Of a stretch of DNA of 64,000 nt, positions 1-64,000 are shown in pieces. A program made the position numbers and the translations under genes. The stretch covers positions 6,088-70,087 of the forward strand of contig JACKAH010000001.1 in assembly GCA_020635175.1 (NCBI GenBank), read 5' to 3'. How positions within the stretch are numbered: the stretch's first letter is position 1; every line of letters begins with the position of its first letter. The notes below the pieces were generated by a model. The model was not told where the DNA came from. It saw nothing but the letters and a program-made list of their open reading frames with translations, and made no database searches. This DNA comes from Deltaproteobacteria bacterium (lineage in GTDB: Bacteria > Bdellovibrionota_C > UBA2361 > J135).

Positions 1-233
1 ACGATCAGGTTGCACTGACTATAACCGAGTTTAAGATCTTGCATCTTTTAGCACGAAAGCCTGGGTGGGTTTTTAATAGAGATCAGATAGTTGATTCTGT
101 ACATGGTGAGAACTACGCAGTGACTGATAGATCAGTTGATGTTCAGATTACCGGCCTTAGAAAAAAATTAGGAGTCTCCTCTGCTCTAATTGAAACTGTA
201 CGTGGAGTTGGATACAGATTTAAAGAGCTATAG
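1..233 (+). CDS. OmpR/PhoB-family response regulator, C-terminal winged-helix DNA-binding domain (5' truncated at window edge; reading frame begins at position 3)
   Basis: Translation from position 3 gives DQVALTITEFKILHLLARKPGWVFNRDQIVDSVHG...VRGVGYRF, a typical OmpR-family trans_reg_C domain. It ends 3 nt before the next gene. Confidence 0.75.
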   Translation, partial: DQVALTITEFKILHLLARKPGWVFNRDQIVDSVHGENYAVTDRSVDVQITGLRKKLGVSSALIETVRGVGYRFKEL

Positions 234-235
234 AG

Positions 236-1492
236 ATGTCAGCTAAGAGTAAGCTCTATTCATTCTTTCCCTCCTTATTAACTGATGAGCAGGGCAATGA
301 GCTTGAAGCTATTGAGCAGGGCCTCGATAGAGTCACCCAAGGTGAACTTTCTTATCGATTTCCAAAAGGTAGAACCAAAGAGTTTCGAAGATTGACGGAT
401 CGTTTAAACACGATGCTGGAGCGTCTGCAAGATCAGCTCGATGAAGTTTCTAAGCAAAAGAATGAACAGGAGACAATTTTAGCTAGTATGCTGGAAGGGG
501 TAATGGCCGTTGATACTGAGCATAAGATAATCTTATGTAATGATGCTATTGGTCAGCTCTTGTCAATTGATAAAACTCAAGTAACGGGGTTGAAAGTTTC
601 TGAAGTTATCAAAAATGCACAATTGCAAAGATTTATTACGCAAGTTTTAGAAGAAGAAAATGAAAATGAGCAAGAATTAAATCTGAGTGCTTCTGATAAT
701 AGAATAATTCAGGTTTACGGATGTCCAATTCCTCGCAGTGATTTTGAGTCGACAGCCGCGGTTTTTGTTATTAATGATATTACACGTGTTAGAAGGTTAG
801 AGAACGTAAGAAAAGATTTCGTTGCTAACGTTTCGCATGAACTAAAAACTCCTATTACATCCATAAAGGGTTTTGTTGAAACCTTGCTGAACGGTTCTAC
901 ACACACTGAGCAAGACAGAACTCGTTTTTTAGAGATCATTCTACGCCACGCAGATAGACTAAACGCAATCATTGAAGACCTCCTAATCTTAGCTCGTTTA
1001 GAAGATGGCGATGTCAAAGATAGGGGTGAGCTTGGACTCGAAGAGAAAAGTATTCATGAAGTGGTGCAATCTGCATTTGAACTTTGTGAATTCAAAGGCA
1101 AAACAAAGGAGATTCAGTTTGTTGAGGGCAAAGGAACTGAGATCTCGTTTCCAATGAATGTTTCGTTGTTTGAACAAGCCATATCTAACTTGCTTGAGAA
1201 TGCAGTTAAGTACAGTAATCCTGGTGGAATAGTAGAAGTAAGTGCTGAGAGTTCTAATGGTACCGTAACTGTTCATGTCAAAGATAATGGTGTTGGTATT
1301 GAGGAACATCACTTAAAGAGATTGTTCGAGCGTTTCTATCGTGTTGATAAGGCGCGAAGTCGCGACGTCGGAGGTACAGGACTTGGGCTTGCCATAGTGA
1401 AACACATCGTGCAACTACATAAGGGTTGGATCTCTGTGGATAGCACCCCTGGTAAAGGCACAACTTTTTCTTTACACTTTAGCAAAGTGTAA
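236..1492 (+). CDS. PAS-domain sensor histidine kinase (PhoR-like, cytoplasmic)
   Basis: H-box VANVSHELKTPITSIKGFVETL and a HATPase_c domain (DNGVGIEEHHLKRLFERFYRVD, GGTGLGLAIVKHIV). There is a PAS-like segment upstream and no TM segment. It is cotranscribed with the upstream response regulator. Confidence 0.8.
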   Translation: MSAKSKLYSFFPSLLTDEQGNELEAIEQGLDRVTQGELSYRFPKGRTKEFRRLTDRLNTMLERLQDQLDEVSKQKNEQETILASMLEGVMAVDTEHKIILCNDAIGQLLSIDKTQVTGLKVSEVIKNAQLQRFITQVLEEENENEQELNLSASDNRIIQVYGCPIPRSDFESTAAVFVINDITRVRRLENVRKDFVANVSHELKTPITSIKGFVETLLNGSTHTEQDRTRFLEIILRHADRLNAIIEDLLILARLEDGDVKDRGELGLEEKSIHEVVQSAFELCEFKGKTKEIQFVEGKGTEISFPMNVSLFEQAISNLLENAVKYSNPGGIVEVSAESSNGTVTVHVKDNGVGIEEHHLKRLFERFYRVDKARSRDVGGTGLGLAIVKHIVQLHKGWISVDSTPGKGTTFSLHFSKV

Positions 1493-1502
1493 AGAGTAAC
1501 TA

Positions 1503-2162
1503 ATGACATCATTTGAAATCGAACTTAAATATTTCCTAACTCTGGATAGAGCTAAAGCTGTCTTAGCTCAAAATAATCATATTACAAAAAATTTAGAGCA
1601 GTCATTTTTTAAGAAAAGCGAGTTAGTACAGATCTATGAGCAGTGTTTTACTGTAAACGAAAGAAGTCTGTTAATTGATCAATGCACAGCTGGAAGGGTG
1701 CGCAAAGAGATCTTTAATCAACGTGTTTCTTATTGTGTCACGTTTAAAGGGCCAAAGGATAAAGACCTTAATCGAATCGAATTAGAGAAAAGTATTTCAG
1801 AAGAACTCTATCAGCAGCTATTAAAACATGAGCTGCGAGGAACGATTGCAAAAGACAGGCATGTTGTTGCTGGAAGCCTTGAGCTTGATAGCGGAGAGGT
1901 CATTGACTTAAAAGCTGAGATAGATCTAGTAACCAGCCTTAAACTACCATTTGCTACAGTCGATGTAGAGCTGCCAGATACTCAGTATATCTACCCATTT
2001 CGTGAGAAAAAACACTCATTTGATTTTCTAAAAGAAGACGCTTTGGAGTTATCTATTCAGGATAAAAAACTACGAAGTTTTCTTAATATGAAGCACCTCG
2101 CTCGTTATGGATACGACCAAGATGCTCAAAATGCAGCAGCTTATTTTTTGGCAAGATTGTAA
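1503..2162 (+). CDS. CYTH-domain protein (CyaB / thiamine-triphosphatase-like fold)
   Basis: The N-terminus FEIELKYFL resembles the CYTH signature EIE[RK]KF. Its length is about 220 aa. Confidence 0.4.
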   Translation: MTSFEIELKYFLTLDRAKAVLAQNNHITKNLEQSFFKKSELVQIYEQCFTVNERSLLIDQCTAGRVRKEIFNQRVSYCVTFKGPKDKDLNRIELEKSISEELYQQLLKHELRGTIAKDRHVVAGSLELDSGEVIDLKAEIDLVTSLKLPFATVDVELPDTQYIYPFREKKHSFDFLKEDALELSIQDKKLRSFLNMKHLARYGYDQDAQNAAAYFLARL

Positions 2163-2311
2163 GTCCTTATAAACTATGCACGCTGTGCAGCTGCTTGTGT
2201 ATTCCATTACACAATTTTCACTTCATACTTAAATAAATCTTGCGTCATTTCATTAAGTTATAGTTTTTTCCCCCGTTAAATATAAGGAGAATAATTTTTG
2301 CATAGATCAAC

Positions 2312-2788
2312 TTGTGGGGAGATGTATTTTTGCAAATAAAGATGGAAGAGAACAGCAGCTTGGAAAGAGGATTTAGCATCATTGAATTACTGGTAACGAT
2401 TAGCATCATGCTGGTGTTAATGGCAGTTACTTTTCCTCATCTCGGAAGCTTTTCTTCCCAGATGCAAGCAAGTGATGATGTTCGAAAGCTAGCTTACGCA
2501 TTAAGCGAACTTAGAGCCGAAGCAATTCGCTTAAAGACGAACGTACGAATCATGTTTGATGATGAAGGTTATAGTTGGGATATCGATGATAACGATAACT
2601 TAAGTCCAGATGGGTCAATAGCTCTGCACAAGAACTCATCATGGGGTGGTCAAGCATTGCCTTCTGATATAGTTTTTAATGGTCTTGGTATCGCACGTGG
2701 TATAGGCACCGAAACAGAGATCTCTATCAAGAATTCTGACACAGAGGTTGCCTTGACACTTAATACTAATGGATTTATCGGCATATGA
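2312..2788 (+). CDS. Type IV pilus minor pilin / pseudopilin (FimT/FimU, GspH-like)
   Basis: Prepilin-type N-terminus GFSIIELLVTISIMLVLMAVTFP (G/F-x-x-x-E) followed by a GspH-like segment. The real start may be the internal Met at 2342. Confidence 0.6.
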   Translation: MWGDVFLQIKMEENSSLERGFSIIELLVTISIMLVLMAVTFPHLGSFSSQMQASDDVRKLAYALSELRAEAIRLKTNVRIMFDDEGYSWDIDDNDNLSPDGSIALHKNSSWGGQALPSDIVFNGLGIARGIGTETEISIKNSDTEVALTLNTNGFIGI

Positions 2789-3237
2789 TTAAGTCATTAC
2801 ATAGCCGTTCAGACAGTGGAATAGGTTTGATAGAGAACCTAGTCTCAATTGCGATGATGTCAATAATCATCGCATCTGCTAGCGCTACGATGATTATGTC
2901 GTTTAATAGTAATGATTCGGTTCAGACTTACTCCTCTGTTGTTTCTGACGTTCAAGCTATTATTGATGATTATCGCAACGCTCAATATACAGAGCTGCTT
3001 GATAAGTTCGGAGGACTTTACACTGATATTTTAGATGGAGAATCTACCACTGTAAATTCAAGTTCTTCAGACTCTAAAGCTGACTATCAAACAATACTAA
3101 CAGCGATAAAGCGTTCAGCTAACTCAGTGCCAGATGCTCTAAAAGTAACAATTGTTGTTACTCATAGAAGGGGAACGCTTGGTGATGGAACCTATCGCTT
3201 CGAAACAGTTATTGCTCAGAGAGGTGTTGCCTCATGA
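2785..3237 (+). CDS. Type IV pilus minor pilin PilV-like
   Basis: Prepilin-like N-terminus GIGLIENLVSIAMMSIIIASASA. The gene overlaps its neighbours in an operon. Confidence 0.5.
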   Translation: MIKSLHSRSDSGIGLIENLVSIAMMSIIIASASATMIMSFNSNDSVQTYSSVVSDVQAIIDDYRNAQYTELLDKFGGLYTDILDGESTTVNSSSSDSKADYQTILTAIKRSANSVPDALKVTIVVTHRRGTLGDGTYRFETVIAQRGVAS

Positions 3238-3854
3238 GATCTGAGCGAATTAACAGAGAGTTTGGTTATAGTTTAGTCGAGCTTATAGTAAGCTTGATGC
3301 TTTTCTCTGTTCTCATCTTCGGGATGACTACATATTCTGATACTACTTTACGTGATCTAGGGCTAGAGAATAGAACCGCTGATGCGGTCAGAGAGGTTAG
3401 AAATACAGTATCCGTTATGAGTTCTGAGCTTCGTATGGGCTCAAATATTTCACCATACCTTCCAGGAAACGATCCAAGTTTGGTAAGCTGTTCATCTCAA
3501 CTTACAGCTTCCTCTACTACAATTAGATTTTTAGTCGTGCATGATGATGTAAGTGCAACCTCTGGAATTCAACCGTACTACGTTGGGTATATGTATGACG
3601 CTGCTACTCGTCGTTTGCTGCGCGGAGAAGTCCAAGGGTTATCAACTACAAGTTGCACGCTTCCAAGCGATGATCCTTTATCAGGATCGAATGCAAGAGT
3701 GATTGCAGAGAAAGTTGTGCAGGTTGGTGCTCAGCCAGTTTTTTCATTAAATGGTTCGATTTTAACGGTTACCTTTGGTGTAGAAGTGGATGGTGGAGCT
3801 GGATTGTCAAAGACGCAGAACTTCTCAACTAGAGTTTTTGTTAGAGGTATTTAA
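3234..3854 (+). CDS. Type IV pilus minor pilin PilW-like
   Basis: Prepilin N-terminus EFGYSLVELIVSLMLFSVLIF. Stop and start overlap in the operon. Confidence 0.5.
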   Translation: MRSERINREFGYSLVELIVSLMLFSVLIFGMTTYSDTTLRDLGLENRTADAVREVRNTVSVMSSELRMGSNISPYLPGNDPSLVSCSSQLTASSTTIRFLVVHDDVSATSGIQPYYVGYMYDAATRRLLRGEVQGLSTTSCTLPSDDPLSGSNARVIAEKVVQVGAQPVFSLNGSILTVTFGVEVDGGAGLSKTQNFSTRVFVRGI

Positions 3855-3859
3855 CTTAG

Positions 3860-4540
3860 ATGAAGAGTAGTCGTAAAATATACTTTTCAGAATCAGGAAT
3901 TACACTTCCTATTGCCCTCTTGCTTCTATTGATAGTTAGCGCTGCCTCTGCTTTAATCTCAAACACTTCAACTCAAAATTTTCAGGAGATGAAAGCAACA
4001 GAGGCAATTCACGATGGTTTTTATGTGGCAGAAGGTGCTCTTGAGGATTTGATCTCTCAATTATCTGCTGCGCCTGAAATTTGGAGAGATATGGCAATCC
4101 TGCCAGGCGTGCCAAATGGCTATACTAAGTATTCTCCAATTACATATACATCAACAAATGGAATCCCTGATTGTACCGGCATTGCATGTCATAGAGAGAT
4201 GTATCCTATCGGTGGAGGTGTTTTAAAGAATTTCGGACCAAAAGGCGCCGAGGGTAGTGAAATAGATGTTAATTTTTCGATCACCTCGCAACTTGATCCT
4301 GCTGATACACCAACAGCAGATATCACTTTGAATAATAGAAGCGCTTGGACTCAAATTGAAAGACTTGATGAAACTAAGCCTAGTAGCAGTACGCTTGGTA
4401 TGAGTTTAGAGAACAACAACTTGCAAGGTTCATCAGGAGCTTCTATTAGATTTAGGATTACAGCTGTAGCGCTAAGACAGCTTAAAAATAGAATTGGAAC
4501 TTCAACAGTTACGGCAGTTGTGGAGATGCCACCGGCATAA
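3860..4540 (+). CDS. PilX-like minor pilin / pilus assembly protein
   Basis: Hydrophobic N-terminus MKSSRKIYFSESGITLPIALLLLLIVSAASALI. It sits in the pilW-pilY1 position. Confidence 0.45.
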   Translation: MKSSRKIYFSESGITLPIALLLLLIVSAASALISNTSTQNFQEMKATEAIHDGFYVAEGALEDLISQLSAAPEIWRDMAILPGVPNGYTKYSPITYTSTNGIPDCTGIACHREMYPIGGGVLKNFGPKGAEGSEIDVNFSITSQLDPADTPTADITLNNRSAWTQIERLDETKPSSSTLGMSLENNNLQGSSGASIRFRITAVALRQLKNRIGTSTVTAVVEMPPA

Positions 4541-4547
4541 GATTTAT

Positions 4548-7500
4548 ATGAAAGAGCAGTTTAGCAAATTTTGTATAGCATTCTTTCTTGCAGCATTCGT
4601 CTTGCTGGTGCCAAAATTTGTATTTTGCGACAATCCTGAGATTCCTGTCCTGGTAAATCAAATTGCACTTGGTAAGACAATGTTCATTTTGGATGACTCA
4701 GGTTCAATGATCTCTGTTGTTGAGCATGAAGACTTTGACCCAACAAGTGCAGTTGCTACTAATTCTAATAACAAAATTCCGGCATTAATATTTAGAAATG
4801 AATCTGGCGGTTCTTCTCCTAGTTCAAATAATACCCTTCGTCCTGTCTTGATTGAATTTAACTACCTTTATAACAACGTACTTACTTCTATTAGGGGACA
4901 GGTAACAGGAAACCTTTTTGAGACAGGTACGTTAAGTAATGCCTCACAGATTGATTCTGTTAAGCATATGGGTTGTACAACAAGCAGTAATTATTGTTGT
5001 CCGTCTTATGGGAGTTGTAGTTACAGTAACGTTTTTGGAATTAACAATGCAGTTTGGTTTGAGAATAGTTCTACAAAAGGACCAAACGTCTTTCAAACTT
5101 CAAAGCTACATAAAGTAGGTGGTAACTATCAAACGGATTCAAATGGACATGAGTATCTCTACGTAAATGCCGATACAAATGACTTTTACGCCAATAATTA
5201 CACTTGGGGCAGTTATTGGCCAAAGTTTGATAGTGATGGTGACTTACTATCGTATTCAACAAGGATCTGGACTACTACCGGTGGAACAGTTCTTTTTAAC
5301 GATAAAGAGGTTTTCTTATCAGCGGGTTTTTATCGTCAGGAATACTTACGTTGGATTTTTTATGGTGCAACACAGGAGCAATTAAACAATCTGCCTGGCA
5401 CAAGTAGGATTCAGCTTGTAAAAGACGTAATGGAGCAACTCATTTTAAACAATCCTGATGTTGAGTTTGGAATTGCTACTTTAAACGGATCGAAGCTTCA
5501 CCCAGGACAGCATACTGGTTATCTAATAGATCAGTTTTATGAACCAGAAGGGGATGTTGATTACCATGAGTATGGAGTTATACGTTCGCCAATCGGTACG
5601 GATCCTGCCACAATTATAAGTCAACTTGACCTAATTGGTGCTGATGGTGGAACACCATTAGCTTATACTTATATTGAAACGATGCGCTATTTTGATGGTG
5701 CAACGGCAAATGACCCGAATTGTACAATCTGTAATTACACATCGCCAATTAATAGCGTCTGTGATGGTCACTTCGTTGTTCTATTAACTGATGGATTACC
5801 AACGAGTGAAAGTTCAAATACCTTTAGAGGGAACTACATTCAAGATTATGATGGTGATGGAGAGGACGGTGCAAACTCAAATTACAACTGTAACTCAAAC
5901 ACTTGTCATGAATTTTTAGATGATGCTGCCAAGTTAGCTTATGATACTGATTTTAGCGATCTAGGTGGAACTCAGAAGTTAATTTCATATGCTGTAGGTA
6001 TGGGGCTAGACTTTGACTTGTTGGATGATTTTGCTGTTAATGGAGGAACACAGACCTCACTATCTGCAACAACGGCTGCTCAAATTACAAACACTTTACA
6101 GCAGATAGTTTCAATGATTATTAACACACCAGTGTCAGGTGCAGGTGTTGCATTGGCTGAGGCGTTTGGTGAAACAGGTAAAGTTTATCGACCTAGATTT
6201 AGAGCTGATAACTGGACGGGTAATATCGATGTCTTTGAATATGTAAATGACGAATTAAGCCATCTTTTTGATATGGGTGATATCTTAGAGGCTCGCGATG
6301 TTACAAGCTCGCCGAGAACTATATTTGCCGGTTACGATCCTGATCATGATGGAAATACGAATCAAAGCATAGTTTTTCATACCGATTACGCAGCAAATTT
6401 AAAACCTGAACTTTTTGAACTTTTCTACTCAGGAGCTGAGCAGGTTTCAAATTTAGCAACTCCACTTCAGAATTACACAAACAACCAAGCTTCATACGAT
6501 CTAATTCGTTATATACATGGTATCGATCAAACTGGAATGCGAATTAGGGATAGCGATGCTGATAATAATGTTGAAAAACTTGGAGATATCGTTTATTCGC
6601 GACCAATTGAGGTTGGCCCTAAGAATGGACAGTATAATGATATGGAGGGCTATGCTGAGTTTGTTGCAAGCAAGTCGAGTGAACCGAGATTGCTTCTAGT
6701 TGGTGCCAATGATGGAATGATGCATGCCTTTAATTCACAGACTGGAGAAGAGGTTTGGGCTTATATTCCTTCAAGTCAGCTCAAGTATCTTGAGCGCTTG
6801 GCACGTCCTTTTTATAACGTAGAAGATAGAAGGTCTTTCGTAGATGCTGACGTGGTTGTTGAGGATGCCTATATTGGGGGACAGTGGAAAACACTTGCAA
6901 TGTTCGGACTTAGAACGGGAGGTTCTACTTATACTGTCTTAGATGTTACCGATCGTGAATCTCCAAGCTTGCTCTTTGAGATTAGTGAGCCAGCAAATTA
7001 TGGAGAATCTTGGACCACTCCTATCGTTGTTCCAGTAAATGGGCCTGCTAGTTCAAGTAATCCAGGTGATTATAGTTGGTATATGGTAGTCGGTACGGGA
7101 GAGAATAAGCCTACCCCCGGTAGTAATATAGTAGTCTATAACTTAAATAGCTCACTTCCAACTGGTACTGTTAAAACTCTCTCAGGCTCTGATCCAGCAG
7201 GAACAAGAACTGCAACGCCAGTTGCTGTACAAACAGATTCGGATCTCAATGCGGATAGAATATACGTTGGGACTGAAGAAGGCGATATGTATCGAATAAA
7301 CTTAGTCGCTGGTCCCGGTTCCTGGGTTGTTCAAAAGATGTATAACGGCTCAAGTACACAGCCGATCGTTGCCCCAGCTTCTACAGTCCTAGTTGAAAAT
7401 CCCGAATATAATTCTGGAGCAACAACTGGTATTGAAACAATTAAACTAGCTGTTGGCGTGTATTGGGGAACTGGACGCTATGATACTCAGAGTGACGTTG

Positions 7501-8330
7501 AAGAACTCGATGGAGTTACTCAGTCAATTATTGGAATGTTTGATCCGGTGAAAACAACAGGTGATGATTATCAATATGCTCTTACAAACCGAAGCAAATC
7601 TAGTTTAAAGAATCAAAGTGTTGATACTTTTGATGTGCTAAGAAAGAGTAGCGGAATTTACACTGTTCCGAATGAAGAGAATGGTTTTTATATTGATCTT
7701 GATACCAGCATCAACTTAACTACAGATGGATATATTGACCCTGTAGGAATGGTAATCGACTATGCTGTAAACGTCAGAGGCGCTTTATTGTTTACAACTT
7801 TCCTACCTAGCACTGGACAGTGTGACATTGGAGGTTATGGATTTTTGCAGGGAGTAAACTTTAGAACAGGAGGTGGTGTTATCGTTGACTATAGTGGAGA
7901 TGCTCCATTTTATAATGGTGGTATCTTTGATGCTGATGGCGACTTAGATTACGATGACGATGACCTAAGCTTAGTTTATGGAAAGCAGCTTCAAGCAGCA
8001 TTGGATGCTCATGTTGAATCTTATGACGATCAGCAGGTAAACCCATATATTCATGATGGTCTGTTAAAGCAAAATGACATTAGGCTTCATCAAAGTAATG
8101 GTGGGGTATTGCCATCTGTGTCATCCATAGGAAACACTGGTGCCCCGAGCTCACCAGCGATTTTACACAGCACAGGGCAGATAATTGTACAGCCAGCATA
8201 TCCAATTCCTCCAAGTAGCCAAGGAGGACAAACTCAATCTTCTGATGTGCCACCGCCAAATACATCAGAGATTAACATTTACAGTTTACCGTTGAGTAAA
8301 TTATCTTTCCATGAAACAACGGGACAATAA
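4548..8330 (+). CDS. pilY1: PilY1-like type IV pilus tip adhesin / biogenesis factor (vWA + beta-propeller)
   Basis: 1261 aa. Signal peptide MKEQFSKFCIAFFLAAFVLLVP. vWA MIDAS motif ILDDSGSM near the N-terminus. Large C-terminal domain with the Asp-rich Ca-binding-like stretch DADGDLDYDDDD. It lies downstream of the minor pilins. The 4494 start in the ORF track overlaps pilX, so the internal Met at 4548 is preferred. Confidence 0.75.
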   Translation: MKEQFSKFCIAFFLAAFVLLVPKFVFCDNPEIPVLVNQIALGKTMFILDDSGSMISVVEHEDFDPTSAVATNSNNKIPALIFRNESGGSSPSSNNTLRPVLIEFNYLYNNVLTSIRGQVTGNLFETGTLSNASQIDSVKHMGCTTSSNYCCPSYGSCSYSNVFGINNAVWFENSSTKGPNVFQTSKLHKVGGNYQTDSNGHEYLYVNADTNDFYANNYTWGSYWPKFDSDGDLLSYSTRIWTTTGGTVLFNDKEVFLSAGFYRQEYLRWIFYGATQEQLNNLPGTSRIQLVKDVMEQLILNNPDVEFGIATLNGSKLHPGQHTGYLIDQFYEPEGDVDYHEYGVIRSPIGTDPATIISQLDLIGADGGTPLAYTYIETMRYFDGATANDPNCTICNYTSPINSVCDGHFVVLLTDGLPTSESSNTFRGNYIQDYDGDGEDGANSNYNCNSNTCHEFLDDAAKLAYDTDFSDLGGTQKLISYAVGMGLDFDLLDDFAVNGGTQTSLSATTAAQITNTLQQIVSMIINTPVSGAGVALAEAFGETGKVYRPRFRADNWTGNIDVFEYVNDELSHLFDMGDILEARDVTSSPRTIFAGYDPDHDGNTNQSIVFHTDYAANLKPELFELFYSGAEQVSNLATPLQNYTNNQASYDLIRYIHGIDQTGMRIRDSDADNNVEKLGDIVYSRPIEVGPKNGQYNDMEGYAEFVASKSSEPRLLLVGANDGMMHAFNSQTGEEVWAYIPSSQLKYLERLARPFYNVEDRRSFVDADVVVEDAYIGGQWKTLAMFGLRTGGSTYTVLDVTDRESPSLLFEISEPANYGESWTTPIVVPVNGPASSSNPGDYSWYMVVGTGENKPTPGSNIVVYNLNSSLPTGTVKTLSGSDPAGTRTATPVAVQTDSDLNADRIYVGTEEGDMYRINLVAGPGSWVVQKMYNGSSTQPIVAPASTVLVENPEYNSGATTGIETIKLAVGVYWGTGRYDTQSDVEELDGVTQSIIGMFDPVKTTGDDYQYALTNRSKSSLKNQSVDTFDVLRKSSGIYTVPNEENGFYIDLDTSINLTTDGYIDPVGMVIDYAVNVRGALLFTTFLPSTGQCDIGGYGFLQGVNFRTGGGVIVDYSGDAPFYNGGIFDADGDLDYDDDDLSLVYGKQLQAALDAHVESYDDQQVNPYIHDGLLKQNDIRLHQSNGGVLPSVSSIGNTGAPSSPAILHSTGQIIVQPAYPIPPSSQGGQTQSSDVPPPNTSEINIYSLPLSKLSFHETTGQ

Positions 8331-8331
8331 T

Positions 8332-8757
8332 ATGATGAAACAATTAACCCTTTTAATTTGCTTTGTTACTCTTGCGATAGTGAATGTTTATGCGCAGGAA
8401 GCGGGCCCCTCTAATATAAAGGATCAAGCAGTGCAGATTCGAAGTGGTATCCTTGGCGGACCACCACAGTTTATCTTAATCGGAAAAATAGAGACGGGTA
8501 AAAACGAAGCATTTGCAATTAATGGACAAGATTTTAAAGTCAATGACAAAACTCGCATTACAGGAGTTTTAGAGAAGGGTGCACAGGCTCGTGCGCAGGG
8601 TGAAAGATTAGGCTCTACTTTTCTAGCCAAAACAGTTGTTATCTCAGATGGTGAACAGCAAGATATTAAGAAGCCCGACTTTACAGATCCGAAAGACTTC
8701 GGTGAGGAGACGCGTTCTCCAGGAATCTTGCCAGGTCAGACTGAATTACCACGTTGA
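8332..8757 (+). CDS. Small secreted protein of unknown function (PilY2-position ORF)
   Basis: Sec signal peptide MMKQLTLLICFVTLAIVNVYAQEA. It has no prepilin motif, so it is not a PilE-type pilin. Confidence 0.4.
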   Translation: MMKQLTLLICFVTLAIVNVYAQEAGPSNIKDQAVQIRSGILGGPPQFILIGKIETGKNEAFAINGQDFKVNDKTRITGVLEKGAQARAQGERLGSTFLAKTVVISDGEQQDIKKPDFTDPKDFGEETRSPGILPGQTELPR

Positions 8758-8780
8758 TTTATATCCTGAATTTTACTTAG

Positions 8781-8975
8781 AGAGTTCTTTCCGGGGGCTC
8801 AAACGACCTGTCATTGCGAAGGAGCGATAGCGACTGTGGCAATCTGTTTGTAATTCCATATTGTAGGGATTACCACGTCCTACCTGCACTACGTGCATGT
8901 AGTCCTCGTAATGACAGATTGTATACCTCCCTCGGTAAGGACCCACTAAGGAAAACTCTAAGCTCATTACGGATG
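8781..8975 (+). repeat. Copy 1 of a ~190-nt structured non-coding element (candidate ncRNA or MITE)
   Basis: Long-range stem cctgtcattgcgaagg (8808-8823) pairs with cctcgtaatgacag (8904-8917). Internal hairpins gtagg...cctac and tgcac-tac-gtgca. Nearly identical to copy 2, which lies 300 bp downstream. Confidence 0.6.
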
Positions 8976-9080
8976 ATGCTCCCCAGTAGAAAACCAGCTT
9001 TCAGAGCTCTAATAGCTAAAGCCTCTTAGATTACTACATCCAATATTTATCTAGATAACTAGCTACCTAGTGTTTTCGAA

Positions 9081-9275
9081 GTGGGTTCTTTACCGAGGAC
9101 TCAAACAACCTGTCATTGCGAAGGAGCGATAGCAAAGCGAAAGCGACTGTGGCAATCTGTACGTCTTGCCATATTGTAGAGATTACCACGTCCTACCTGC
9201 ACTACGTGCATATAGTCCTCGTAATGACAGAACATAAGCCTCTCCTCAAGGACCCACTAAGGAAAACTCAGTACG
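9081..9275 (+). repeat. Copy 2 of the same structured element
   Basis: Same stems (9109-9124 with 9217-9230) and the same conserved tail aaggacccactaaggaaaactc. Carries a 14-nt insertion, aaagcgaaagcgac, that is absent from copy 1. Confidence 0.6.
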
Positions 9276-9437
9276 TGTAATGTTCAAATGCTCCAGCTTT
9301 CTGTCTGAACTTGCTTGATTTTTAAAGGGTTATAGCCCTCTGTTTTGAGCTATCATGCCATCTATGCTTTTTTTATTGAGTTTAAGGCGCTTACACTGTA
9401 ATCAGATGTTAGATCTATTTAACTAAAGGAGCCTTCT

Positions 9438-10223
9438 ATGGGTAATGAAGCTGAAGATTTCGGAACACAAAATTCAACCAAGGGCTGTTCACATAACAGC
9501 AATCAACCCTGCCTTAAAGCTGCTCTACTACGGGCTAAAGATATGGTTATGAGTCCTGGTGCAACTTGGGACAAGCTCAAATCTGAAGATATGACTATAA
9601 ATCAAGTTTTTATGACTTACGCAGTCTTCCTTGTCGCTGTAACGCCTGTTTGTGAATTTATCCGTATGACAACAGTCGGAAGAACTCTACCATTTATCGG
9701 TACGATGAAGTGGCCACTGATCTCTGGATTAGTTACTACGATTGTAACTTATGCTCTAGGACTTGCTACTATCTATATCGCAGCGGTCATTATGGAAAAG
9801 CTTGCTCCAAAATTTGATGGGGCACTTACTTTAGGTAACGCTGCAAAGCTCTTCGCTTTCTCAATGGCACCGGTATATCTGGGTGGTGTTTTTCAACTGA
9901 TACCATATCTATCAGCACTCGGTCTTTTATGTGGTCTTTATGGCTTGTACCTTTTTTATCAAGGGATTCCTAAGATAGCAGGAGTTACAGAGAAGAGAGT
10001 GCCATTTTTCTTAGTTACAATTGTGGCCCTGATTGTAACGATGATGATTGTTGGTTTAGTTGTAGCTGCAGTATCTCCTAGTATGTTTACAGCACCTGAA
10101 GTTGTTCAAGGTACAAATACATTGAACCTTCCTGGGGGTGTTTCAATTGACATGAATGAGGCTCAAAAGACAGCTGAGCAGTTACAGAAAATGTTCCCAC
10201 AACAAGGAACTACTGGAAATTAA
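9438..10223 (+). CDS. Polytopic membrane protein (Yip1-domain-like), function unknown
   Basis: About five predicted TM helices after a soluble N-terminus. There is an RBS-like aaggag 8 nt upstream. Confidence 0.45.
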   Translation: MGNEAEDFGTQNSTKGCSHNSNQPCLKAALLRAKDMVMSPGATWDKLKSEDMTINQVFMTYAVFLVAVTPVCEFIRMTTVGRTLPFIGTMKWPLISGLVTTIVTYALGLATIYIAAVIMEKLAPKFDGALTLGNAAKLFAFSMAPVYLGGVFQLIPYLSALGLLCGLYGLYLFYQGIPKIAGVTEKRVPFFLVTIVALIVTMMIVGLVVAAVSPSMFTAPEVVQGTNTLNLPGGVSIDMNEAQKTAEQLQKMFPQQGTTGN

Positions 10224-10319
10224 TCCTTTTGTTGAATCTTAATTGTCTGGAACGTTTGATATCTTAAACGTTCCAGGCAAATATTGTGATCTAATTGCCC
10301 TCAGGGTAAAACATTGTGA

Positions 10320-13300
10320 ATGAAAAGCAGTCTAAAAATTCACGGTGCCTCTGAGAATAACCTCAAACACATTTCGCTTGAAGTTCCCCACGACCAATTA
10401 ACCGTAGTTACTGGACTGTCAGGCTCAGGTAAATCTTCCCTCGCATTTGGCACTATCTATGCTGAAGGACAGCGCAGATATATTGAAACATTCAGCTCTT
10501 ATACAAGACAGTTCTTTGATAAGATCAAAAAGCCTGATGTTGATCTGATACAGTACGTTAAGCCGGCAATTGCAATCCAGCAGAAGAATAAAATTCGCTC
10601 CTCAAGATCTACAGTTGGTTCAGTCTCTGGGATTAATGATTATTTGAAAATTTTATGGGCAAATCTTTCTGAATCTGTATGTCCGAGTTGTAGTATTCCA
10701 TTAAAAGCAGATACGCCAAGTATTGTAGCGGATATTTGCCTAAAAAAACTAAAAGAGGTTCAAACTTCAAGATACGCTATCTGCGCACCTATTCGTTTTG
10801 ATTTCTCTCAAAGCAAAGCTACCGTTGCAAAGAAGCAGAAAATAGAGATCGAACGGCTAAGAATCTTAGGATTTAGTCGCTTCTTAAATCCAGATAGCGG
10901 TGAAATTGTTGAGTTAGATACACCAAAGACTTTGGTGCTTACTCAGTCTGAAGAATTGCTGGTTCTAATTGAGCGCTTCTCTAATAAGAGCTCTTCACGC
11001 AAGCAGATAATTGAAGCTGTCGAGAAGAGTTATCAAGTAGCGAATAAAAGAGTTTGTCTTGTTAATCTTAGCAAGAACCAAGCTAGTAAAGTTAACTTCT
11101 TAACTGTAGTTAATTGTGATTCTGCTCCAAATTTAAGACGAGATAAACTTGAGTTAACTTTTTTTCGAAACGAGATAGGATGTGATTATTCAGATCTACA
11201 GATAAAGCCTGCTCGTCCCTCGTTGTTTAGTTTTAACCATCCTTATGGTGCGTGTGAGAGCTGTAGAGGATTTGGTTCGATTCTCACTATCGATCTTAAG
11301 AAGTGTATACCCAATCCAAGACTTTCAATTGAAGAAGGTGCAATTGCTCCTTGGGCGGTTGATTCTAGGCGTTGGGAAATGAATCAGCTGTTAAAGTTTT
11401 GCAAACACGAAAAGATTAAAATCGATATAGCCTGGAATGAGCTAAGTCAGGAGCAGCAAGCTCTCATTTTAGAGGGGAATTCTGATTTTAAAGGGCTGTT
11501 CTCTTGGTTTAAAAGGTTAGAGCGGAAAGCATATAAAACGCATGTAAGGGTGTTTTTAGCTAGATATCGTTCAGAAGAGCTTTGCGGAACTTGTAATGGA
11601 GCAAGGCTTAATTCAAGCGCATTAGCTTATAAGATAGATCAGAAAAGTATAGCTGATATCTGGGATGCCCCAATTAGCGAGCTTTTAAAACTAACTGAAA
11701 AATTAAGTTCTAAGATTGATCCAGAATCATATCAGTTAATCGAAGTTTATAAGACCTTGCTTGCAAGATTGCAGTTTCTAGAACATGTCGGACTTCCCTA
11801 TCTTACACTTGGGAGAAATTCAAACACTCTTTCTGGAGGGGAAACCCAGAGAGTTAATCTTGCTGCTGCCATTGGTAGCAACTTGGTTTCAACTCAATTT
11901 GTCTTAGATGAGCCTACAGTTGGGCTTCACTCAAGAGACACAGACAGATTGTTAACTGCAATTAGACAGCTTCAGGGTCGTGGAAATAGTATCGTAATGG
12001 TTGAGCATGATCTGGATTGTATCGCTGAGGCTGATCATATCATTGAGCTTGGTCCAAAAGCAGGTTCTGAGGGGGGAGAAGTTGTCTATGCTGGAGATGC
12101 AAGCCTTTGGAATGGGATTTCGTTAGCCCCTTATCTGACTTCACTTAGTAGGTTGACTAAGAGCAAAACCAAAGCGAATGAATATTTCGGGGTTAAGGGT
12201 GCTAAATTTAGAAATTTAAAAAACATAGATCTTAAAATTCCGATTGGTAGTTTCTCTTGTTTAACCGGTGTATCTGGTAGTGGCAAGACGACTCTCTTGC
12301 AGGAGGTGTTCCTAGGAAGCCTAGAGCTGTCCAAACGAGGTGAGGACTTTAGCCACTTATGTGAAGAGCTAGTTGGAATTGATAAATTTGAGCAAGTATT
12401 ACTAGTCGATCAATCGCCTATTGCTAAAAGTCCACGTGGAAATATCGCCACATATAGTGGTATTTGGAACGAAGTGCGGTTAATGCTAGCAGCTACAGAT
12501 GCTGCGATTAGTAGGGCTTTAGACAAATCGGCCTTCTCGTTTAATGTTGATGCTGGTCGATGTACAACTTGCCGTGGTGCAGGATTCATTAAAGAAGACA
12601 TGCAATTTTTAAGCGATGTCTATATTCCTTGTGAAGTTTGCTTGGGCACTAGATTTCAGGAACATGTGCTGGAAGTTGAGTATCAAGGTAAAAACGTAGC
12701 AGAGCTTCTTAACTTCACGGTCTCTGATGTAATAAAGTTTTTTGGAGAGAATAAGAAGATATTTGAATTAGCAACAATGCTTGAATCTCTTGGGCTGGGA
12801 TACTTACGCTTAGGGCATTCTCTAAGCGAGCTATCCGGTGGTGAAGCTCAGCGCCTAAAACTAGTTCCTTTTCTTGCTAAGAATTCTGAACAAAACATGC
12901 TCTTTTTATTTGATGAACCAACTACCGGCTTACATCTGCATGACATATCTAAGCTGCTTGAGGTATTCGAAGCAATTCGATCAAACGGACATACAGTCTT
13001 ATGTGTTGAGCATAACTTGGCTTTGATTTATGCAGCAGATTGGATTGTTGATTTGGGTCCTGATGGAGGATCGGGAGGTGGTGAGATCTGTGCTTGTGGC
13101 GATCCTAAAAAATTGGTTTCACAAAAAAAGAAGAGCTCTGAAACAATTAGTTTTTTAGAAAATTTTAAGAATGATCTTGCTCAGAAAGCAGAGGTGTTTT
13201 TAGCCAGACAAAAAAAGATAACTAGCAAGTTAGCTAAGCCGATTAAGCAACTTGAAATTCGTCATGCTAAAGAGAACAATTTAAAAGACATCAACGTTTC

Positions 13301-15719
13301 AATTCCACTTAACCAGATAGTTGCCTTCACTGGAGTTTCGGGATCAGGCAAATCAACAATTGCAAAGGATATAATCTATTCAGAAGGACAAAGAACATAT
13401 TTGGATTGTCTTTCTCCTTATGCACGCCAATATATACGAGAGTTAAAGCACCCTGATATAGAATCAATTAGCGGCATATTGCCTACTATATGTGTGCATC
13501 AACATACATTTCAGCCAAGCGAGCTCTCGACCGTCGGAACAATGAGTGAAATTTACAACTATTTAAGGTTGTTGTTTGCGAAGGTAGGAACACAATATTG
13601 TCCAGATCATCCAGATATGCCGATTGCTGCTTTCACCGCAAAGGAAATAGCGAGTGAACTCCAAGCAAAATATAAGACAAAGATTAAGATTCTTGCTCCA
13701 GTTGTGAGAGGCAGAAAGGGCTACCACAAGTCCATTTTTGAAAAGGCACTGGCGGCTGAGATCTCTGAAGTTCGAGTTGATGGTTTCTTTGGGAAACCCT
13801 CAAGCTACTTAGAAGGCTTAGAGAGAAACAAAACTCACGATATTGATTATGTTGTAGCACATTGCACCCCGAATAACGTTGATTTTGAAATACTCGAAAG
13901 TGTAATTACTCAAGCAATCACGTTAGGTTCCGGTACAATAATCGTATCTGAAAAAGATAGACAGCAAGTTTTTAGTACCGAAAGAAACTGCTCGATCTGC
14001 AAAAGGGGATTCCTAAAGCCTGACCCTGAGGATCTTTCATTTCGCTCACGTCGTGGGGTTTGTGATGATTGTGGAGGATTCGGTGATTACGAAGGTGGGG
14101 AGAAATGTCATTCTTGTTATGGTGCAAGATTGGGCCCCGTTGGTCGCTCAATTAAAATTGATCAACTCAATATTTGGGAGGCGAGTAAGCTAACACTGAT
14201 TAACCTTTTTGATTTTCTCTCAAAGCTAAAGATATCTGAGCGCGAGAAGGCTTTATCAGAGCAACTTATTTCTGAGATGCTAGCTCGAACTAAACTATTG
14301 ATTGATTTTGGGCTAGGCTATTTGTGTCTAAATCGTGATTGTCTGAGTGTTTCAACCGGAGAATTGCAAAGACTAAGGTTAGCAGCTGCTCTTGGCTCTC
14401 CCTTAAGTGGAGTAATGTATATCTTAGATGAACCATCGGTAGGCTTGCATCCGAATGATAATGCAAAGCTGCTTGACAAGTTGGCTTACGTAAAAGAACA
14501 GGGAAATTCAGTAATTGTTATAGAACATGATCCTGACACAATCCTTGCCTCAGATTATATCTTAGATGTCGGGCCAAGTGGTGGTCAGCATGGTGGAGAG
14601 ATAATTTTTTCAGGTACCATACAGGAATTTTCAAACTCTCAGACTTCGATTACAGCACAAGCTCTTTTTTCAGAACCTCCTCTGATAGAAAATTCTGATT
14701 CTAATTCAGTTTCAGAGCAGCTAGTAGTTGAAAGTGGTAGTTGTAATAATATCTTAAATCTTTCAGTGACGCTTCCTTTAAACAGTTTAATCTCTGTTGT
14801 TGGGGTTTCTGGAGCAGGTAAAAGCTCATTTGTACATGGAATAATTGAAGAAACTATTCTCAACGGAGAGTATAAACAGAATCGGTGGAAGTGCAAAGGC
14901 AACGTAGTTTCATCAACAATACCAATCAAGAGAGTTGTTTCTGTTGATCAAAAACCTATTGGAAAAACTTCTCGTTCAACGCCAGGTTCTTATTTTGGAG
15001 TTTGGGATGAGATACGAAAAGTCTTTGCAAAAACAATTGATGCTCAGGCTCGTGGTTGGAAAGCAGGTTATTTCTCGTTCAATACTGGTCAAGGTCGTTG
15101 TAGCGAATGTCAAGGAGTCGGTGAAATTAAACTAGAGATGAGCTTTTTGCCCTCAGCTAAGATTCCTTGTCAACGTTGCCAGGGAGGAAGGTTCAGCGAA
15201 GAAGCATGTTCGGTGCGCTACAATGGGTTAAACATAAGCGAAGCCTTAAGTATGACAATCGAAGAAGCTAAGGACTTTTTTGTTAATCACAAGAAAATAT
15301 ATCAGCCACTTTCAATAGCCTGCGATCTAGGTATTGGTTACATTACGCTTGGACAAAACTCTGCAACCCTTTCAGGTGGCGAAGCTCAGCGCTTGAAACT
15401 AGTAAGTGAGCTAACATCTAACTCTGTTGGACACACTCTTTACATACTGGATGAGCCGACAACAGGTTTACATATCAAGGATGTTTATCGTTTGATAAAT
15501 GTTTTACATGCACTTGTGCAGAAGGGAAATTCAGTTTTAGTTGTAGAGCACGACCAGCAGTGTATTCAAGCTTCGGATTTTGTACTCGAGTTTGGACCGG
15601 GTGCCGATCTTGAAGGTGGGGATGTTATCTTCAGTGGGAAACCAGGCCAGCTATACTCATCTAAGACTCCATGGGGAGAAATCTTTAAAGGAAACAGCCT
15701 TTCAAAGAAGCAAGCTTAG
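10320..15719 (+). CDS. uvrA: Tandem-fused double UvrA-like excinuclease ABC subunit A (1799 aa, four ABC ATPase domains)
   Basis: UvrA N-terminus GASENNLKHISLEVP...TGLSGSGKSSLAFGTIYAEGQRRYIETFSSY. Four Walker A sites: GLSGSGKSS, GVSGSGKTT, GVSGSGKST and GVSGAGKSS. Four ABC signatures: LSGGETQRV, LSGGEAQRL, STGELQRL and LSGGEAQRL. Walker B motifs LDEPTVGLH, FDEPTTGLH, LDEPSVGLH and LDEPTTGLH. Zn-finger Cys pairs are present. There is no stop codon between the two UvrA units. Confidence 0.85.
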   Translation: MKSSLKIHGASENNLKHISLEVPHDQLTVVTGLSGSGKSSLAFGTIYAEGQRRYIETFSSYTRQFFDKIKKPDVDLIQYVKPAIAIQQKNKIRSSRSTVGSVSGINDYLKILWANLSESVCPSCSIPLKADTPSIVADICLKKLKEVQTSRYAICAPIRFDFSQSKATVAKKQKIEIERLRILGFSRFLNPDSGEIVELDTPKTLVLTQSEELLVLIERFSNKSSSRKQIIEAVEKSYQVANKRVCLVNLSKNQASKVNFLTVVNCDSAPNLRRDKLELTFFRNEIGCDYSDLQIKPARPSLFSFNHPYGACESCRGFGSILTIDLKKCIPNPRLSIEEGAIAPWAVDSRRWEMNQLLKFCKHEKIKIDIAWNELSQEQQALILEGNSDFKGLFSWFKRLERKAYKTHVRVFLARYRSEELCGTCNGARLNSSALAYKIDQKSIADIWDAPISELLKLTEKLSSKIDPESYQLIEVYKTLLARLQFLEHVGLPYLTLGRNSNTLSGGETQRVNLAAAIGSNLVSTQFVLDEPTVGLHSRDTDRLLTAIRQLQGRGNSIVMVEHDLDCIAEADHIIELGPKAGSEGGEVVYAGDASLWNGISLAPYLTSLSRLTKSKTKANEYFGVKGAKFRNLKNIDLKIPIGSFSCLTGVSGSGKTTLLQEVFLGSLELSKRGEDFSHLCEELVGIDKFEQVLLVDQSPIAKSPRGNIATYSGIWNEVRLMLAATDAAISRALDKSAFSFNVDAGRCTTCRGAGFIKEDMQFLSDVYIPCEVCLGTRFQEHVLEVEYQGKNVAELLNFTVSDVIKFFGENKKIFELATMLESLGLGYLRLGHSLSELSGGEAQRLKLVPFLAKNSEQNMLFLFDEPTTGLHLHDISKLLEVFEAIRSNGHTVLCVEHNLALIYAADWIVDLGPDGGSGGGEICACGDPKKLVSQKKKSSETISFLENFKNDLAQKAEVFLARQKKITSKLAKPIKQLEIRHAKENNLKDINVSIPLNQIVAFTGVSGSGKSTIAKDIIYSEGQRTYLDCLSPYARQYIRELKHPDIESISGILPTICVHQHTFQPSELSTVGTMSEIYNYLRLLFAKVGTQYCPDHPDMPIAAFTAKEIASELQAKYKTKIKILAPVVRGRKGYHKSIFEKALAAEISEVRVDGFFGKPSSYLEGLERNKTHDIDYVVAHCTPNNVDFEILESVITQAITLGSGTIIVSEKDRQQVFSTERNCSICKRGFLKPDPEDLSFRSRRGVCDDCGGFGDYEGGEKCHSCYGARLGPVGRSIKIDQLNIWEASKLTLINLFDFLSKLKISEREKALSEQLISEMLARTKLLIDFGLGYLCLNRDCLSVSTGELQRLRLAAALGSPLSGVMYILDEPSVGLHPNDNAKLLDKLAYVKEQGNSVIVIEHDPDTILASDYILDVGPSGGQHGGEIIFSGTIQEFSNSQTSITAQALFSEPPLIENSDSNSVSEQLVVESGSCNNILNLSVTLPLNSLISVVGVSGAGKSSFVHGIIEETILNGEYKQNRWKCKGNVVSSTIPIKRVVSVDQKPIGKTSRSTPGSYFGVWDEIRKVFAKTIDAQARGWKAGYFSFNTGQGRCSECQGVGEIKLEMSFLPSAKIPCQRCQGGRFSEEACSVRYNGLNISEALSMTIEEAKDFFVNHKKIYQPLSIACDLGIGYITLGQNSATLSGGEAQRLKLVSELTSNSVGHTLYILDEPTTGLHIKDVYRLINVLHALVQKGNSVLVVEHDQQCIQASDFVLEFGPGADLEGGDVIFSGKPGQLYSSKTPWGEIFKGNSLSKKQA

Positions 15720-16010
15720 CTAATTCAAATTTAAGCTGATTAAACTGAATGAACATTCATCATAGTCAATTTCCGGAAAATTCGAGAGAGTTCTGATTTA
15801 AATTACATTATCTTCTTTTTCGATGTTATTATTCACTCCGATCTTTGAGTTCTAGCTTTGAGACGTAGAAAACTTACTCCAAGGCTAAACACAGGAATCC
15901 GTTAATTAGCAAGCTGTCCCCTAAGCCCTTATCGCCACCAAGAGAAGTTGGAATTGGAGGATGGAGTACGTGGAGAAGAAGAGATTCAATAGTAGTAAGA
16001 AGAGTTCCAT

Positions 16011-17996
16011 ATGGCCAAGGTCTTAGTGGTTGACGACGAAGAGAGTACCCAGAGTACAATTAAATCCTTCCTTGAAGTCGATGGACATAGCGTATCAGTC
16101 GCTGGAAGCTTCGAACAAGCAGTTCCATTTTTAAAAGATGAAAATATAGATTTAATAGTTACGGATATTTATTTAGGTAGACAGACCGGCCTGGATCTTC
16201 TGTCTGAAGCGAGAAAAGTTAAACCAAATTGCCCTGTTATTGTTGTAACAGGCAAGCCTAGTATTGATTCCGCAGTAAGTTGCGTTAGAAACGGAGCCTT
16301 TGACTATCTAGAAAAACCATTTGCTCAAGATGATTTTATACATACAACTCGTAGAGCAATCGCCTCGGTGCGCTATAAGAGTAAAGTTGAGAAGCGAGAC
16401 AAAGATCTTCTCCTCCAAAAGCAATTCCTTGAGAGTAAGTTAGCGAAGCAGTCACTCGAAATTGAGAGAGCCACTCGTGCTTTAATTCATAGCGAAGAGC
16501 GATACAGGACTCTTGTCGATACGATTTCTGAGATAATTATTGAGATCGACTCGCATAAGCGTTGTCTGTGGTGCAATAAATCTGCTTATGAGTTCTTTGG
16601 TGAAGAGATCTTTGGGAGATATTTTTTTGATATCTTGAGCGAAGACAATGATAGAGAGAGCATAGCGGATTACCTCAGGAGCATTACCCCAGATACTGAG
16701 AATAAAAGCTTTTTTCTGCAGGTCAAAGATAGCCAAGGTTCGATTAAAACCCTTTCTTGGATCTTTAGGAAGTTACCCACGTCTGTTTTAAATTCTTCAA
16801 GAATAATTGCAAGCGCTCGAGATATCACTGAAGTTATCAAGCTCGAACAGCAGATAAGACGTAAAGACAGAGTCGCAATGATTGGTCGATTAGCTGGTGG
16901 AGTTGCTCATGATTTTAATAATGTACTAGGAGCGATTTTAGCACAGGTAGGTGTTGTCAAAATTCCTGATTCGACAAGTGATGATAAGCTATCGGCTGCT
17001 ATAAAAATAGAGAAAGCTGTATATCGTGCAAAACAGTTAACCGACAAGCTTTTAAGCTTTGCCAAAGGTGGCAAAACCAAGATTTCAGCTTTTAACACTC
17101 ATCGAGTAATTGAGGATGTTGTTGAACTTTTAGTTAGAACTTTAAGTAAGCAAGTCTGCATAAGTTTATCGCTTGATGCTAAGCATTGTACGATTCGTGG
17201 AGACTCTTCACAAATTTATCAATTGATTCTTAATTTAATATGTAATGCACGTGATGCAATAGTTGCAAAGAAATGTCGTGGACGTATTGATATTTCTACA
17301 TCCCTCAAAAATTTACAGGTAGATAATTGCTATGATCTTCCTGTAGGAAATTATTTGAACGTTGAAATCGCTGATACTGGTTGTGGAATTACAAAGGAGC
17401 ACCAGCAATTAATCTTTGAGCCATTCTTTTCTACTAAGGAAGAACAAGAGCGGGTTGGAATAGGGCTCGCAGTTGCTAAGGAGGTGGTGGAAAACCATGG
17501 TGGCCACATATCTTTTGCTTCTCAATCAGGAATTGGCACACACTTTGAAATTTTATTGCCTGTTGAGACTGCAGATGCACCAGAAAAATGCGAGAGCTCT
17601 GAAGAGATAGTCTCTGGCAAAGGTAGAATCCTGATTGTTGATGACGAGGATCTCGTTCGTTCTTCTTTTTCTTCTCTGCTTCAGGCCTTAGGATATGAAG
17701 TTAGCACTGCAGAGAGTATTCAGAATGCAATTGACATAATCAATCAAGAGCAAGATTTTGATTTGATCGTTCTAGATGTCGGAATGCCTGGACTTGATAC
17801 CACAACGCAATATGAAAGAATTGTAGAGGTTTCCCCCGATACTAAGATACTTTTAACCTCAGGTTATGGATTGACTGCTAATGCTCAAAAGATCATGCAA
17901 CTTGGTGCCATTGGCTTTGTTCATAAACCATGCTCTTTGCCAGAACTATCGAAAACTATTGCAAGAGTAATATCTGAACCAAGGGATGTAAGCTGA
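16011..17996 (+). CDS. Hybrid sensor histidine kinase / response regulator (REC-PAS-HisKA-HATPase-REC)
   Basis: N-terminal REC (VLVVDDEEST...DLIVTDIYL). H-box GGVAHDFNNVLGAI. HATPase_c (ADTGCGITKEH, GIGLAVAKEVV). C-terminal REC (ILIVDDEDLV...DLIVLDVGMPG). Confidence 0.8.
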   Translation: MAKVLVVDDEESTQSTIKSFLEVDGHSVSVAGSFEQAVPFLKDENIDLIVTDIYLGRQTGLDLLSEARKVKPNCPVIVVTGKPSIDSAVSCVRNGAFDYLEKPFAQDDFIHTTRRAIASVRYKSKVEKRDKDLLLQKQFLESKLAKQSLEIERATRALIHSEERYRTLVDTISEIIIEIDSHKRCLWCNKSAYEFFGEEIFGRYFFDILSEDNDRESIADYLRSITPDTENKSFFLQVKDSQGSIKTLSWIFRKLPTSVLNSSRIIASARDITEVIKLEQQIRRKDRVAMIGRLAGGVAHDFNNVLGAILAQVGVVKIPDSTSDDKLSAAIKIEKAVYRAKQLTDKLLSFAKGGKTKISAFNTHRVIEDVVELLVRTLSKQVCISLSLDAKHCTIRGDSSQIYQLILNLICNARDAIVAKKCRGRIDISTSLKNLQVDNCYDLPVGNYLNVEIADTGCGITKEHQQLIFEPFFSTKEEQERVGIGLAVAKEVVENHGGHISFASQSGIGTHFEILLPVETADAPEKCESSEEIVSGKGRILIVDDEDLVRSSFSSLLQALGYEVSTAESIQNAIDIINQEQDFDLIVLDVGMPGLDTTTQYERIVEVSPDTKILLTSGYGLTANAQKIMQLGAIGFVHKPCSLPELSKTIARVISEPRDVS

Positions 17997-18080
17997 TTTA
18001 ATAGTTGTGGAGATGTCCATTTATAAGAATATCATTTTTTAGTGTTGTTGTGTTACTACCATACGTAGTAAATAGTCTTC

Positions 18081-18452
18081 ATGAGTCAAAGAGATCCTGC
18101 AATTAGAATGGTAATGTTGCCAAAAGATACAAACGGCCTAGGTAGTATCTTTGGAGGTCATATCCTAAGTTTAATCGACTTAGCTGCAGGCCAGCACGCT
18201 AGAACAGTTGCCGCTAAGAAGTTTGTGACAAAAGTAATGAGAGAGGTAGAGTTTATCTCCCCAGTATTTGTTGGTGATGTTGTTAGTTTTTATGCCTCTA
18301 CAACCAAAATAGGAAACACTTCAATTGAGATAGCTGTAGATGTCGAAGCAGTTAGGGGAATCGACGCAATAAAGACATGCAAGGTCACGTCCGCACAGGT
18401 AGTTATGGTCGCAGTAGATGATCATAACAATCCAATTCCAATTAAAAAGTAA
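18081..18452 (+). CDS. Acyl-CoA thioesterase, hotdog fold (YciA-like)
   Basis: MVMLPKDTNGLGSIFGGHILSLIDLAAG is typical of YciA/4HBT thioesterases. Confidence 0.7.
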   Translation: MSQRDPAIRMVMLPKDTNGLGSIFGGHILSLIDLAAGQHARTVAAKKFVTKVMREVEFISPVFVGDVVSFYASTTKIGNTSIEIAVDVEAVRGIDAIKTCKVTSAQVVMVAVDDHNNPIPIKK

Positions 18453-18903
18453 ACGCTTCTTTAAGATACCTTATTTCAAAGCAAATCTTTTTATTCGCGT
18501 AGTCACGTCGATATAATGCGCCTGCGATATCATACTGAACCTTTCTAATTCCAATGCTTTCAATCTCCCTGGCATGATAATGTAGATAAATTTCAGCAAG
18601 TCTTCTGATCTTTCGCTCTTTCTTGTAATCAACAGCTTCGAATGGAGAGAATCTGTCGGCAGATGCTCTTGATCGTGTTTTGACTTCAATAAAGCTAAGA
18701 GTATTTTCTTTGATTGCAACTATATCGATCTCTCCAGCTCTGCAGCGCCAGTTTTCTGATATAATTTGATAGTCGTTATTTTCTAAATAGATTCTGGTAG
18801 CTTTTTCTCCAAGCTTACCAATTTGAAGCTTTTGATAACCCGTCTTTCTGGATGAATTCCTTGACTCCTCGAAATGTTTTCCTATGAATTTTTGAAGGCC
18901 CAA
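18442..18903 (-). CDS. yraN: YraN-family (UPF0102) predicted endonuclease
   Basis: GEKATRIYLENNDYQIISENWRCRAGEIDIVA...IEVKTRS matches the YraN signature. The annotated 5' end overlaps rnhB by 89 nt, so the true start is probably downstream. Confidence 0.65.
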   Translation of the reverse strand: MGLQKFIGKHFEESRNSSRKTGYQKLQIGKLGEKATRIYLENNDYQIISENWRCRAGEIDIVAIKENTLSFIEVKTRSRASADRFSPFEAVDYKKERKIRRLAEIYLHYHAREIESIGIRKVQYDIAGALYRRDYANKKICFEIRYLKEAFTF

Positions 18904-19399
18904 TTAGCTCTATTGCCTCTTTATGCTTTTTTGTTGGATAGCCAGCATGATCTGCTAATCCATATCCTGGGTATTTAAGATCTAGGCATTTCATTAGACG
19001 ATCTCTCCAAACTTTAGCTAGAATAGAAGCAGCTGAGATCTCCTGATGCAGCCTATCTCCGCCGATTACAGTTTCCTGAGGTATGTCTATTTCTATCGGT
19101 ACATTACCGTCTATCAATGCTTTTTCTGCTTTTACCCGCCTAACAGCTAGTTTCATTGCGACACGTGTTGCTTCACGAATATTTAACTGATCGATCCGAT
19201 GGTGCCCAACACAAACTATCGAATATGAAAGTGCGTTTTTTGTAATAGCTTCAAATAGTATATCGCGCTTTTTTGCAGAAAGTTTCTTAGAATCGGTTAT
19301 CTCTTGATTGAGATATCCCTCAGGCAAGACTACAGCAGCTGCTACAACCGGTCCTGCAAGGGGGCCTCTGCCAGCTTCATCAACACCGGCAATTCTCAT
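18815..19399 (-). CDS. rnhB: Ribonuclease HII
   Basis: MRIAGVDEAGRGPLAGPVVAAAVVL is the RNase HII catalytic N-terminus. Confidence 0.9.
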   Translation of the reverse strand: MRIAGVDEAGRGPLAGPVVAAAVVLPEGYLNQEITDSKKLSAKKRDILFEAITKNALSYSIVCVGHHRIDQLNIREATRVAMKLAVRRVKAEKALIDGNVPIEIDIPQETVIGGDRLHQEISAASILAKVWRDRLMKCLDLKYPGYGLADHAGYPTKKHKEAIELIGPSKIHRKTFRGVKEFIQKDGLSKASNW

Positions 19400-19764
19400 T
19401 TTTTATCCTTATTTTTTTCGACGTTATAGCGTAGTAGAGGGTTTTCTTCTATCTCAATCTTTTTTGATCCTCCGAGCAGTGAGCCAAGGATAAAAAGAAG
19501 AAGAGGATAAAGTACGATTCTAAAATACGTTGTAATGTTTCCAAGTTGATATTTCTCTTTGATGAATGTGATTCCATATGTGTCTATTAAAAATGCTAAC
19601 CCTGCACAGATTGCTAAAAAAATAGATTGCTTGAAGTGCTCTGAGGAATCATTGCGTTGAGCCTCGCCGCTCATATGTTCGAGTTTTGAGTAAAGTGAAA
19701 CCAACAGAAAGAATAGTGGGAAGCATGCCCAGATAAAGTAGAGAATGTAATCAAACGCGTTCAT
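19396..19764 (-). CDS. Small membrane protein, unknown function
   Basis: Three hydrophobic helices. ATGA overlap with rnhB. Confidence 0.35.
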   Translation of the reverse strand: MNAFDYILYFIWACFPLFFLLVSLYSKLEHMSGEAQRNDSSEHFKQSIFLAICAGLAFLIDTYGITFIKEKYQLGNITTYFRIVLYPLLLFILGSLLGGSKKIEIEENPLLRYNVEKNKDKK

Positions 19765-19893
19765 ATATAACTACTGCATAGCATCTTAATTGGTGAAATT
19801 GGACAGGCTAAATAATAAAATCAACAAAATCAAAGGGTTGTGCCGTTGCTTAGTGCTGCCAGGATAGTAAACTAATGCCGTCAAATCACTATT

Positions 19894-20097
19894 TTGGACA
19901 CAGGAATGAGAGAGACACATTTTTTTAAAAATAACTTACGCGAAGATTGTACAGAAGAAGAACGCTTGCAATTTTATAAGCGCATAGAACGATTTTTAGA
20001 TAATCCTCTAATCCCAGATGCTTTAAAAAGTATGATCTGCCGTGAATTAGATCTAGAAGAAACAGCTGTTTCTAAAATCGATAATACAGTTAACTAG
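19894..20097 (+). CDS. Hypothetical small protein (67 aa)
   Basis: ORF only, with no recognisable motif. Confidence 0.15.
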   Translation: MDTGMRETHFFKNNLREDCTEEERLQFYKRIERFLDNPLIPDALKSMICRELDLEETAVSKIDNTVN

Positions 20098-20113
20098 ATT
20101 AATAATTCTGGTT

Positions 20114-22732
20114 TTAATTCGGAACCTGGTATTGCACCTCACCATTCTGGTAATCGATCATAATTGGTTGACCTTCTTGAACTTCGCCAGAAAGAATCTT
20201 TTTGGCTAAGCTAGTTTCAAGTTCTTTTTGAATTACTCTTTTCAATGGTCTTGCTCCATAAATCGGATCAAAACCACTTTGCGCAAAGTGATCAATCGCA
20301 GCATCGGTAATTGATAGTGAAATCCTCTTTTCTTCTAATCTTTCTTTAACGCGTTCAAATTGAATTCTAACTATCTTATGTAATTCATCCTTAGTTAACG
20401 GATTAAAGATTACGGTTGAATCAATCCTGTTAAGAAATTCAGGTCTAAAGAAAGAGGACATCGCTTCCTTTAGCTCAGCTTCAAGTTCAATGCGTATCTG
20501 TTTTTTGCTCTCTTCGTCTGCACCTTCGAAACGTTCAGTGCATTTAAGTATATTCTGAGCTCCTAAGTTGGATGTCATAATCAGAATGGTATTCTTAAAA
20601 GAGACTGTGCGTCCTTGACCATCAGTTAATCGTCCATCATCTAGAATTTGCAATAAGACGTTGAAGACATCTGGATGAGCCTTTTCAATCTCATCTAGTA
20701 AGATGATTGAGAAAGGCCTACGACGTACCGCCTCAGTTAACTGTCCCCCTTCCTCGTAACCAACATATCCTGGAGGAGCTCCAATTAGTCTCGCAACCGC
20801 ATGCTTCTCCATGTACTCAGACATATCAATCCTAACCATAGCTCTTTCGTCATCGAACATGGCTTCTGCTAAAGCTCTTGCGAGCTCGGTTTTTCCGACA
20901 CCTGTTGGTCCAAGGAAAATAAAAGAACCAATCGGTTTATTTGGATCGCTTATACCAGCTCTCGCTCTTAAGACAGCGCTGGCAACTTCTTCAATTGCAT
21001 CATCTTGTCCGATTACACGCGATCTCAAGGTTTCTTCTAGACCAATAATTTTCTCACTTTCTCCCTGCATTAGTTTAGATACAGGAATTCCTGTCCAGCG
21101 TGACACCACTTGAGCTATGTCTTCTTCATCAACTTCCTCTTTGAGTAAGACACTACCAGATTGTTGCCGCTCTTTAAGCGAGGTTTCCTGTGCGGCAATT
21201 TTCTTCTCTAGCTCTGTGAGCGTACCGTATTGTAATTCTGCAGCTTTGTTGAGATCGTAATCTCTTTTTGCTTGTTCAATTTGCTGCTTTACGTCCTCGA
21301 GTTGACCTCTTAGCTCTCGTACTTGTTGAACTCCTTCTTTCTCCTGTTCCCACTGCAGTCTGAGGGTTTGGTCTTGTTCTTGAAGATCTGCAAGCTCCTT
21401 TTCTAGTTTGGTAAGTCGATCTTTTGAGGCATCGTCTTTTTCTTTCTTAAGCGCTTCTCTTTCAATTTCTAGCTGAAGCTTGCGGCGTGAAACTTCATCA
21501 AGCTCTGCAGGCATAGAGTCAATTTCAGTTCGAATTTTTGATGCGGCTTCGTCAACTAAATCAATTGCTTTATCGGGTAAGAAACGATCCGCTATGTATC
21601 TATCACTGAGGGTAGCTGCTGAAACCATTGCTGAGTCTTTGATCCTAACACCATGGTGTAGTTCGTATTTTTCTTTGAGGCCTCGAAGAATAGAGATAGT
21701 GTCTTCAACACTTGGCTGATCGACGATTACTGGTTGAAATCTACGTTCTAGCGCTGCATCTTTTTCGATGTATTTTTTATACTCATTTAATGTTGTTGCT
21801 CCAACGCAGTGAAGTTCTCCGCGTGCAAGCATCGGTTTAAGTAAGTTCCCAGCATCCATTGCACCTTCACTCGCACCAGCGCCAACGACGGTATGAAGCT
21901 CGTCTATAAAGAGAATGATTTCGCCAGCCGCTTCCTGAACTTCTTTCAGCACGGCTTTTAATCTTTCTTCAAATTCTCCTCGATACTTTGCTCCAGCAAT
22001 TAACGCGCCCATATCAAGCGCTAAAATCTTTTTATTCTTTAGACCTTCCGGTACGTCACCAGCAATTATTCTTTGGGCTAATCCCTCTACGATTGCAGTT
22101 TTACCAACTCCTGGTTGACCAATTAAGACGGGGTTATTTTTAGTGCGCCTGGATAGAACCTGCACTACTCTTCGAATCTCTTCGTCTCTGCCAATTACTG
22201 GGTCAAGTTTTCCTTCAAGCGCAGCTTGGGTAAGATCTCGAGCGAACTTTTTAAGTGATTGATATGTATCCTCAGGATTTTGAGAAGTTACTCTTTGGCT
22301 GCCCCGCACCTTTTCAAGCCCTGCGATTATTTTATCGTAATCGAGAAATCTTTTCGCGGTAGTGTTGTTCTTAGCTGCAGCAAGTATGACATGTTCTACA
22401 GATATGTACTCATCTTTCAAGGTCTTTGCTTCTAGCTCAGATTGTTTTAGCAGCTGCAGCAGATCCCTCCCAATTCTAGCCTCATTGCCTGGAGCAGAGG
22501 TAAGTTGAGGTTTCTTAGAAAGTTCTTCTTCTAATGCATTTTTTATAGTTTTTAGATTTGCTTGCGATGCCTCTATAAGTGGTGCTGCAATTCCGTCAGC
22601 TTGCTCGAGTAGAGCTGAAAGATAATGCTCTGGGTAGATCTCAGAATGGTGAAGCGCTTCAGCCTTAAGACTGGCCTCTCTCAAGCCTTCCTGGGCTTTT
22701 ATGGTAAGTCTATTAAAATCAAACATACTCAT
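20114..22732 (-). CDS. clpB: ATP-dependent chaperone ClpB
   Basis: 872 aa. Clp_N repeats and two AAA+ modules ([30 protein letters not shown]) with a coiled-coil middle domain typical of ClpB. Confidence 0.95.
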
Positions 22733-22866
22733 CCTGTGATAATTAATAATGACACTAAATATGTCGAAAGTTCTTTGATTAACTAATGCTAACTACTCGA
22801 AATCCCTAACTACATAACTCTGTGTAAGTACTTCGATGCAGATTGGGTTAATCAAAGTCTAATAAA

Positions 22867-23388
22867 TTGATAACCATCAAATTCGCTCAATTCAAGCATT
22901 CAGAAATTCTAAAAATTACCATCTTGTCGCATATTTGCGTGGCGTATACCCTACAAGTGGGAGAATTTGTGATGGATATTTATAGATTTTTTCACCCACA
23001 TCATAATCCTCGCTTACTGAGTACTCCGGTAAGACAACTTGAGTTGGTCGAGTTAGAGCAAGCTGCGTCTGAGCTTAGAAAATCTTTACTGCGTATGCAG
23101 CAAAGAATAGACAAGAAACCTGTCACGCCGATTTTGCCCTCACATTTTACGGATATTATAAAAGCGATGGATTTCGTCTCTCGATCTATTCAGACACTTT
23201 GTGATGCTCATCCTGGTGACTCGAAGAATGAGTTACGTGATTTAGTTGAAGAACGCTCAGATTGTGCCGGCTGGGAAAAGTGGGCCGCATTACTTCAGGA
23301 GCAACTTGGTAGCTCTGAATCAAATGAAGATGCACATTCTGAATCCCTTAAGGCCGTAAATGAATCTAACGGCTTCATCTCTCGTTAG
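22867..23388 (+). CDS. Hypothetical protein (possibly starting at the internal Met at 22972)
   Basis: ORF with no recognisable domain. Confidence 0.3.
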   Translation: MITIKFAQFKHSEILKITILSHICVAYTLQVGEFVMDIYRFFHPHHNPRLLSTPVRQLELVELEQAASELRKSLLRMQQRIDKKPVTPILPSHFTDIIKAMDFVSRSIQTLCDAHPGDSKNELRDLVEERSDCAGWEKWAALLQEQLGSSESNEDAHSESLKAVNESNGFISR

Positions 23389-23455
23389 CAAAAAAAAGCA
23401 AACCTTTTAAGTGTTTATCTTGTAATTATTTTGCTACAGGTGCATCCTAATAGTT

Positions 23456-24250
23456 ATGAAGAAAGATAATGAATTTGTTATAAATGAGGAAAGTAAGATT
23501 CAATCCTCTGATTTCCGTACAGAAGCTGATTATTCTCATCTAACTAAGCAACAAAAAAAGGTTATGAGAAAGCATCTCGATGAGAGATTGACGGTCTTAC
23601 ATAACCGCGTGCGAGTCGTTGAAAGTGAGCTGCATAAGCTTGAGAATCACTTTTATAGAGCATGTATCTTTGGAAGTGCTCGCATAAAACCAGAGAATAA
23701 GATTTACAAAGATGTGACCTTGTTGGCTAAGATGTTAGCAGCTGAGGGAATCGATATTTTAACAGGCGGTGGTCCAGGTTTGATGGAAGCTGCAAACATT
23801 GGTGCGCAGCAAGGTAAAGAGGAGGGGGATACCAAGATTCGCTCTTATGGATTATCGATAGAGTTGGAGTTTGAGCCTCTTCCTAATCCTCACCTTGATG
23901 TTAAAAGGCATCACCATAAGTTCTCATCAAGGCTTGATGATTTTATGAGACTTTCAAACTCAGTTATCTGTACACCTGGTGGAGTTGGGACTGTACTAGA
24001 ACTAGTTTTCACTTGGCAGTTGATTCAAGTAAGACACCTGCCCCCTCGTCCAATTATCTTAATGGATCGTGGTTTTTGGGCAGGTTTTATGGAGTGGTTA
24101 AGAGACTACCCAGTTGCTAGGAAATTGATTAATCCAGGCGATCTTGATGTTATTCAGATAGTTGATACTCCTGAAGAGGTACACGCCATCATCAAAGAGC
24201 ATTACGGTAATTTTCTATCACAACGCCAAGAGCAGCAGAATGCTTCCTAG
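23456..24250 (+). CDS. LOG-family (TIGR00730) nucleotide 5'-monophosphate nucleosidase-like protein
   Basis: LOG motifs GSARI, TGGGPGLMEA and TPGGVGTVLEL. There is an N-terminal extension of about 70 aa. Confidence 0.7.
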   Translation: MKKDNEFVINEESKIQSSDFRTEADYSHLTKQQKKVMRKHLDERLTVLHNRVRVVESELHKLENHFYRACIFGSARIKPENKIYKDVTLLAKMLAAEGIDILTGGGPGLMEAANIGAQQGKEEGDTKIRSYGLSIELEFEPLPNPHLDVKRHHHKFSSRLDDFMRLSNSVICTPGGVGTVLELVFTWQLIQVRHLPPRPIILMDRGFWAGFMEWLRDYPVARKLINPGDLDVIQIVDTPEEVHAIIKEHYGNFLSQRQEQQNAS

Positions 24251-24275
24251 CTTTTAGCTTAAAAAAACAAGAGAA

Positions 24276-25664
24276 TTAGTGATTCTTTGCTGATGCGCGT
24301 TTTAAGGCATCTAGGAATCTTTGACGAATTTCTTCTTGTGACGCATCTTCGCCATCAGTAAACCCGCGATTTGGAGCAAAGATTTTGCTAGGCGTACTTG
24401 TTGATGGTGAGTTGTCAGACGGCAAGTTTTTTAAAGCATCAAAAAAGTCCTTTGAGCCACTGCTGTTGTTACTCGTCTGTGTTTTCTTTGTGAGTTTTTG
24501 ATTGTTGTCATCAATTGTCTTGCCATTAAAAGCATCAAGAATGTCTTGCTGCTGATCCTTTTCCAGCATAGCTAAAACTTTCTTAGGACCGTTTTCTACA
24601 ATTGGCTGATTGACTAGTTTTTCTTGTGGGCGTTGAGCAAGTGGTTTCGGTTTACGCTGATCTAGCACTGGCTGCTTATTTGCACTAGTTTCCTTAGGGA
24701 TGTTTGGAGATTCAATTTTGTCTGTAGGCTTTATTGCTTTAGCAATCTTGGTCTCGCTTTTATCAGCTGAGTTTCCTGAAACAAAGATTGCAACGATAAC
24801 TATGAGGAAGAGGCTTGCGGCCGTGACTAATCTTTGAGTAGCTAAAGGTAGCTCTTTTAATTTTTCTATGGGAGTTCTAACTTTTGGTTTCTTTTCGATT
24901 GCTTCTGAAAGTCCTCTACTCATCTGAATTGGCTTAGCAGTAAATACCTCTTCGCTTTGCTTTTCCACTATCTCTGAAGCTTGGGTGTCGCCTGAGAGGT
25001 TCTGCCTTACCTGAGCAGCCATCTGAGATAGAGATTCTCCAACAGAGCCAATGCCTATAGTTTTTTGTCGATTGAAACCAACTTCGACTCTTTGAATGAT
25101 TTGGTTTCCTACCCAACTTTGAGGTCTGTAGGTTAATCTAGTGATAATCGTAATCTTTGCTTGATTCACAGTTGAGTCAGCGACCAGCTCTGCAAAGCGA
25201 TCTTTCCACTCTTCTGAAATCCTTTCAAACGGGCTATCTAAAATTAAAACCTTCTTTTTTGAAATTACAGCGAGCAAGATTTGCAGTCTTATTCTTGCAC
25301 ATTCATTCAGCTTGTTTGATGGCAACTCAAGTTGCTCTTCAAATCCGAAATTAATCAACAATGCATTAGCCCTATCTTCGCGCACACCTCTGTCAGTTAA
25401 AAGTTGCAGTGGCGTTTTTGTCTCCTGTAAATTGTGTCCAAATCCAATGAGTGAGGCGTCCTTAACTAAGAAAGGAGAATTATTTAAGCTTAAGGTGAAT
25501 TTATGTCCCGAATTTTGTCCGAAGAGAGTTTGCCTAAATGGCAAGAGATCTTGATCCGTGTTTGCTCTAAGCACGGTTATCTCGCCCGTACCGCACTCAA
25601 TGGAGCGTAGAACCTCTCCAAATTTAGAAAGTTGTTTTATGGTAAGGGTGTCTTTTTGAGTCAT
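24276..25664 (-). CDS. Hypothetical protein: degenerate ABC-ATPase-like N-domain, one TM helix and a Pro/Lys-rich C-terminal region
   Basis: An ABC-signature-like LPSNKLNECARIRLQILLAVISKKKVLILDSPFERISEE lacks a Walker A P-loop. TM helix LVTAASLFLIVIVAIFV. The C-terminus is low-complexity. Confidence 0.4.
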   Translation of the reverse strand: MTQKDTLTIKQLSKFGEVLRSIECGTGEITVLRANTDQDLLPFRQTLFGQNSGHKFTLSLNNSPFLVKDASLIGFGHNLQETKTPLQLLTDRGVREDRANALLINFGFEEQLELPSNKLNECARIRLQILLAVISKKKVLILDSPFERISEEWKDRFAELVADSTVNQAKITIITRLTYRPQSWVGNQIIQRVEVGFNRQKTIGIGSVGESLSQMAAQVRQNLSGDTQASEIVEKQSEEVFTAKPIQMSRGLSEAIEKKPKVRTPIEKLKELPLATQRLVTAASLFLIVIVAIFVSGNSADKSETKIAKAIKPTDKIESPNIPKETSANKQPVLDQRKPKPLAQRPQEKLVNQPIVENGPKKVLAMLEKDQQQDILDAFNGKTIDDNNQKLTKKTQTSNNSSGSKDFFDALKNLPSDNSPSTSTPSKIFAPNRGFTDGEDASQEEIRQRFLDALKRASAKNH

Positions 25665-25670
25665 CAGGGC

Positions 25671-26549
25671 TTAAGATGCAACTAGCATCTTCATGTATTC
25701 CTTCAAACGTGGAGCAATGTCAGGTCTTTTCATCGCATAAGCTATGTTAGCCTGAATAAAGCCAAATTTGTCACCTGCATCATAGCGCTGGCCCTCGAAT
25801 TTGTAACCTAGAAAACCCTGCGTTTTCATCAGCTGAGCCATCGCATCTGTAAGCTGTATTTCACCGCCTTTGCCAGGATCTGTTTTTTCGAGGATTTCAA
25901 ATATCTCAGGGTTCAGAATGTATCTTCCAACGAATGCAAGGTTTGAGGGTGCTTCTTCTAGTGACGGTTTTTCTACCATCTGATTGAGGCTATAGACTCT
26001 ATCTGCGATCTTCTCACCACTACCTATTCCAAACTTAGGTACATCCTCATCTTCTACCTCCATTAAAGCCACTACTGATTTTTCATGTTTTTCATAAACA
26101 TCAATCATCTGCTTTGTGCATGGAACGTCTGAGTCAACTAAGTCATCCCCTAACAAGATAACAAAAGGTTCATCTCCTATAACTTCCTTTGCGCATAATA
26201 CTGCATGGCCAAGTCCACGAGGGTTTCTTTGTCTAATAGAAACAGCTCTAATCATATTGCTTGCTTCTCTTAGTTTATCTAGCAGGTCAGTCTTTCCTTC
26301 GCTTTCTAGCTTTTCTTCAAGTTCAGAGTATAGGTCGAAGTGATCCTCAATTGCGGCTTTACCTTTGCCTGTAATTAGGACAACTGTTTCAATGCCAGAG
26401 TCAACTACCTCCTGGACAATATACTGAATTGTCGGGGTGTCTACGATCGGTAGGAGCTCCTTTGGAACAGTTTTTGTTGCTGGCAAAAATCTTGTGCCGA
26501 GCCCTGCAGCAGGGATAAGTGCTTTTTTTACCTTTGATTTGCTCTTCAT
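25671..26549 (-). CDS. galU: UTP--glucose-1-phosphate uridylyltransferase
   Basis: KALIPAAGLGTRFLPATKTVPKELLPIVDTPTIQYIVQE is the canonical GalU N-terminus. Confidence 0.85.
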   Translation of the reverse strand: MKSKSKVKKALIPAAGLGTRFLPATKTVPKELLPIVDTPTIQYIVQEVVDSGIETVVLITGKGKAAIEDHFDLYSELEEKLESEGKTDLLDKLREASNMIRAVSIRQRNPRGLGHAVLCAKEVIGDEPFVILLGDDLVDSDVPCTKQMIDVYEKHEKSVVALMEVEDEDVPKFGIGSGEKIADRVYSLNQMVEKPSLEEAPSNLAFVGRYILNPEIFEILEKTDPGKGGEIQLTDAMAQLMKTQGFLGYKFEGQRYDAGDKFGFIQANIAYAMKRPDIAPRLKEYMKMLVAS

Positions 26550-26760
26550 CTACAACTCTTACTCTAATATGATTTTAAGGTCTGACACCTTATAGCATAT
26601 TTCGATTTAGTGCACAGAATTGATCTGCTCCTGCGTGAATCCCCTAAGTTCCTGAAAATCCATGATTTTAAAGCCTATTTTGTAAGCTCAGATTGTTAAT
26701 CAATACGCTATTTTTCACGATACTTTATGGAGTAACAAAGAATGCCAAGCTGGCCAAGTA

Positions 26761-28113
26761 GTGAGTAAAATGGAAAAAATTCTTGTTGTTGAAGACTCAG
26801 ATAGTTTACGTGACGTGCTCAAAAGCGTTTTGGAAGCACAGGGTTATGAGGTAGATAGCTGCCCAAATGGCGAAGAAGCAGCCAATTCTTTAATTGAGAA
26901 CTCTTACTCTTTAATTCTCTCAGATTACAAACTTCCAGGTATGAGTGGAATGGAGTTTTTAGGTAGAGCTAGAGATAACTCACCAACTGTTCCAATTGTG
27001 ATGATGACAGCTTTTGGTTCTGTAGATGTTGCAGTTGAAGCGATGAAATCTGGAGCAAACGATTTTATTGCAAAGCCGTTTGAACCTGAAGATCTCTGCT
27101 CCCTTGTAAAAGACATGGTCGAACATAAGCGGGTCATGGACAGGTCTTTAGGTAGAAAAACACGTCGTGGTCATAAGCTCATAAGCGCAAACCAGAAGAT
27201 GCAATCAATCTTAGAGCAAGCCAAAAAGGCGGCAGGATTTGAGACTCCGATTTTAATACTTGGTGAGAGTGGAGTCGGTAAAGAGTTAGTCGCTAGGTTT
27301 ATCCATGAGCATAGCGCTCGCAAGGATGAACAGTTTGTTTCTATCAACTGTGCTGCTATTCCATCAGAGCTTTTAGAAAGTGAATTTTTTGGTCATGAGC
27401 ATGGTGCATTTACTGGTTCAACTCAGAGCAGACCGGGTCTATTTGAAGTAGCCAAAAAAGGTACGATCTTTTTAGATGAAGTTGGTGATATGCCAGCATC
27501 TCTTCAGGTAAAACTTCTTAGAGCGCTTCAAGAGGGTGAGATTAGAAGAGTTGGTGGAAACAAATGCATTAAGGTTAATCCACGCATTATTGCAGCGACT
27601 AACAAAAATCTAGAGGATAAAATATCAAACGGTACCTTTAGAGAAGATTTCTATTATCGATTAGCTGTATTAACTTTAACAATACCTGCTCTTCGTCAAC
27701 GTAAAGAAGATTTAATGGCGTTGATTAATTACTTCCTTGAGTACTTCTCTGCTAATGCATGTAAACCTGCTCCAAAAATTGATAAAGAAGCTTGGAATTT
27801 GATCGAACGCTATCCGTGGCCTGGAAATATACGAGAACTTGAAAACGTGATTGAGAGAGCAGTCATATTGTCTAATGATATAATTAGGCCGGAGCATTTA
27901 GGCATCTCCTTAGATTTAGATTTTGAAGCACTGGATGATATTATGGTGACCCTTCCAGAAATTGCTGGACGAGCAGCTAGAAAAGCTGAGATAGATCTCA
28001 TCATGAAGATTCTTCAAAGGACCGGTGGAAATAAGAGTAGAGCTTCAGAGATTCTAGGAGTCAGCTACAAAACACTTCTCAATAAGATCAAAGAGTACGA
28101 AATTACTCAATAG
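26761..28113 (+). CDS. Sigma-54-dependent response regulator (NtrC family)
   Basis: REC domain. AAA+ sigma-54 activation domain (GESGVGKELVARFIHEHS, GAFTGS). C-terminal Fis-type HTH. Confidence 0.85.
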   Translation: MSKMEKILVVEDSDSLRDVLKSVLEAQGYEVDSCPNGEEAANSLIENSYSLILSDYKLPGMSGMEFLGRARDNSPTVPIVMMTAFGSVDVAVEAMKSGANDFIAKPFEPEDLCSLVKDMVEHKRVMDRSLGRKTRRGHKLISANQKMQSILEQAKKAAGFETPILILGESGVGKELVARFIHEHSARKDEQFVSINCAAIPSELLESEFFGHEHGAFTGSTQSRPGLFEVAKKGTIFLDEVGDMPASLQVKLLRALQEGEIRRVGGNKCIKVNPRIIAATNKNLEDKISNGTFREDFYYRLAVLTLTIPALRQRKEDLMALINYFLEYFSANACKPAPKIDKEAWNLIERYPWPGNIRELENVIERAVILSNDIIRPEHLGISLDLDFEALDDIMVTLPEIAGRAARKAEIDLIMKILQRTGGNKSRASEILGVSYKTLLNKIKEYEITQ

Positions 28114-29894
28114 TTACGCAGTTCTGATAGCTTATTAGTTAATAAATCTTGTTCGATTGTAACAAATGGAAGGTAGTGTTTAACCAAACGCTCAGCTTTG
28201 TCCCAATGCCCTTGATATTGCAACGTGATAATATCTGGTAAAACTGACCAGGCGTGTTCTTTTTGAAGTTCTGGTCGGAGTGATTGCCAATAGTGCTCTT
28301 TTGCTTGTCTTTTATTGCCCCTCTCCTCCCACCACAATCCTGCCTCAAAGAGATATCTTGCTTTATCTTTCGCATGCTCTAATCCGGCGCTAATTAATTG
28401 CTCAGCTTGCTCAAAAAGCTTAAGCCCATTCATTAGGTTAGCAGCACTTGAGTAAGTTTTTGTTTCTGTGGAATTCTTTAGAATTTCGCTCTGGCAAAAA
28501 TTTAAGACTTCTACTGTGTCTAGTCTTGAGGGAAATTGAGAAACAATGAGTGATAAAACTTCAAGAGAATCAGGGAAGTGGTGGAGAGCTTCTGTTAATA
28601 TTTCAAGACAATCATTTTCTAGTTTTAGAGCATAAGCAAGTTCAGCCAGCTCGATAAAGATTTCACAGTCTGGCTTGCTAATCTCATTGTAGTATTTAAG
28701 CGTTTCGTAGGCCTCCTTTATTAATCCGTTGTGTCTTAGGATCTTAGATTTTAAGAGATATTGCTTGGCAAAGTTTTTGTCTATCTTGGCTAGCTTTTCT
28801 AAATATTGAGCAGCTTTTTCCAAATTGTTTCTATTAAGCCAGTATTGCGCTAAAGAGCAGAGAGCTTCAGAGTGGTAAGATGATGTTTCTGTCTGTGAAA
28901 TTTCTATTACTTTGTTCCAGAAATTTTTGCCGGTATAGCTCTGTAAACATTTTAAGCGTCCGTTTTCAGCAATCTCTTCTCTCTCTTCAGGATTTTCTAG
29001 ATAGTAATTGATTTTATTAACTAAATCTTCGTCATTGCTGTATGGTACGTACTCTTTCATTGGTTCAAACCAGGCTTGTGCATCTGAGCTTGCTGGCTCT
29101 AAGAGCAACGTGCCGCATAGCGTAGCTTCGAACATTCTTCCAGCTACTTTCTCATATTCGATTCCATTAAATTGGACGAAATTGATTGTCATTTTTGATC
29201 GTTGAAGATATCGAGCATATTCAGATATTGGAAGTTTGGCTTCTCTTTGTCCGCCGGTGTGAAAGACGTCGACGCCTAAGCTGCGTATGTTGTTTAAACG
29301 CTCGGCTCTGTCCCCTCGTAATGTTCCGATAAAGCTTACATCGATATCTCTCTCAAGATTTGTGTCATTAAATACAGTTGGATCTTTGGGGTGAGGTAGT
29401 GGAAAGTAACGTGCCGTATCTGATGCTTTATTAAGGTATAGTTTTGAGGAATCTCCTGATAAAGTTTTTGTACAGAAAGGAGTAATCATTTCAGCTAACT
29501 CTACTAGGAAATTTGCATGAGTATCTCCCCACCAAGCTATTACAGGAATATTAAGTTCATATCTAATTTTATAAAGAGTTTCGAAGGTAGGATTTACATG
29601 GCTACGTTCACTGTAAAGCCAAATAAGAAAAACAAGATCAGGCTTTTCAACTTTGCATAGTTCAATCAGTGCAGCATCGCCAGGTTTTTGATGTTTATCA
29701 AAATATTCGTCAAAATGAAATCGTGTATAAGAAGCTACCCGTGAAAATTCAAGTGGTCCCCAAAATGAGTGCTCGGATGGGCTGGGGCCTAGTTCCTTGT
29801 TTCCGTCACACCATAGTTCACTAATAGCGACTATGTGAGGCTTTGTTTTTGAAGAGCAGCACTTAGAGCATTCAGCTTGGCATTGAGGGTTCAT
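28107..29894 (-). CDS. Cys-rich N-terminus + glycosyltransferase-like (CgeB/DUF3880-like) domain + TPR-repeat protein
   Basis: N-terminal CQAECSKCCSS. Central DVSFIGTLRGDRAERLNN...TGGQ resembles GT1-like C-terminal domains. The C-terminal half is TPR-like repeats. Confidence 0.45.
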   Translation of the reverse strand: MNPQCQAECSKCCSSKTKPHIVAISELWCDGNKELGPSPSEHSFWGPLEFSRVASYTRFHFDEYFDKHQKPGDAALIELCKVEKPDLVFLIWLYSERSHVNPTFETLYKIRYELNIPVIAWWGDTHANFLVELAEMITPFCTKTLSGDSSKLYLNKASDTARYFPLPHPKDPTVFNDTNLERDIDVSFIGTLRGDRAERLNNIRSLGVDVFHTGGQREAKLPISEYARYLQRSKMTINFVQFNGIEYEKVAGRMFEATLCGTLLLEPASSDAQAWFEPMKEYVPYSNDEDLVNKINYYLENPEEREEIAENGRLKCLQSYTGKNFWNKVIEISQTETSSYHSEALCSLAQYWLNRNNLEKAAQYLEKLAKIDKNFAKQYLLKSKILRHNGLIKEAYETLKYYNEISKPDCEIFIELAELAYALKLENDCLEILTEALHHFPDSLEVLSLIVSQFPSRLDTVEVLNFCQSEILKNSTETKTYSSAANLMNGLKLFEQAEQLISAGLEHAKDKARYLFEAGLWWEERGNKRQAKEHYWQSLRPELQKEHAWSVLPDIITLQYQGHWDKAERLVKHYLPFVTIEQDLLTNKLSELRNY

Positions 29895-29963
29895 TAAACT
29901 TGCCGGATTTTAAAAGTTGCTAAGAAGTAGATGATGAAGAGATAGCGAGAGTTGCACTAACTT

Positions 29964-31547
29964 CTAGTAGCTCTTTTGCCTTGCAAATACAGCATATTTT
30001 GGGTCCTCGTGAATAACACGCCATTCTGTTTGAGCACGAACTAGCAGTTGCGCTAACGGGAGATCTTTGTGCGCAAGAATGACGTCAGGGGCAATATTAT
30101 GAAGTGTCGTTGCCCAGTGTCCATGCAAGTTATAAAGCTCTACTAACCTGTAAATCTCTGCTCCAGGAACAAGTTGTGTTCTCCCATCGGCTGTCACCCT
30201 CAGATCGAGATCAGGATTCTCTAAATAGGCAGCCCAGCGACACCAACCACCGTCATTGAAGTGAGTTAGTACTCTTAGATGTTTATGGCTTTTGCTTTTG
30301 AGGTTAAGACTCGCAATTTTACGACAAGCATTAAGCGGTACATTATCATCAAGAAATAACGTGTTGTCGTAAACAAAAGGCGAAAGATTTATTGCTCGAA
30401 ATACGCCGAAAGCAAAGACGACAATTAGAACTACTTGTGTAATTCCTTGCCTAAAGATCAAAGCATTGGGGAAAAACTTTCGCTTTGCGTGAGTGAGATT
30501 TCGGGCAACTTGAGGAGCTGTAACAAGCCCAAATAGAGTTGCAAATTTAAGTGATCGAATAGATAAGATTAGTAATCCAAACAAAGAGAATAGGTTTCCA
30601 GGCTTTGCTTGTAGATGTCTGTATTTCGTATAGCGAAAAAGAATCGCTATAATCACAACTGATAGGATAGAGACAATACCTCCGACGGCAAAGGTTCCCT
30701 TCAGCTCATGTATTATTTCGCGCAAAGATGCTGGCATTACTAGGTAATCATAAATAACTAGATAGTTTGCAAATATCTCTCCAGTTGAATTAAAAATACC
30801 ATAAGGCGAAACAAGGCCACTTAAGCTAAGAATGATTAGCCCACCCCAAGCGTAAGCAACAGATTCTTTAGAATTTACTCTTAGTAAACGCGGAACTGCT
30901 CTGTAGCAAAACCAAAGAAAGGGAATCATAATCCAATAAACATGAATGTTTACACAGAGAGATGCTAACAAGAAGAGGTATGGAAGCTCCCAGGTCGTTT
31001 TTTGTTGAAGTAGTCTTCTATAACTAAGCGCAATTAACACAAGTGCTATTGCATGAGGTCTGATTGTTGTCAAAACGGTAATGATAGTTAGTGCAATGCC
31101 AAAGGCGATTAAAATCAGATAGGGGTGACCTTTTCTTCTCGTTGTCAGATAACAGATATCAACTATTAGAATTCCAAGATAGCCAATCAACAGTCCAAAG
31201 AAGAGCCTTAGTAGTTCATAACCACCTGCCTCATATAGTTTGTAAAACAAAATCTGCGCTAACCAATGATAGTCAGTCCAAGTTAGGTTGAGTGAGTTTA
31301 TCGGATCAAAGCTAGGAAGCTCTCCATGAGCAACAATCCAACTCCCACCAAACAAATGCCATCCAAGATCGGGGTCATGAATTGGAACTGACCATGAGGC
31401 AAGTGCGAAGGTAAGTGCTATTATGTAGACAAAGATTCTCATGGCAGAGGCATAGGATACGGTGAATAGGAGGATCAAGGGAGGGGGGATTTGCATAGAC
31501 CACAGTTTTATTAGCACTTGTTTCTGCTGGCTTATGTGTCGATCCAA
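29964..31547 (-). CDS. Polytopic membrane protein, GT-C-fold glycosyltransferase-like
   Basis: At least ten TM helices. The first periplasmic-loop Asp motif is HDPDLGWHL. The C-terminal domain is soluble. Confidence 0.4.
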   Translation of the reverse strand: MDRHISQQKQVLIKLWSMQIPPPLILLFTVSYASAMRIFVYIIALTFALASWSVPIHDPDLGWHLFGGSWIVAHGELPSFDPINSLNLTWTDYHWLAQILFYKLYEAGGYELLRLFFGLLIGYLGILIVDICYLTTRRKGHPYLILIAFGIALTIITVLTTIRPHAIALVLIALSYRRLLQQKTTWELPYLFLLASLCVNIHVYWIMIPFLWFCYRAVPRLLRVNSKESVAYAWGGLIILSLSGLVSPYGIFNSTGEIFANYLVIYDYLVMPASLREIIHELKGTFAVGGIVSILSVVIIAILFRYTKYRHLQAKPGNLFSLFGLLILSIRSLKFATLFGLVTAPQVARNLTHAKRKFFPNALIFRQGITQVVLIVVFAFGVFRAINLSPFVYDNTLFLDDNVPLNACRKIASLNLKSKSHKHLRVLTHFNDGGWCRWAAYLENPDLDLRVTADGRTQLVPGAEIYRLVELYNLHGHWATTLHNIAPDVILAHKDLPLAQLLVRAQTEWRVIHEDPKYAVFARQKSY

Positions 31548-31588
31548 TTGGTAGGGAAAGATAGGAAAAGCGAAAAAATATAGAGAAA

Positions 31589-33331
31589 ATGAAGGGTTAT
31601 CTACTTAGCATATTAATTTGTGGCCAATTTCTTGCTGCGGGAGCCTTGGCTCTTCCCAATAAAATAGCACTTAACCTCTCTAAGTCCTCAACTGATGGAT
31701 CCTCTGTTCGAAAGGTGTTTTTCAGCAATAAAGGTAATACTGACGGTGTTAGCTCAAATACAAAGAAAGCAACTACTAATTACAAGAGCTATAAGAATCT
31801 AATTATCTCTTTAAAGAAAGATGGACAGCAAGGTGCTAGTCCAGTTGTGTATGCAATTAAAAAATCAAGTGGAAAACTGCAGACTGTTAAATCTGCAAAT
31901 AGTGATGGATGTGAGAGTGGGGATAAAGCAATTATCTCGCTGACAAACATAAAAAAAGCAGCAAGTAAGCTTTCGAGTGCAAAGAAAAAGCTTTCAATTA
32001 AGTTAGCAAAAGTAGGCAGTACAACCAAAATAGACGCTCTATCTAACATCGGTTCTCTTAGACGAGCATTTGATCGTAAGAAGAACTTAGTTTCTGTTGA
32101 TTCGAATTGTGCGCCAATCGGCCTTGGAAATCTTGGGGCCATTCGTCAAAGTCAGAGCTCAGCATTAGCAGACACTGATGATTCAGACGGTGATGGATTA
32201 ACAAACGATGTTGATACCGATGACGACAATGATGGAATCCCAGATGACTTTGATATTGATGATGATGGAGATGGAATTTTAGATAACGATGACGCAGATT
32301 TTAATCAAGAAGGGGAGCTTGATCCCTTTGCATCGATCAGACTCTTTTCTAACTTCCACTTAGATTTTGAAGATACAGTTAACGCAAATGCTGCAACCAT
32401 AGTTGATAGCACAATCGACCAACTCCTAGTAGATAACGCGGGACTCGCAATTCCAGTTGCAGGGGATGATTCTGATAGTGTCGAGCTTGATTGTGGGGTG
32501 ATAGGTTCCGGTGGTCTTAGCTATTGTGCTGACGGAGGTAGTGGTAGATCTACAGAGCCCTTTCCTGATGGTCTAAAATTCCCGGAAGATTTTGATGACG
32601 ATGATGATGGATATGGAACGATCGTTAATGGCTCATCTGGGGACTTCCAATTAAAACCAAATGCGAATTCATCTGAGATTCAAGCTGGTGATGTTTTAGT
32701 TGAGCGAGTAACTGACTCTGAGGGTGGTGAGAAGCAGGTGCCGGGAATGTTGAATTTTATCTTTCATACTGTTCCAGCAGTGAAGCAAGTTGTAACCTCT
32801 GTTTCAACTTATAATGTCACCTATCCTGTTACAGCGGGAGACTCAGGCACCCCAACTAATTGTTTTCAAGTTCCAGCAACTGGAACTGTTGAGGTGACAT
32901 TTACAGTTTATCGACCTCAGAGAAAAGGGATCAGCGGAGCAGGTGAGGCATCACTAGTTAATATGGGAAATTTGAAGTTAATTACGAATCTTCCAAACGC
33001 TCCATGTACTCCCGATATGAATGGCCAATGTACAGGTGGTAGTGGACCAGGGCTTTGCGCAAGTTCAACTTATAGTAATTTTGGAGCAGGTTTTAATTCC
33101 CCAGCTTTAACGAGCGCTTCAGATGGTCTGCAAGATAACCTTGGGGATGTTGATGCCACACCAGGCACTAGTGACTCAGGTGACACCTTTACTTACAAGA
33201 TTGATATAACTCAGTGCTTAAGCAATGCGGGCATTAGCTGGAGCTCAGGTGAGAAGCTTAGCTATCCAGTTCAGATGATGAATGTGTTTGGGGATAATGC
33301 TGCCCAAAATATCTGCTTTATTCGACAATAA
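31589..33331 (+). CDS. Secreted protein with thrombospondin-type-3-like Asp-rich Ca-binding repeats
   Basis: Signal peptide MKGYLLSILICGQFLAAGALA. Repeats DTDDSDGDGLTNDVDTDDDNDGIPDDFDIDDDGDGILDNDD. Confidence 0.5.
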   Translation: MKGYLLSILICGQFLAAGALALPNKIALNLSKSSTDGSSVRKVFFSNKGNTDGVSSNTKKATTNYKSYKNLIISLKKDGQQGASPVVYAIKKSSGKLQTVKSANSDGCESGDKAIISLTNIKKAASKLSSAKKKLSIKLAKVGSTTKIDALSNIGSLRRAFDRKKNLVSVDSNCAPIGLGNLGAIRQSQSSALADTDDSDGDGLTNDVDTDDDNDGIPDDFDIDDDGDGILDNDDADFNQEGELDPFASIRLFSNFHLDFEDTVNANAATIVDSTIDQLLVDNAGLAIPVAGDDSDSVELDCGVIGSGGLSYCADGGSGRSTEPFPDGLKFPEDFDDDDDGYGTIVNGSSGDFQLKPNANSSEIQAGDVLVERVTDSEGGEKQVPGMLNFIFHTVPAVKQVVTSVSTYNVTYPVTAGDSGTPTNCFQVPATGTVEVTFTVYRPQRKGISGAGEASLVNMGNLKLITNLPNAPCTPDMNGQCTGGSGPGLCASSTYSNFGAGFNSPALTSASDGLQDNLGDVDATPGTSDSGDTFTYKIDITQCLSNAGISWSSGEKLSYPVQMMNVFGDNAAQNICFIRQ

Positions 33332-33348
33332 GAATTGTTGCATTGGTA

Positions 33349-33945
33349 CTAGAACAGTAGAGGGTTTACCCTTTCCCAAAAACTTTTAGTCGCCTCTTTT
33401 TCTCCAGTTAGGTAAAGATCCTCAGGCTCTAAGTGGTAGCGTTGTGAGATTATCTTAGCTCTCTTCTTGAGATCGTTTCGTTTTACCTTGTCCGATTTCG
33501 TTACGATCACAAGCAGATGCTTGCCATTTCTAAAGCAAAAATCTCTTAGCTCAAGCTCTTCTTCTCCAGGATCGCGTCTAATGTCATTTAATAGACAAAT
33601 AACCTTTAATGAATCTCGATTTTGTATGTAATCAATCATGAAATTCTGAATCTGCTTTTGAAGCTGCTTTGACATCTTTGCGTATCCAAAACCTGGCAAG
33701 TCCACTAAGAAAAATTTCTGCTCGCCGATCTCTTCAAAATCTCCGCGTATTTCAAAATAGTTTATCTCGCGGGTGCGACCCGGTGTTGAGCTTGTTTTCG
33801 CTAACTTCTTTCTGTTAGTGAGTCTGTTAATAAAAGTAGATTTGCCTACATTCGATCTTCCAACAAAAGCTATCTCAGGCATGATAGCCTCGGGCAGTTG
33901 AGTTAGATCTAAGGCGCCTCTTACGAATTGAGCGTCTTTAATCAT
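33349..33945 (-). CDS. engB: Ribosome biogenesis GTP-binding protein YihA/EngB
   Basis: G1 motif IAFVGRSNVGKSTFINRL and G3 motif DLPGFGYA. Confidence 0.85.
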   Translation of the reverse strand: MIKDAQFVRGALDLTQLPEAIMPEIAFVGRSNVGKSTFINRLTNRKKLAKTSSTPGRTREINYFEIRGDFEEIGEQKFFLVDLPGFGYAKMSKQLQKQIQNFMIDYIQNRDSLKVICLLNDIRRDPGEEELELRDFCFRNGKHLLVIVTKSDKVKRNDLKKRAKIISQRYHLEPEDLYLTGEKEATKSFWERVNPLLF

Positions 33946-34075
33946 TATTCTTTTCTTTCTGAAGCTTTGAAACTTTACGTGAAAGTGTGAAAAGGTAGAT
34001 GCAGATGATTGTCCACAGCGCAGAAAATGCCAAAAACATATCAGGAAAGGTGTTTGGTGTTTCCATAAGTTATCC

Positions 34076-34750
34076 TTATCTATCTTGCTGTTTAACAGTT
34101 TCTATCTTTGTACGAACCCAGAGAAGTAAAAATTGAAAGCAGATCATTGCTATCATACCAATTAGCATGGTGTAGACAAATGATGGGTCTCTTAGTCCAC
34201 GATCTTGTACAACTTGCGGGTGTATCTGTGTTGCTTTAGGTAGTAGTTTGATTGAGAAGACCACAATTGGCACGTTGATCGCACTTATAATTCCAAGGAC
34301 TGCAGAGTGTATTGCGACTTTTTCTTTGTCTCCAAACGCCCTAAGTAACAACATCCCTAGCAGTATTAAAAGTAAAACCAAAAAGCTGACTAACCTGGGC
34401 TCCCATCTAAAGGGCGTGTTCCACGCAGCATTTCCCCAGATCATGCCTGTAATCATCACAATGCAACAAAAAGCAAATGCAACTTCTGTGGCTGACGTAA
34501 GGAGCTGATCCATAAATTTCTTGCGAGTGGCTAAGTATGCAAGCGAAGAAAGAAGAATGACTCCAATGGCAAAATATGTCGCCATGGCAGCTCCTACATG
34601 AAAGTAGAAGATTCTCTGTACTGGCCCCATTACCTTTTCGTTTGGCACGACTAAAAAAACAAGGTAATTGGCATAAAGCACTAAGCCAAATGTGAGAGCG
34701 AATAAGACGTTCTCTACTATCGATAGCTTTTTAGAGTTTAATGAAAGCAC
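34076..34750 (-). CDS. ccmC: Heme exporter protein C (cytochrome c maturation System I)
   Basis: Trp-rich motif WGNAAWNTPFRWEPRLV matches the CcmC WWD domain. There are six TM helices. Confidence 0.8.
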   Translation of the reverse strand: MLSLNSKKLSIVENVLFALTFGLVLYANYLVFLVVPNEKVMGPVQRIFYFHVGAAMATYFAIGVILLSSLAYLATRKKFMDQLLTSATEVAFAFCCIVMITGMIWGNAAWNTPFRWEPRLVSFLVLLLILLGMLLLRAFGDKEKVAIHSAVLGIISAINVPIVVFSIKLLPKATQIHPQVVQDRGLRDPSFVYTMLIGMIAMICFQFLLLWVRTKIETVKQQDR

Positions 34751-34762
34751 AACTGCTCCTCT

Positions 34763-35434
34763 TTATTCATGAACCACGAAGCTAAACAGATTAATAGCTG
34801 CCGTAAAATATATAACATCAAAAACAAGTAACAAAGTAAATGCAAGTGAGCCTAGATCTAGCGAGCCCTCGAGCATTATCTGCGAAGAGAGCTCCAATGC
34901 TGCAAATAAAATTGGAAATAAGAGCGGTAAAAGTATCAGGGGCAGAAGTAGACCCTTTAGCCGCGAGGAGAGGCTTATAGGTGTTAAAAGAGTTGAAAGT
35001 GAACAATAACCAATTACAACCAATGAAGATAAGATTGCGTAGTGGTGAAAGCTCTCAAGTATTGGCGTGGTAAGAAATGAAGCTAATAATATAATCGTTA
35101 GTAGATGAACTGCCAGCACGATAATAATGTTTGTTAGCAGCTTGGAGATGAAAATAGTCCATGGCGAAATGCCAGTTAAAAAGAGCCCTTCAAGAGCGTT
35201 GTTTTTTATCTCGTATTCGAAGCTTTTTGAGATCGAAATTGTTGAACTAAAGATGAAAATCAACCAGATTAAAACAGGAAAAATCTTCCTAACTTCTTCA
35301 GGGTTTAAAAAAGAGGAATGAATGCCAACTGCTGAGATGACAGTTAATAAGAGAGAAAGCGTCGCGAAAAGAGCAACTGTTTCTTTCGAGCGAATCTCTA
35401 GAAGCAGATCTTTATGTAAGAGCGTTTTTATCAT
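34763..35434 (-). CDS. ccmB: Heme exporter protein B (ABC permease)
   Basis: Six-TM permease between ccmA and ccmC. Confidence 0.6.
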   Translation of the reverse strand: MIKTLLHKDLLLEIRSKETVALFATLSLLLTVISAVGIHSSFLNPEEVRKIFPVLIWLIFIFSSTISISKSFEYEIKNNALEGLFLTGISPWTIFISKLLTNIIIVLAVHLLTIILLASFLTTPILESFHHYAILSSLVVIGYCSLSTLLTPISLSSRLKGLLLPLILLPLLFPILFAALELSSQIMLEGSLDLGSLAFTLLLVFDVIYFTAAINLFSFVVHE

Positions 35435-36135
35435 TTTAAACTTGTCTGAATATAAATCGAGACAACTTCCTCTTCTGAAAAACTAACCTGTGTTGTCGAA
35501 TCAATTGCACCATTGTTTATGGTCAAAACTTGATTCGCTATTTGGTAAAGCCTTCTAATATCATGAGTCGCAATGATAGCAGTAGCGTTACGTTTCTGAA
35601 CATAGTCTTGAATTGTCGCGCAGAACAGATCCAGGCTTGCGCTATCTAATGCTGATGTTGGTTCATCAAGTAGTAAAATGGATGGTGAGCCTAAGAGAGC
35701 ACAGACTAAAGAAGTCTTAAAAGCTAAGCCCCTGGAAAGATTTTCAACGGCCTTGTTTCTATGCTCAAACAAACCCCAAAAATCTAATAATTCCTCGGAC
35801 GTTCTCTTTTCACTAGAAAGCTTAGCAAAAAGCTCAATGTTTTCTTTGACAGTCAAAGGTGAATAGAGATGAGACTCGTGTGCAACATATGCAACTTTTT
35901 TAAAATGATCTTCTTTAGAGATCGTCGGCTCAATGGTCCCCTTGTCGAGTTTTAGTAGCCCTGAGAGTGCTTTTAGCAGTGTCGATTTGCCGCTTCCGTT
36001 TGCTCCAAGCAGCAATGTAATCTGTCCAGCTATTAGATCAAATGAGATATCTTCAAACACTGGCGTTGTCTCGTATCGCTTAGTTGCATTTTGTAGCGAT
36101 AAAAGTATTTCTGCTTGCTTCAAGGCCCTATCCAT
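35431..36135 (-). CDS. ccmA: Heme exporter ATP-binding protein CcmA
   Basis: Walker A LLGANGSGKSTLLKAL, ABC signature LSRGLAFKTSL and Walker B LLLDEPTSALD. Confidence 0.75.
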   Translation of the reverse strand: MDRALKQAEILLSLQNATKRYETTPVFEDISFDLIAGQITLLLGANGSGKSTLLKALSGLLKLDKGTIEPTISKEDHFKKVAYVAHESHLYSPLTVKENIELFAKLSSEKRTSEELLDFWGLFEHRNKAVENLSRGLAFKTSLVCALLGSPSILLLDEPTSALDSASLDLFCATIQDYVQKRNATAIIATHDIRRLYQIANQVLTINNGAIDSTTQVSFSEEEVVSIYIQTSLK

Positions 36136-36406
36136 TTAACTTATCGAGCTCTTTCATGGTATTGGCAAGCTCAGCTTTGATTGAATTAGAAACTTGGAGA
36201 TGCTCATCTTCTGAGATCTTATTTGTTTTCAAATCTAATTCTAAATCTCGTAAGATCTGAAGAAAACGTTCCTTTTCATCCGTTAATGTTTGTAAGGTTC
36301 CACCCGTGCTTGCTTGGACTTCTTTTGCTGAGCTTAGATGTGGGATAACTAATAGATAGCCGCAGAGTAGAGAGAAGATTATCATGATTATGTTTTCAAT
36401 TCCCAT
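36128..36406 (-). CDS. Small single-TM protein inside the ccm operon (CcmD-like position)
   Basis: N-terminal TM helix IIMIIFSLLCGYLLVIPHL followed by a charged helical tail. It overlaps the ccmA start by 8 nt. Confidence 0.3.
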   Translation of the reverse strand: MGIENIIMIIFSLLCGYLLVIPHLSSAKEVQASTGGTLQTLTDEKERFLQILRDLELDLKTNKISEDEHLQVSNSIKAELANTMKELDKLNG

Positions 36407-36408
36407 TT

Positions 36409-38385
36409 CTAGCTCCTCTTTCTGTCAGGTAGAAGTACTATGCCGGTTCCAGCGAGTATGACCAATGTGCCAATCCACAACCAAACTTGAAGTGGGTTTA
36501 CGAAAGCTTTAAACGAAGCTTTTCCGGTTGTTCCGTCGTACCCAGCTAATGCAAGATAAAAGTCTTCTCTTAGGCCCATACGCAAAGCAACTTCAGTGGT
36601 TGTCTCCTTTGTTTGCATATAGAAGCGTTTCTCTGGATGCAGTTCCTCGATAAGCTTTTTTGATTTTTTGTCGTATAGAGACGTCTTGCTCAAAAGTGCC
36701 TGGTAGTTGTCGTTTTGAGTAGTTTCAATGTCATCTAACTTAATTTCAAATCGTCCAATCTGATAACTTTCGCCGAGCGAAATTGTAAACTCCTTTTCGA
36801 GCTTATGAGCCATTGAGGCTGTAATCCCAATAGCTGCAATCACAACGCCTAAATGAATTAGGTATCCACCATAGCGAGTCTTATGCCGCTTAATTAAGCT
36901 AGTCGTTGCCTGTAAAGTTCCACTTTTGTCTTTTGCTCGAGTAGCTTTCATTCCTCTGTAGAGCTCAACCAGCATAGTCATAACAACAAAAAAGCAGATG
37001 GTGTATGAGAAAAGAGGGTAAAGATCGGTTATACCAGCCCAAAGCAATATTATTGTAACGATGAGCGAGCTTAGTGCAGGTACTAAAAATGAGCGCTTAA
37101 TGTTGATAAGCGTAGCTTTTTTCCAGGCAATCATTGGTCCGATGCCCATCATCAATAACAGCAGTAAAAACAGTGGGACATTGACTTTGTTAAAGAAAGG
37201 AATACTCACAGTCTGCTTTGTGCCGGTAACAGCCTCTGAGAGAATAGGAAACATTACTCCCCATAATGTGGCAAAGCAGATACTTAAAAAGAGAAGGTTG
37301 TTAAGGAGAAAAGCTGCTTCTCTAGAAAATAGGCTTTCTATCTGACGTTGAGGTTTAAGTTCTTTTCTGCGGTAGTATGTTAGACAGATTGCAAGAATTA
37401 CTAAGATAGCTAAATATTGCAGAAACACCTCTCCAACATCGGTTTCGGCAAAGGCATGCACGCTTTGTACAATTCCAGATCGAGTTAGAAAAGTTCCGAA
37501 AACGGTGAGGCCATAAGTTAAAACTATCAGCCAAATGTTCCAAAATTTCAGCATGTTCTTTCTTTCTTGAACCATTACTGAGTGAAGAAATGCGGTAGCA
37601 GTTAGCCACGGCATAAATGAGGCGTTCTCTACTGGATCCCAAGCCCAGAAACCTCCCCAACCTAGTTCAAGATATGCCCAGTGGCCACCTAGTACTATTC
37701 CTGCAGTTAAAAACCCCCAGCCGATTAGTGTCCATCTGCGTGTCAACCTAATCCAATCATTAGTTAAACGCCCTGAGATTAGCGCAGCCATGCAAAATGC
37801 ATACGGCACAGTAAACATTGTAAATCCCATATAGAGAGAAGGGGGGTGAATCTGCATGTAGATGTTTTGGAGCAGAGGGTTTAAGCCGTTTCCATCAGGA
37901 GGTAGAAATGGCTGTGAAATAAATCTAAATGGGTTCGTGTAAAAAACAACGACAGTTAAAAAGAAAAGAGAGGCTGAGTTTAAAATAACCAATGTCCAAG
38001 GGATGAGTGCACGCGGATAGTGTTTTGAACGCCATGCTACAACACCTGCGCAAAGCGTTAGTATCCCACACCAAAGTAACATCGAACCATCCATTCCTCC
38101 CCAGATAGCAGTAATCTTGTAATTGGATTCCATGGCTCGATTAGAGAACTGCCAAACGTATTTTACTGAAAAGTCACTAACGTAAAAAAGATAGCCAAGC
38201 GCATATAGGGCGAACAGGGTTGAGACAGTGGCCAGCATGGTTGCGTTTCTGGTTGTTGCAATCCAGGCGGTGCTGTCTTTTTTTCCAGCAATGATTCCAG
38301 AAATAAGTCCTGTAAGTGCAAGTAACCAAGCTATCGTTTGTGCAAAGTGTCCCAGTTCAGCCAATGAGATTCTCCAAAAAAGCAT
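36409..38385 (-). CDS. ccmF: Cytochrome c-type biogenesis protein CcmF (heme lyase)
   Basis: WWD motif WGGFWAWDPVENASFMPWLTATAFLHS. 658 aa and polytopic. Confidence 0.85.
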   Translation of the reverse strand: MLFWRISLAELGHFAQTIAWLLALTGLISGIIAGKKDSTAWIATTRNATMLATVSTLFALYALGYLFYVSDFSVKYVWQFSNRAMESNYKITAIWGGMDGSMLLWCGILTLCAGVVAWRSKHYPRALIPWTLVILNSASLFFLTVVVFYTNPFRFISQPFLPPDGNGLNPLLQNIYMQIHPPSLYMGFTMFTVPYAFCMAALISGRLTNDWIRLTRRWTLIGWGFLTAGIVLGGHWAYLELGWGGFWAWDPVENASFMPWLTATAFLHSVMVQERKNMLKFWNIWLIVLTYGLTVFGTFLTRSGIVQSVHAFAETDVGEVFLQYLAILVILAICLTYYRRKELKPQRQIESLFSREAAFLLNNLLFLSICFATLWGVMFPILSEAVTGTKQTVSIPFFNKVNVPLFLLLLLMMGIGPMIAWKKATLINIKRSFLVPALSSLIVTIILLWAGITDLYPLFSYTICFFVVMTMLVELYRGMKATRAKDKSGTLQATTSLIKRHKTRYGGYLIHLGVVIAAIGITASMAHKLEKEFTISLGESYQIGRFEIKLDDIETTQNDNYQALLSKTSLYDKKSKKLIEELHPEKRFYMQTKETTTEVALRMGLREDFYLALAGYDGTTGKASFKAFVNPLQVWLWIGTLVILAGTGIVLLPDRKRS

Positions 38386-38449
38386 TCAGATGAGAGATAA
38401 ATTCTGAGTCTCAAATGTACCCATAAAAGGTAGCAAATAACAAGAATCG

Positions 38450-39976
38450 TTAAGAAAATTGAAAGATATAGAAAGAATAGCCAATTCGAGCGACGGGCTT
38501 ATATCTTGTAAGCCAGTCTGTCTTAAGTCCAGTCTTCTGCTCTAAAAGTTTGCCTCGAATCAAAGCATGCGTACTTATGACGTAGGTCACGCCAGATTTA
38601 GGAACAGACCACTCTAGATTTGCTAGTTTGCGATGAGAGATTCCATAGTACTCAGGGGATCCATTCCATGGGTAGAGCAGCGTGACATCAGCTTTTGGGT
38701 TAGCATCTAGATACTGCTTTAGTCGCTTCAGATCATAACCCCAGTCTATGTTAGAATCGTCAAGATGGTTGTAGCCGTTGCTAGGACCCTCAGCAATTTC
38801 ATTAAAATAAGCTAGCTGATCGGGATAGATGAAATATGTAAGCGTACAGAAGTAAACCGTAGCCATGCAAAGTAGTGCTTTCTGCAACTTAGGACGAAGT
38901 TTTACAATAGAGCTTCCCGCAAGTACAAACAGAAAGGGGTAGATAGGCAAGATATATCTAATACCCGCATTATGAGCAAAGGCGCTTGTGACCAGAAGGA
39001 AAATGAAAGCAGGCATTATCAAAAACTTTGCTTCATTGCTTTGTGGTTTCTGAAAGATGCCGCACAAAATTAGAAAAATTGTAAGCAGTGGAGTTTTGAA
39101 CAAAAATGCTAGCAAAAAGTAGTGCCACCATCCGCGCCCAAATTCTCCGTTTAGATAAAAGAGATAAGATTGTTGGTGATCTGCTTGGACTTTTCTAAGC
39201 CCTTCAATATAGAGATCCAAGTTAAACGGGGTAAAGTAAAAACTTGATACGATAACAACGAGAATCAAAGCGCAGCGAGTCGCATTATGGAATCTTTTGC
39301 TTAGTGATTTCTCGTTGATAAGGATTAGCAATCCAAATGGAATTAGGAAAATTAACGCAGAAAACTTACTTAATAAAGCCAAGCTTAGGAAAATGCATGC
39401 AACATAAAAATGTGAGCTTGTCTTTTCTTGATAGAACTTCCAGAGGAAATAAAAAGAGCCGAAGCTGAAGCAGCTTAGAGCAAGATCCATTGTAACTAAG
39501 TGCGAGTGAGCGATTATATTTGGGCTGAAAGCATAAAGCATTAGTGAAAGGAGGGCAGAGTTTTTGCCAAAGAGCTCCAGTGACAATCTATAAACAAAGA
39601 ACCCTAATAGTATGGCTAAAAGTAAAATTGGCATTCTGCTTAAAAAGAGGATCTGATCTGCATCATTTGAATATAAAAATTCAAAACCAAAATCCCACTC
39701 GTTTGGAATTGACGATCCCCAACCTTTATTTGGAATTTTGCTCTTTAGATCGAGAAATTTGAGAGGTAGAGCGCTTAGTAATTTTACTAGAGGAGGATGC
39801 TGTTTGTTTAGCTCAATTTTTGAAGTTTCAAGATAGCTATAACCGCTAGCGATATGACTAGTTTCATCAAAAGAGGCAGAAAACTTACCGAGTGACGTGA
39901 AAACAATAGCTGTAAAACTCAGCATAAGTACGAGAAATAGAAGAGAATGTAGATTGCCAGATTTCAGCTTCGTCAT
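38450..39976 (-). CDS. GT-C-fold membrane glycosyltransferase, ArnT/PMT-like (GT39/GT83 family)
   Basis: N-terminal TM helix followed by the loop-1 DE motif FDETSHIASGYSYLE and HPPLVKLL. Many TM helices. Confidence 0.6.
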   Translation of the reverse strand: MTKLKSGNLHSLLFLVLMLSFTAIVFTSLGKFSASFDETSHIASGYSYLETSKIELNKQHPPLVKLLSALPLKFLDLKSKIPNKGWGSSIPNEWDFGFEFLYSNDADQILFLSRMPILLLAILLGFFVYRLSLELFGKNSALLSLMLYAFSPNIIAHSHLVTMDLALSCFSFGSFYFLWKFYQEKTSSHFYVACIFLSLALLSKFSALIFLIPFGLLILINEKSLSKRFHNATRCALILVVIVSSFYFTPFNLDLYIEGLRKVQADHQQSYLFYLNGEFGRGWWHYFLLAFLFKTPLLTIFLILCGIFQKPQSNEAKFLIMPAFIFLLVTSAFAHNAGIRYILPIYPFLFVLAGSSIVKLRPKLQKALLCMATVYFCTLTYFIYPDQLAYFNEIAEGPSNGYNHLDDSNIDWGYDLKRLKQYLDANPKADVTLLYPWNGSPEYYGISHRKLANLEWSVPKSGVTYVISTHALIRGKLLEQKTGLKTDWLTRYKPVARIGYSFYIFQFS

Positions 39977-40000
39977 GATTAATATATAACGTATAGAGTT

Positions 40001-41146
40001 ATGAATACGAAGAGTGATTCTCGATACAACTCCATATTGCTGCTAATTTGCTTACTTGCTCTGGGCTATAGAGTGTACGCCTGTACTGAGGTGCCTGCAG
40101 TAACCTCTGATTTGTTTAGAAATCTGGGATGGGGTTCTCATTTTTTTGAGGACTCTTTTTCTATCTATACCAAGCGTGATTTTAGCTTCAAGCCAGAGGT
40201 TTGGTCGTTCTTTGGGAATAATCTGATCTTTTTCTATCCCCCAGTTGCTGGATTTCTGTTCTGGGTTCTCTCATTTTTTGGGGCAGGGCTTTTTTGGGCA
40301 AAATTACTTTTTACAAGCTTCGATCTGATAGTGGCGTATCTCTTTAAAAGACATGTTTCACTTCTTGCTGCGACTTTGTACTTCGCAGCGCCAGCTTCTC
40401 TTTGGTACTCATCTCACGAAGGTCAGTTTGAATCGCTTCAGGTCTTAATGATTACTCTTATGATCTTGAGCTTTATCAATAAGCGTTGGCTATTCTCTGG
40501 CCTATTCTTTGCCTTAGGGTTGCAAGTAAAGTTATCGGTCCTCTTTGTTGTGCCCTGGTTGTTATACAAAATCATTGTTGAAAGAGAGGCAATTGTTCGA
40601 TTCGTGATTGGGTTTCTCGCAGGTATCCTACCATTTTTGGGTTTTTATTTAGTGGAGCCAATGCTTTTAGTTAATCCACTCAGGCAGGGGGAACTCGCAT
40701 TTAATCCATATTTTTACAATCCCTTTGAAGCATCTCGCTTTCTGTGGGTGCCTAGTTGGTTAGTTTATTCATTAGCGTTAGTCACACTTTTGATGCTGCT
40801 AGTTCCATTTGCCAGCAAAGTTAAGACAGATAACACGAAATCCTCTTGGATCTCATTATCACCTTATTATTCGTTCATCTTGTACTTAAAGTCTGCGCTC
40901 AGAGCTCAGTTTTGGTACCCACTTGTGATACCAGCATTCCTGTTTTGCATTAAAGAGAAGAAGCAGTTGGTTCATTTAATTTTAGCGCTTTATTTCTTGC
41001 TTGGAATTAGAGGAGCGCTTTTTATCTCAGGCTTTGAGTTTGGGTATAGAGAAAATCAGCAGAAGAGAGCTGTGATGCAGCAATGTTTATATAGCTGCAA
41101 CATTCAAGGTGAGCTATCTAGTTTTCTGAAGAAATTGGATCTGTAG
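40001..41146 (+). CDS. Polytopic membrane protein (GT-C/DUF2029-like), function unknown
   Basis: About ten TM helices. It is convergent with ccmE and overlaps it by 29 nt. Confidence 0.35.
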   Translation: MNTKSDSRYNSILLLICLLALGYRVYACTEVPAVTSDLFRNLGWGSHFFEDSFSIYTKRDFSFKPEVWSFFGNNLIFFYPPVAGFLFWVLSFFGAGLFWAKLLFTSFDLIVAYLFKRHVSLLAATLYFAAPASLWYSSHEGQFESLQVLMITLMILSFINKRWLFSGLFFALGLQVKLSVLFVVPWLLYKIIVEREAIVRFVIGFLAGILPFLGFYLVEPMLLVNPLRQGELAFNPYFYNPFEASRFLWVPSWLVYSLALVTLLMLLVPFASKVKTDNTKSSWISLSPYYSFILYLKSALRAQFWYPLVIPAFLFCIKEKKQLVHLILALYFLLGIRGALFISGFEFGYRENQQKRAVMQQCLYSCNIQGELSSFLKKLDL

Positions 41147-41555
41147 GTCCTTCAGGAGGTTCGTATTTTGATGGGCATTGAGTAAGCAAGCTTGAGGCCT
41201 GCAAAACGCCAGATTTAAGTTCTCCATCTATAATTACATCTCTTCCGCCTGCGAACATGTCAGGCTTTAATCCGTGATAAACGACGGGGATGCTTTTTGA
41301 ATGATCTATTTCAGTTTCATTACTTCCAGGCTCAAGTATTCTGAATTCGAGTACTATCTTCGGCTCAGTTTCGTATTTGATTTCAGATTTAGACACTCGA
41401 CCACCAACTCTAATTCTGGTCAGATCGTGATCAATATGAGCTAATAGTTCATCTGGTGTATAAACCTTGGCTGCATTTGCTTGGGTTGCTTGAAAGACTA
41501 GAAGTCCCGCTACTAAGATAGAAGCAATCAGAATGCTTAAAAATGTCTTGTTCAT
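41118..41555 (-). CDS. ccmE: Cytochrome c-type biogenesis heme chaperone CcmE, CxxxY variant
   Basis: TM anchor, then an OB-fold core RVGGRVSKSE...VVYHGLKPDMFAGGRDVIIDGEL. The heme-binding motif is CPSKY (CxxxY) in place of the usual HxxxY. Confidence 0.75.
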   Translation of the reverse strand: MNKTFLSILIASILVAGLLVFQATQANAAKVYTPDELLAHIDHDLTRIRVGGRVSKSEIKYETEPKIVLEFRILEPGSNETEIDHSKSIPVVYHGLKPDMFAGGRDVIIDGELKSGVLQASSLLTQCPSKYEPPEGPTDPISSEN

Positions 41556-41560
41556 ATCTA

Positions 41561-42991
41561 CTATTGTAAGGGTTGTATCTCAGTTACGCCAGTTAAGCGT
41601 TTAACCTCTTTAACTTTGTCCTCGATATGCGCTTCAACCCAGACGTCATCCCACCATTCTAGAGGGTTAACCGGTACGCCTTGAATCCTAATTTCATAGT
41701 AGACACTTGGTTTAAGGGCTAGGCCGCTGTCACCGACAGAGCCGATAACTGAGCCTCTTTCAACTAAATCTCCGACGTTGACCCTCATCTCATCTAGCTG
41801 TGAATATATCGTTGCTATGCCAATCCCGTGATCCAAGATAACTGTCCTACCATATGCTCCAAGCTCATCAGCAAAGAGTACTTCCCCATTGTTAGCTGCC
41901 TCAACCGGAGTGCCACGTATATTTGCAATGCTAAAACCATAGCTAATGCCTGATGCGACCTCTTTTTCCTGATAAATATAACTAGCTCTCTCTCCAAAAC
42001 GTAACTCAGGAGAACCTTTTGGAAGCACAAAAGATTGTCCCCATTGTTTCTCTTTTGGTATGTCTCGCTGTAGCAATTCGGTTATGAAATCAGAGTTTGC
42101 TTTTCTAACAGTGTTAAAGACATAACTAAAGGCGTTACTGTCGGTAGAACTAAAATCAGTAGGCTCTTCACCGATTGAGCTTTGATACTTAGAAGCAATT
42201 TCAATTGCTGAAGTTTGGACAAGATCGTCTCCAACTTCGAGCGTGACATCTTTGTAATTCCTTGCTCGGATTTTATTATAAAAAGATCCTATCTTTTCAT
42301 TTCCAACTTTATCGATTGCAAATGCATTGACATTGATAGTCTCATGTCGTTGCCTTATGTCAGCCGCATAAAGCGCTCCAAATACATTGCTTGCTCTAAA
42401 AGTTGGGTCTAAATATTGAATTGGAAACCCAGCAAAAATCTGACTACTCGACCTAACTCCTGTTAATACAAGATTTTCGTCATCAGCTTGATAGATGATT
42501 AGTTGGGAACCCCCATGATAGGCATTGTGTTGTGTAGTTAAGATGCGAAGCTTTGGTCTGTGATAATCTACAGGTAGGCTGAAACGTTTCGTGTCTCCAT
42601 TTGACCAAAAACTCTTATCAAAGACCTTGACTTCAATTGTTACCTCACCCTCCTCAAGACCACTTTCTGGACCTTGGAATGGCAAGCGGATCTTTTCAAG
42701 CTTTGTGCCCTGAAATGATTTTCTGTAAAGTTCCTGAGTAATACGGCCCTGTTCAGTTCTAACAATTACTTCATCTAATCCGGTGCCCTGATCGCTAAGC
42801 TCTATATTGATTTCAACTGGTGCAAGCCCTAGCCCTTTTACCTGATCAAGGTTTAGTATCCGTATTTTTGGTGCAAAGTTTTCGAGTACAGTTTTAGATA
42901 ACTCTTTCCAGCCGTAGTATCCCCCAACGCCTACTAAAGCTAAGATAATTATCAATACAACAAATATTGACCCCGTGCTGTCCTTTTTCAT
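41561..42991 (-). CDS. Membrane-anchored M23-family metallopeptidase (LytM/EnvC-like)
   Basis: N-terminal TM helix. C-terminal M23 domain GISYGFSIANIRGTPVEAANNGEVLFADELGAYGRTVILDHGIGIATIYSQL...GDSGLA. Confidence 0.7.
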   Translation of the reverse strand: MKKDSTGSIFVVLIIILALVGVGGYYGWKELSKTVLENFAPKIRILNLDQVKGLGLAPVEINIELSDQGTGLDEVIVRTEQGRITQELYRKSFQGTKLEKIRLPFQGPESGLEEGEVTIEVKVFDKSFWSNGDTKRFSLPVDYHRPKLRILTTQHNAYHGGSQLIIYQADDENLVLTGVRSSSQIFAGFPIQYLDPTFRASNVFGALYAADIRQRHETINVNAFAIDKVGNEKIGSFYNKIRARNYKDVTLEVGDDLVQTSAIEIASKYQSSIGEEPTDFSSTDSNAFSYVFNTVRKANSDFITELLQRDIPKEKQWGQSFVLPKGSPELRFGERASYIYQEKEVASGISYGFSIANIRGTPVEAANNGEVLFADELGAYGRTVILDHGIGIATIYSQLDEMRVNVGDLVERGSVIGSVGDSGLALKPSVYYEIRIQGVPVNPLEWWDDVWVEAHIEDKVKEVKRLTGVTEIQPLQ

Positions 42992-44049
42992 ATCGCTTCC
43001 ATCTCTATATCTAGAAACTCATCCCCGAGAGTTTCTCGCATATAGTCTTTTAACTTCTCTTTTATCTTGTTTTCAATTTGTCGAACTCTTTCCTTGCTTA
43101 AGGAGAATTGGTCAGCAAGATCCTGTAAGGTAGCCTTATTCTCTGCAAGCATTCTTTGCTCAAAAACTACTACTTCCTTTTCATCAAGTACAGCTTTGAA
43201 CGAATCTAGTGCTTCTTGAATTTTCTCGTTGATCTGCTGTTGTGCAACTAGTTGTTCAGCATTAGGTGCTCTATCAGGCAACAGGGAATGCATTGTTGCA
43301 GTACTATCCTCTGAAACTGGAGCATCAACACTCATATCAGGTGCAGATAAGCGCTGCTGCATCTCAATAACATCTTTCTCTTTTACATTGAGGTTCGAAG
43401 CTAAAAGTTTGGTAGTTGGAACAAATCCTTCTTTCTCAAGCCTCTCCTTTTCTTTCTCAAGGTTAAAGAATAATTTCCTCTGAGCTTGAGTAGTTCCAAT
43501 CTTAACTAACCTCCAGTTAGCTATGATATAGCGTATGATGTAGGCCTTAACCCACCAAGAAGCATATGAGGGAAAACGAACTTCTCTATAAGGATCAAAG
43601 TTCTTAACGGCGTCCATTAGACCAATGTTGCCCTCTTGAATTAAATCAAGAACACTCCTGGCAGCTTTCTGATATTTTCTGGCAATAGCCACTACAATAT
43701 AGAGGTTGCTTACTATCAACTTGTAGGCTGCATCCAGATCGCCTGTCTTGATATATTTAATCGCGAGTGCTTTTTCTTCTTCTTTCGACAAACGGGGATG
43801 CTGTCTGATCTCTGAAAGGTAGGCTCTAAGAGGATCGTATGGAACGACACCTCCCGGTTTTTCAGCACTCTTTCTCTTCGAGGCTTTCGTAGGGGGTTTA
43901 TCTGAATCATCGCTTTCGAGTTCGATGTCTTCGAGTTCAACCCCAACTTCCTCCTGCTCTTCGGCTGGCAGGATCTCAACATCAAGGTCCTTATTTGCAG
44001 CCTTGGTTGATTTAGATTTGGATGTTCGAGGTTTTCTTATTTTTTTCAA
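42988..44049 (-). CDS. rpoH: RNA polymerase sigma-32 factor RpoH, with a roughly 70-aa charged N-terminal extension
   Basis: Sigma-70 region 2 (YIVVAIARKY...LIQEGNIGLMDAVKNFDPYREVRFPSYASWWVKAYI). RpoH box QRKLFFNL. Region 4 HTH. Confidence 0.8.
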   Translation of the reverse strand: MKKIRKPRTSKSKSTKAANKDLDVEILPAEEQEEVGVELEDIELESDDSDKPPTKASKRKSAEKPGGVVPYDPLRAYLSEIRQHPRLSKEEEKALAIKYIKTGDLDAAYKLIVSNLYIVVAIARKYQKAARSVLDLIQEGNIGLMDAVKNFDPYREVRFPSYASWWVKAYIIRYIIANWRLVKIGTTQAQRKLFFNLEKEKERLEKEGFVPTTKLLASNLNVKEKDVIEMQQRLSAPDMSVDAPVSEDSTATMHSLLPDRAPNAEQLVAQQQINEKIQEALDSFKAVLDEKEVVVFEQRMLAENKATLQDLADQFSLSKERVRQIENKIKEKLKDYMRETLGDEFLDIEMEAI

Positions 44050-44263
44050 GGGGTTACGACGCTTAAACAGCGTAATCTTAACAGTCTCTTTAGAGCTCGA
44101 AGTATATCAAGCCTAGTCAGAAGCGCAATGTTTCTAGGAATTTGGCAGAAAATCGCCGTTTAAGATCGGAGCAGAAAATGTCGATTATGAATAAGGGATC
44201 CTGCCTTTCGAGCAGGTTAAGGGTGCTTCTAAAGCCAAGTATTAGCATAGGGGAAATCTATTC

Positions 44264-45949
44264 GTGAATTCGCAACTAGGACCCATACTGGTTGAAAAGG
44301 GATTACTAACTGACGAGCAGCTTTTAAATGCTCAACAGGAGTGCGAACTCTCAGGACGACTTCTACCTACCTGTATCGTAGAGATAGGGATGCTCTCAGA
44401 GAAGATCCTCTATGAAACTCTTTGCCAGCACTTCAATATTCCTTATGAAGATATTCGTGGTCAAAGTATAGACGAAACTGCGTTAAAGATAATTCCTCAT
44501 GAATTAGCAGTTAAGCACTCTGTGCTCCCACTTAAGCTTGATGGAGATAAGCTTAAGCTAGCAGTAGCAGATCCATCAGATACAAATGGCCTAAACGAGC
44601 TTAAGTTCATTGCAAATTGTAATTTAGATATAGTCCTAACCTCAGAGTTATCGATCCGACTTGGTCAAGAGCGGATGTATAACAAAGCTGTTCATTATGG
44701 ACGCATCATTGACAGCATTAAAGTTGAAGCGCTCAAAGAAGAAGCTGAAGCTAAGCAAAAGCCTCCAAAAATAGAGAAAGCGGAAGACGCGCCGATTATT
44801 CAGTTAGCAGATGCGATACTTTCTGATGCAATTCGCAAAAATGCTTCGGATATTCATATTGAACCATACGAGAACTTTTTTAGGGTCAGATTTCGTATCG
44901 ATGGTGTTTTGCATGAGATAATGCGTCCCCCTCCAAAATTGAAAAGTGCCCTTATCTCTCGAATAAAAGTAATGGCGAGCCTCGACGTTGCAGAGCGTCG
45001 ACTTCCTCAGGATGGAAGAATTAAGATCCATCTCAGCAGCGGAGTCTCAATGGACTTTCGTGTAAACGTTATACCAACCCTCTTTGGAGAAAAGATGGTT
45101 CTGCGTTTGCTTGATAAATCTAACTTGCAGCTGGATATGACAAAGCTTGGGTTTGAAGCAGAACAGCTTGCAGATTTCGTTGATTCAATCACAAAAACTT
45201 ATGGAATGGTTTTAGTTACAGGTCCAACAGGTTCAGGTAAAACCACCACGCTTTACTCTGCTCTAAGTGAGTTGAACAAAGTCGCGGTGAACGTATTTAC
45301 AGCGGAAGATCCTGTCGAATTTAACTTGCCAGGGATAAATCAGGTTCAGGTCCATGAGGATATAGGTTTTGATTTTACTGCAGCTCTAAGAGCATTCTTA
45401 CGTCAGGATCCAGACGTAATCATGGTCGGTGAGATTCGTGATACTGCTACTGCCGAAATTGCGATCAAGGCATCTTTAACTGGTCACTTGGTGCTTTCAA
45501 CGCTTCATACAAACGATGCACCTTCAACGATTGGGCGTCTATTAAACATGGGTGTAGAACCGTTTTTGGTCGCTTCTTCAATTAATTTGATTTTGGCACA
45601 ACGTTTAGCGCGAAAAAATTGCTCACATTGCAGAAAGGAGGTTGTCCTTCCTGCTGAAGTCCTAGAAGATCTTAATATCACCCAAGAAGAAGCCTTTGAA
45701 TGTATGTTTCAGAAGGGCCAAGGCTGCTTAAAGTGCGGAAACACAGGGTACTCTGGTCGGATAGCGATTTATGAAGTTATGCCGATGTATGAAGAGATTC
45801 GCGAAATGGTGTTACAAAGAGCTTCCGCAACAGAAATAAAGCAAAGAGCTAGCCAACTTGGGATGTTAACCTTACGTGCTTCTGCGGTGAATAGATTGAA
45901 GCAAGGGGTAACTTCACTTGAGGAGGTCTATCGAGTTACCGATAGCTAA
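44264..45949 (+). CDS. pilB: Type IV pilus assembly ATPase PilB (GspE family)
   Basis: T2SSE_N domain. Walker A VLVTGPTGSGKTTTLYSAL. Asp and His boxes. The tetracysteine motif CSHC...CLKC. Confidence 0.85.
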   Translation: MNSQLGPILVEKGLLTDEQLLNAQQECELSGRLLPTCIVEIGMLSEKILYETLCQHFNIPYEDIRGQSIDETALKIIPHELAVKHSVLPLKLDGDKLKLAVADPSDTNGLNELKFIANCNLDIVLTSELSIRLGQERMYNKAVHYGRIIDSIKVEALKEEAEAKQKPPKIEKAEDAPIIQLADAILSDAIRKNASDIHIEPYENFFRVRFRIDGVLHEIMRPPPKLKSALISRIKVMASLDVAERRLPQDGRIKIHLSSGVSMDFRVNVIPTLFGEKMVLRLLDKSNLQLDMTKLGFEAEQLADFVDSITKTYGMVLVTGPTGSGKTTTLYSALSELNKVAVNVFTAEDPVEFNLPGINQVQVHEDIGFDFTAALRAFLRQDPDVIMVGEIRDTATAEIAIKASLTGHLVLSTLHTNDAPSTIGRLLNMGVEPFLVASSINLILAQRLARKNCSHCRKEVVLPAEVLEDLNITQEEAFECMFQKGQGCLKCGNTGYSGRIAIYEVMPMYEEIREMVLQRASATEIKQRASQLGMLTLRASAVNRLKQGVTSLEEVYRVTDS

Positions 45950-45991
45950 TAGTGAAGAAGACAGTCGCGTGAAAAAAGGAGAAATGATTCC

Positions 45992-47212
45992 ATGCCTATA
46001 TATGTCTGGGAAGGTAAGGATGCTTCCGGCAAAAAACTAAAAGGCGAGATAGAGGCTAGAGATTCGCGCTCAGTATTCAACGCGCTCAAATCACAAAGAA
46101 TTACTCCAATCCCCTCAAAGATTAAAGAAAAAGGAACGGGCTTAGATAAAGAGCTGAAAGTTCCTGGTCTTGGACCTCAAGTTAAAGCCAAAGATATAGT
46201 AGTTTTTACACGTCAATTCTCAACGATGATTGACTCAGGACTTCCTATTGTACAGGCACTCGATATTCTAACTCGCCAGGCCGAGAATAAAGAATTTAGA
46301 AATATTCTCTCAGGAGTAAAGGAGACAGTCGAAACTGGGGGAACCTTATCCGATGGTATGGCTCAGTATCCTAAGATTTTTGATGAGTTGTACGTGAATC
46401 TAATTGCAGCTGGTGAAAGTAGTGGTGCGCTTGATACGATTTTAGAGCGTTTAGCGGCCCATATGGAGAAAAGTATCAAGCTTCAACGTGAAGTTAAGAC
46501 CGCAATGATTTATCCTGCAGTGGTCGTTTCAACTGCTGTTGTTGTGACGGCTGTGCTTTTAATCTTTGTAATTCCTACATTTGCTGAGATGTTCGCTGAC
46601 TTTGGTCAGGCCCTACCATTGCCTACTCAGATTGTTATTAATATTTCAAATTTCCTCGTAAATAACTGGTTCGTCATTTTTGGCTCTGCTGCTACTATAA
46701 TTGCCTTAACTGTACGGTTTTTAGGAACAGACAGAGGAAAAGAGGTCTTTCACCCAATCTTTCTAAAGCTTCCGATCTTTGGAGAACTTATTAAAAAGGT
46801 CTGCGTTGCTCGTTTCTCTCGTACGCTAGGAACTATGATTAGCTCAGGAGTGCCCCTGTTAGAAGCTCTTCAGATATGTGCTAAGACTTCAGGTAATAAG
46901 GTCGTTGAAAGAGATGTGATGCGAGCTCGTGTTGGTATCTCAGAAGGTAAATCAATTGTAGACCCACTTGAGGATTCAGATGTTTTCCCAACCATGGTTA
47001 CACAGATGATAGCCGTTGGTGAGCAAACAGGTGCTCTTGATAATATGCTTGGCAAGATTGCAGACTTCTACGAAGACGAAGTTGATACAGCTGTTAGTGG
47101 TCTTAAGCAGTTAATCGAACCTGTGATCATTGTAGTCTTAGGTGTGGTCGTAGGTGGTATCATCGTTGCGATGTACCTTCCGATCTTCAAACTTGGATCT
47201 ATTGTTGGATAG
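45992..47212 (+). CDS. pilC: Type IV pilus inner-membrane platform protein PilC (GspF family)
   Basis: Two GspF repeats and three TM helices. It lies immediately downstream of pilB. Confidence 0.85.
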   Translation: MPIYVWEGKDASGKKLKGEIEARDSRSVFNALKSQRITPIPSKIKEKGTGLDKELKVPGLGPQVKAKDIVVFTRQFSTMIDSGLPIVQALDILTRQAENKEFRNILSGVKETVETGGTLSDGMAQYPKIFDELYVNLIAAGESSGALDTILERLAAHMEKSIKLQREVKTAMIYPAVVVSTAVVVTAVLLIFVIPTFAEMFADFGQALPLPTQIVINISNFLVNNWFVIFGSAATIIALTVRFLGTDRGKEVFHPIFLKLPIFGELIKKVCVARFSRTLGTMISSGVPLLEALQICAKTSGNKVVERDVMRARVGISEGKSIVDPLEDSDVFPTMVTQMIAVGEQTGALDNMLGKIADFYEDEVDTAVSGLKQLIEPVIIVVLGVVVGGIIVAMYLPIFKLGSIVG

Positions 47213-47463
47213 GAAGGCTAGTTCTAGTTCGTAAACTGACTAGCACTTACTGGTAGGAAAAATTTCTAAAACTTCTATTCGATTCTACGCATCCTATCTG
47301 GGATCGCAGGAGTCTCTGTAGGCTATGCATTATTTGCGTAGAGTGGATAACAGATTACATAAACATCTGTATTTACTTTAAAAAACCGCACTGATTGAAA
47401 AAAGTCGATTTTTTAACTCACCGAAACAACTGGATTAGTTTAGAAAGCTAAACTTTTTTTTCA

Positions 47464-47479
47464 TGGTATCCGATTTGCT
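47464..47479 (+). promoter_or_regulatory. Candidate sigma-54 (-24/-12) promoter for the pilin gene
   Basis: TGGTATCCGATTTGCT fits the GG-N10-GC spacing of the TGGCAC-N5-TTGCW consensus. It lies about 130 nt upstream of pilA. Type IVa pilin genes are commonly sigma-54 dependent. Confidence 0.3.
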
Positions 47480-47607
47480 ACTTAGGAAGCTAATTGGAGC
47501 TTTTTTTAGAGGCGCCATGTTTCTGAAGCTCGTAAAGACGATTCTGTTTTTAAGAGTGCTACAGAACGGGAACCTCAAGGTTAACAAACTACAGTGAGGG
47601 AGTTATT

Positions 47608-47979
47608 ATGAAACGAGAACAGGGTTTTACTCTTATTGAATTGCTAGTAGTGGTAGCGATCATCGGTATTCTTGCCGCCATCGCGATTCCTCAATTCTCT
47701 GCATATAGAGAAAGAGCATTCGATGCTAGAGCTAAGGCTGACTTAGTTAACGTAGCAACTGCAGAAGAAGCGTATTTCGTTGACAACGAAGTTTACAAAA
47801 CTTGCGCGAACGCTGCTGCTTGTGTAACTGCATTGCCTGGTTTTACTGCAGCTTCTGCTGGTGTGACTATGGCTGTGTCTTATAACTCTACAAGTAGTTT
47901 CTTTACTGCGACTGCAACTCACCCAAGTGGTACATCAACTACTTACACTTGGAACAGTGCAAACGGTGGTCTTCAGTAG
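47608..47979 (+). CDS. pilA: Type IVa major pilin PilA (copy 1)
   Basis: Prepilin leader MKREQG then FTLIELLVVVAIIGILAAIAIPQFSAYRERA. 123 aa. Confidence 0.85.
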   Translation: MKREQGFTLIELLVVVAIIGILAAIAIPQFSAYRERAFDARAKADLVNVATAEEAYFVDNEVYKTCANAAACVTALPGFTAASAGVTMAVSYNSTSSFFTATATHPSGTSTTYTWNSANGGLQ

Positions 47980-48024
47980 ACTACTGCATAGTCTAGATAC
48001 GACAATGCTCACGTAGTTTCGGTA

Positions 48025-48066
48025 AGGTGCGGCTAAGATTCTTAGCCGCACCCTCCAAGTTTTTGG
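48025..48066 (+). terminator. Rho-independent terminator after pilA copy 1
   Basis: A perfect 12-bp stem ggtgcggctaag-attc-cttagccgcacc, followed by ctccaagtttttgg. Confidence 0.6.
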
Positions 48067-48151
48067 CGAAATTACGTACCGTCGATTCAGAAGAATCGGT
48101 CATTCTCATCAGCGAAGAAACAATTGTAGGGAAGCAGAAGAGTTACGCGAA

Positions 48152-48541
48152 ATGAACGAGGTTAACGTGGTGGCAGAATTAGCGGAAAAGGAGAATGGCT
48201 TTACATTGCTAGAACTCCTAGTCGTTGTTGCTATCATAGGTGTTTTAGTAGCGATTGCTATTCCACAATTTTCTGCCTATCAACAACGCTCGTTCGATGC
48301 CCGTGCTAAGTCAGACCTTATAACCTTAGCGATTGCTGAGGAGGCTTATTACACCGATAATGAAGCATATAAGGCTTGTGCTAGTACTTCTAACTGCGAA
48401 AGTATTCTACCCAACCTATCAACGTCACCTGGAGTAACAATGGCAGTTGCTCTTGGAACGGAGTTTTTTACGGCTACGGCTGCTCACCCGAAAGGCACCT
48501 CTACCTATAGCTGGAATAGTATCGCTGGCGGACTACAATAA
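48152..48541 (+). CDS. Type IVa pilin paralogue (copy 2)
   Basis: GFTLLELLVVVAIIGVLVAIAIPQFSAYQQRS. The longer leader suggests the true start may be the GTG near 48170. Confidence 0.8.
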   Translation: MNEVNVVAELAEKENGFTLLELLVVVAIIGVLVAIAIPQFSAYQQRSFDARAKSDLITLAIAEEAYYTDNEAYKACASTSNCESILPNLSTSPGVTMAVALGTEFFTATAAHPKGTSTYSWNSIAGGLQ

Positions 48542-48574
48542 CCCCACTTTTAATTTAGCTATTCAGATAATCTT

Positions 48575-50416
48575 TTGACGTATACACTTACGCATATGCG
48601 TAAGTTTTACCTTTTTACCTTGCTTTTCTTAGCTTGGATCATTGTTGCTTTTAACTTGGCACCTGCTCCGTATTGGCGTGATTCAGCTGAGTTTGTCATC
48701 ACAGGGGCTTTTTTAGATATAGCTCATCCTGCTGGCTACCCACTCTTATCTCAGCTTAGCAACATGTTTGCTTTACTACCATTTGGCACACTGGCTTTTA
48801 GAGTAAATGCATTCTGTGGATTTGTGGGAGTGCTCGTTCTGTTTGGAACAGCATATATAACTTATCGAATCTGTGTTTATGATCTTAAATTAGGCGAGAA
48901 GGACGCCTGTTTAGCAGGGGTTCTCAGCGCCGTTTTGTTAGCTCTTGTTCCCGCTTTTATTAGACAGCTTTTTCAAGCAGAAGCCTATCTCTTAAACACA
49001 CTTTCTCTTCAAGCACTCTTTGTTCTATATCATCGCTACCTGCATGACTCAGATTTGCGCCACTTACTCTTAGCAGCTTTTATTGCAGGACTCTCTTTGG
49101 GAAACCACGTCTCAATTGCGCTGTCGTGCGCTTTAATGCTGCCAATAATGCTTTATAGCTTTAATGATTTTAAGAAGGTGGTTCTGCCTGGCATCTTGTT
49201 GTTCACCTTGGGTCTTGGAGTTTATGCCTACATACCAGTTAGGGCTGATTCAAATCTACCACTTAATACTGGTGCGGTGAGCACTTTTGATAGGTTTATT
49301 GACCAGGTGACTGCAAGTCGAGATTTTACGATCCGATCAAGTGTGGCCTCGACTGAAAAGCGTCCACCAGCATTCCATCTATTTAGAGGAGATTTATTCT
49401 CTGTTGTTAAAAAAGATTTTAATCAACTTCTGTCTGAAACTAACCTTTTAGCGATTGTGCTAGCAGGAATTGGTCTAGTCTCCTTACCTTTCTTTAAAGC
49501 TCGAGCAGCTTTTGCGCTTTTAGCGGTAGGTCTTGGAAACTGGATCTTTTTTACTGAATGGATGAGCGATCCATGGATACCACTTTTTATGATCGTCTCA
49601 ATCTTAGTGCCGATTGGGTTAGTGATTCAGGTACAAAGAGCAGGTGGTCAGAGTTTAACAAAGGCTCTAGTCATTTCAAGCTACATTCTATTGGCGATTG
49701 TTTCCTGTTTTGAACAAGCATATGCAAATTATACAGCATTTAGGGATTATGATTACACAGAGATAGAAGCGCGAAATCGCGTCAGAGACCTCCCGTATAA
49801 CTCACCTTACATTATAGAGCCATCGGCCTATCTTTCTGAGTATGCATACTATATTGAAGGTTACAGAGACGATCTGCTTTTAACGTATCTGCCTGATCTC
49901 TTTTATCCTGGACTGTTCGAACCTTTCTCTGTTTATCAGAATGACGATCTAATTTTTAAGACAATAACAGGTGATGAGCTTACAAACATTGGCAACATTG
50001 ATCGCTTTATTGGTGTAATTGCGCCACAAAGGGAGATCTACTTCGAGCCTATTCCATTTCTAATAAAATACCTTAAAGGAATCGTTAGAGTTGATCAGTT
50101 TGGGGGAATTTATATTCAACAGGGTCAATCCTCGTATATTGAAAGAGCTGGTACTAAATCACAGCTATTTCACATTCAAGAACTCGCTAACCATGGAGTT
50201 TCAGTGCCTAGCATTATCGAGAATGATGAGCTATCACGATTAGATTTAATGGCGAGCTTGTACGCAAATCTATGGACAGAAATAGGCGATCTAAACCTAG
50301 CTCACCACACGCTGCAATTGCTTTGCAAAGATGCATCTTCTCCCACCTGTACCGGAAGCATTAGGCACAACTTAAACGTTTATCAGCAGTTATTGAATGA
50401 TAAGCCTGGTGCTTAG
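48575..50416 (+). CDS. DUF2723/TMEM260-like GT-C-fold membrane glycosyltransferase (putative protein O-glycosyltransferase) adjacent to the pilins
   Basis: N-terminal TM helix, then loop motif YWRDSAEFVITGAFLDIAHPAGYPL (the D-x-x-E and AHPxGYP pattern of DUF2723). About eleven TM helices and a large C-terminal soluble domain. Confidence 0.5.
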   Translation: MTYTLTHMRKFYLFTLLFLAWIIVAFNLAPAPYWRDSAEFVITGAFLDIAHPAGYPLLSQLSNMFALLPFGTLAFRVNAFCGFVGVLVLFGTAYITYRICVYDLKLGEKDACLAGVLSAVLLALVPAFIRQLFQAEAYLLNTLSLQALFVLYHRYLHDSDLRHLLLAAFIAGLSLGNHVSIALSCALMLPIMLYSFNDFKKVVLPGILLFTLGLGVYAYIPVRADSNLPLNTGAVSTFDRFIDQVTASRDFTIRSSVASTEKRPPAFHLFRGDLFSVVKKDFNQLLSETNLLAIVLAGIGLVSLPFFKARAAFALLAVGLGNWIFFTEWMSDPWIPLFMIVSILVPIGLVIQVQRAGGQSLTKALVISSYILLAIVSCFEQAYANYTAFRDYDYTEIEARNRVRDLPYNSPYIIEPSAYLSEYAYYIEGYRDDLLLTYLPDLFYPGLFEPFSVYQNDDLIFKTITGDELTNIGNIDRFIGVIAPQREIYFEPIPFLIKYLKGIVRVDQFGGIYIQQGQSSYIERAGTKSQLFHIQELANHGVSVPSIIENDELSRLDLMASLYANLWTEIGDLNLAHHTLQLLCKDASSPTCTGSIRHNLNVYQQLLNDKPGA

Positions 50417-50621
50417 GAGTAGAGTGATATTCATTAATAGTGAGCTTTTTAGTAAAAATTCAATTTTTTAACAAAATCAAGATATTATCTTGCCAGAATC
50501 GGGAACCAAACAGCAAATTTCTAGGCTTGGCAGACTCTTTGCAGAACAAGCTGTGCTTGGGATGCGTCTTCTCTATAATTAGTAGAGTGAGAAGCAACAT
50601 GCATTCCTTGGTTGTGTAAAG

Positions 50622-51665
50622 GTGGCTATCAAGTTCTTCAGAAAGATTCAGTACATGCAAGTAAAATTCAACTCTCTTACTTTTCTATTTCTCCCTATTC
50701 TAGTCTTTTTCGTCACTGTGGATTACGCGTTTGCTCAAAATTGTGATTCAGAGAAGCATCTTGTTTCTGCGCAAGCAGGCCCCTTTTCTGCTAATTCAGT
50801 TATTAGCGATCTAGTAGATGCGGCAATAACTTACGCTCTTTGGGGAAATAATACTGAAATCTTTGCGCTCATAGAACAACTCTTGCAGCAGCTCATAGAG
50901 CAGCAGCAATCTGAGATTGATGCACACAAGTGCGCTGCAGGTTGTGAGAAAAAAATCGATGAAGGAGGGACTAAGCTGGTTTTCTTTGCAGAGGAACCAG
51001 AGATTGATTTTAATTGCACAGGTAAGTTTGAGCTACCAATTACAGTATTTGCGAAACATGTTAGCTGTTCGCTTGCTAAGCTTAAATTGGCAGGCGAGCT
51101 CATGACGAAGCTTACGGAAGCTGGCGAAGAGATATGTCAAAAGCAAAAAGGTAACACCTGTCACCTAACTGCGCTCTCAATTGATCCTTTTCCCTGGGTA
51201 GAAGAGCAGCTCAAAGAAGATTGGGATTACACAGAATCTGAAGAAATTCTTTGTGAGGTTTCCGTAACTGTTCCTGTCAGTCTTAGTTGTGGTGAAAGCG
51301 AGATCTCTAGTGGAATGCAGTTAGAGATTCTTGACTATAAATATGTCTGGTGTGAAGGAATAGAGCCAAGTGGCCCCACTACAGGAACTCCTCAAGCTGG
51401 AGCGCCTCAGGCACCACCACGAACTCCTGCACCAACAATGGCTCCGGTAACAGGAGTTGGAATCTGTAACGATGGGCATATTTCGTCCGATGAACCATGC
51501 GAGCCAGGAGTAATGAATAAATGTCCAGTAGTGGTTTGTGAGTTTGGGGAACAAGTAAAGACGGTTCAGCCAAATTGCACCGAGCAATGCACTTGCGCGG
51601 AAGTTGATTGTTTAAATCTTATTTCAAGTGATACTCACGTATCCTTGCATCATTCCGACAATTAG
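50622..51665 (+). CDS. Secreted Cys-rich protein with a Pro-rich linker, unknown function
   Basis: Signal peptide (MQVKFNSLTFLFLPILVFFVTVDYAFAQ). Linker PSGPTTGTPQAGAPQAPPRTPAPT. C-terminal module with many Cys residues. Confidence 0.45.
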   Translation: MAIKFFRKIQYMQVKFNSLTFLFLPILVFFVTVDYAFAQNCDSEKHLVSAQAGPFSANSVISDLVDAAITYALWGNNTEIFALIEQLLQQLIEQQQSEIDAHKCAAGCEKKIDEGGTKLVFFAEEPEIDFNCTGKFELPITVFAKHVSCSLAKLKLAGELMTKLTEAGEEICQKQKGNTCHLTALSIDPFPWVEEQLKEDWDYTESEEILCEVSVTVPVSLSCGESEISSGMQLEILDYKYVWCEGIEPSGPTTGTPQAGAPQAPPRTPAPTMAPVTGVGICNDGHISSDEPCEPGVMNKCPVVVCEFGEQVKTVQPNCTEQCTCAEVDCLNLISSDTHVSLHHSDN

Positions 51666-51686
51666 TGATTTAAACAATTGACGTTT

Positions 51687-52238
51687 TTATTGAATAATAA
51701 ACTCGGTAAAGTAGAGCTCGGTAACTAGCGGCTCTTCAGTTTCTACGGCTTCGTTTATAGCGTCAAGAAGTTCTTCGCGAAGTTCCTCTTTTCCATCAGC
51801 ATTAAGTACCTCAGGCGCTTTCTTAGAAGAGAGTACTTTAATCACGTTATCTTTTACTCTGGCTTCAAGTTGGCCAAGTACGCCAGGAAATTTACTAACT
51901 GCAACAGCTGCTGCATTTCCATGTGTTGCTGCTGTGCTTCCATGAAGTATTTCACCATCGCACTCAAGCATTATCTTAACTTTTAAAAAAGTTGCGTTCT
52001 GAGAGAGGTTAACGATAAACGATCCTAGATCAACAACTTCAGTAAGGTGTTTCTCTTCTTGGATAAGTTCATCTTCTTCAGCAACTTTCTCCTCTCCACC
52101 ACCTAAAAACATAAATGCAGCACCCCCTGCTAAGAGGAGCACAGCGACAACGATTATGATCAGTTTCTTTTTGCCGCCTTTCTTCTTGCTGCCTTCGCCT
52201 TCGTTCGTTCCTTCTTCGTTTTCGTCTTCGTCAGCCAT
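51687..52238 (-). CDS. FliL-like flagellar basal-body-associated protein
   Basis: Charged N-terminus, a single TM helix (LIIIVVAVLLLAGGAAFMFL), then LGSFIVNLSQNATFLKVKIMLE, which resembles the FliL core. Confidence 0.45.
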   Translation of the reverse strand: MADEDENEEGTNEGEGSKKKGGKKKLIIIVVAVLLLAGGAAFMFLGGGEEKVAEEDELIQEEKHLTEVVDLGSFIVNLSQNATFLKVKIMLECDGEILHGSTAATHGNAAAVAVSKFPGVLGQLEARVKDNVIKVLSSKKAPEVLNADGKEELREELLDAINEAVETEEPLVTELYFTEFIIQ

Positions 52239-52469
52239 CGATGTTGTTCCAAAAAAAATCCTAAGCTAGTTATAGTATTAGATTTCTTGTAAGTGTAGGA
52301 GGTTTCTAGTTTCTGTTAATAAAACATCGTTAGAGGAGGCTCAGTGTAATGCTGTTATAAAAGTATCTCTAGTCTAAGAGGCACAGTTAGATTACTTGAG
52401 AAAAGTAACCAGCGCCCCTATTTTAAAGATTGCATCTGAAAGAGTGAAGACAATATTGGAGTAGATCTA

Positions 52470-53534
52470 ATGCAGAAGGAATCAAAGGATTTTCTATTTA
52501 AGCTTCTTAAAACGCCATCTCCTACTGGCTTTGAGCAAAAGATCCAACGGGTAGTCAGGGCTCGTATGGAGCAATACGCTGACTTCATTGAAACCGACTA
52601 TCACGGCAACGTGATTGTCGCAAAGAACCCTGATGCTGAAATCAGAGTTATGCTTGCCGGTCATTGTGATCAGATCGGAATGATGGTTACTCACATAACA
52701 AGTGATGGGTTTATCTATTTTGGTGCACTAGGTGGAATTGATACCGGTGTGCTTGAGGGAGCGCATGTTACTATTCATGCAAAGAAGAGTTCGATTGATG
52801 GTGTGATTGGAAGAAAGCCGATCCATTTACAAAAACCAGAAGAGCGCGGCAAATCTGTTTCTGATATTAATCAACTTTGGATTGATATCGGCGCGAAAGA
52901 TAAGAAAGAAGCCTCAAAACAGATTGAAATTGGAGATAGCATAACTTTTAAACTTGGAGTAACGGAGTTGGCAAACGATCTGGTTTGTTCTCCTGGGCTT
53001 GATGATAAAGCAGGACTTTTTGTCGCGATGGAAGCATTTCGATTATGCGCAAAGAGCAAGTTGAAAGTTGGTCTCTTTTCGGTATCTACAGTGCAAGAGG
53101 AAGTTGGTTTGCGAGGAGCAAAAACCTCTGCATATGAGATTGATCCGGATGTAGGAATTGCAATTGATGTAACGCATGCAGGTGACAATCCTGGTAAGGG
53201 TTCAACAAAAGCTGCACCCTGTAATCTAAACAAAGGACCTACTATTGCACGTGGTCCAAGTGTAAACCCTGTCGTGGAAGCAAAGTTAATTCAAGCTGCG
53301 AAGAAGCATAAGATTCCATTTCAATTTCAACCTTCACCAAGACTATTAGGCAATGATTCTACAGCAATTCAAGTTGCGCGTAGTGGTGTGGCCTCTGCTG
53401 CAATCGGGATTCCTAATAGATACATGCATACTCAGGTTGAGGTCTGTAGTTTAAAAGATCTTGAAAATGCAGCGAAACTCTTAGCTGAGTTCATTAAGGG
53501 ATTAGGTGCTCGTTCTGATTTCACACCTAAGTGA
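52470..53534 (+). CDS. M42-family aminopeptidase (FrvX/YsdC-like)
   Basis: LLKTPSPTGFEQKIQRVV...GHCDQIGMMVTHI and the metal-binding segments PGLDDKAG and EEVGLRGA. Confidence 0.7.
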   Translation: MQKESKDFLFKLLKTPSPTGFEQKIQRVVRARMEQYADFIETDYHGNVIVAKNPDAEIRVMLAGHCDQIGMMVTHITSDGFIYFGALGGIDTGVLEGAHVTIHAKKSSIDGVIGRKPIHLQKPEERGKSVSDINQLWIDIGAKDKKEASKQIEIGDSITFKLGVTELANDLVCSPGLDDKAGLFVAMEAFRLCAKSKLKVGLFSVSTVQEEVGLRGAKTSAYEIDPDVGIAIDVTHAGDNPGKGSTKAAPCNLNKGPTIARGPSVNPVVEAKLIQAAKKHKIPFQFQPSPRLLGNDSTAIQVARSGVASAAIGIPNRYMHTQVEVCSLKDLENAAKLLAEFIKGLGARSDFTPK

Positions 53535-54513
53535 TTGTCAGAACTATTTTGCCCATATTGTTATTTGATTCCATATGGCCTTGAGCGTCTTGAACTTTAT
53601 CCCAAGGATAAACCGAATCTATAATCGGCTTAAGTTGTCCAGAAGCAAAGTATGGTAATGCGTTCGTAGTAAATAACTCAACCAGCTGTGCTTTGTAACT
53701 TAAGGTTCGTGATCTAAGAGTTGTTCCGATAAATGCTCCGCGCTTAAAAAGCAATGGTGCTAGGTTTGCTTTATCAACCTTAGTGCCACCCATCATCGCG
53801 ATTGAAACAATCCTTCCGTCAACAGCTAGGGATAAACAATTTGCTTCAAAATATGGGGCACCGATAAAATCTAAGATCAGATCTGCTCCATAATTCTGTG
53901 TAGCTTGAACTACAACATCAAAAAAGTTGATCTCTTTATAATTCACTGCATCAGTTGCGCCTAAATCTAGGCAGAACTCACATTTCTGCTCAGAGCCTGC
54001 AGTCGCAATTATCGTAGAAGCGTTTTGAAGTCTAGCTAATTGAATAGCCGCAGTGCCGACTCCACTAGCTGCTGCATGAATAAGAACTGTTTGTCCTTGA
54101 GCAAGATCTCCTACTAAAAAAAGCGCTTGATAAGCGGTCAAAAAAACTTCTGGTACTGCAGCTGCCTGCTCAAAAGATAGACTATCGGGAATTATCATTG
54201 CGCACGATTGATGAGCTTTCGCTAGCTCAGCATAACCACCACCAGGTAGCAGGGCCATTACTCTGTCGCCAACTTTAAAATCGCTGACACCCTCTGATAT
54301 TCTTTCGACCACGCCACTAACATCTAATCCCAAGATCTCTGAAGTTCCTTGAGGTGGTGGGTACTTGCCTTCTCGTTGCAAAATGTCTGCGCGATTGAGA
54401 CTTGTTGCTTTTGTTCTGATTAATATTTCACCAGGTTCAAGTACAGGATCTGGTGCTTCCCCAATGTACAGATTTGCTGCTGGGCCGTGTTCGTTAAATA
54501 GGATTGCTTTCAT
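53527..54513 (-). CDS. NAD(P)H:quinone oxidoreductase (zinc-type MDR superfamily)
   Basis: MKAILFNEHGPAANLYIGEAPDPVLEPGEILIRTKATSLNRAD and the Rossmann motif AAASGVGTAAIQLA. Confidence 0.8.
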   Translation of the reverse strand: MKAILFNEHGPAANLYIGEAPDPVLEPGEILIRTKATSLNRADILQREGKYPPPQGTSEILGLDVSGVVERISEGVSDFKVGDRVMALLPGGGYAELAKAHQSCAMIIPDSLSFEQAAAVPEVFLTAYQALFLVGDLAQGQTVLIHAAASGVGTAAIQLARLQNASTIIATAGSEQKCEFCLDLGATDAVNYKEINFFDVVVQATQNYGADLILDFIGAPYFEANCLSLAVDGRIVSIAMMGGTKVDKANLAPLLFKRGAFIGTTLRSRTLSYKAQLVELFTTNALPYFASGQLKPIIDSVYPWDKVQDAQGHMESNNNMGKIVLTIT

Positions 54514-54568
54514 GAGGAAATGTTAACACGACAGATTTGGTGGAGGATACTTGTAAAAAATTAAGAAA

Positions 54569-54645
54569 TGGCGCGCCCTGAGAGATTCGAACTCCCGACC
54601 TTCTGGTTCGTAGCCAGATGCTCTATCCAGCTGAGCTAAGAGCGC
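54569..54645 (-). tRNA. tRNA-Arg (anticodon ACG)
   Basis: The reverse complement GCGCTCTTAGCTCAGCTGGATAGAGCATCTGGCTACGAACCAGAAGGTCGGGAGTTCGAATCTCTCAGGGCGCGCCA folds as a cloverleaf. The anticodon loop is CTACGAA. Confidence 0.85.
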
Positions 54646-54845
54646 ATAAAATTAACTTCAAAAGAAATCACTACTCGCCTCAGCTGGATAGAGCAAATGC
54701 TCACTATGAGATTCTATCCGAAGCTGAGCTAAGAGCGTATAAAACTAACCTCAAAAGAAATCACTACTCGCTTCAGCTGGATAGAGCAAATGCTCACGAT
54801 GAGATTCTATCCGAAGCTGAGCTAAGAGCGCATTTCATATAAGAG
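54631..54845. repeat. 2.2 copies of a 93-bp tandem repeat derived from the 5' part of the tRNA-Arg gene
   Basis: Units start at 54631, 54724 and 54817. Each begins with ctgagctaagagcg (the tRNA 5' end as read on the plus strand) and contains an inverted copy of the D-arm, tcagctggatagagca. Confidence 0.7.
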
Positions 54846-54994
54846 CTGGGGAAAGTAGCACATTAGAGAGAAATATCAAAGCAATCAGCTTCTTAAATTT
54901 CGTATAAATTTTGGAGATTTATGCATATTCAAGGCTTCTCTTCCCTTGCAAATTTCGTTTCAGATCGGTAGCCTAGCAAATCTTGAAATCAAGC

Positions 54995-55084
54995 GGTGGA
55001 ATGGCCGAGTGGTTGAAGGCGCTGGTCTTGAAAACCAGAAACGGGGAAACTCGTTCGGGGGTTCGAATCCCTCTTCCACCGCCA
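54995..55084 (+). tRNA. tRNA-Ser (anticodon UGA)
   Basis: GGTGGAATGGCCGAGTGGTTGAAGGCGCTGGTCTTGAAAACCAG...GGTTCGAATCCCTCTTCCACCGCCA. It has a long variable arm, and the anticodon loop is CTTGAAA. Confidence 0.85.
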
Positions 55085-55124
55085 CGATTTTCAAGACCCC
55101 AAAAGTTATTCGATTAGATTAAGC

Positions 55125-55217
55125 GGAGAGGTGACCGAGAGGCCGAAGGTGCTCGATTGCTAATCGAGTGTACGGTCAAAAGCCGTACCGCGGGTTCGAA
55201 TCCCGCTCTCTCCGCCA
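55125..55217 (+). tRNA. tRNA-Ser (anticodon GCU)
   Basis: GGAGAGGTGACCGAGAGGCCGAAGGTGCTCGATTGCTAATCGAG...CGGGTTCGAATCCCGCTCTCTCCGCCA. It has a long variable arm. Confidence 0.85.
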
Positions 55218-55246
55218 TGATATTCGCAATAGGGAAAGTGCTTGTT

Positions 55247-55702
55247 ATGCTTTGTCCCCACCCTAAATTTATCGATGCTTCCATATCTCAAGCCAAGCTG
55301 GCTTTGCAAAATGGTGAAGTTCCTGTTGGTGCCGTTGTTGTTTATGATGGTGAGATTATATCAGTTGCACATAACGAAGTTGAAATGCGCAACGATGCGA
55401 CTGCCCATGCCGAGGTTTTGGCAATTCAACGAGCTTCAGAAGTACTTTCGAATTGGCGCTTAACTAACTGTACTTTGTATGTAACACTTGAGCCTTGCAC
55501 AATGTGTGCTGGAGCTATTAGGGCGAGTAGGATTTCTAGAGTAGTTTATGGTGTTTCAGATCCACAGCGTGGTGCTTTTGGGTCTTTGTATGACCTTTCA
55601 CAGGACACAAGGCTTGGATCGGTTCCAGATGTCTTTGCTGGGGTGCAGGAAAATGAGTGTAAGCAGCTTTTGGATGTTTTCTTTAGTAAGATTCGTGGCT
55701 AA
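55247..55702 (+). CDS. tadA: tRNA-specific adenosine deaminase TadA (A34 of tRNA-Arg ACG)
   Basis: CDA zinc motifs HAEVLAIQRA and PCTMCAGAI. The upstream part of ORF 55157.. lies inside the tRNA-Ser gene. The start is taken as the Met of MLCPHPKF at 55247, and the Met of MIFAIGKV at 55217 is an alternative. Confidence 0.8.
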   Translation: MLCPHPKFIDASISQAKLALQNGEVPVGAVVVYDGEIISVAHNEVEMRNDATAHAEVLAIQRASEVLSNWRLTNCTLYVTLEPCTMCAGAIRASRISRVVYGVSDPQRGAFGSLYDLSQDTRLGSVPDVFAGVQENECKQLLDVFFSKIRG

Positions 55703-55766
55703 GTAGCCTCCCTTTAATAAATAGAACAAATTTGTTATACCCTCTCGATCTTAAAGTTTTCCTAGC

Positions 55767-55859
55767 GGAGAGGTGGCCGAGCGGTTGAAGGCGCACGCTT
55801 GGAAAGCGTGTGTGCGGCTTATACCCGTACCGCGGGTTCGAATCCCGCTCTCTCCGCCA
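55767..55859 (+). tRNA. tRNA-Ser (anticodon GGA)
   Basis: GGAGAGGTGGCCGAGCGGTTGAAGGCGCACGCTTGGAAAGCGTG...CGGGTTCGAATCCCGCTCTCTCCGCCA. Confidence 0.85.
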
Positions 55860-55883
55860 TCTGCCTGCCGCAGGCAGGAAGAT

Positions 55884-55915
55884 GCACAGAGCGGGATTCG
55901 AACCCGAACCACTGT
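55884..55915 (-). other. Inverted tRNA 3'-end fragment (T-arm plus acceptor strand), not a complete tRNA
   Basis: The plus strand reads gcacagagcgggattcgaacccgaacc. Its reverse complement ggttcgggttcgaatcccgctctgtgc has the canonical T-loop TTCGAAT. No matching 5' half is present. It follows the hairpin ctgcctg-ccg-caggcag, which directly abuts the CCA end of tRNA-Ser(GGA). Confidence 0.5.
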
Positions 55916-56029
55916 TCTAGTCCATTTGATTAGCCCCCTTGATACTGTTACATTTTCTCCGTGTTGGTGGGATTTCTAAATTTTTGAGTGTTTTTAGACT
56001 TAAATTTAATGGCTACGAGGGGTGGTACT

Positions 56030-56881
56030 ATGAAGTGGTTAGTGGCGTTACTGGTGCTTTTATCTTCGGAATTGATTCCGACTACTATATTTGCACAATC
56101 GAATAACCTATTTAATTTCTGTGTTAAGCGAACAATTCGTGTTAACGGCACGAAGATGATCAAAAGAATCGCTACAGTTAGAACTACTAGTTGTAAGAAA
56201 TCTGAACGTCTCTTCTTTCAAGCAGATAGCCAACTGTTGCTTTTAAATGGCCTGAAAGCTGATGTTGAGACTAATACTCAGCTTATCAATTTACTTTCAA
56301 CAGACATTAATTCAATCACTTCCCTGAATCAGGGACCTGAAGGTCCACAAGGTCCAATTGGTCCACAGGGTCCTGCTGGAGTACAAGGTGTTGAGGGCCC
56401 ACAAGGACCTCAAGGAGTTAAGGGTGATACTGGAGCTCAAGGCCTTCAAGGAATACAAGGTATTCAAGGCGAGAAGGGAGACAAAGGTGATAAAGGCGAT
56501 CAGGGTGCTCAAGGCTTGCAAGGAATACAAGGACCGCAAGGAGTTCCTGGCCCACAAGGTCCTCAAGGTAGCGCCGGTATGTACGACGCCGAGTCTGGCA
56601 GAGTCGTTGCTTGGACCTCTACACCAGTTTATTCATGTGAAGCTGTTGCATCATTAGTTTGTGCTCCAACTGAAGTTCTTCTTCATTCAACTGTTAGAGC
56701 AAAATATATCCCTAGTGGTACAGATGTTGATGCATTTATCTCTTCATCATTTATTACAGACCCTAACAATTCAGATATCGTTACAGGTGTAACTTATCGA
56801 GTGAAAGAGGCTTTAAATGGTGCGTGTTCTGCAACACCTGCTTTTAAAGTAACAATTGAAGCGCTCTGCGTACCTCGATAA
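56030..56881 (+). CDS. Secreted bacterial collagen-like (Gly-X-Y triple-helix repeat) protein with a C-terminal globular domain
   Basis: RBS gagggg. Signal peptide [23 protein letters not shown]. About 28 Gly-X-Y triplets ([43 protein letters not shown]...[10 protein letters not shown]). Confidence 0.75.
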
Positions 56882-57122
56882 TTAATACTTGATGCACTTG
56901 GGTAGAAGTTATTCCTAGTGCATCGAGAACACTAACAAGTTCTGTTAGTGGGCTAGGTGTACCAGGCAAGCTATGCGTATGTGGATGCTTGGTCTTTATC
57001 ATGTATGGAGAACAAGCATCCACGCACGCCCTGACGAGGGTTTCTCCTCCAGTATTTGTGCCGCGTCTTATCGCGTGGATTAGTATTCGTCGCACAGAAC
57101 TGGTTCCCTAGGTTAACCAATC

Positions 57123-58109
57123 ATGAGAACACCGATCCTCCTGAGCTTCGTGCTCATCGTGGCGGCCTGCCATCATGGCGGCAGCTCGCCTTCCAAGCCC
57201 AAGAACCCGAACAAGGTCGTGCTCGAGACGAGCATGACCCTGCCGCAGACGCCGTTCCCCATGATCTCGGCGCGCTACACGACCAAGAAGGGTACCCCGA
57301 CCTTCGGGACCTTCATGTTCAACAGCACGCCGCCCGACGCGCTGCACCTCGTGCAGAGCGACTACGACGGCTGGGTCGACTTCATCCTCGACTCGACCTA
57401 CTTCGGTCCGTGGGAAGTGCAGGCGCAGGACGAGTTCGGCGAGAACATGACCGACGTCGCCGAGGTCGATGTGCTGCCGTACGAGTACGCGCTCTTCGCG
57501 AGCTCGACCATCCTCGATCCGAACACCTCGCTCGAGATCGAGGGCTGGGCGGTCAGCGGCAACGGCTTCTACTTCATGCCCGAGAGTGGCAGCGCCGATC
57601 TGTGGGGCTTCGACTCCGTGGTCGGTGAGTGGATGCCGGTCGTGGCCGATATCCCGGTGCCGAGCATGCTCGATCTGAGCGGTGTCGACTTCAGCGGCTT
57701 CGAGCGAGAGGCGGGCTTCCTGCTGATCGGCGAGAGTTCGCTGACGAACGCCACCAGTGCGGTGATCGAGATGAACCTGCCCGACCTGAACCTGGGCGGC
57801 TGGGGCGTCAACGTCTCGCAGAGCGGTGAGAACATCGAGATCGGCAACGGCATGATGGCTCGCAAGGGCGATCCGTTCCACTTCGAGCTCGAGTCGCTCA
57901 ACGGCTGGATGCACGGCAGTGCGTTCGCGACCGCTCTGCACGTCGAGAGCGGTGAGAGCGTCACGCTCGCACTCGCTGCAGGCCAGAACGGCTTCGACTG
58001 GGAGGACTGGCCGCAGTCGACTGCTGCCGGCCTGACCGGGCACTTCCGCATCGGCTTCGAGATCGACGGCGAGCAGGTCAACTTCAACCTGTTCCGACTC
58101 GAGCCCTGA
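57123..58109 (+). CDS. High-GC (foreign codon usage) lipoprotein, unknown function
   Basis: Lipobox LSFVLIVAAC. GC3 is near-saturated (ctc/ctg/gcc/ggc/acg codons throughout), in a genome of about 40% GC. Opposite-strand ORFs of similar length are GC-shadow artefacts. Confidence 0.6.
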   Translation: MRTPILLSFVLIVAACHHGGSSPSKPKNPNKVVLETSMTLPQTPFPMISARYTTKKGTPTFGTFMFNSTPPDALHLVQSDYDGWVDFILDSTYFGPWEVQAQDEFGENMTDVAEVDVLPYEYALFASSTILDPNTSLEIEGWAVSGNGFYFMPESGSADLWGFDSVVGEWMPVVADIPVPSMLDLSGVDFSGFEREAGFLLIGESSLTNATSAVIEMNLPDLNLGGWGVNVSQSGENIEIGNGMMARKGDPFHFELESLNGWMHGSAFATALHVESGESVTLALAAGQNGFDWEDWPQSTAAGLTGHFRIGFEIDGEQVNFNLFRLEP

Positions 58110-58138
58110 TCGCAGGAGAGCATCATGAAGTACGTGCG

Positions 58139-58171
58139 AGCGTCTGGGGTAGCACCGGCTCCCCAGACGCT
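58139..58171 (+). terminator. Hairpin downstream of the high-GC lipoprotein gene (terminator-like, no T-tract)
   Basis: A perfect 11-bp stem agcgtctgggg-tagcaccggc-tccccagacgct. Confidence 0.35.
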
Positions 58172-58498
58172 CCTGCGCGTCGTCTCTCATGACGAATTTG
58201 GTTTATGAATGAAAAAGGATTTCAGTAAGCTTGCCAGGTACATCGTACCGATTTTTACATTTCTTCTATAAATCTAAGTACTTGTTGCTTGATTCTGATG
58301 AGACCCAAGTGCCATTGCTTCTCATAACAATAATGTTCTGATCTTTGTATTAACCCATCTGAGTAAACCTATGTAAGTAAAGGTTTATGGTTGGTGCCTG
58401 TTTGAGTTTTTGATTCAACCAGGCATCCGCCTACAAGTTCACGCTCCTTCATCGGAGCACCATTCTACCGTTCCCGTTCCTCAACCCCGGAGTTCCCA

Positions 58499-59311
58499 AT
58501 GCGTGCTAAGTACGCCCTGCTGCTCTTCGTGCTGCTGATGTTCGCTGCTGCCATCTGGCGCTTCGACCTCATCGGCACGACCAACAGTGTCCCGAGTGCT
58601 CAGGCCATCGCCTCGGAGCACGACCGTGCTCTCGAGCAGATCGATCAGCTTAGCGACGCTCAGCAGTTCGAAGAGCTGAGCAACAACCAAGAAGATCCCG
58701 CTGAGCAGGCCAAGGCCTGGGAGCTGCTTCAACGAATCCAGAACGAAGGGCAGCAACGTCAGCGCGAGAAGAAGCTCGCCAACGAGTCGAAGATCCAGAA
58801 CACGCTCGTCGAGGAGACCGACACGAGCATGCTCAAGCCTGGACCCTCGCTGCCGAATCTCGAGGACGATCCTGTCCTGTGCCTCTTCGCTCTGCTCGAG
58901 CATCGCATCGCGGTGCTCGCTCCCGAGACTGGCAGAGCAGGGATCTACTCCAATCTGCGTGATGGCGTGACCTGCGTCGTCACGAACAACAGCAGAGCGC
59001 TGATCGCTGCCTTCGGCGACGTCTTCCTCGATGGTGGTGAGTTCACGCTGACGAGCTTCAAGGCTCTGATGCTGACCCATCGAGGAACGGACCAGCAGTT
59101 CGACCCGCAACAGGCCTCGGCCTACGCGGTGATCAAGCACTACGAGAGCCTCGACCCCGGCTGGGCATCGCGGCGTCTGCAGAGTTCTGACTACCTCGAG
59201 CGCTTCCAGGCGCTCGTGTTCCCTCAGTACGAGCAGCCGACGCAACCGCAACGCGAGCTCGAGCAGAACGTGGCGCTGCTGCTGCAGTCCTGGTCTCGCA
59301 GCATGCGCTGA
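58499..59311 (+). CDS. High-GC (foreign codon usage) signal-anchored or secreted protein, unknown function
   Basis: RBS ggag 8 nt upstream. N-terminal hydrophobic segment MRAKYALLLFVLLMFAAAIW. The same extreme GC3 as 57123..58109. It is separated from that gene by an AT-rich spacer of about 300 bp. Confidence 0.55.
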   Translation: MRAKYALLLFVLLMFAAAIWRFDLIGTTNSVPSAQAIASEHDRALEQIDQLSDAQQFEELSNNQEDPAEQAKAWELLQRIQNEGQQRQREKKLANESKIQNTLVEETDTSMLKPGPSLPNLEDDPVLCLFALLEHRIAVLAPETGRAGIYSNLRDGVTCVVTNNSRALIAAFGDVFLDGGEFTLTSFKALMLTHRGTDQQFDPQQASAYAVIKHYESLDPGWASRRLQSSDYLERFQALVFPQYEQPTQPQRELEQNVALLLQSWSRSMR

Positions 59312-59327
59312 GCACCAGCGGGAACGG

Positions 59328-59386
59328 CGCGCGGGCGGGCGAGTGACTCAACGAGTCCTCTCCGCCCGCGCGGTTCGTTTCTTTGG
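59328..59386 (+). terminator. GC-rich hairpin with T-tract (intrinsic terminator) ending the high-GC cassette
   Basis: cgcgcgggcgg ... ccgcccgcgcg stem with an internal gactc/gagtc sub-stem, followed by gttcgtttctttgg. Confidence 0.5.
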
Positions 59387-59412
59387 TTTAGAACTTACAT
59401 AGGTTGCTCTAC

Positions 59413-60789
59413 CTATTGTTCCTTTCTTGAAACTATCCTTCGAAGTGTTGACCTATCCATCTGTAGATCTATAGCGGCTTTTACTTGGTTGCCATCATGA
59501 CGTGCGAGTGCTTCTTCTATTAGTGTTAGTTTAAAGTCTTCAACGAGATCATGAAAAGAAGCCTCTGAGTCAGCAGAAAGTTTTTTAGGAGTAAACATTA
59601 AATCATCGGCAATAATACTTACTCGCGATTCAAACTGTGCTTTGTAAGCACCACCTTCAACAATTGCTTGTAATTCCCTTATATTTCCAGGCCAATTGTA
59701 AGCTTGAAGTTTAGCGATAGCGTCGTTCTCTAAAGAAATTACCGAAACTTTTTCAGCAGATCTTAACTTCTCTAAAAAGAATTCAGCTAAAAGCGGGATG
59801 TCCTGCTTTCTTTCTCGTAACGCTGGGATGTGAATTCTAGCATGTGCAATACGGTGGTAGAAATCTTGCCGCACTTTCTTTTCGCTAACGCACTGATCAA
59901 TGTCTTGATTTGAGGCACAGATAAGTCTGAAATCAGATGCAATTTCACCATTTGAGCCGAGTGGTCTGAAAGATTTTTCTTGAAGCACACCAAGTAAACT
60001 GACCTGTGTTTCAAGAGGTAGTTCATCAATTTCATCTAAAAATAGTGTGCCAGTATCAGCTTCAACTAAGAGACCTGATCTGTCAGCATCAGCTCCGGTA
60101 AAAGCACCTTTTTTGTGTCCAAACAGATCGCTATTAACTAAGTCAGGTGTAGAGAAATTAGGCTGGTACCTAACGTATTTACCTTTGCTTCGTTTGCTAA
60201 GTTTATGAATTGCTTGAGCACAGAGTCCTTTGCCGGTTCCTGTTTCTCCTGTGATAAGCAGGGGTTGATCGTTAGAGGCAGCGTATTCGATCTCTTTTCG
60301 AAGTTTTTTAATTGCATCACTTTCGCCAATTATATTCGTAAGGCTGACGCTATCTTTAGATAGTTGTTCGTAGTTTCGTCTCAGATCAGATTGTTTGATG
60401 CCATCTAAGATTAGAGCTGAAAGGTGCGAGATATCAGGGGGCTTTTCTAGAAAACTCGCTGCGCCATTTTTAAGACAGGTTACTCCTAACTCAGGTGTTC
60501 CGTACCCAGTTAAAACTATTACACGACAAGTTGAGTCGTGGTTTAAGATTGATCTTAGCAGCTCAAATCCGCTTTCAGGACCGATGGCTTCATCGATACA
60601 GAGATCTTGTACAATTACTTGTGGTGAATATTCGTGCTGTAAACTTAGGCCCTGTTCTTTGTTTGTTGCGATATGTATCGGGTGAGTAATCCCTGCAGCC
60701 TTTAGTGCTCGAGCTAGACTTAAAATAGCGTCACTATCGTCATCAATTAATAGGATATTCTGATCGCCTGACATGTCAGGTTTATACAC
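59413..60789 (-). CDS. Sigma-54-dependent response regulator (NtrC family)
   Basis: REC domain. AAA+ sigma-54 activation domain (ITGETGTGKGLCAQAIH, GAFTGA, ESFRPLGS). C-terminal HTH. Confidence 0.85.
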   Translation of the reverse strand: MYKPDMSGDQNILLIDDDSDAILSLARALKAAGITHPIHIATNKEQGLSLQHEYSPQVIVQDLCIDEAIGPESGFELLRSILNHDSTCRVIVLTGYGTPELGVTCLKNGAASFLEKPPDISHLSALILDGIKQSDLRRNYEQLSKDSVSLTNIIGESDAIKKLRKEIEYAASNDQPLLITGETGTGKGLCAQAIHKLSKRSKGKYVRYQPNFSTPDLVNSDLFGHKKGAFTGADADRSGLLVEADTGTLFLDEIDELPLETQVSLLGVLQEKSFRPLGSNGEIASDFRLICASNQDIDQCVSEKKVRQDFYHRIAHARIHIPALRERKQDIPLLAEFFLEKLRSAEKVSVISLENDAIAKLQAYNWPGNIRELQAIVEGGAYKAQFESRVSIIADDLMFTPKKLSADSEASFHDLVEDFKLTLIEEALARHDGNQVKAAIDLQMDRSTLRRIVSRKEQ

Positions 60790-60796
60790 TATTTAT

Positions 60797-61390
60797 CTAG
60801 TTTAAAATAGTAAACTGACCATCGATTAAATTTACCTTTAAATCATGGGCGATTAGAATTGCATCGATGATTGGGGGGTAGGGTGAATCGAATTGAAGTT
60901 GTTCACAAAAGAGAGAGGTAAAAGATTCAGTCTTAATATCTTTCTCTAGCCTGACTACATTTAGAGTAATTTTTGAATCAAGTACTGCGGTGATTTTGCA
61001 GTTCTCAAGATTCGCTTTGCTGCAATAATCACTCAGCGTGTGGGCGATTAGTTGAAGAGCTAAGATGAACTTTTGCTTATCAAGATTGTAGCTTTTGCTT
61101 TCTGAAACATTTACCGCAATCTCTGGAGCGTTTTGTAGAATTAAATCTTTTAACTCTTCTGCGTTTAGGCTTTCAATTTTAACTTCACCAGAGCCTAGCT
61201 CTCCACAGAGTTTTAGGATTTCATTTATCTCACGTACCTTTCTTAATCCCCTCTCTGTTTCCCCAGGCTCAAGTTGGGATTGGAAGTAGCTAAGATCGTT
61301 TGAGATAACAGACAGGGGTGTCCGTATCTTGTGTGCTAGGGCTCTGGTTAGAGCATGTATCAGGCGAAGAGTTTCTATCTTTTGCTCCAT
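60797..61390 (-). CDS. HisKA-only histidine-kinase-like / ChpT-like phosphotransferase (no ATP-binding G boxes)
   Basis: H-box LAHKIRTPLSVISNDL. The remaining ~120 aa lack DxGxG and GxGLGL motifs. It lies 8 nt upstream of the sigma-54 regulator on the same strand. Confidence 0.45.
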   Translation of the reverse strand: MEQKIETLRLIHALTRALAHKIRTPLSVISNDLSYFQSQLEPGETERGLRKVREINEILKLCGELGSGEVKIESLNAEELKDLILQNAPEIAVNVSESKSYNLDKQKFILALQLIAHTLSDYCSKANLENCKITAVLDSKITLNVVRLEKDIKTESFTSLFCEQLQFDSPYPPIIDAILIAHDLKVNLIDGQFTILN

Positions 61391-61522
61391 ATTTATAACT
61401 ATGTTCTAAAATAAGCCATAGCTCGTAACACCTTGTTTTCTCAAGTGCATGATTTATATAGTATTTGCCTCCAGTAGTTCAACTACAGAGTGCAGTATAG
61501 GAGAATTCATAGAAGGTAATTA

Positions 61523-61819
61523 ATGATCTCTAAAGAAGAAGTTTTTAAGATTGCCCACCTAGCAAGGATGGCAATCACAGATGCTCAAGCCGAGCATTTC
61601 TCAAAAGAGCTTAGCTCAATTTTTGAACATATCCAAAAACTTAACGAACTTGATGTAAGTGATGTTGAGCCGATGACTCACGTTCATGGCGTGTTTAATG
61701 TCTTTCGCGAAGATCAGGTTGAGCCGTCGCTCGAGATACAAGAAGTCCTAAAGAATGCACCTGATGTAAACGGACAATTTTTTAGAGTTCCAATTATTAA
61801 AGATCACGATTCTGAGTAG
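61523..61819 (+). CDS. gatC: Asp/Glu-tRNA amidotransferase subunit C
   Basis: MISKEEVFKIAHLARMAITDAQAEHFSKELSSIFEHIQKL is the GatC family pattern. It lies immediately upstream of gatA. Confidence 0.85.
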   Translation: MISKEEVFKIAHLARMAITDAQAEHFSKELSSIFEHIQKLNELDVSDVEPMTHVHGVFNVFREDQVEPSLEIQEVLKNAPDVNGQFFRVPIIKDHDSE

Positions 61820-61821
61820 GT

Positions 61822-63285
61822 ATGTCAGATATTACTTTTAAATCCGTCTCTGAGATTCGTCAGGGTCTAGCTAGTAAAGAGTTCTCTTCGGTTGAGATAA
61901 CAAAAGCTTATCTTGATCGCATTGAGCAGCATAAGGACTTGAATGCATTTGTTTCCCTCTCTGCTGAAGATGCGCTTGCTGATGCAAAATTAGCAGATAG
62001 AAAAATTGCATCAGGAGAAGCCTATTCGTTGACTGGTGTTCCGATTGCTCTGAAGGACTTGATGCTATCTAAGAATCAAAAAGCCTCAGCTTGTAGCAAT
62101 ATCATTTCTAATTTTATCTCACCCTATGATTCTACGGTTGTTGTTAAACTTAAGGAAGCGGGTGCGGTGATTGTTGGTAAGACTAACATGGATGAGTTTG
62201 CCATGGGGTCTTCAAATGAAAATTCTGCGTTTGGCCCGGTTAAGAATCCTTGGAACAAAGAGTGTGTTCCAGGAGGATCTAGTGGAGGATCGGCGGCTGC
62301 TGTTTCTGCTCGTCTCGTTCCTCTTGCACTTGGAACAGATACTGGTGGCTCCATTCGGCAACCTGCTTCATTGTCAGGAATTGTTGGTATTAGACCAACC
62401 TATGGTCGAGTAAGTCGCTTTGGAATTATTGCATATGCCTCTTCGTTAGATCAGGTCGGAGCATTTGGAAACAGTGTTAAGGATTGTGCTGAGGTACTTG
62501 AAGTTATAAGCGGACATTGTTTGAAGGATTCGACCTCAATGCAACTGGAAGTTCCTGAGTTTTCTTCGTCTCTCGACTCAGCAATACAGGGCTTAAGGGT
62601 CGGGGTACCAAAGGAATATTTTATTGAAGGAATTGATCCAGAGGTTAAGGTGTCAATTCAAGCAGCGTTAACTAAATTAGAATCTCTTGGTGCAGAGCTT
62701 GTTGAGATATCACTTCCGCACACTGAGTACGCACTAGCAACTTATTACATTATTGCGCCTGCGGAAGCTTCTTCTAATTTAGCTCGTTATGATGGTGTAC
62801 GGTATGGAAAGCGTGCAGAAAAAGCATCTGATCTGCTTGAACTTTATATGCAGACTCGCTCAGAAGGATTTGGTGACGAGGTTAAGCGTCGAATCATGAT
62901 AGGGACATACGTATTATCTACAGGGTACTACGATGCATATTATCTTCATGCTCAAAAAGTTAGGCGACTAGTTAAGCGAGATTTTGATTTAGCCTTTGAC
63001 GAAAAGTGCGATCTGATAGCATGTCCAACTGCACCAACAACGGCATTTAAGATCGGTGAGAAGGTAAACGATCCTCTGCAGATGTACTTGAATGATATCT
63101 TTACAATACCTGTTAACCTAGCTGGATTACCTGGTATGAGTGTTCCATGTGGACTCGATGCAAAAGGACTTCCAATTGGACTTCAACTGATAGGTAAACC
63201 GTTTGATGAATCTACGCTCTTCCGTGTTGGTCATCATTTTGAGCAAGCTACTGAGTGGCATAAACAACTTCCACCGCTTTCGTAG
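61822..63285 (+). CDS. gatA: Asp/Glu-tRNA amidotransferase subunit A
   Basis: Amidase signature [13 protein letters not shown]...[12 protein letters not shown]. 487 aa. Confidence 0.9.
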
Positions 63286-63293
63286 GAATTTAT

Positions 63294-64000
63294 ATGGATT
63301 ATGAAGCAGTCATAGGTTTAGAGGTTCACGCACAGTTAACTACGTGCTCAAAGATCTTTACTCCTTCCTCAACAGAGTTTGGTCATGGTGTTAATGAACT
63401 AACAGATCCAGTTACTCTTGGAATGCCAGGTTGTTTGCCTGTGCTGAACAAGAAGGTAGTTGAGTATGCGATTATGCTAGGACTCGCTACTGACTGTCAG
63501 ATAAGAAAAAGAAATAGATTTGCACGTAAACACTATTTTTATCCTGACTTGCCTAAAGGCTATCAGATTTCCCAATATGAAGAGCCGATATGCGAGCACG
63601 GTAATATAAAAGTTCGTTTTGATGATACGGTGCGATCCATTGGTATTACTCGTATTCATATGGAAGAAGATGCTGGTAAGAATATCCATGATCCGAGATC
63701 GGGAACTTCGCTTGTGGATCTTAACCGTGCCGGAGTGCCACTACTAGAGATTGTATCGGAGCCAGATTTAAGAACTCCCGCAGAAGCATCTGCTTACTTA
63801 AAGACCATGCGTAAGATTTTACGCTTCTTGGAGATCTGCGATGGCAACATGGAAGAAGGGAGCATGCGTTGCGATGCCAACGTCTCTGTTCGTCCTGTTG
63901 GCGAGACCAAATTTGGAACACGTACTGAACTTAAGAACATCAACTCATTTAAGTTTGTAGAGAAAGCTTTGGAGTATGAGATCGCACGCCAGATAGCTGT
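63294..64000 (+). CDS. gatB: Asp/Glu-tRNA amidotransferase subunit B (3' truncated at window edge)
   Basis: [17 protein letters not shown]...[21 protein letters not shown] is the canonical GatB N-terminus. It is not in the ORF track because it runs off the window. Confidence 0.85.

Follow-up and report, generated by a model that had tools for sequence, protein, structure and literature searches.

Two composite palindromic units between a pilY1 operon and a Yip1-family gene resemble REP doublets found across bacterial phyla

Results

The pilY1-Yip1 intergenic gap

The window analyzed here, a single 64-kb stretch of DNA, contains a 680-bp gap (8758-9437). On one side of the gap is the stop codon of a 148-aa open reading frame, which closes a minor-pilin/PilY1 operon, and on the other is the start of a Yip1-family gene. 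Two copies of a composite palindromic element lie in this gap in the same orientation, the first of them beginning 10 nt (8758-8767) beyond the upstream stop codon.

8311-8757, plus strand: upstream gene, 148 aa, without a Pfam hit; final gene of the minor-pilin/PilY1 operon
8768-8958, no strand assigned: copy 1 of the composite palindromic element, 191 nt, comprising outer inverted repeats, linkers and a core doublet; delimited by the alignment of the two copies and by the terminal inverted repeats
9070-9269, no strand assigned: copy 2 of the composite element, 200 nt, separated from copy 1 by 111 nt
9326-9349, plus strand: terminator-like hairpin followed by a T-run, 3' of copy 2; from a consensus scan only
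9438-10223, plus strand: downstream Yip1-family gene

The consensus scan that produced the terminator-like hairpin found two sites where 1.0 was expected, and no promoter-like site was seen before either copy. The gap is also crossed by small open reading frames, for example 8773-8967 (minus strand) and 8814-9029 (plus strand), which are spurious. The nearest relatives of the Yip1-family protein are 40-42% identical to it, and one of these is labelled Oligoflexia. The gaps upstream of the Yip1 homologues in relatives (90 and 145 bp), which were also searched with a profile, do not contain the element, and a conserved leader of the Yip1 gene was rejected on this basis.

Two discrete copies

Alignment of the two units gives an overall identity of approximately 88-91%, and a repeat search resolves the similarity into three collinear blocks, 88-100% identical, whose starts are 302, 313, and 311 nt apart. 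Exact matches to each of two diagnostic 22-25-mers number two in the 64 kb, where shuffled sequences are expected to contain none, and BLAST at a word size of 7 detected no third copy in the window. Within the visible 64 kb there are thus only two copies, adjacent to each other. The sequences flanking copy 1 and copy 2, both between and beyond them, are non-homologous, with local alignment scores within the range obtained from shuffles, and the pair is therefore two discrete, sharp-ended copies and not a duplicated 300-bp segment. A Logan contig (L001) terminates within copy 2.

A sequence-only reading of this DNA had already described a near-identical pair of units about 300 bp apart in a 680-bp gap, and both the size of the gap and the presence of two copies were confirmed. 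The ends it gave (8781-8975 and 9081-9275) need to be moved slightly leftward to the positions listed above, as defined by the terminal inverted repeats. It had also described the length difference between the copies as a 14-nt insertion in a loop of copy 2. Relative to copy 1, copy 2 in fact carries an 11-nt insertion (9131-9141), along with a 2-nt deletion in the right outer arm, and the insertion is not a simple loop expansion, as it adds a second GC-closed mini-hairpin, GCGAAAGC, beside the existing GCGATAGC. No target-site duplication of 5 bp or more was found at either copy in the window, even when the ends were shifted by up to 14 nt in either direction.

Anatomy and predicted fold

Each unit is a nested palindrome in which outer inverted repeats of about 30 nt are followed inward by short unpaired linkers, a 14-bp stem and three inner hairpins. 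The central 106-117 nt or so consist of two inverted arms, each (T)GTC-ATTGC...GCAAT-CTG, arranged as a doublet.

8768-8797, no strand assigned: left outer inverted repeat of copy 1, GAATTTTACTTAGAGAGTTCTTTCCGGGGG; predicted partner of 8929-8958
8810-8915, no strand assigned: core of copy 1, made up of two REP-like arms in inverted orientation, GTC tags outermost; matched by nhmmer
8810-8846, plus strand: left arm of copy 1, GTCATTGCGAAGGAGCGATAGCGACTGTGGCAATCTG, with tag TGTC, basal stem ATTGC/GCAAT and mini-hairpin GCGATAGC
8868-8915, plus strand: right arm of copy 1, consisting of GATTACCACG, an inserted hairpin CTACCTGCACTACGTGCATGTAG (8880-8902) and then CCTCGTAATGAC
8929-8958, no strand assigned: right outer inverted repeat of copy 1, containing AAGGACCCACTAAGGAAAACTC
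9070-9098, no strand assigned: left outer inverted repeat of copy 2, GTGTTTTCGAAGTGGGTTCTTTACCGAGG; predicted to pair with 9240-9269
9112-9228, no strand assigned: core doublet of copy 2, with left arm 9112-9159 carrying the insertion 9131-9141 (GCGAAAGC) and right arm 9181-9228
9240-9269, no strand assigned: right outer inverted repeat of copy 2

Between the units, the right end of copy 1 and the left outer inverted repeat of copy 2 also show 71% complementarity. The sequence AAGGACCCACTAAGGAAAACTC had been taken for a conserved tail of the unit (8937-8958 and 9248-9269); it is indeed present in both copies, but it is not a free tail, being part of the right terminal inverted repeat, which pairs with the left end of the unit. 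Similarly, the long-range stem reported as 15 bp does contain the described G-T pair and bulged A, but in copy 1 it consists of 14 pairs, formed between 8808-8822 and 8904-8917.

Folded as RNA, both units are considerably more stable than their shuffled counterparts, with z scores of -5.7 (copy 1) and -5.8 (copy 2) on the plus strand and -4.3 and -3.8, respectively, on the minus strand. The corresponding minimum free energies on the plus and minus strands are -74.1 versus -68.8 kcal/mol for copy 1 and -71.6 versus -70.6 kcal/mol for copy 2. The core alone, folded as DNA on both strands, gave z scores of -4.1 and -4.3 for copy 1 and of -3.5 and -2.6 for copy 2. A lone arm of the type found in the window folds no better than shuffles (z of about 0), whereas the doublet folds well on both strands. 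Between ATTGC and GCAAT, copy 1 has an interior of 21 nt and copy 2 one of 32 nt; in the rest of the family the interior ranges from 9 to 40 nt and is often a hairpin.

The sequence-only reading had used the G-T pair as a pointer to the plus strand, where it would form G.U in RNA. One-sided changes in the outer core stem are indeed all G.U on the plus strand, but this is cancelled by the inner stem, in which GGCAATC faces GATTACC with a C.A mismatch that would be G.U on the minus strand. A strand call from G-U pairs was rejected, as the outer core stem favors the plus strand and the inner-stem mismatches wobble only on the minus strand.

A core family spanning bacterial phyla

A 22-mer from the left arm, GTCATTGCGAAGGAGCGATAGC, is found exactly in 48 loci of 17 genomes belonging to eight other phyla in the GTDB representative set, where approximately 0.07 matches are expected by chance, as estimated from the size of the collection and the length of the pattern. 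The hosts belong to Chloroflexota, Planctomycetota, Bacillota, Alphaproteobacteria, Bacteroidota, Patescibacteria, Omnitrophota, and Nitrospinota, with 19 occurrences in the fragments of one Sedimentisphaerales MAG and 11 in one Clostridia MAG. The full 37-nt left arm of copy 1 is identical in four loci (L002, L020, L047, and L048). All complete copies have a common layout, GTCATTGCGA-[module]-G(NN)GCAATC(Y) - apical stem-loop - (R)GATTGC(NN)CG-[module]-CTCGCAATGAC, and the individual arm can be written as (T/C)GTC-ATTGC-[variable module or mini-hairpin]-GCAAT-C(T/C)N, about 37-48 nt in length, the two arms being inverted with the GTC tags outside.

Broader searches extended this distribution. 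A four-anchor pattern with a free interior occurs in at least 120 loci of IMG/VR viral contigs, mostly matching both strands, which indicates a palindromic element in which either module type can occupy either arm. The A-variant of the right arm seen in the window, GATTACCACGTC...CCTCGTAATGAC, was found in at least 120 loci of marine, sediment, and rumen metagenome contigs. A GC-rich consensus of the family matches unannotated intergenic DNA in megaplasmids of Novosphingobium, Methylosinus, Methylocystis, Aulosira, and Halomonas, including at least 40 places in one Novosphingobium replicon. The multi-copy genomes include Sedimentisphaerales PL23b_bin.92, Clostridia RGIG4046, and Novosphingobium resinovorum pSA1. 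The window unit had no match among PLSDB plasmids, the canonical GC-rich doublet had none in a phage collection, and a search for extra copies by way of spurious ORF products in a protein database yielded no candidates. A search of open-access text for the core-family consensus, both as sequence strings and as encoded peptides, returned only unrelated primer hits.

In the reverse direction, an nhmmer profile built from 180 doublets of other organisms, with the window excluded, was run against the 64 kb and matched exactly the two cores on both strands and nothing further. The E-values were 3.3e-9 (plus) and 1.6e-8 (minus) for the core of copy 1 and 2.8e-7 (plus) and 5.6e-7 (minus) for that of copy 2. 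At the level of sequence, the core falls within a very large family of repeats that spans at least nine bacterial phyla.

Ordinary REPs diverge together with their host, and ordinary REP biology does not account for a 37-nt non-coding arm that is nearly identical in at least nine phyla.

Family behavior in other genomes

In other genomes, the family is multi-copy, intergenic, and indifferent to orientation. Doublets with the GTC tags outside number 189, with a median length of 84 nt, compared to three with the tags inside, and single arms make up 20-40% of all arms. Judged by crude ORF-based gene calls, the elements fall between genes, at a median distance of about 31 nt past the upstream stop codon, and are distributed among tandem, convergent, and divergent gene pairs as the background is. 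Where an arm is asymmetric, its direction relative to the flanking genes shows no bias, nine being co-oriented and seven opposed, and the neighboring genes of family members are unrelated across many phyla.

Low-GC members have, between GTCATTGCGA and GTGGCAATC, a hairpin module whose sequence is free but whose pairing is maintained. The dinucleotide beside GCAATC/GATTGC shows no covariation in an unbiased set (0.58 versus 0.54), while the tail positions of the doublet do pair together, with a Watson-Crick fraction of 0.85 versus 0.50 in shuffles. Covariation was rejected as evidence for RNA, as pairing at the tail positions can reflect the shared subfamily identity of the two arms and not selection for pairing.

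Rfam searches of the window returned only four tRNA matches, and the best score within 8600-9500 was 19 bits against a threshold of 70. Fifteen family-rich loci (131 kb) gave no Rfam hits, whether at the gathering threshold or at E ≤ 10. The distribution and folding of the family are the behavior of a REP/BIME/REPIN-type repeat and not of an RNA gene.

Outer repeats and mobility

The core is wrapped differently in different lineages. In the Sedimentisphaerales MAG, it lies inside a longer element, TGCTTTGTAGAAAAG...CTTTTCTACAGAGCA, flanked by clear 9-bp target-site duplications (TTTTGAATT in L011, AATTTAGAT in L030, ATATCAAAT in L037, and AAAAGAATT in L045). An Anaerolineales MAG has a different outer palindrome with target-site duplications of about 13-15 bp, for example GTTATCCCGCTTTTC in L033. 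Among the fetched loci, neither of these outer repeats was found without a core. The outer repeats of the window and the inserted hairpin at 8880-8902 had no homologue by BLAST in 2.17 Mb of family-bearing loci, and a 20-mer of the right outer repeat had no match in metagenome contigs. These comparisons indicate that the outer inverted repeats of the window are specific to the source lineage and, since they have no homologue, that the window element is one more lineage-specific composite around a universal core. The differing lengths of target-site duplications in the two other genomes, together with their absence at the window copies, suggest that there is more than one route of spread.

We know of no transposase for the core family. 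When six-frame ORFs from 1.46 Mb of loci were scanned, a strict HUH/Y1 motif gave no hits and a relaxed HUH...Y motif gave two, one of which is a Y1-transposase-like ORF located 650 nt from an element in a Paceibacterota MAG (L049). This ORF scores 20.4 bits against Pfam Y1_Tnp, under the cut-off of 23 bits, and has homologues that make up a large family of Patescibacteria, named RayT by some sources. No elements adjoin these homologues in four other genomes, where they are packed tightly among genes. An association of the family with a RAYT or REPtron by way of the L049 ORF was rejected and its adjacency taken as coincidence, as the homologues lack elements. A tblastn search with E. coli RAYT, using an approximate sequence as the query, found nothing, and no insertion sequence sharing the outer repeats of the window was found in the fetched loci or in the metagenome scan.

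Discussion

We interpret each unit as a non-autonomous palindromic repeat with a REPIN-type REP-doublet core, belonging to a cross-phylum family and having no dedicated small-RNA function, and we place the probability of this reading at roughly 0.78. The pair would have arisen through insertion of DNA copies, or through arrival of one copy followed by a second nearby. Movement would probably proceed through a single-stranded or cruciform hairpin substrate, with the responsible enzyme acting in trans, and a dedicated function as a small RNA is not expected of either copy. Because the terminator-like hairpin, if used, lies downstream of both copies, the pair is probably transcribed together with the pilY1 operon as its 3' UTR. 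In E. coli, REP stem-loops protect the 3' end of mRNA from 3'-5' exonucleases or attenuate read-through. By analogy, stable stem-loops in this 3' UTR would block 3'-5' exonucleases or attenuate read-through, an effect that would be a by-product and not that of a designed regulator.

The sequence-only reading had preferred a functional structured RNA, either a duplicated sRNA or a riboswitch-like leader; the latter would be a cis-regulatory leader or riboswitch of the Yip1 gene. The strong fold kept in both copies (z of about -5.7), the slightly better minimum free energy of the plus-strand RNA and the restriction of one-sided changes in the outer core stem to plus-strand G.U pairs would all be in keeping with such an RNA. 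Against these stand the nearly equal folding of the opposite strand, the inner-stem mismatches that become G.U only there, and a family that has no gene-orientation bias and is found beside unrelated genes, in addition to the lack of a promoter-like site before either copy and of the element at Yip1 homologues. Its remark that no standard Rfam family was recognizable held, as the element matches none in the window either at the gathering threshold or at E ≤ 10. With a fold present on two strands, a multi-copy core in unrelated contexts and no bias in orientation, the preference for an sRNA or riboswitch leader is not supported, and we consider a functional RNA very improbable. Even less credible is a local tandem duplication of an immobile intergenic stretch of about 300 bp, unrelated to other genomes. 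The copies are adjacent, similarly oriented, and about 302-311 bp apart, as such an event would leave them, but the sequence between and beyond them is non-homologous, scoring in the shuffle range, and the core is common to hundreds of loci elsewhere. A segmental duplication was rejected, the non-homologous flanks in effect refuting it.

A classical MITE deserves more consideration, though we still judge it unlikely. In this case, the 191-200-nt unit would be a deletion derivative of an insertion sequence moved by a DDE transposase, with the REP-like core as internal cargo. The unit as a whole does have terminal inverted repeats of about 30 nt and sharp boundaries, and the same core occurs in the Sedimentisphaerales and Anaerolineales composites with 9-bp and approximately 13-15-bp target-site duplications. 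However, neither window copy has a target-site duplication, no parent insertion sequence was seen and the outer repeats are without a homologue in the 2.17 Mb of loci and the metagenome scan, many family members have no outer repeats at all, and it is the interior and not the ends that is conserved across phyla, the reverse of what is expected of a MITE derived from an insertion sequence. A MITE had been offered as the alternative in the sequence-only reading; that suggestion comes near the mark, the element being a non-autonomous, palindromic repeat of the REP-dimer or MITE kind, but the window copies show no target-site duplication.

Returning to the REP-doublet reading, a further and rather doubtful possibility is that the ATTGC...GCAAT doublets constitute one horizontally spreading, non-autonomous family served by an unrecognized and very widespread mobilizing or maintaining factor. 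Such spread would fit the near-identical 37-nt arm across at least nine phyla (with a module that varies elsewhere), the abundance of the family in contigs classed as viral, and the occurrence of the core inside different composites with different lengths of target-site duplication. If true, the family would offer a route to a new structure-specific DNA (or RNA) enzyme acting on GTC-tagged hairpins, and the window copies would be one lineage-specific composite around the core.

For annotation of this locus, the result is mainly a negative one: the "structured" 680-bp gap is repeat DNA, and its annotation as an sRNA or riboswitch is unwarranted. A repeat model or AntiFam-type model of the core family would clear metagenome annotation of many false "hypothetical proteins" and false ncRNA candidates, and a proper description of the family would also frame the question of what moves CGTC-type REPs.

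Comparison with known systems

The resemblance of the element to the small RNAs and riboswitches of Rfam 15 is limited to a compact multi-branch fold well below shuffled energies; unlike them, it matches no family, its structure is strand-symmetric, it behaves as a repeat, and it has no gene association. The bacterial MITEs Correia/NEMIS, ERIC, RUP, and Nezha are closer, being likewise non-coding elements of 100-200 nt with terminal inverted repeats that form a long hairpin if transcribed, and the core-bearing Sedimentisphaerales and Anaerolineales composites share target-site duplications with them. The window copies differ from these MITEs in having no target-site duplication, in the failure to find a related insertion sequence, and in that the conserved part is internal.

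REPINs are REP doublets mobilized by RAYT/TnpA-REP, an HUH Y1 transposase. As in REPINs, two inverted REP-like arms here form one long imperfect hairpin of about 80-110 nt, the elements are multi-copy and intergenic, and the window copies lack a target-site duplication. In contrast to REPINs, the tag is TGTC or CGTC and not GT[AG]G (GTAG) 5' of the hairpin foot, no repeat-flanked RAYT (REPtron) was found in the 1.46 Mb of scanned loci, and the arms hardly differ between phyla, while REPINs diverge in step with a vertically inherited RAYT.

The report of Di Nocera et al. 2013 (BMC Genomics 14:522; PMC3733652) describes what is the closest known kind of element, the CGTC/TGTC-tagged REP dimers, which are REPIN- or MITE-like. 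As described there, CGTC/TGTC-tagged REPs include dRS3 of Neisseria and RPE-4 and RPE-6 of Rickettsia, are mostly head-to-head dimers, occur in several phyla, and have no dedicated transposase; some of the dimers are nested in lineage-specific longer palindromes that were never found empty (PMC3733652). The elements described here share with them an outer unpaired (C/T)GTC tag, a basal stem starting with AT (here ATTGC/GCAAT), a predominance of inverted dimers that can fold into one long hairpin, with some singletons, and an intergenic location just downstream of genes in many phyla with no dedicated transposase known. Also shared are the nesting of dimers in longer lineage-specific palindromes whose outer repeats are never found without the core, and a high copy number, seen here in other genomes (19 in one MAG and at least 40 places in Novosphingobium). 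In the window, both arms carry TGTC, as ccTGTC on the left (8808-8812) and as GACAg on the right (8913-8917), which is cTGTC on the other strand, and a copy on pNL2 of N. aromaticivorans has CGTC at both ends; in the other sets, the GTC tag was fixed by the search patterns.

The four published CGTC families have a continuous stem of 8-9 bp and a loop of 4-5 nt, with a short unpaired tail of consensus CCA and the tag variants TGTC and CCTC (PMC3733652). The tail of the present family is short and C-rich, reads GCAAT-CCA(G) in GC-rich members and CTG or CTC in the window subfamily, and has positions that pair with each other across a doublet. The stem is 5 bp and not 8-9 bp, the place of the 4-5-nt loop is taken by an interior of 21-32 nt with its own mini-hairpin or a hairpin of free sequence, and a single arm of the window type folds at chance level. 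The ATTGC-type motif is absent from the text of that report and from the supplements examined. Because it lacks the 8-9-bp stem and the 4-5-nt loop, the element is not filed under CGTC-1 to CGTC-4; it is a relative within the CGTC superfamily that has a split stem and a modular interior.

Flanks of the two copies

The two palindromic REP-like units of the window, copies 1 and 2, lie between the minor-pilin/PilY1 operon (here the pilus operon) and the Yip1 gene, and two further sequence features accompany them:
Window 9047-9058, perfect 12-bp palindrome TTATCTAGATAA, within the 111-nt spacer separating copies 1 and 2
Window 9326-9349, terminator-like hairpin AGGGTTATAGCCCT followed by CTGTTTTGAG, 3' of copy 2 and ~90 nt ahead of the Yip1 start codon

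Because the terminator-like hairpin is located downstream of copy 2, both copies are probably contained within the 3' UTR of the pilus operon. The palindrome in the spacer could be a candidate protein-binding site, or could have arisen by chance. Only one other public contig, L001 from Logan SRR12358676, carries the Yip1 gene. This contig terminates within the right arm of copy 2, with its position 1 corresponding to window 9219, as would result from an assembly break at repeated sequence.

Other features of the window

A 93-nt tandem repeat (window 54622-54833, 2.3 copies, 93% matches) covers one end (54622-54645) of a tRNA-Arg(ACG) gene (54569-54645, minus strand), and three clustered tRNA-Ser genes adjoin the site. 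Integration at a tRNA gene can leave a scar in the form of such a partial tRNA duplication. Two regions, window 57056-58190 and 58481-59311, contain long ORFs (185-360 aa) with both strands open over the same stretches, and no match in Pfam was found for any of these both-strand ORFs. Window 10320-15719 encodes a 1799-aa protein with UvrA interaction and DNA-binding domains and several ABC/P-loop modules; standard UvrA is roughly half this length.

Repeat family members in other genomes

The universal core of the family, an inverted doublet of GTC-tagged ATTGC...GCAAT arms, is found across bacterial phyla. One family member, in the Paceibacterota MAG RS_7_61, lies 650 nt from the following ORF (positions in L-numbered loci, which were fetched from other genomes or contigs, are local to each locus):
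L049 2368-3069, Y1_Tnp/RayT-like ORF with motifs NHYH and Y..N

This ORF has >2000 relatives at E<=1e-5, and the named ones among the best 120 of these are Patescibacteria. In the loci examined, the relatives are packed tightly between genes with no repeats beside them, and an MgsA/RuvB-like AAA gene adjoins in three of five loci. The L049 ORF looks like a domesticated single-copy gene.

In two MAGs the universal core is embedded in a larger composite element, and in a third it is accompanied by a second repeat type:
L011 6643-6770, L030 4489-4617, L037 2531-2659 and L045 650-796, Sedimentisphaerales composite (PL23b_bin.92)
L033 ~563-745, L022, L008 with L044, and L046 with L013, Anaerolineales composite (bin100123)
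L007 ~6470-6560, L035 ~3770-3850, L039 ~4290-4370 and L042 ~170-270, arrays of the CAATTCAC repeat (Clostridia RGIG4046)

The Sedimentisphaerales composite is ~130-150 nt long, has the ends TGCTTTGTAGAAAAG/CTTTTCTACAGAGCA with the core in a central position, and is flanked by clean 9-bp target-site duplications; it therefore behaves as a true MITE. The separate Anaerolineales composite, with ends TGTAGTGGTCAGGAATACC.../...GGTACCTTTGACCACTACA, is built on the same core and shows unusually long and variable insertion-site direct repeats (~13-15 bp), and several bin100123 contigs start or stop within it. In RGIG4046, arrays of a second short repeat containing CAATTCAC (e.g., GCAATTCACGCGCGAAGCGCAATTCACTGAGCGTTAGCGAAAATTCACGCTTGC) adjoin the family doublets, an arrangement that points to mosaic, BIME-like clusters in which several types of repeat are combined.

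Follow-up and report, generated by a model that had tools for sequence, protein, structure and literature searches.

A single gene within the window, the whole 64,000-nucleotide stretch of DNA that we analyzed, encodes a protein in which two full UvrA units lie in one polypeptide, the first with an insertion domain (ID) and the second without one. We think it reasonably probable that this protein is the nucleotide excision repair damage sensor UvrA of a Bdellovibrionota-like bacterium, made of two units in tandem that would pair intramolecularly into a fixed, asymmetric "UvrA dimer."

The tandem gene is intact and conserved

The tandem uvrA gene (10320..15719, + strand) starts with ATG and runs for 1,799 codons plus a stop, and the other open reading frames (ORFs) listed inside it are all short and antisense. 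Its product is identical to GenBank MCB9029425.1, titled "MAG: excinuclease ABC subunit UvrA." A first-pass annotation of this DNA had described a single 1,799-aa ORF encoding UvrA twice in full, with four ABC ATPase modules in all, and both the motifs and the NCBIfam profiles agree with that description. The translation contains four Walker A motifs (at aa 32, 650, 1005, and 1495), four Walker B motifs, four H-loops, and four signatures, of which three read LSGGE and one, at aa 1344, is the variant VSTGE. The UvrA equivalog profiles NF001503 (1757 bits, cut-off 1147) and TIGR00630 (1715 bits, cut-off 729.8) each matched in three stretches, with scores that are the sum of the two units. Taken alone, by summed fragment scores, both units pass TIGR00630 (~864 and ~826 bits) and both fall below the NF001503 cut-off of 1147 (~895 and ~837 bits).

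The same layout recurs in at least 120 full-length homologues of 1,726 to 1,924 aa, with 48 to 53% identity, drawn from NCBI, JGI, ENA, and Logan assemblies. A scan of genome contigs found four related loci in metagenome-assembled genomes (MAGs), and the close relatives found in GTDB genomes are Bdellovibrionales/Bdellovibrionota MAGs. A run of 1,799 stop-free codons at 40% G+C would lie far beyond chance. The alternative that an assembly or sequencing error joined two adjoining uvrA-like genes draws on the fact that the source is itself a MAG and that one relative, P0180 (locus L010), looks split; the first-pass annotation had likewise allowed for a frameshift or a stop at the junction. However, all 120 homologues, which come from independent projects, are unbroken and have the linker region, and G+C is even over the gene and its flanks (0.39 to 0.41), giving no hint of a chimeric join. 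P0180 is the only split relative found, and since its contig has 0.83x coverage and its two ORFs overlap by 31 nt, the split looks like a frameshift error. The chance of an artefact is therefore negligible, and we conclude that 10320..15719 is a real, conserved gene.

Pfam scans of ~27 of the 48 window ORFs did not find uvrB, uvrC, or mfd, and neither did a survey of the genes called up to 10 kb away from the tandem gene in two relatives (L011 and L013); a UvrD-like helicase and PriA lie near the gene in L011 only. A palindrome upstream of the window gene was considered as an operator and set aside, as it is not conserved in loci L001 to L003.

Two units with different domain complements

Unit 1 (aa 1 to 935; 10320..13124, + strand) is a class I-like UvrA module that matches Geobacillus stearothermophilus UvrA (2r6f) over its full length in phmmer (685 bits). 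Its AF2 model (pLDDT 84.5) has 3uwx_A as its best Foldseek match, a predicted class I fold match with a TM of 0.79. The order of elements is Walker A, a domain resembling the UvrB-binding domain (UBD), ID, and Walker A. In the first of these Walker A motifs, that of NBD-I (GLSGSGKS, aa 32 to 39; 10413..10436, +), the G, S, G, S, G, and K are invariant and the last S is kept in 119 of the 120 homologues. The ID (aa 316 to 421; 11265..11582, +; PF17755, 64 bits) is the sole one in the protein; it is bracketed by the cysteine pairs of zinc module 2, C312/C315 and C422/C425, which are invariant, and is 108 to 109 aa long in every homologue (120/120). The invariant NBD-I signature LSGGE (aa 504 to 508; 11829..11843, +) is preceded by R499, the distal-site arginine whose role has been described elsewhere (PMC6486640). 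The Walker A motif of NBD-II (GVSGSGKT, aa 650 to 657; 12267..12290, +) was assigned from the motif and the homologue alignment, and the four cysteines of zinc module 3, the C-terminal zinc finger (C748, C751, C771, and C774; 12561..12641, +), are invariant in 120/120. At the proximal site, an invariant histidine, H833, stands in place of the glutamine.

The linker between the units (aa 936 to 977; 13125..13250, +) is poorly conserved, at 1.17 bits per column and 16% identity across the family, and never absent. The span that holds it, aa 930 to 985, ranges from 42 to 74 aa in the family.

Unit 2 (aa 978 to 1799; 13251..15716, +) is by phmmer and BLASTP a UvrA module with a UBD and without an ID, and its AF2 model has a pLDDT of 86.2. 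It aligns with residues 26 to 304 and then 426 to 946 of Clostridium thermocellum UvrA (9gxk; phmmer), and with residues 1 to 284 and then 406 to 921 of Escherichia coli UvrA (BLASTP), skipping the ID region both times. The deletion falls within zinc module 2 (C1248, C1251 ... C1263, C1266; 14061..14117, +), whose four cysteines are invariant and whose two pairs are separated by 11 residues. The distance from C1251 to C1263 is 12 to 21 aa in 120/120 homologues, so the ID is absent from unit 2 in all of them. Both Walker A motifs of unit 2 were recognized by motif and homologue alignment (NBD-I, GVSGSGKS, aa 1005 to 1012, 13332..13355, +; NBD-II, GVSGAGKS, aa 1495 to 1502, 14802..14825, +), and its zinc module 3 (C1594, C1597, C1617, and C1620; 15099..15179, +) is invariant.

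The Walker A GK, the Walker B DEP, and the H-loop histidine are invariant in all four modules (120/120), and the sole catalytic motif position that varies across the homologues is position 3 of the third signature. Judged from these alignments, selection acts on each of the four ATPase sites. The varying signature is that of unit 2 NBD-I, which reads VSTGE in the window protein (aa 1344 to 1348; 14349..14363, +) and follows the pattern LS[G/N/S/T]GE in the family. By homology with the published composition of UvrA ATP sites (PMC6486640), it would belong to the distal ATP site of unit 2, and because it is relaxed, one distal site may be weakened. Arginines that align with the DNA-binding residues R712 and R724 of E. 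coli UvrA are kept in both units.

Both units are of class I origin

Each unit shares with the class I homodimers that we compared (E. coli; G. stearothermophilus, 2R6F/3UWX; Mycobacterium tuberculosis, 3ZQJ/9GA3; C. thermocellum, 9GXK) two ABC modules, zinc modules 1 to 3, a UBD, the distal-site arginine, and the DNA-binding arginines of signature domain II, whereas the ID is held in common by unit 1 only. Whole-unit identity to E. coli UvrA is 37 to 39%. The window protein departs from these homodimers in having both units in one chain, in its ID-less unit 2 and nonequivalent UBDs, in H833 of unit 1, and in the relaxed NBD-I signature of unit 2.

The first-pass annotation had read the protein differently, as a class I unit fused to a class II unit (UvrA2 or DrrC type) that lacks the UBD, perhaps serving resistance to DNA intercalators. 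Its measurements largely hold: the span from Walker A to signature is 472 aa in unit 1 (it gave ~470) and a shorter 339 aa in unit 2 (it gave ~355), and 3 of 149 distant representatives are indeed fusions in which a class I-like unit precedes a class II-like one. The shorter span does reflect a missing accessory domain, and in this respect unit 2 resembles the class II proteins (Deinococcus radiodurans UvrA2, 2VF7; DrrC; Ecm16, 7SH1), which have also lost one accessory domain and have a shorter NBD-I. However, the missing domain is the ID and not the UBD. When mapped, unit 1 has a UBD-like region and an ID, and unit 2 has a PF17760 UBD with zinc module 1 and no ID. This is the reverse of class II UvrAs, which have no UBD and no zinc module 1 and keep the ID (PMC10192343, PMC3167621). 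Class II structures also score lower for both units in phmmer, with 505 to 523 bits for D. radiodurans UvrA2 and 391 to 424 bits for Ecm16, against 650 to 685 bits for class I structures. The proposed role in intercalator resistance fares no better, since Ecm16 needs its ID for drug-DNA recognition (PMC10192343), which unit 2 lacks, and the neighbors of the gene are housekeeping and pilus genes, with no biosynthetic cluster or resistance genes among the scanned ORFs. We regard a class I-class II fusion as highly improbable; on domain content and scores, both units derive from class I UvrA.

The two UvrB-binding domains differ in what they conserve

The UBD-like region of unit 1 (aa 125 to 287; 10692..11180, +) passes PF17760 narrowly (25.7 bits, cut-off 23.3) and is fast evolving: its conservation stands at 1.6 bits per column, its identity to the window protein is 21%, and its length ranges from 127 to 213 aa. 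In the AF2 model it is a folded alpha/beta domain, and with each unit modeled separately, the UBDs of both units are confident folds. In its zinc module 1, C121, C124, and C288 are conserved while the fourth ligand is variable (G/H/S/A at aa 291). The UBD of unit 2 (aa 1098 to 1223; 13611..13988, +) matches PF17760 with 62.3 bits at aa 1107 to 1212, holds 2.68 bits per column, and varies in length only from 126 to 133 aa. The core motifs APxxxxKKGxH, RxDG, and KxH are retained, and an invariant CxxH...CxxC zinc module 1 (C1094, H1097, C1224, and C1227) frames the domain and shares its CPDH motif with E. coli UvrA.

The residues that E. coli uses to contact UvrB are distributed the other way. 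R216A/E222A is the published E. coli mutant of the UvrB interaction surface (PMC3025350), a mutant in which global and transcription-coupled repair are hit equally; the UBD is likely the Mfd-binding domain too (PMC3025350). In unit 1, R219, Q229, and E235 align with E. coli R206, R216, and E222. Across the 120 homologues, unit 1 has R at the 206 position in all 120, R (80/120) or Q (23/120) at 216, and at 222 either E or D (101/120). The unit 2 residues at positions 216 and 222 are I1191 and T1197 in the window protein, and in the homologues L/I/M/F and, most commonly, T/Q/S/A, respectively. The same tendency at the contact residues was seen in 37 more distant tandem UvrAs of identical layout. 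It thus appears from these alignments that the UBD of unit 1 alone retains the UvrB/Mfd contact residues defined in E. coli.

Two observations run counter to placing the UvrB dock on unit 1: the unit 2 UBD is the better conserved overall and has the stronger Pfam match (62 versus 26 bits), and the window protein's own equivalent of R216 is a glutamine, Q229. An interim model had put the sole good UvrB dock on unit 2 and the sole ID on unit 1, on the strength of such Pfam scores and conservation; it was dropped when residue comparison placed the equivalents of R206, R216, and E222 in unit 1 and not in unit 2. A "neutral" UBD profile scored the two units at 67 and 74 bits, a comparison biased by the profile having been built from first-unit UBDs.

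A proposed single-chain sensor with fixed asymmetry

The first-pass annotation had suggested that a covalent fusion would force a heterodimer-like pair, a suggestion with which we agree. We infer intramolecular pairing, the choice of UBD that takes UvrB, and a one-UvrB stoichiometry from the features above and from what is published on UvrA. In our model, the two units would pair inside one polypeptide like the protomers of the ordinary UvrA2 homodimer, and the pair would offer a single groove for DNA, four functional ATP sites, and two zinc-finger hairpins. Since the halves are covalently fixed, they would have diverged into unequal roles. Gripping and probing of damaged DNA would fall to the single ID, that of unit 1, in place of the two IDs present in a UvrA2 dimer, and the UBD of unit 1 would be the side with the E. 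coli-type contact surface for UvrB and Mfd. Unit 2, cut down in comparison, would complete the groove and contribute the other two ATP sites.

Structural work on M. tuberculosis provides a frame for this model. In the UvrA2UvrB1-DNA complex seen by cryo-EM, the homodimer turns asymmetric, with one recognition ID and one support ID; on the same protomer, UvrB on the UBD and DNA on the ID are mutually exclusive, and each UvrB also reaches the opposite protomer, touching it at its signature II domain (PMC11985968). By analogy, the signature II domain of unit 2 would touch a UvrB docked on the UBD of the opposite unit. The tandem sensor would likely be locked in the asymmetric state that homodimeric UvrA2 reaches transiently, and one UvrB would probably be loaded, from a defined side.

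Unit 2 is also the natural equivalent of E. coli UvrA lacking residues 290 to 400, with the ID cut out between the zinc module 2 pairs. In that deletion mutant, global repair suffers more than transcription-coupled repair, so that repair is biased to the transcribed strand (PMC3025350), and Ecm16 fails to bind DNA once its ID is removed (PMC10192343). The difference is that the natural ID-less unit is always tethered to an ID-bearing one, whereas the E. coli deletion homodimer lacks both IDs.

These comparisons bear on whether the units might instead pair between chains, as unit 1:unit 1' and unit 2:unit 2' or in a domain-swapped form, giving a particle of two UvrA dimers in which the fusion merely colocalizes two differently specialized sensors. 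The flexible, variable linker (~40 aa) would allow either arrangement, and UvrA dimerization is dynamic and depends on nucleotide state (PMC6486640). However, a homodimer of unit 2 would have no ID and no R216/E222 contact pair, and damage recognition or DNA binding is impaired in the ID-less UvrA and Ecm16 just described. Moreover, an asymmetry fixed over 120 sequences would arise most simply from obligate pairing of unit 1 with unit 2. Pairing between chains therefore seems unlikely to us.

A further alternative would divide the partners, with one UBD serving UvrB and the other Mfd, such that global and transcription-coupled repair are entered from different sides. The likely binding of Mfd by the UBD, the complementary subsets of canonical residues that the two UBDs keep, and the tilt toward the transcribed strand upon ID loss in E. 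coli would all suit such a division. This alternative is purely inferential, however, and the equal effect of R216A/E222A on both repair modes suggests one shared surface, and we hold it to be decidedly improbable. The detailed form of our model, a single-chain dimer of fixed asymmetry with one recognition ID, nonequivalent UBDs, and probably one UvrB site per sensor (or, failing that, UBDs split between UvrB and Mfd), is itself a tentative possibility.

Tandem UvrAs occur in several layouts

Using profiles built for this analysis and not curated, we informally set apart tandem UvrAs that have four Walker A motifs, one UBD per unit, and an ID in the first unit only; in this layout the first unit is complete and the second lacks an ID. 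The window protein has this layout, as do 115 of the 120 family members and 44 of 149 representatives of distant clusters. Of the 150 best cluster representatives, the majority are double-length proteins of several layouts; among the 149 there are 25 double class II, 23 double class I, and 3 in reversed order, and tandem forms of 2,334 to 2,343 aa are also present. Tandem UvrAs are thus widespread and already in databases under the name UvrA, and the window protein is a variant of a known protein. Further UvrA classes may have been defined in a review.

The Chlamydiaceae double UvrA (NF001885/PRK00635, profile length 1809) is likewise ~1,800 aa with two UvrA-like units. The window protein scores 1029 bits against NF001885 in five stretches, below the cut-off of 3054, and it is not colinear with the profile, since unit 1 and unit 2 alike find their best alignment in the first half of the profile (~6 to 915). 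By contrast, P0129, a protein from a Chlamydiales MAG, runs colinear with NF001885 across the junction and has, by the analysis profiles, a UBD and an ID in both units. A full-text literature search found no description of a tandem or duplicated UvrA architecture. The literature mention that it did find is only of the size of Chlamydia trachomatis ct333, a double-length annotated UvrA (5,361 bp, 1,786 aa; PMC6686042).

In a neighbor-joining tree, the family of the window protein has the longest branches, with distances of 0.85 to 1.02 to E. coli UvrA, from which the nearest tandem units are only 0.46 away. Unit 2 is monophyletic with 97% bootstrap, and unit 1 and unit 2 of the family are sister clades at a bootstrap of 11%, so the tree cannot separate duplication within the lineage from fusion of copies that had already diverged. 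Nor does it settle whether the Chlamydiales-type and window-type fusions have a common origin. The sole candidate for a free-standing, ID-less UvrA ancestor, the 882-aa P0180, was rejected as the frameshift-split tandem gene on the 0.83x contig.

Implications for UvrA function

Two questions are open in bacterial excision repair: whether one or two UvrB molecules act per working sensor, and how a symmetric UvrA2 yields an asymmetric preincision complex with a single UvrB (PMC11985968). A tandem UvrA with nonexchangeable halves is a natural experiment on both the number of UvrB molecules and the asymmetry, and its halves can be mutated one at a time, which is impossible in a homodimer. The plain "UvrA" label given by annotation pipelines masks a diversity of tandem layouts. 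The inequality of the units bears on the transfer of damaged DNA from UvrA to UvrB, and if the fixed-asymmetry reading is true, the protein would be a tool for distinguishing A2B2 from A2B1 and for following the handover of the lesion. Alongside a canonical uvrA in the same genome, the tandem protein would be an accessory paralogue; if it is instead the only UvrA that these bacteria have, one ID and one UvrB dock would be enough for repair.

A single gene encodes two UvrA units

The tandem uvrA gene occupies positions 10320..15719 on the forward strand as one 1799-aa ORF, which opens with ATG and has no long rival. Its translation contains four Walker A motifs (aa 32, 650, 1005, and 1495), four Walker B motifs, and four H-loops, together with three LSGGE signatures and a variant, VSTGE, at aa 1344. 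The NCBIfam UvrA equivalogs NF001503 (1757 bits) and TIGR00630 (1715 bits) each match twice along the protein. These results bear out the first-pass annotation, which had described a single ORF with two UvrA units and four ATPase domains, and the Walker A-to-signature spans that it had put at about 470 and 355 aa came out close to those estimates, measuring 472 aa for the first unit and 339 aa for the second.

We consider it very unlikely that the fusion originated as an assembly or sequencing artifact. G+C content stays level through the gene and into its flanks, and an identical protein, MCB9029425.1 ([quoted passage not shown]), is present in GenBank on a 222,674-bp contig. The 120 best homologs, drawn from NCBI, JGI, ENA, and Logan assemblies, are without exception full-length (1726-1924 aa, 48-53% identity). 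When these 120 proteins were aligned, the Walker A GK, the Walker B DEP, and the H-loop histidine were invariant in all four modules, and the inter-unit linker (aa 936-977), although poorly conserved, was found in 120/120. Just one relative looked split: P0180, at locus L010 (2-4890), consists of ORFs 2..2272 and 2242..4890 on a contig of 0.83x coverage, and their 31-nt overlap is the mark that a frameshift error leaves, so P0180 probably reflects such an error and not a tandem gene that is split in nature. Among species-representative genomes, the close relatives are Bdellovibrionales/Bdellovibrionota MAGs. We conclude that the finding is real and that the gene is certainly a UvrA.

The two units retain different domains

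Unit 1 (aa 1-935) aligned over its whole length to Geobacillus stearothermophilus UvrA and carries the UvrA DNA-binding/insertion domain (ID; PF17755) at aa 325-406. Unit 2 (aa 978-1799) matched residues 26-304 of Clostridium thermocellum UvrA and then jumped to 426-946, and it matched residues 1-284 and then 406-921 of Escherichia coli UvrA. This gap is exactly the ID, which in E. coli lies between the zinc module 2 cysteine pairs C277/C280 and C406/C409 and in Mycobacterium tuberculosis comprises residues 290-411 (PMC3167621). The four zinc module 2 cysteines of unit 2 are invariant, with the pairs just 12-21 residues apart in 120/120 homologs.

The UvrB-binding domain (UBD; PF17760) was recognized in unit 2 at aa 1107-1212 with 62 bits, flanked by an invariant zinc module 1, CPDH...CxxC, whose CPDH motif also occurs in E. 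coli UvrA. The PF17760 match in unit 1 was weaker yet significant (25.7 bits versus a cut-off of 23.3), and AlphaFold2 models of the separate units, both confident (pLDDT 84.5 for unit 1 and 86.2 for unit 2), had folded UBD regions in each. The best structural match of the unit 1 model was the class I UvrA 3uwx_A (TM 0.79).

Unit 2 had previously been interpreted as a class II/UvrA2-like unit without a UBD. Class II UvrAs retain the ID but have neither a UBD nor a zinc module 1 (PMC10192343, PMC3167621), whereas unit 2 is the reverse, with both of these present and the ID absent. Moreover, class I structures gave both units higher scores (650-685 bits) than Deinococcus radiodurans UvrA2 (505-523) or Ecm16 (391-424) did, and the class II-like reading is therefore wrong.

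UvrB-binding domains and ATP sites are asymmetric

Across the 120 homologs, the unit 1 ID is conserved at 2.8 bits per column (108-109 aa), the unit 2 UBD at 2.7 (126-133 aa), and the UBD-like region of unit 1 at 1.6 (127-213 aa). Taken by themselves, these figures had made unit 2 a candidate for the sole good UvrB dock, a reading that was overturned when we compared the UBDs residue by residue. In E. coli UvrA, R216A/E222A is a UvrB-interaction-surface mutant, as quoted in PMC3025350 from Pakotiprapha 2009. At position 216 (E. coli numbering), unit 1 has R in 80/120 and Q in 23/120 (Q229 in the window protein) and unit 2 has L/I/M/F; at position 222, unit 1 has E or D in 101/120 (E235 in the window protein), while T/Q/S/A are commonest in unit 2. 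Position 206 is R in 120/120 first units, and in the 120 second units it is K in 55, R in 42, S in 12, and Q in 7. Conversely, the core motifs APxxxxKKGxH, RxDG, and KxH are kept in the unit 2 UBD and lost from unit 1. Thus, the UBDs hold complementary subsets of the canonical features. In a rival, less likely reading, they could be specialized, one for UvrB and the other for Mfd. A set of 37 more remote tandem UvrAs with this layout leaned the same way in their contact residues, with R216 present in 35/37 first units and 16/37 second units.

Both units retain arginines at the positions of R712 and R724, which bind DNA, and both keep the distal-site arginine (role described in PMC6486640) five residues ahead of signature I, as R499 in unit 1 and R1339 in unit 2. 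At the proximal-site glutamine position, unit 1 has an invariant histidine (H833) and unit 2 has glutamine (Q1679). Three of the ABC signatures are invariant LSGGE across the family, while that of the first ATPase module of unit 2 (VSTGE; window 14349-14363, aa 1344-1348) is relaxed at position 3 (G 60, N 37, S 18, T 3). This signature is part of unit 2's distal ATP site, and one distal site may have altered kinetics. Together, these comparisons establish the anatomy of the tandem UvrA and its conservation.

Tandem UvrAs are recurrent and diverse

Double-length UvrAs are also known from Chlamydia, where the uvrA gene of C. trachomatis, ct333, has a length of 5,361 bp and a product of 1,786 aa (PMC6686042). 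The corresponding NCBIfam model, NF001885 ("excinuclease ABC subunit A"), has 1809 positions; the window protein falls outside this family, with a score of 1029 bits where the cut-off is 3054 and with both units mapping to the profile's first half.

Unit 2 served as the query against 1.84 billion cluster representatives, and of the best 150 matches nearly all were 1550-2343 aa long. Layouts were assigned to 149 of them with HMMs built in this analysis. The window layout, a full first unit followed by an ID-less second unit, accounted for 44/149, a double class II-like layout (an ID in each half and a UBD in neither; about 1590-1740 aa, P0199 and 24 others) for 25, a double class I-like layout for 23 (such as the Chlamydiales MAG protein MDR3625041.1, P0129), and the reversed order for three (such as P0175, from a Planctomycetota MAG), with the rest in smaller groups. 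Given these several layouts, the tandem architecture is recurrent and diverse. Extra-long forms also occur (P0128, 2334 aa; P0135, 2343 aa), some with six matched stretches. Neighbor-joining trees did not decide for or against in-lineage duplication of the window family's units (11% bootstrap for a unit 1/unit 2 sister grouping); unit 2 monophyly had 97% bootstrap.

Every named tandem example is annotated plainly as UvrA. Since tandem UvrAs are already in databases, annotated, and have a Chlamydia precedent, the novelty of the architecture is modest. Our full-text literature search found no papers on tandem UvrA architecture or unequal domain retention, and the fixed, family-wide asymmetry of one ID and two nonequivalent UBDs is undescribed in the literature searched.

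Genomic setting

The tandem uvrA appears to sit in an ordinary chromosomal setting. Its neighbors are a PilY1-like type IV pilus protein (4494-8330, 1278 aa), a Yip1-family gene 96 bp upstream, a thioesterase, and, directly 3', a 661-aa hybrid histidine kinase/response regulator (16011-17996) with two receivers, one PAS domain, and one histidine-kinase ATPase. ClpB, CcmF, a GatA-like amidase, and a PilB/T2SSE-type pilus ATPase with an MshEN domain (44264-45949) lie farther away; the two pilus components fit a Bdellovibrionota-like organism. Among the window ORFs scanned against Pfam (about 27/48), we found no uvrB, uvrC, or mfd and saw no antibiotic biosynthesis genes, and the earlier suggestion of drug resistance is unsupported. 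Synteny around the gene was not conserved in two relatives (L011 and L013). In one of these (L011 16157-22446, Bdellovibrionota MAG GCA_050950765.1), the 7 kb downstream of the gene include a UvrD-like helicase and PriA, both of which are absent from its vicinity in the window and L013.

Inside the 96-bp gap is a perfect 11-bp inverted repeat (10247-10276; CTGGAACGTTT, 8-nt spacer, AAACGTTCCAG), which ends 43 nt 5' of the ATG with no T-run after it. The repeat may act as an operator or form an RNA hairpin, and it is missing upstream of the homologs at loci L001-L003.

Elsewhere in the window, G+C rises to 52% at 55988-59311, from about 40%. ORF 55988-56881 encodes collagen triple-helix (Gly-X-Y) repeats (PF01391), followed by long ORFs overlapping on opposite strands (57108-58190, 57123-58109, 58481-59251, and 58499-59311), for which we found no Pfam match within 57108-59311; such features are typical of repetitive collagen-like coding sequence. 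Four clustered tRNA genes, one reverse and three forward, immediately precede this block (54572-55856).

A proposed damage sensor of fixed asymmetry

The working form of class I UvrA is a homodimer, which has four ATP sites, two IDs, and two UBDs. The window protein holds the parts of one such dimer, except that one ID is missing and, apparently, so is one canonical UvrB surface, and given this parts list in a single chain, we propose an intramolecular pseudo-dimer as its fold. Tandem chains could instead pair with each other; pairing of unit 1 with unit 2 is supported because a unit 2 homodimer would be without any ID, and without this domain E. coli UvrA is impaired in global repair (PMC3025350) and Ecm16 no longer binds DNA (PMC10192343).

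Cryo-EM of the M. tuberculosis UvrA complex demonstrated that the dimer turns asymmetric on damaged DNA, with one ID in recognition and the other in support, that a protomer with UvrB docked on its UBD cannot bind DNA through its ID, and that each UvrB also contacts the opposite protomer's signature II domain (PMC11985968). The pseudo-dimer would be an excision-repair damage sensor with a fixed asymmetry, in which unit 1 would probe DNA and probably dock UvrB, and unit 2 would supply what the groove and the ATPase cycle still need, as well as the signature II contact; its UvrB stoichiometry we likewise infer. Whether a sensor carries one or two UvrB is still debated (PMC11985968), and the fixed asymmetry of the tandem UvrA bears directly on an open mechanistic question.

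Follow-up and report, generated by a model that had tools for sequence, protein, structure and literature searches.

Two GC-rich single-gene islets in AT-rich host DNA, each within its own small palindrome: probable recent horizontal acquisition

The two GC-rich genes and their composition

The window, which is the whole stretch of DNA analysed in this study (64,000 nt), has a GC content of 41.4%. Two genes in it, here called A and B, form islets about 22 points GC-richer than the host. Both blocks occupy the gap between convergent host genes, one encoding a collagen-like protein and the other a sigma-54 response regulator. The genes, their leaders and terminators, and the neighbouring features are as follows.

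57030..57122, + strand: 5' leader of gene A (GC about 0.52), which contains small hairpins at 57036-57049 and 57061-57078
57123..58109, + strand: gene A, ORFan lipoprotein precursor of 328 aa, GC3 0.90, starting MRTPILLSFVLIVAAC (MCB9029465.1)
58136..58194, + strand: terminator region of gene A, a GC-rich hairpin (58136-58172) and a small hairpin (58178-58194), then a T-rich tail
58243..58360, no strand: spacer core of host-like composition
58432..58498, + strand: 5' leader of gene B (GC about 0.575), in which GGAG precedes the ATG by 8 nt
58499..59311, + strand: gene B, ORFan of 270 aa, GC3 0.79, with an N-terminal membrane helix (MCB9029466.1)
59322..59376, + strand: GC-rich terminator hairpin of gene B, followed by TTCGTTTCTTTGGTTT
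59413..60789, - strand: sigma-54 response-regulator gene, right neighbour of block B

Block A runs from about 57006/57030 to 58195 and block B from about 58426/58432 to 59378. Both are gene-sized and have sharp edges. Each block is one full transcription unit, consisting of a leader of 70-115 nt, an ORF and a GC-rich terminator hairpin; hairpins were found 3' of both stop codons, as the initial annotation had claimed. That annotation had also described a two-gene cassette with an AT-rich, host-like spacer and flanks. The host-like character was borne out, with 35.2% GC in the spacer (58196-58425, 230 nt) and 37.2% in 20 host intergenic regions. Because the spacer has the composition of host intergenic DNA, the locus holds two separately bounded foreign blocks and not a single cassette, and this part of the description had to be given up. 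The spacer core has no significantly similar counterpart in the rest of the window. Within the blocks, the search for sigma-70 promoters gave no convincing candidate. Upstream of A and B there was no -24/-12 element, so control of the genes by the adjacent activator through sigma-54 is unsupported. No Shine-Dalgarno sequence was found in front of gene A, which is uninformative because most host genes lack one.

Windows of 300 nt with more than 55% GC start only within 56951-57951 and 58401-59201, and none start elsewhere in the 64 kb; the rest of the window is AT-rich, as had been stated. GC1/2/3 was 0.58/0.44/0.90 in gene A and 0.66/0.40/0.79 in gene B. The GC3 of the 48 other ORFs of at least 120 aa in the window was 0.337 +/- 0.037 (range 0.265-0.429), against which gene A has z = 15.2 and gene B z = 12.3. 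The windowed comparison of GC, GC3 and codon usage, which the initial annotation had proposed, thus set both genes strongly apart from the 48 host ORFs and confirmed their extreme GC and GC3. Leucine codons are exclusively CTC/CTG in A, to which B adds 6% CTT. Ile, Phe, Tyr and Lys are encoded in both genes by 100% ATC, TTC, TAC and AAG, whereas the host favours ATT, TTT, TAT and AAA. The CTG/CTC, GCG, CCG and GGC codons used by A and B are rare in the host. These counts agree with the near-exclusive use of G/C-ending codons noted before. In the + frames of both genes GC3 > GC1 > GC2, which indicates that the + strand is coding.

Outside the ORFs, GC was 0.52 in the 5' leader and 0.63 on the 3' side of A, and 0.575 and 0.75 in the same regions of B. 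The GC excess here is 0.23. In 595 kb of unrelated low-GC loci, 0 windows of 600 nt lay at least 0.15 above the locus mean. Compared with genes of similar GC3 from high-GC genomes, the GC1 and GC2 of A (0.58/0.44) and the GC2 of B (0.40) fell in the lowest 3-9%, a point against transfer from a high-GC donor. The results show that the composition and codon usage of A and B are alien, with no detectable drift toward host composition. As the initial annotation had claimed, the composition indicates foreign DNA from a high-GC source.

Predicted products of genes A and B

Both ORFs look real and appear to encode exported proteins. Protein A has a signal peptide and the lipobox L-I-V-A-A-C at residues 11-16, of which V-A-A-C (residues 13-16) fits [LVI][ASTVI][GAS]C; a tether rich in Gly, Ser, Pro and Lys follows. 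Protein B has a hydrophobic N-terminus. The lipobox of A and the signal anchor of B had both been pointed out earlier and are present. The single-sequence AlphaFold2 models had a pLDDT of 34 (A) and 47.6 (B), which does not suffice for fold searches. In the model of B, helices 2-25, 34-61 and 67-105 had a pLDDT of 72-83, with two long helices after the membrane helix, and the C-terminal domain was unmodelled.

Searches of Pfam, NCBIfam, PHROGs, PADLOC and PDB sequences gave no usable match for A or B. The first four agree with the earlier statement that neither protein has a recognisable domain, and they gave no support for the effector/immunity or adhesin role suggested there. Among 5.8e9 (5.8 billion) clusters, A and B each matched only themselves, and no homologue of either was found in IMG/VR, phage or plasmid collections. 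An exhaustive HMMER search with protein A (1.84e9 representatives) returned only two weak repeat matches (E = 6e-5 and 6e-4). The matches to P0003 and P0004 were not accepted as homologues of A; they represent a short beta-strand repeat motif in giant surface proteins. Residues 121-168 of A gave a single weak match to the CROP regions of TcsH/TcdA (best E = 1.4e-3; others >0.1). Cell-wall-binding/CROP repeat proteins were taken to be those with GW...YYF-type units of about 20 residues, repeated in tandem and matched by Pfam CW_binding_1. Protein A has no internal repeats and no match to CW_binding_1 or any other Pfam family at E <= 1, and was rejected as a protein of this kind.

A and B are unrelated to each other and, judged from these searches, without known relatives. 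Protein A is predicted to be lipidated and membrane-tethered, with a beta-rich body that possibly binds glycans. The N-terminal helix of protein B would hold it in the inner membrane, and a periplasmic coiled coil and a globular domain are predicted beyond the helix. Jointly, they would give the host two extra envelope or surface proteins.

Inverted repeats and nested-palindrome units

Each foreign block lies within its own small palindrome, the arms of which are in AT-rich DNA. This is the new observation of this study, beyond ordinary recent horizontal transfer. The palindromes consist of the following elements.

56958..56972, + strand: outer inverted-repeat arm a, TGTACCAGGCAAGCT, to the left of block A where the DNA is AT-rich
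56975..57029, + strand: inner hairpin H_A, with 21-nt arms and a 13-nt loop, straddling the AT-to-GC transition
58197..58205, + strand: first copy of TTTGGTTTA, at the GC-to-AT transition right of block A
58228..58242, + strand: outer inverted-repeat arm a', AGCTTGCCAGGTACA, which pairs with arm a
58361..58378, + strand: outer inverted-repeat arm b, GAGTAAACCTATGTAAGT, with a perfect 13-nt core (58366-58378)
58393..58428, + strand: inner hairpin H_B, where AT-rich DNA passes into the left edge of block B
59382..59390, + strand: second copy of TTTGGTTTA, at the GC-to-AT transition right of block B
59393..59409, + strand: outer inverted-repeat arm b', ACTTACATAGGTTGCTC, whose end lies 3 nt short of the response-regulator stop codon

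The a/a' repeat is 15 nt long with 1 mismatch (shuffle P = 0.0026; empirical P = 0.005 in host DNA). The core of arm b pairs perfectly over 13 nt with 59393-59405 (shuffle P = 0.0006; empirical P = 0.0027), and when the reconstructed empty site is folded this stem lengthens to 17 bp, including a bulge. The scores of the two bracketing repeats, 25 and 26, were matched by 0.5% and 0.27% of 3000 random host placements, and were jointly reached in 0 of 5000 shuffles. The reconstructed empty sites fold as long stems (z = -3.0 and -4.6). Arm a is single in the window save one chance match in coding sequence, and arm a' overlaps a small terminator-like hairpin with a T-run (58237-58259). When a/a' is aligned with b/b', about 10 of 16 positions match by eye.

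The 3' arm of H_A contains CAAGCATCCAC and H_B contains the related CAGGCATCCGC, and these are the sole two such loci in 64 kb. Their common motif, CA[AG]GCATCC[AG]C, is taken alone within chance for two 100-nt regions, and CA[AG]GCATCC was counted solely as part of the unit alignment. The 9-mer TTTGGTTTA occurs 2 times on the + strand of the window, each time just 3' of a block. The left units (a with H_A against b with H_B) align with P = 0.008 versus shuffles and the right flank units of A and B with P = 0.02-0.05 (0.023 versus shuffles), values that refer to two instances of weak similarity with unit boundaries picked after inspection. Neither the arms nor the unit were found a second time in the 64 kb. 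An arm-like sequence with TAAACCAAA at 16220-16258 was considered as an extra copy and set aside as a chance match in receiver-domain coding sequence.

Origin and route of entry

We believe that the locus is probably the result of recent horizontal acquisition of two single-gene foreign islets, to which a palindrome-linked entry route is joined with low confidence. Both blocks would be recent arrivals from one donor lineage of about 65-70% GC, or from a pair of lineages that share a codon dialect. The per-codon log-likelihood of A and B together was -0.84 to -0.88 under 65-70% GC Myxococcota/Gemmatimonadota loci and -1.54 under the host. Among the loci compared, the codon usage of Myxococcota and of Gemmatimonadota fitted about equally; this ranking names no donor because it is restricted to a limited set of high-GC loci, without Actinobacteria or Pseudomonas. 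The codon-usage distance between A and B (0.93) is below that of 74% of same-genome gene pairs and 93% of different-genome pairs. Against a single donor, the host-like spacer needs two insertions 230 nt apart or a later rearrangement. Since no donor or homologue was found in the databases searched, we infer the transfer from composition alone.

The host GatA is 63-67% identical to that of many lineages, and the host is weakly placed near Oligoflexia/Bdellovibrionota. Because this placement is weak, prey-derived transfer, which the initial annotation had raised, stays speculation. At the A/B site there is no synteny with the closest GatA relative (67%). The best full-length match of the response regulator was 38%, and partial matches reached 47% (185,579 species genomes and JGI metagenomes). 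Its GTDB and JGI matches were tried as a route to the empty site and proved to be paralogues only. No empty site was found in a close relative, no close relative genome being present in the collections searched, and no alternative allele of the locus is on record.

Compositionally atypical islets contain genes transferred so recently that their composition has yet to approach that of the host (Lawrence-Ochman amelioration). A and B resemble such islets in their off-host GC and GC3, sharp edges, small size, lack of mobility genes and position between convergent core genes. However, most recently acquired or ORFan bacterial genes are AT-richer than their host, whereas A and B are 22 points GC-richer. 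They also differ in having no donor homologue and in forming two single-gene blocks, 230 nt apart, each in an interrupted palindrome. The locus would thus be a clean case, supported by the assembly at 3 of 4 junctions, of very recent high-GC gene flow into a low-GC lineage that branches deeply, is poorly sampled and may be Oligoflexia/Bdellovibrionota-like. It would add two predicted envelope proteins without relatives among about 15 billion predicted proteins, and suggests that gene-sized foreign DNA can enter without recognisable mobility machinery nearby.

Each block sits in its palindrome at the same position, 3' of the inner hairpin and 5' of TTTGGTTTA, which would make capture at palindrome breaks or structure-specific insertion the likeliest route. 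We propose palindrome-targeted capture with low confidence, from two examples only. Foreign DNA would be captured at breaks in hairpin- or cruciform-forming intergenic repeats; alternatively, a structure-specific enzyme encoded elsewhere would insert the blocks. If palindrome bracketing is general in this genome, it would point to structure-directed gene capture, via cruciform or hairpin breaks or a new site-specific system. Such capture, if true, would bear more widely on the ways in which bacterial chromosomes gain orphan genes. Mobile DNA enters the loops of palindromic repeats or sites after terminator hairpins, as IS1397/ISKpn1 do in REP units and as class C group II introns do. Blocks A and B are similar in that each would have gone into a palindrome that was already there, between its two arms and at a set distance from the hairpin. 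Those elements are autonomous and encode a transposase or reverse transcriptase, whereas A and B are ordinary-looking protein genes.

The minimal mobile elements of Neisseria are alternative cassettes between conserved genes, swapped by transformation and homologous recombination. Their defining feature is that different cassettes occupy the same site in different strains. A and B are likewise gene-sized foreign cassettes without a recombinase between conserved chromosomal genes. To our knowledge, minimal mobile elements have not been described within palindromes, unlike the A and B blocks. The concept is used here as in PMC3082526 and PMC1538595.

We also considered, as an unlikely extension of palindrome-targeted capture, that the nested-palindrome units are an undescribed gene-capture site that takes promoter-to-terminator cassettes at a fixed internal position, its enzyme being encoded elsewhere. 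The layout of this site may be an outer arm of 13-17 bp, an inner hairpin with CA[AG]GCATCC, the insertion point, TTTGGTTTA and the second outer arm. If this holds, it would be an integron-like or MIC-like platform of different architecture, holding two unrelated genes from a high-GC donor.

It is improbable that 56958-58242 and 58361-59409 are mobile insertion cassettes (MICs), that is, non-autonomous transposons served by a transposase in trans that picked up GC-rich genes. In PMC4337579 and PMC5444012, MICs are described for Tn3-like and other elements, and MICs or MITEs with passengers have inverted repeats around a gene without transposition function and no transposase inside. A and B are alike in these respects: an inverted repeat of 13-17 bp encloses each gene, and the subterminal regions are weakly alike, with the inner-hairpin motif CA[AG]GCATCC[AG]C and TTTGGTTTA. 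Unlike such elements, neither repeat has a target-site duplication beside it (the flanks read GGGCTAGG ... TCGTACCG and CCCATCT ... TACCTATT), the two arm pairs differ, and neither a second copy of an arm or unit nor a transposase was seen in the 64 kb. AT-rich ends with a GC-rich passenger would still require a separate capture event. Ends of the IS200/IS605 type were also tried and rejected, the left and right hairpins being unrelated.

A site-specific invertase could flip each gene at its inverted repeats, so that A and B would be phase-variable surface proteins. The repeats of 13-17 bp on both sides of each exported-protein gene would suit this, and with no convincing sigma-70 promoter in the blocks, expression could need an outside promoter. 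We regard it as very unlikely, however, for no recombinase gene was found in 64 kb by Pfam, the two repeat pairs are unlike in sequence, the record shows just one orientation (one Logan contig, 2 samples), and the foreign composition is left unexplained.

The initial annotation had placed the genes next to a tRNA cluster. Three tRNA-Ser genes and one tRNA-Arg gene do lie 1.2-2.5 kb left of the blocks, but the link is probably not mechanistic. A collagen-like gene of host composition stands between tRNA-Ser(gga) and block A, the blocks lack a flanking direct repeat of a tRNA 3' end, and Pfam searches over 55 ORFs of at least 120 aa in the 64-kb window gave no integrase, transposase or recombinase. 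On the minus strand, the sequence at about 55880-55925 resembles the 3' part of a tRNA; the sole long tRNA repeat (19 nt, 55888-55906) is inverted and left of the collagen-like gene. With no integrase, transposase, integron site or tRNA att repeat in the window, the nearby tRNAs are probably incidental. As tandem single-ORF foreign units of single-gene size, each with folded palindromic DNA, A and B resemble integron cassettes. Unlike integrons, the 64-kb window contains no intI, attI or R''/R' core sites, and a regex search of the three flanks on both strands found no RYYYAAC ... GTTRRRY core pair at attC spacing (45-150 nt apart). Moreover, the palindrome arms enclose each ORF rather than trail it, where attC sites lie between ORFs, and each unit has its own leader and terminator. 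Sites of the Xer/dif and attC types were also rejected, for want of matching cores. It is highly improbable that A and B are cargo of a tRNA-Ser-targeting island or cassettes of a chromosomal integron, and the blocks probably did not enter through an integron, through an integrase that targets tRNA genes or through a transposase encoded locally.

The genome is a metagenome-assembled genome, for which the activated-sludge hybrid-assembly study PMC8518188 (PRJNA648801) is a plausible origin, and the initial annotation had asked for a misassembly check. The Logan contig SRR12358676_2871954 (2842 bp), found in 2 samples, matches 55862-58703 of the window with 100% identity and runs from the host gene through block A and the spacer into the start of block B. 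This independent, unitig-based short-read assembly from raw reads reproduces three of the four AT/GC junctions exactly, which makes a chimeric assembly very unlikely and largely excludes misassembly. The contig ends within gene B at 58703; the fourth junction, right of B, was not recovered independently, guessed partial products were not found in Logan, and neither the full-length B protein nor the full-length response regulator is on record in that search. Misjoining of reads from a high-GC organism into a low-GC contig is hardly credible, as it needs four joins that frame two complete genes with their leaders and terminators and leave host-like DNA between them.

Native genes with extreme codon bias, or GC-rich non-coding DNA, are a most unlikely reading: GC1 and GC2 are nearer the host (z = 0.4-3.2) than GC3 and low for high-GC genomes, and neither protein has a homologue, but the 3-base periodicity (GC3 0.90 versus GC2 0.44) is confined to one frame and matches the ORF limits, the N-termini are those of a canonical lipoprotein and a membrane-anchored protein, the codons are rare in the host, and the flanking non-coding DNA is GC-rich too. 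The long antisense ORFs 57108..58190 and 58481..59251 have GC1 highest and were set aside as by-products of GC-rich DNA.

Composition and anatomy of the GC-rich blocks

The GC content of the whole window was 41.4%, and all 300-nt windows with more than 55% GC started within 56951-57951 or 58401-59201. Both blocks sit between convergent genes of host composition.

Genes A and B with their trailer hairpins and neighbours
55988..56881: collagen-repeat protein gene, left neighbour (Pfam Collagen, E = 4e-16; GC3 0.265, the lowest of the window)
57123..58109, plus strand: gene A, 328 aa, lipoprotein precursor; GC at codon positions 1/2/3 of 0.58/0.44/0.90
58136-58172 plus 58178-58194: GC-rich trailer hairpins of A
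58499..59311, plus strand: gene B, 270 aa, predicted membrane-anchored protein; GC at codon positions 1/2/3 of 0.66/0.40/0.79
59322-59376: GC-rich trailer hairpin of B
59413..60789, minus strand: sigma-54-dependent response regulator gene, right neighbour

For the 48 remaining ORFs of 120 aa or more, which represent the host, GC3 was 0.337 ± 0.037 (range 0.265-0.429), and A and B lie 15.2 and 12.3 standard deviations from this mean. The extreme GC and GC3 that the initial annotation described in surroundings of about 40% GC are thus real, and codon usage differed strongly from that of the host ORFs. The synonymous preferences of A and B are those of the host reversed. Leucine is encoded exclusively by CTC and CTG, apart from 6% CTT in B, and ATC, TTC, TAC and AAG make up 100% of the Ile, Phe, Tyr and Lys codons, for which the host favours ATT, TTT, TAT and AAA. 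The blocks exceed the mean GC by 0.23 on a 600-nt measure; in 595 kb of unrelated low-GC loci, a comparison set that serves as a rough baseline of rarity only, no 600-nt stretch was 0.15 or more above its own locus mean.

The GC enrichment extends beyond the coding regions, to the leaders of A (57006-57122, GC 0.52) and B (58426-58498, GC 0.575) and to their non-coding 3' regions (GC 0.63 and 0.75). The 230-nt spacer between the blocks (58196-58425) has a GC of 0.352, indistinguishable from that of host intergenic DNA (0.372, 20 regions). Therefore, each block consists of one gene with its own leader of about 70-115 nt and its own trailer of about 70-85 nt holding a GC-rich hairpin. The two genes had been proposed as a single cassette; the AT-rich spacer and flanks and the separate hairpin after each gene were recovered, and the cassette itself resolves into two blocks. 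The likely explanation, in our view, is that two single-gene islets were acquired horizontally, and recently, from one high-GC donor lineage.

The collagen triple-helix repeat protein, whose gene adjoins the foreign blocks on the left, has a signal-like N-terminus. Directly upstream of the response regulator gene, a 197-aa protein (60797-61390, minus strand) carries an H-box-like motif, HKIRTPL, and has neither a Pfam match nor an ATPase domain. The protein could represent what is left of a kinase, or else a phosphotransfer protein that stands alone.

Palindromes bracketing each block

In the AT-rich DNA on either side, each block has an inverted repeat of its own that encloses it, and the two units share a common order: outer arm, inner hairpin where AT-rich DNA gives way to GC-rich, the block itself, the 9-mer TTTGGTTTA and the second arm. 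The pattern can be written as TGTACCAGGCAAGCT-like arm / GGATGCTTG...CAAGCATCC hairpin / TTTGGTTTA / arm'.

Inverted repeats and inner hairpins of the two units
56958-56972 and 58228-58242: outer arms a/a' of unit A, 15 nt with 1 mismatch
56975-57029: inner hairpin H_A, 3' arm CAAGCATCCAC
58361-58378 and 59393-59409: outer arms b/b' of unit B, perfect 13-nt core, 17 bp including one bulge
58393-58428: inner hairpin H_B, 3' arm CAGGCATCCGC

Repeat scores this high occurred at 0.5% (A) and 0.27% (B) of random host placements (3000 segments of about 1 kb, 200-nt flanks), and none of 5000 trials with shuffled spacers reached both scores jointly. On the plus strand, the 64 kb contains the 9-mer just twice, at 58197 and 59382. 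Aligned with their counterparts at B, the flank units to the left and right of A score better than shuffled sequences (P = 0.008 and 0.023). After removal of the blocks in silico, the sites fold to long stems (z = -3.0 and -4.6). The window holds no further copies of the arms or the unit; an apparent one at 16220-16258 was rejected as receiver-domain coding sequence.

We tentatively suggest that the foreign DNA was captured inside interrupted palindromes that were already present in the convergent intergenic region. SbcCD-type nucleases of E. coli cleave hairpins and cruciforms. Capture might have proceeded by repair of breaks induced by DNA structure, or a structure-specific enzyme whose gene lies elsewhere in the genome might have carried it out. 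Palindrome bracketing with a common internal insertion point corresponds to no capture system that this analysis tested or weighed. That the units represent an undescribed cassette-capture site is nevertheless doubtful, because there are two adjacent instances only and their boundaries were picked after inspection. The main rival holds that the units are mobile insertion cassettes, with MITE-like ends and a passenger gene. The bracketing arms would suit such ends, but target-site duplications are absent from both units and the arms a/a' differ in sequence from b/b'; we regard this explanation as unlikely.

Mobility machinery, the tRNA-Ser cluster and the assembly

No integrase, transposase, recombinase or phage gene was detected in the window (Pfam, every one of the 55 ORFs of 120 aa or more), and no attC-type core pairs were present in the flanks. 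It is quite improbable that the bracketed blocks are invertible segments, and slightly more so that they have an integrase or integron origin. The initial annotation placed the genes next to the tRNA cluster. This cluster is indeed nearby, but a search for direct repeats of a tRNA 3' end found none, the window lacks mobility genes and a host-like gene stands between the tRNA-Ser cluster and block A, so the neighbourhood is probably incidental.

The gene order in the cluster is tRNA-Ser / tRNA-Ser / tadA / tRNA-Ser. As listed, the ORF of the tadA-like deaminase starts at TTG and spans 55157..55702, which makes it overlap tRNA-Ser(gct) (55125-55217); its Pfam domain begins at residue 37, and therefore the true start lies further in. 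A tRNA-like 3' half (55880-55925, minus strand) lies 29 nt downstream of tRNA-Ser(gga) and includes a perfect 19-nt inverted copy (55888-55906) of the T-arm/acceptor segment CGGGTTCGAATCCCGCTCT, common to two tRNA-Ser genes. ARAGORN makes no call at this fragment, which could be a tRNA gene truncated by rearrangement or a terminator-like partner that pairs with the tRNA 3' end. The Rfam hits to 'Plastid-psbl-rps4' (55160-55214 and 55811-55856, minus strand) were rejected as a separate element; they are antisense of tRNA-Ser genes and score below the gathering threshold.

An assembly artefact is very unlikely. Both genes are annotated in the MAG labelled 'Deltaproteobacteria bacterium' (H6619_00300/00305; MCB9029465.1/MCB9029466.1) on a 222,674-bp contig. 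The independent, unitig-based Logan assembly of raw run SRR12358676 has a contig of 2842 bp, on record in two samples, that matches 55862-58703 with 100% identity and spans the tRNA-Ser end, the collagen-like gene, block A, the AT-rich spacer and the first 205 nt of gene B. Because it crosses them, three of the four AT/GC junctions are reproduced; the fourth, right of B, was not retrieved from an independent assembly. A chimera would also need four false joins framing two intact genes. Least probable of all is that the blocks are native or non-coding DNA. Long antisense ORFs (57108..58190 and 58481..59251) do lie opposite A and B, a customary by-product of GC-rich coding DNA; their GC peaks at codon position 1, and the plus frames are therefore the genes.

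The Logan contig stops inside gene B at 58703, where there is no obvious repeat; a GC-rich coverage drop or a strain-level branch could account for this. In gatA (63126-63216), the MAG and a 3490-bp Logan contig of the same run differ by seven substitutions within 91 bp, with full identity elsewhere in that contig and across the 2842-bp contig that covers block A. The pattern points to microdiversity among strains or to a short tract of recombination.

Encoded proteins, donor and host

Protein A begins with MRTPILLSFVLIVAAC, a signal peptide with a lipobox at its end, followed by a tether rich in Gly, Ser, Pro and Lys and a body predicted, with low confidence, to be mostly beta. Protein B has a hydrophobic N-terminal helix and predicted long helices at 34-61 and 67-105 (pLDDT 72-83), and its C-terminal part was unmodelled. 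As the initial annotation had stated, neither has a recognisable domain: Pfam, NCBIfam, PHROGs and PADLOC gave no match. Among 5.8 billion protein clusters each protein found itself alone, and IMG/VR and the phage and plasmid collections gave no match. An exhaustive HMMER search of 1.84 billion representatives with A returned two marginal matches only (E = 6e-5 and 6e-4), both on a short repeated strand motif of giant surface proteins. Against the PDB, residues 121-168 of A showed a weak likeness to one CROP/cell-wall-binding repeat of large clostridial toxins (E = 1.4e-3), and B had no match. A and B are not related to each other, and no internal repeats were found in A. The safest functional statement describes A as a lipoprotein tethered to a membrane, with glycan binding a possibility, and B as a periplasmic coiled-coil protein with a membrane anchor. 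The proposed effector/immunity or adhesin role found no support.

Only composition bears on the origin of the genes. Their synonymous usage fits Myxococcota (Hyalangium, Archangium, Cystobacter; 69-70% GC) and Gemmatimonadota (about 65% GC) to a similar degree, with per-codon log-likelihoods of -0.84 to -0.88 vs -1.54 under the host, in a panel that is an arbitrary set of loci at hand and unable to name the donor. A high-GC source, for which Pseudomonas, Myxococcota and Actinobacteria had been offered as examples, is thus upheld at that general level. The codon-usage distance between A and B (0.93) is smaller than in 74% of pairs within one high-GC genome and 93% of pairs from different high-GC genomes, so a single donor lineage is likely on codon usage. 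Oddly, A in its GC1 and GC2 and B in its GC2 rank among the lowest 3-9% of genes with such GC3. Islets of alien composition are already known as a kind, of which A and B are new ORFan members; what is unusual is that the anomaly runs towards high GC and that relatives are completely absent. It also remains odd that a transfer recent enough for a GC3 of 0.90 has no detectable relative among about 15 billion proteins.

The best matches of host GatA reach 63-67% identity only; the named ones include Oligoflexia and Bdellovibrionota MAGs, but Dadabacteria and Desulfuromonas too. Type IV pilus genes, FliL, M23 peptidase, Ccm, ClpB and GatCAB are among the window's gene content. A Bdellovibrio-like predator is a possible host, and prey-derived transfer is speculative. 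Horizontal transfer into predatory bacteria from sources of differing codon bias is among the matters described in PMC5760749.

The window also encodes a 1799-aa protein (10320-15719) that combines UvrA DNA-binding and interaction domains with several ABC ATPase modules and is roughly twice as long as a normal UvrA. In the start regions of 30 ORFs, most host genes lacked GGAG, GAGG and AGGA in the 25 nt before the start codon, and the lineage seems to depend little on Shine-Dalgarno pairing.
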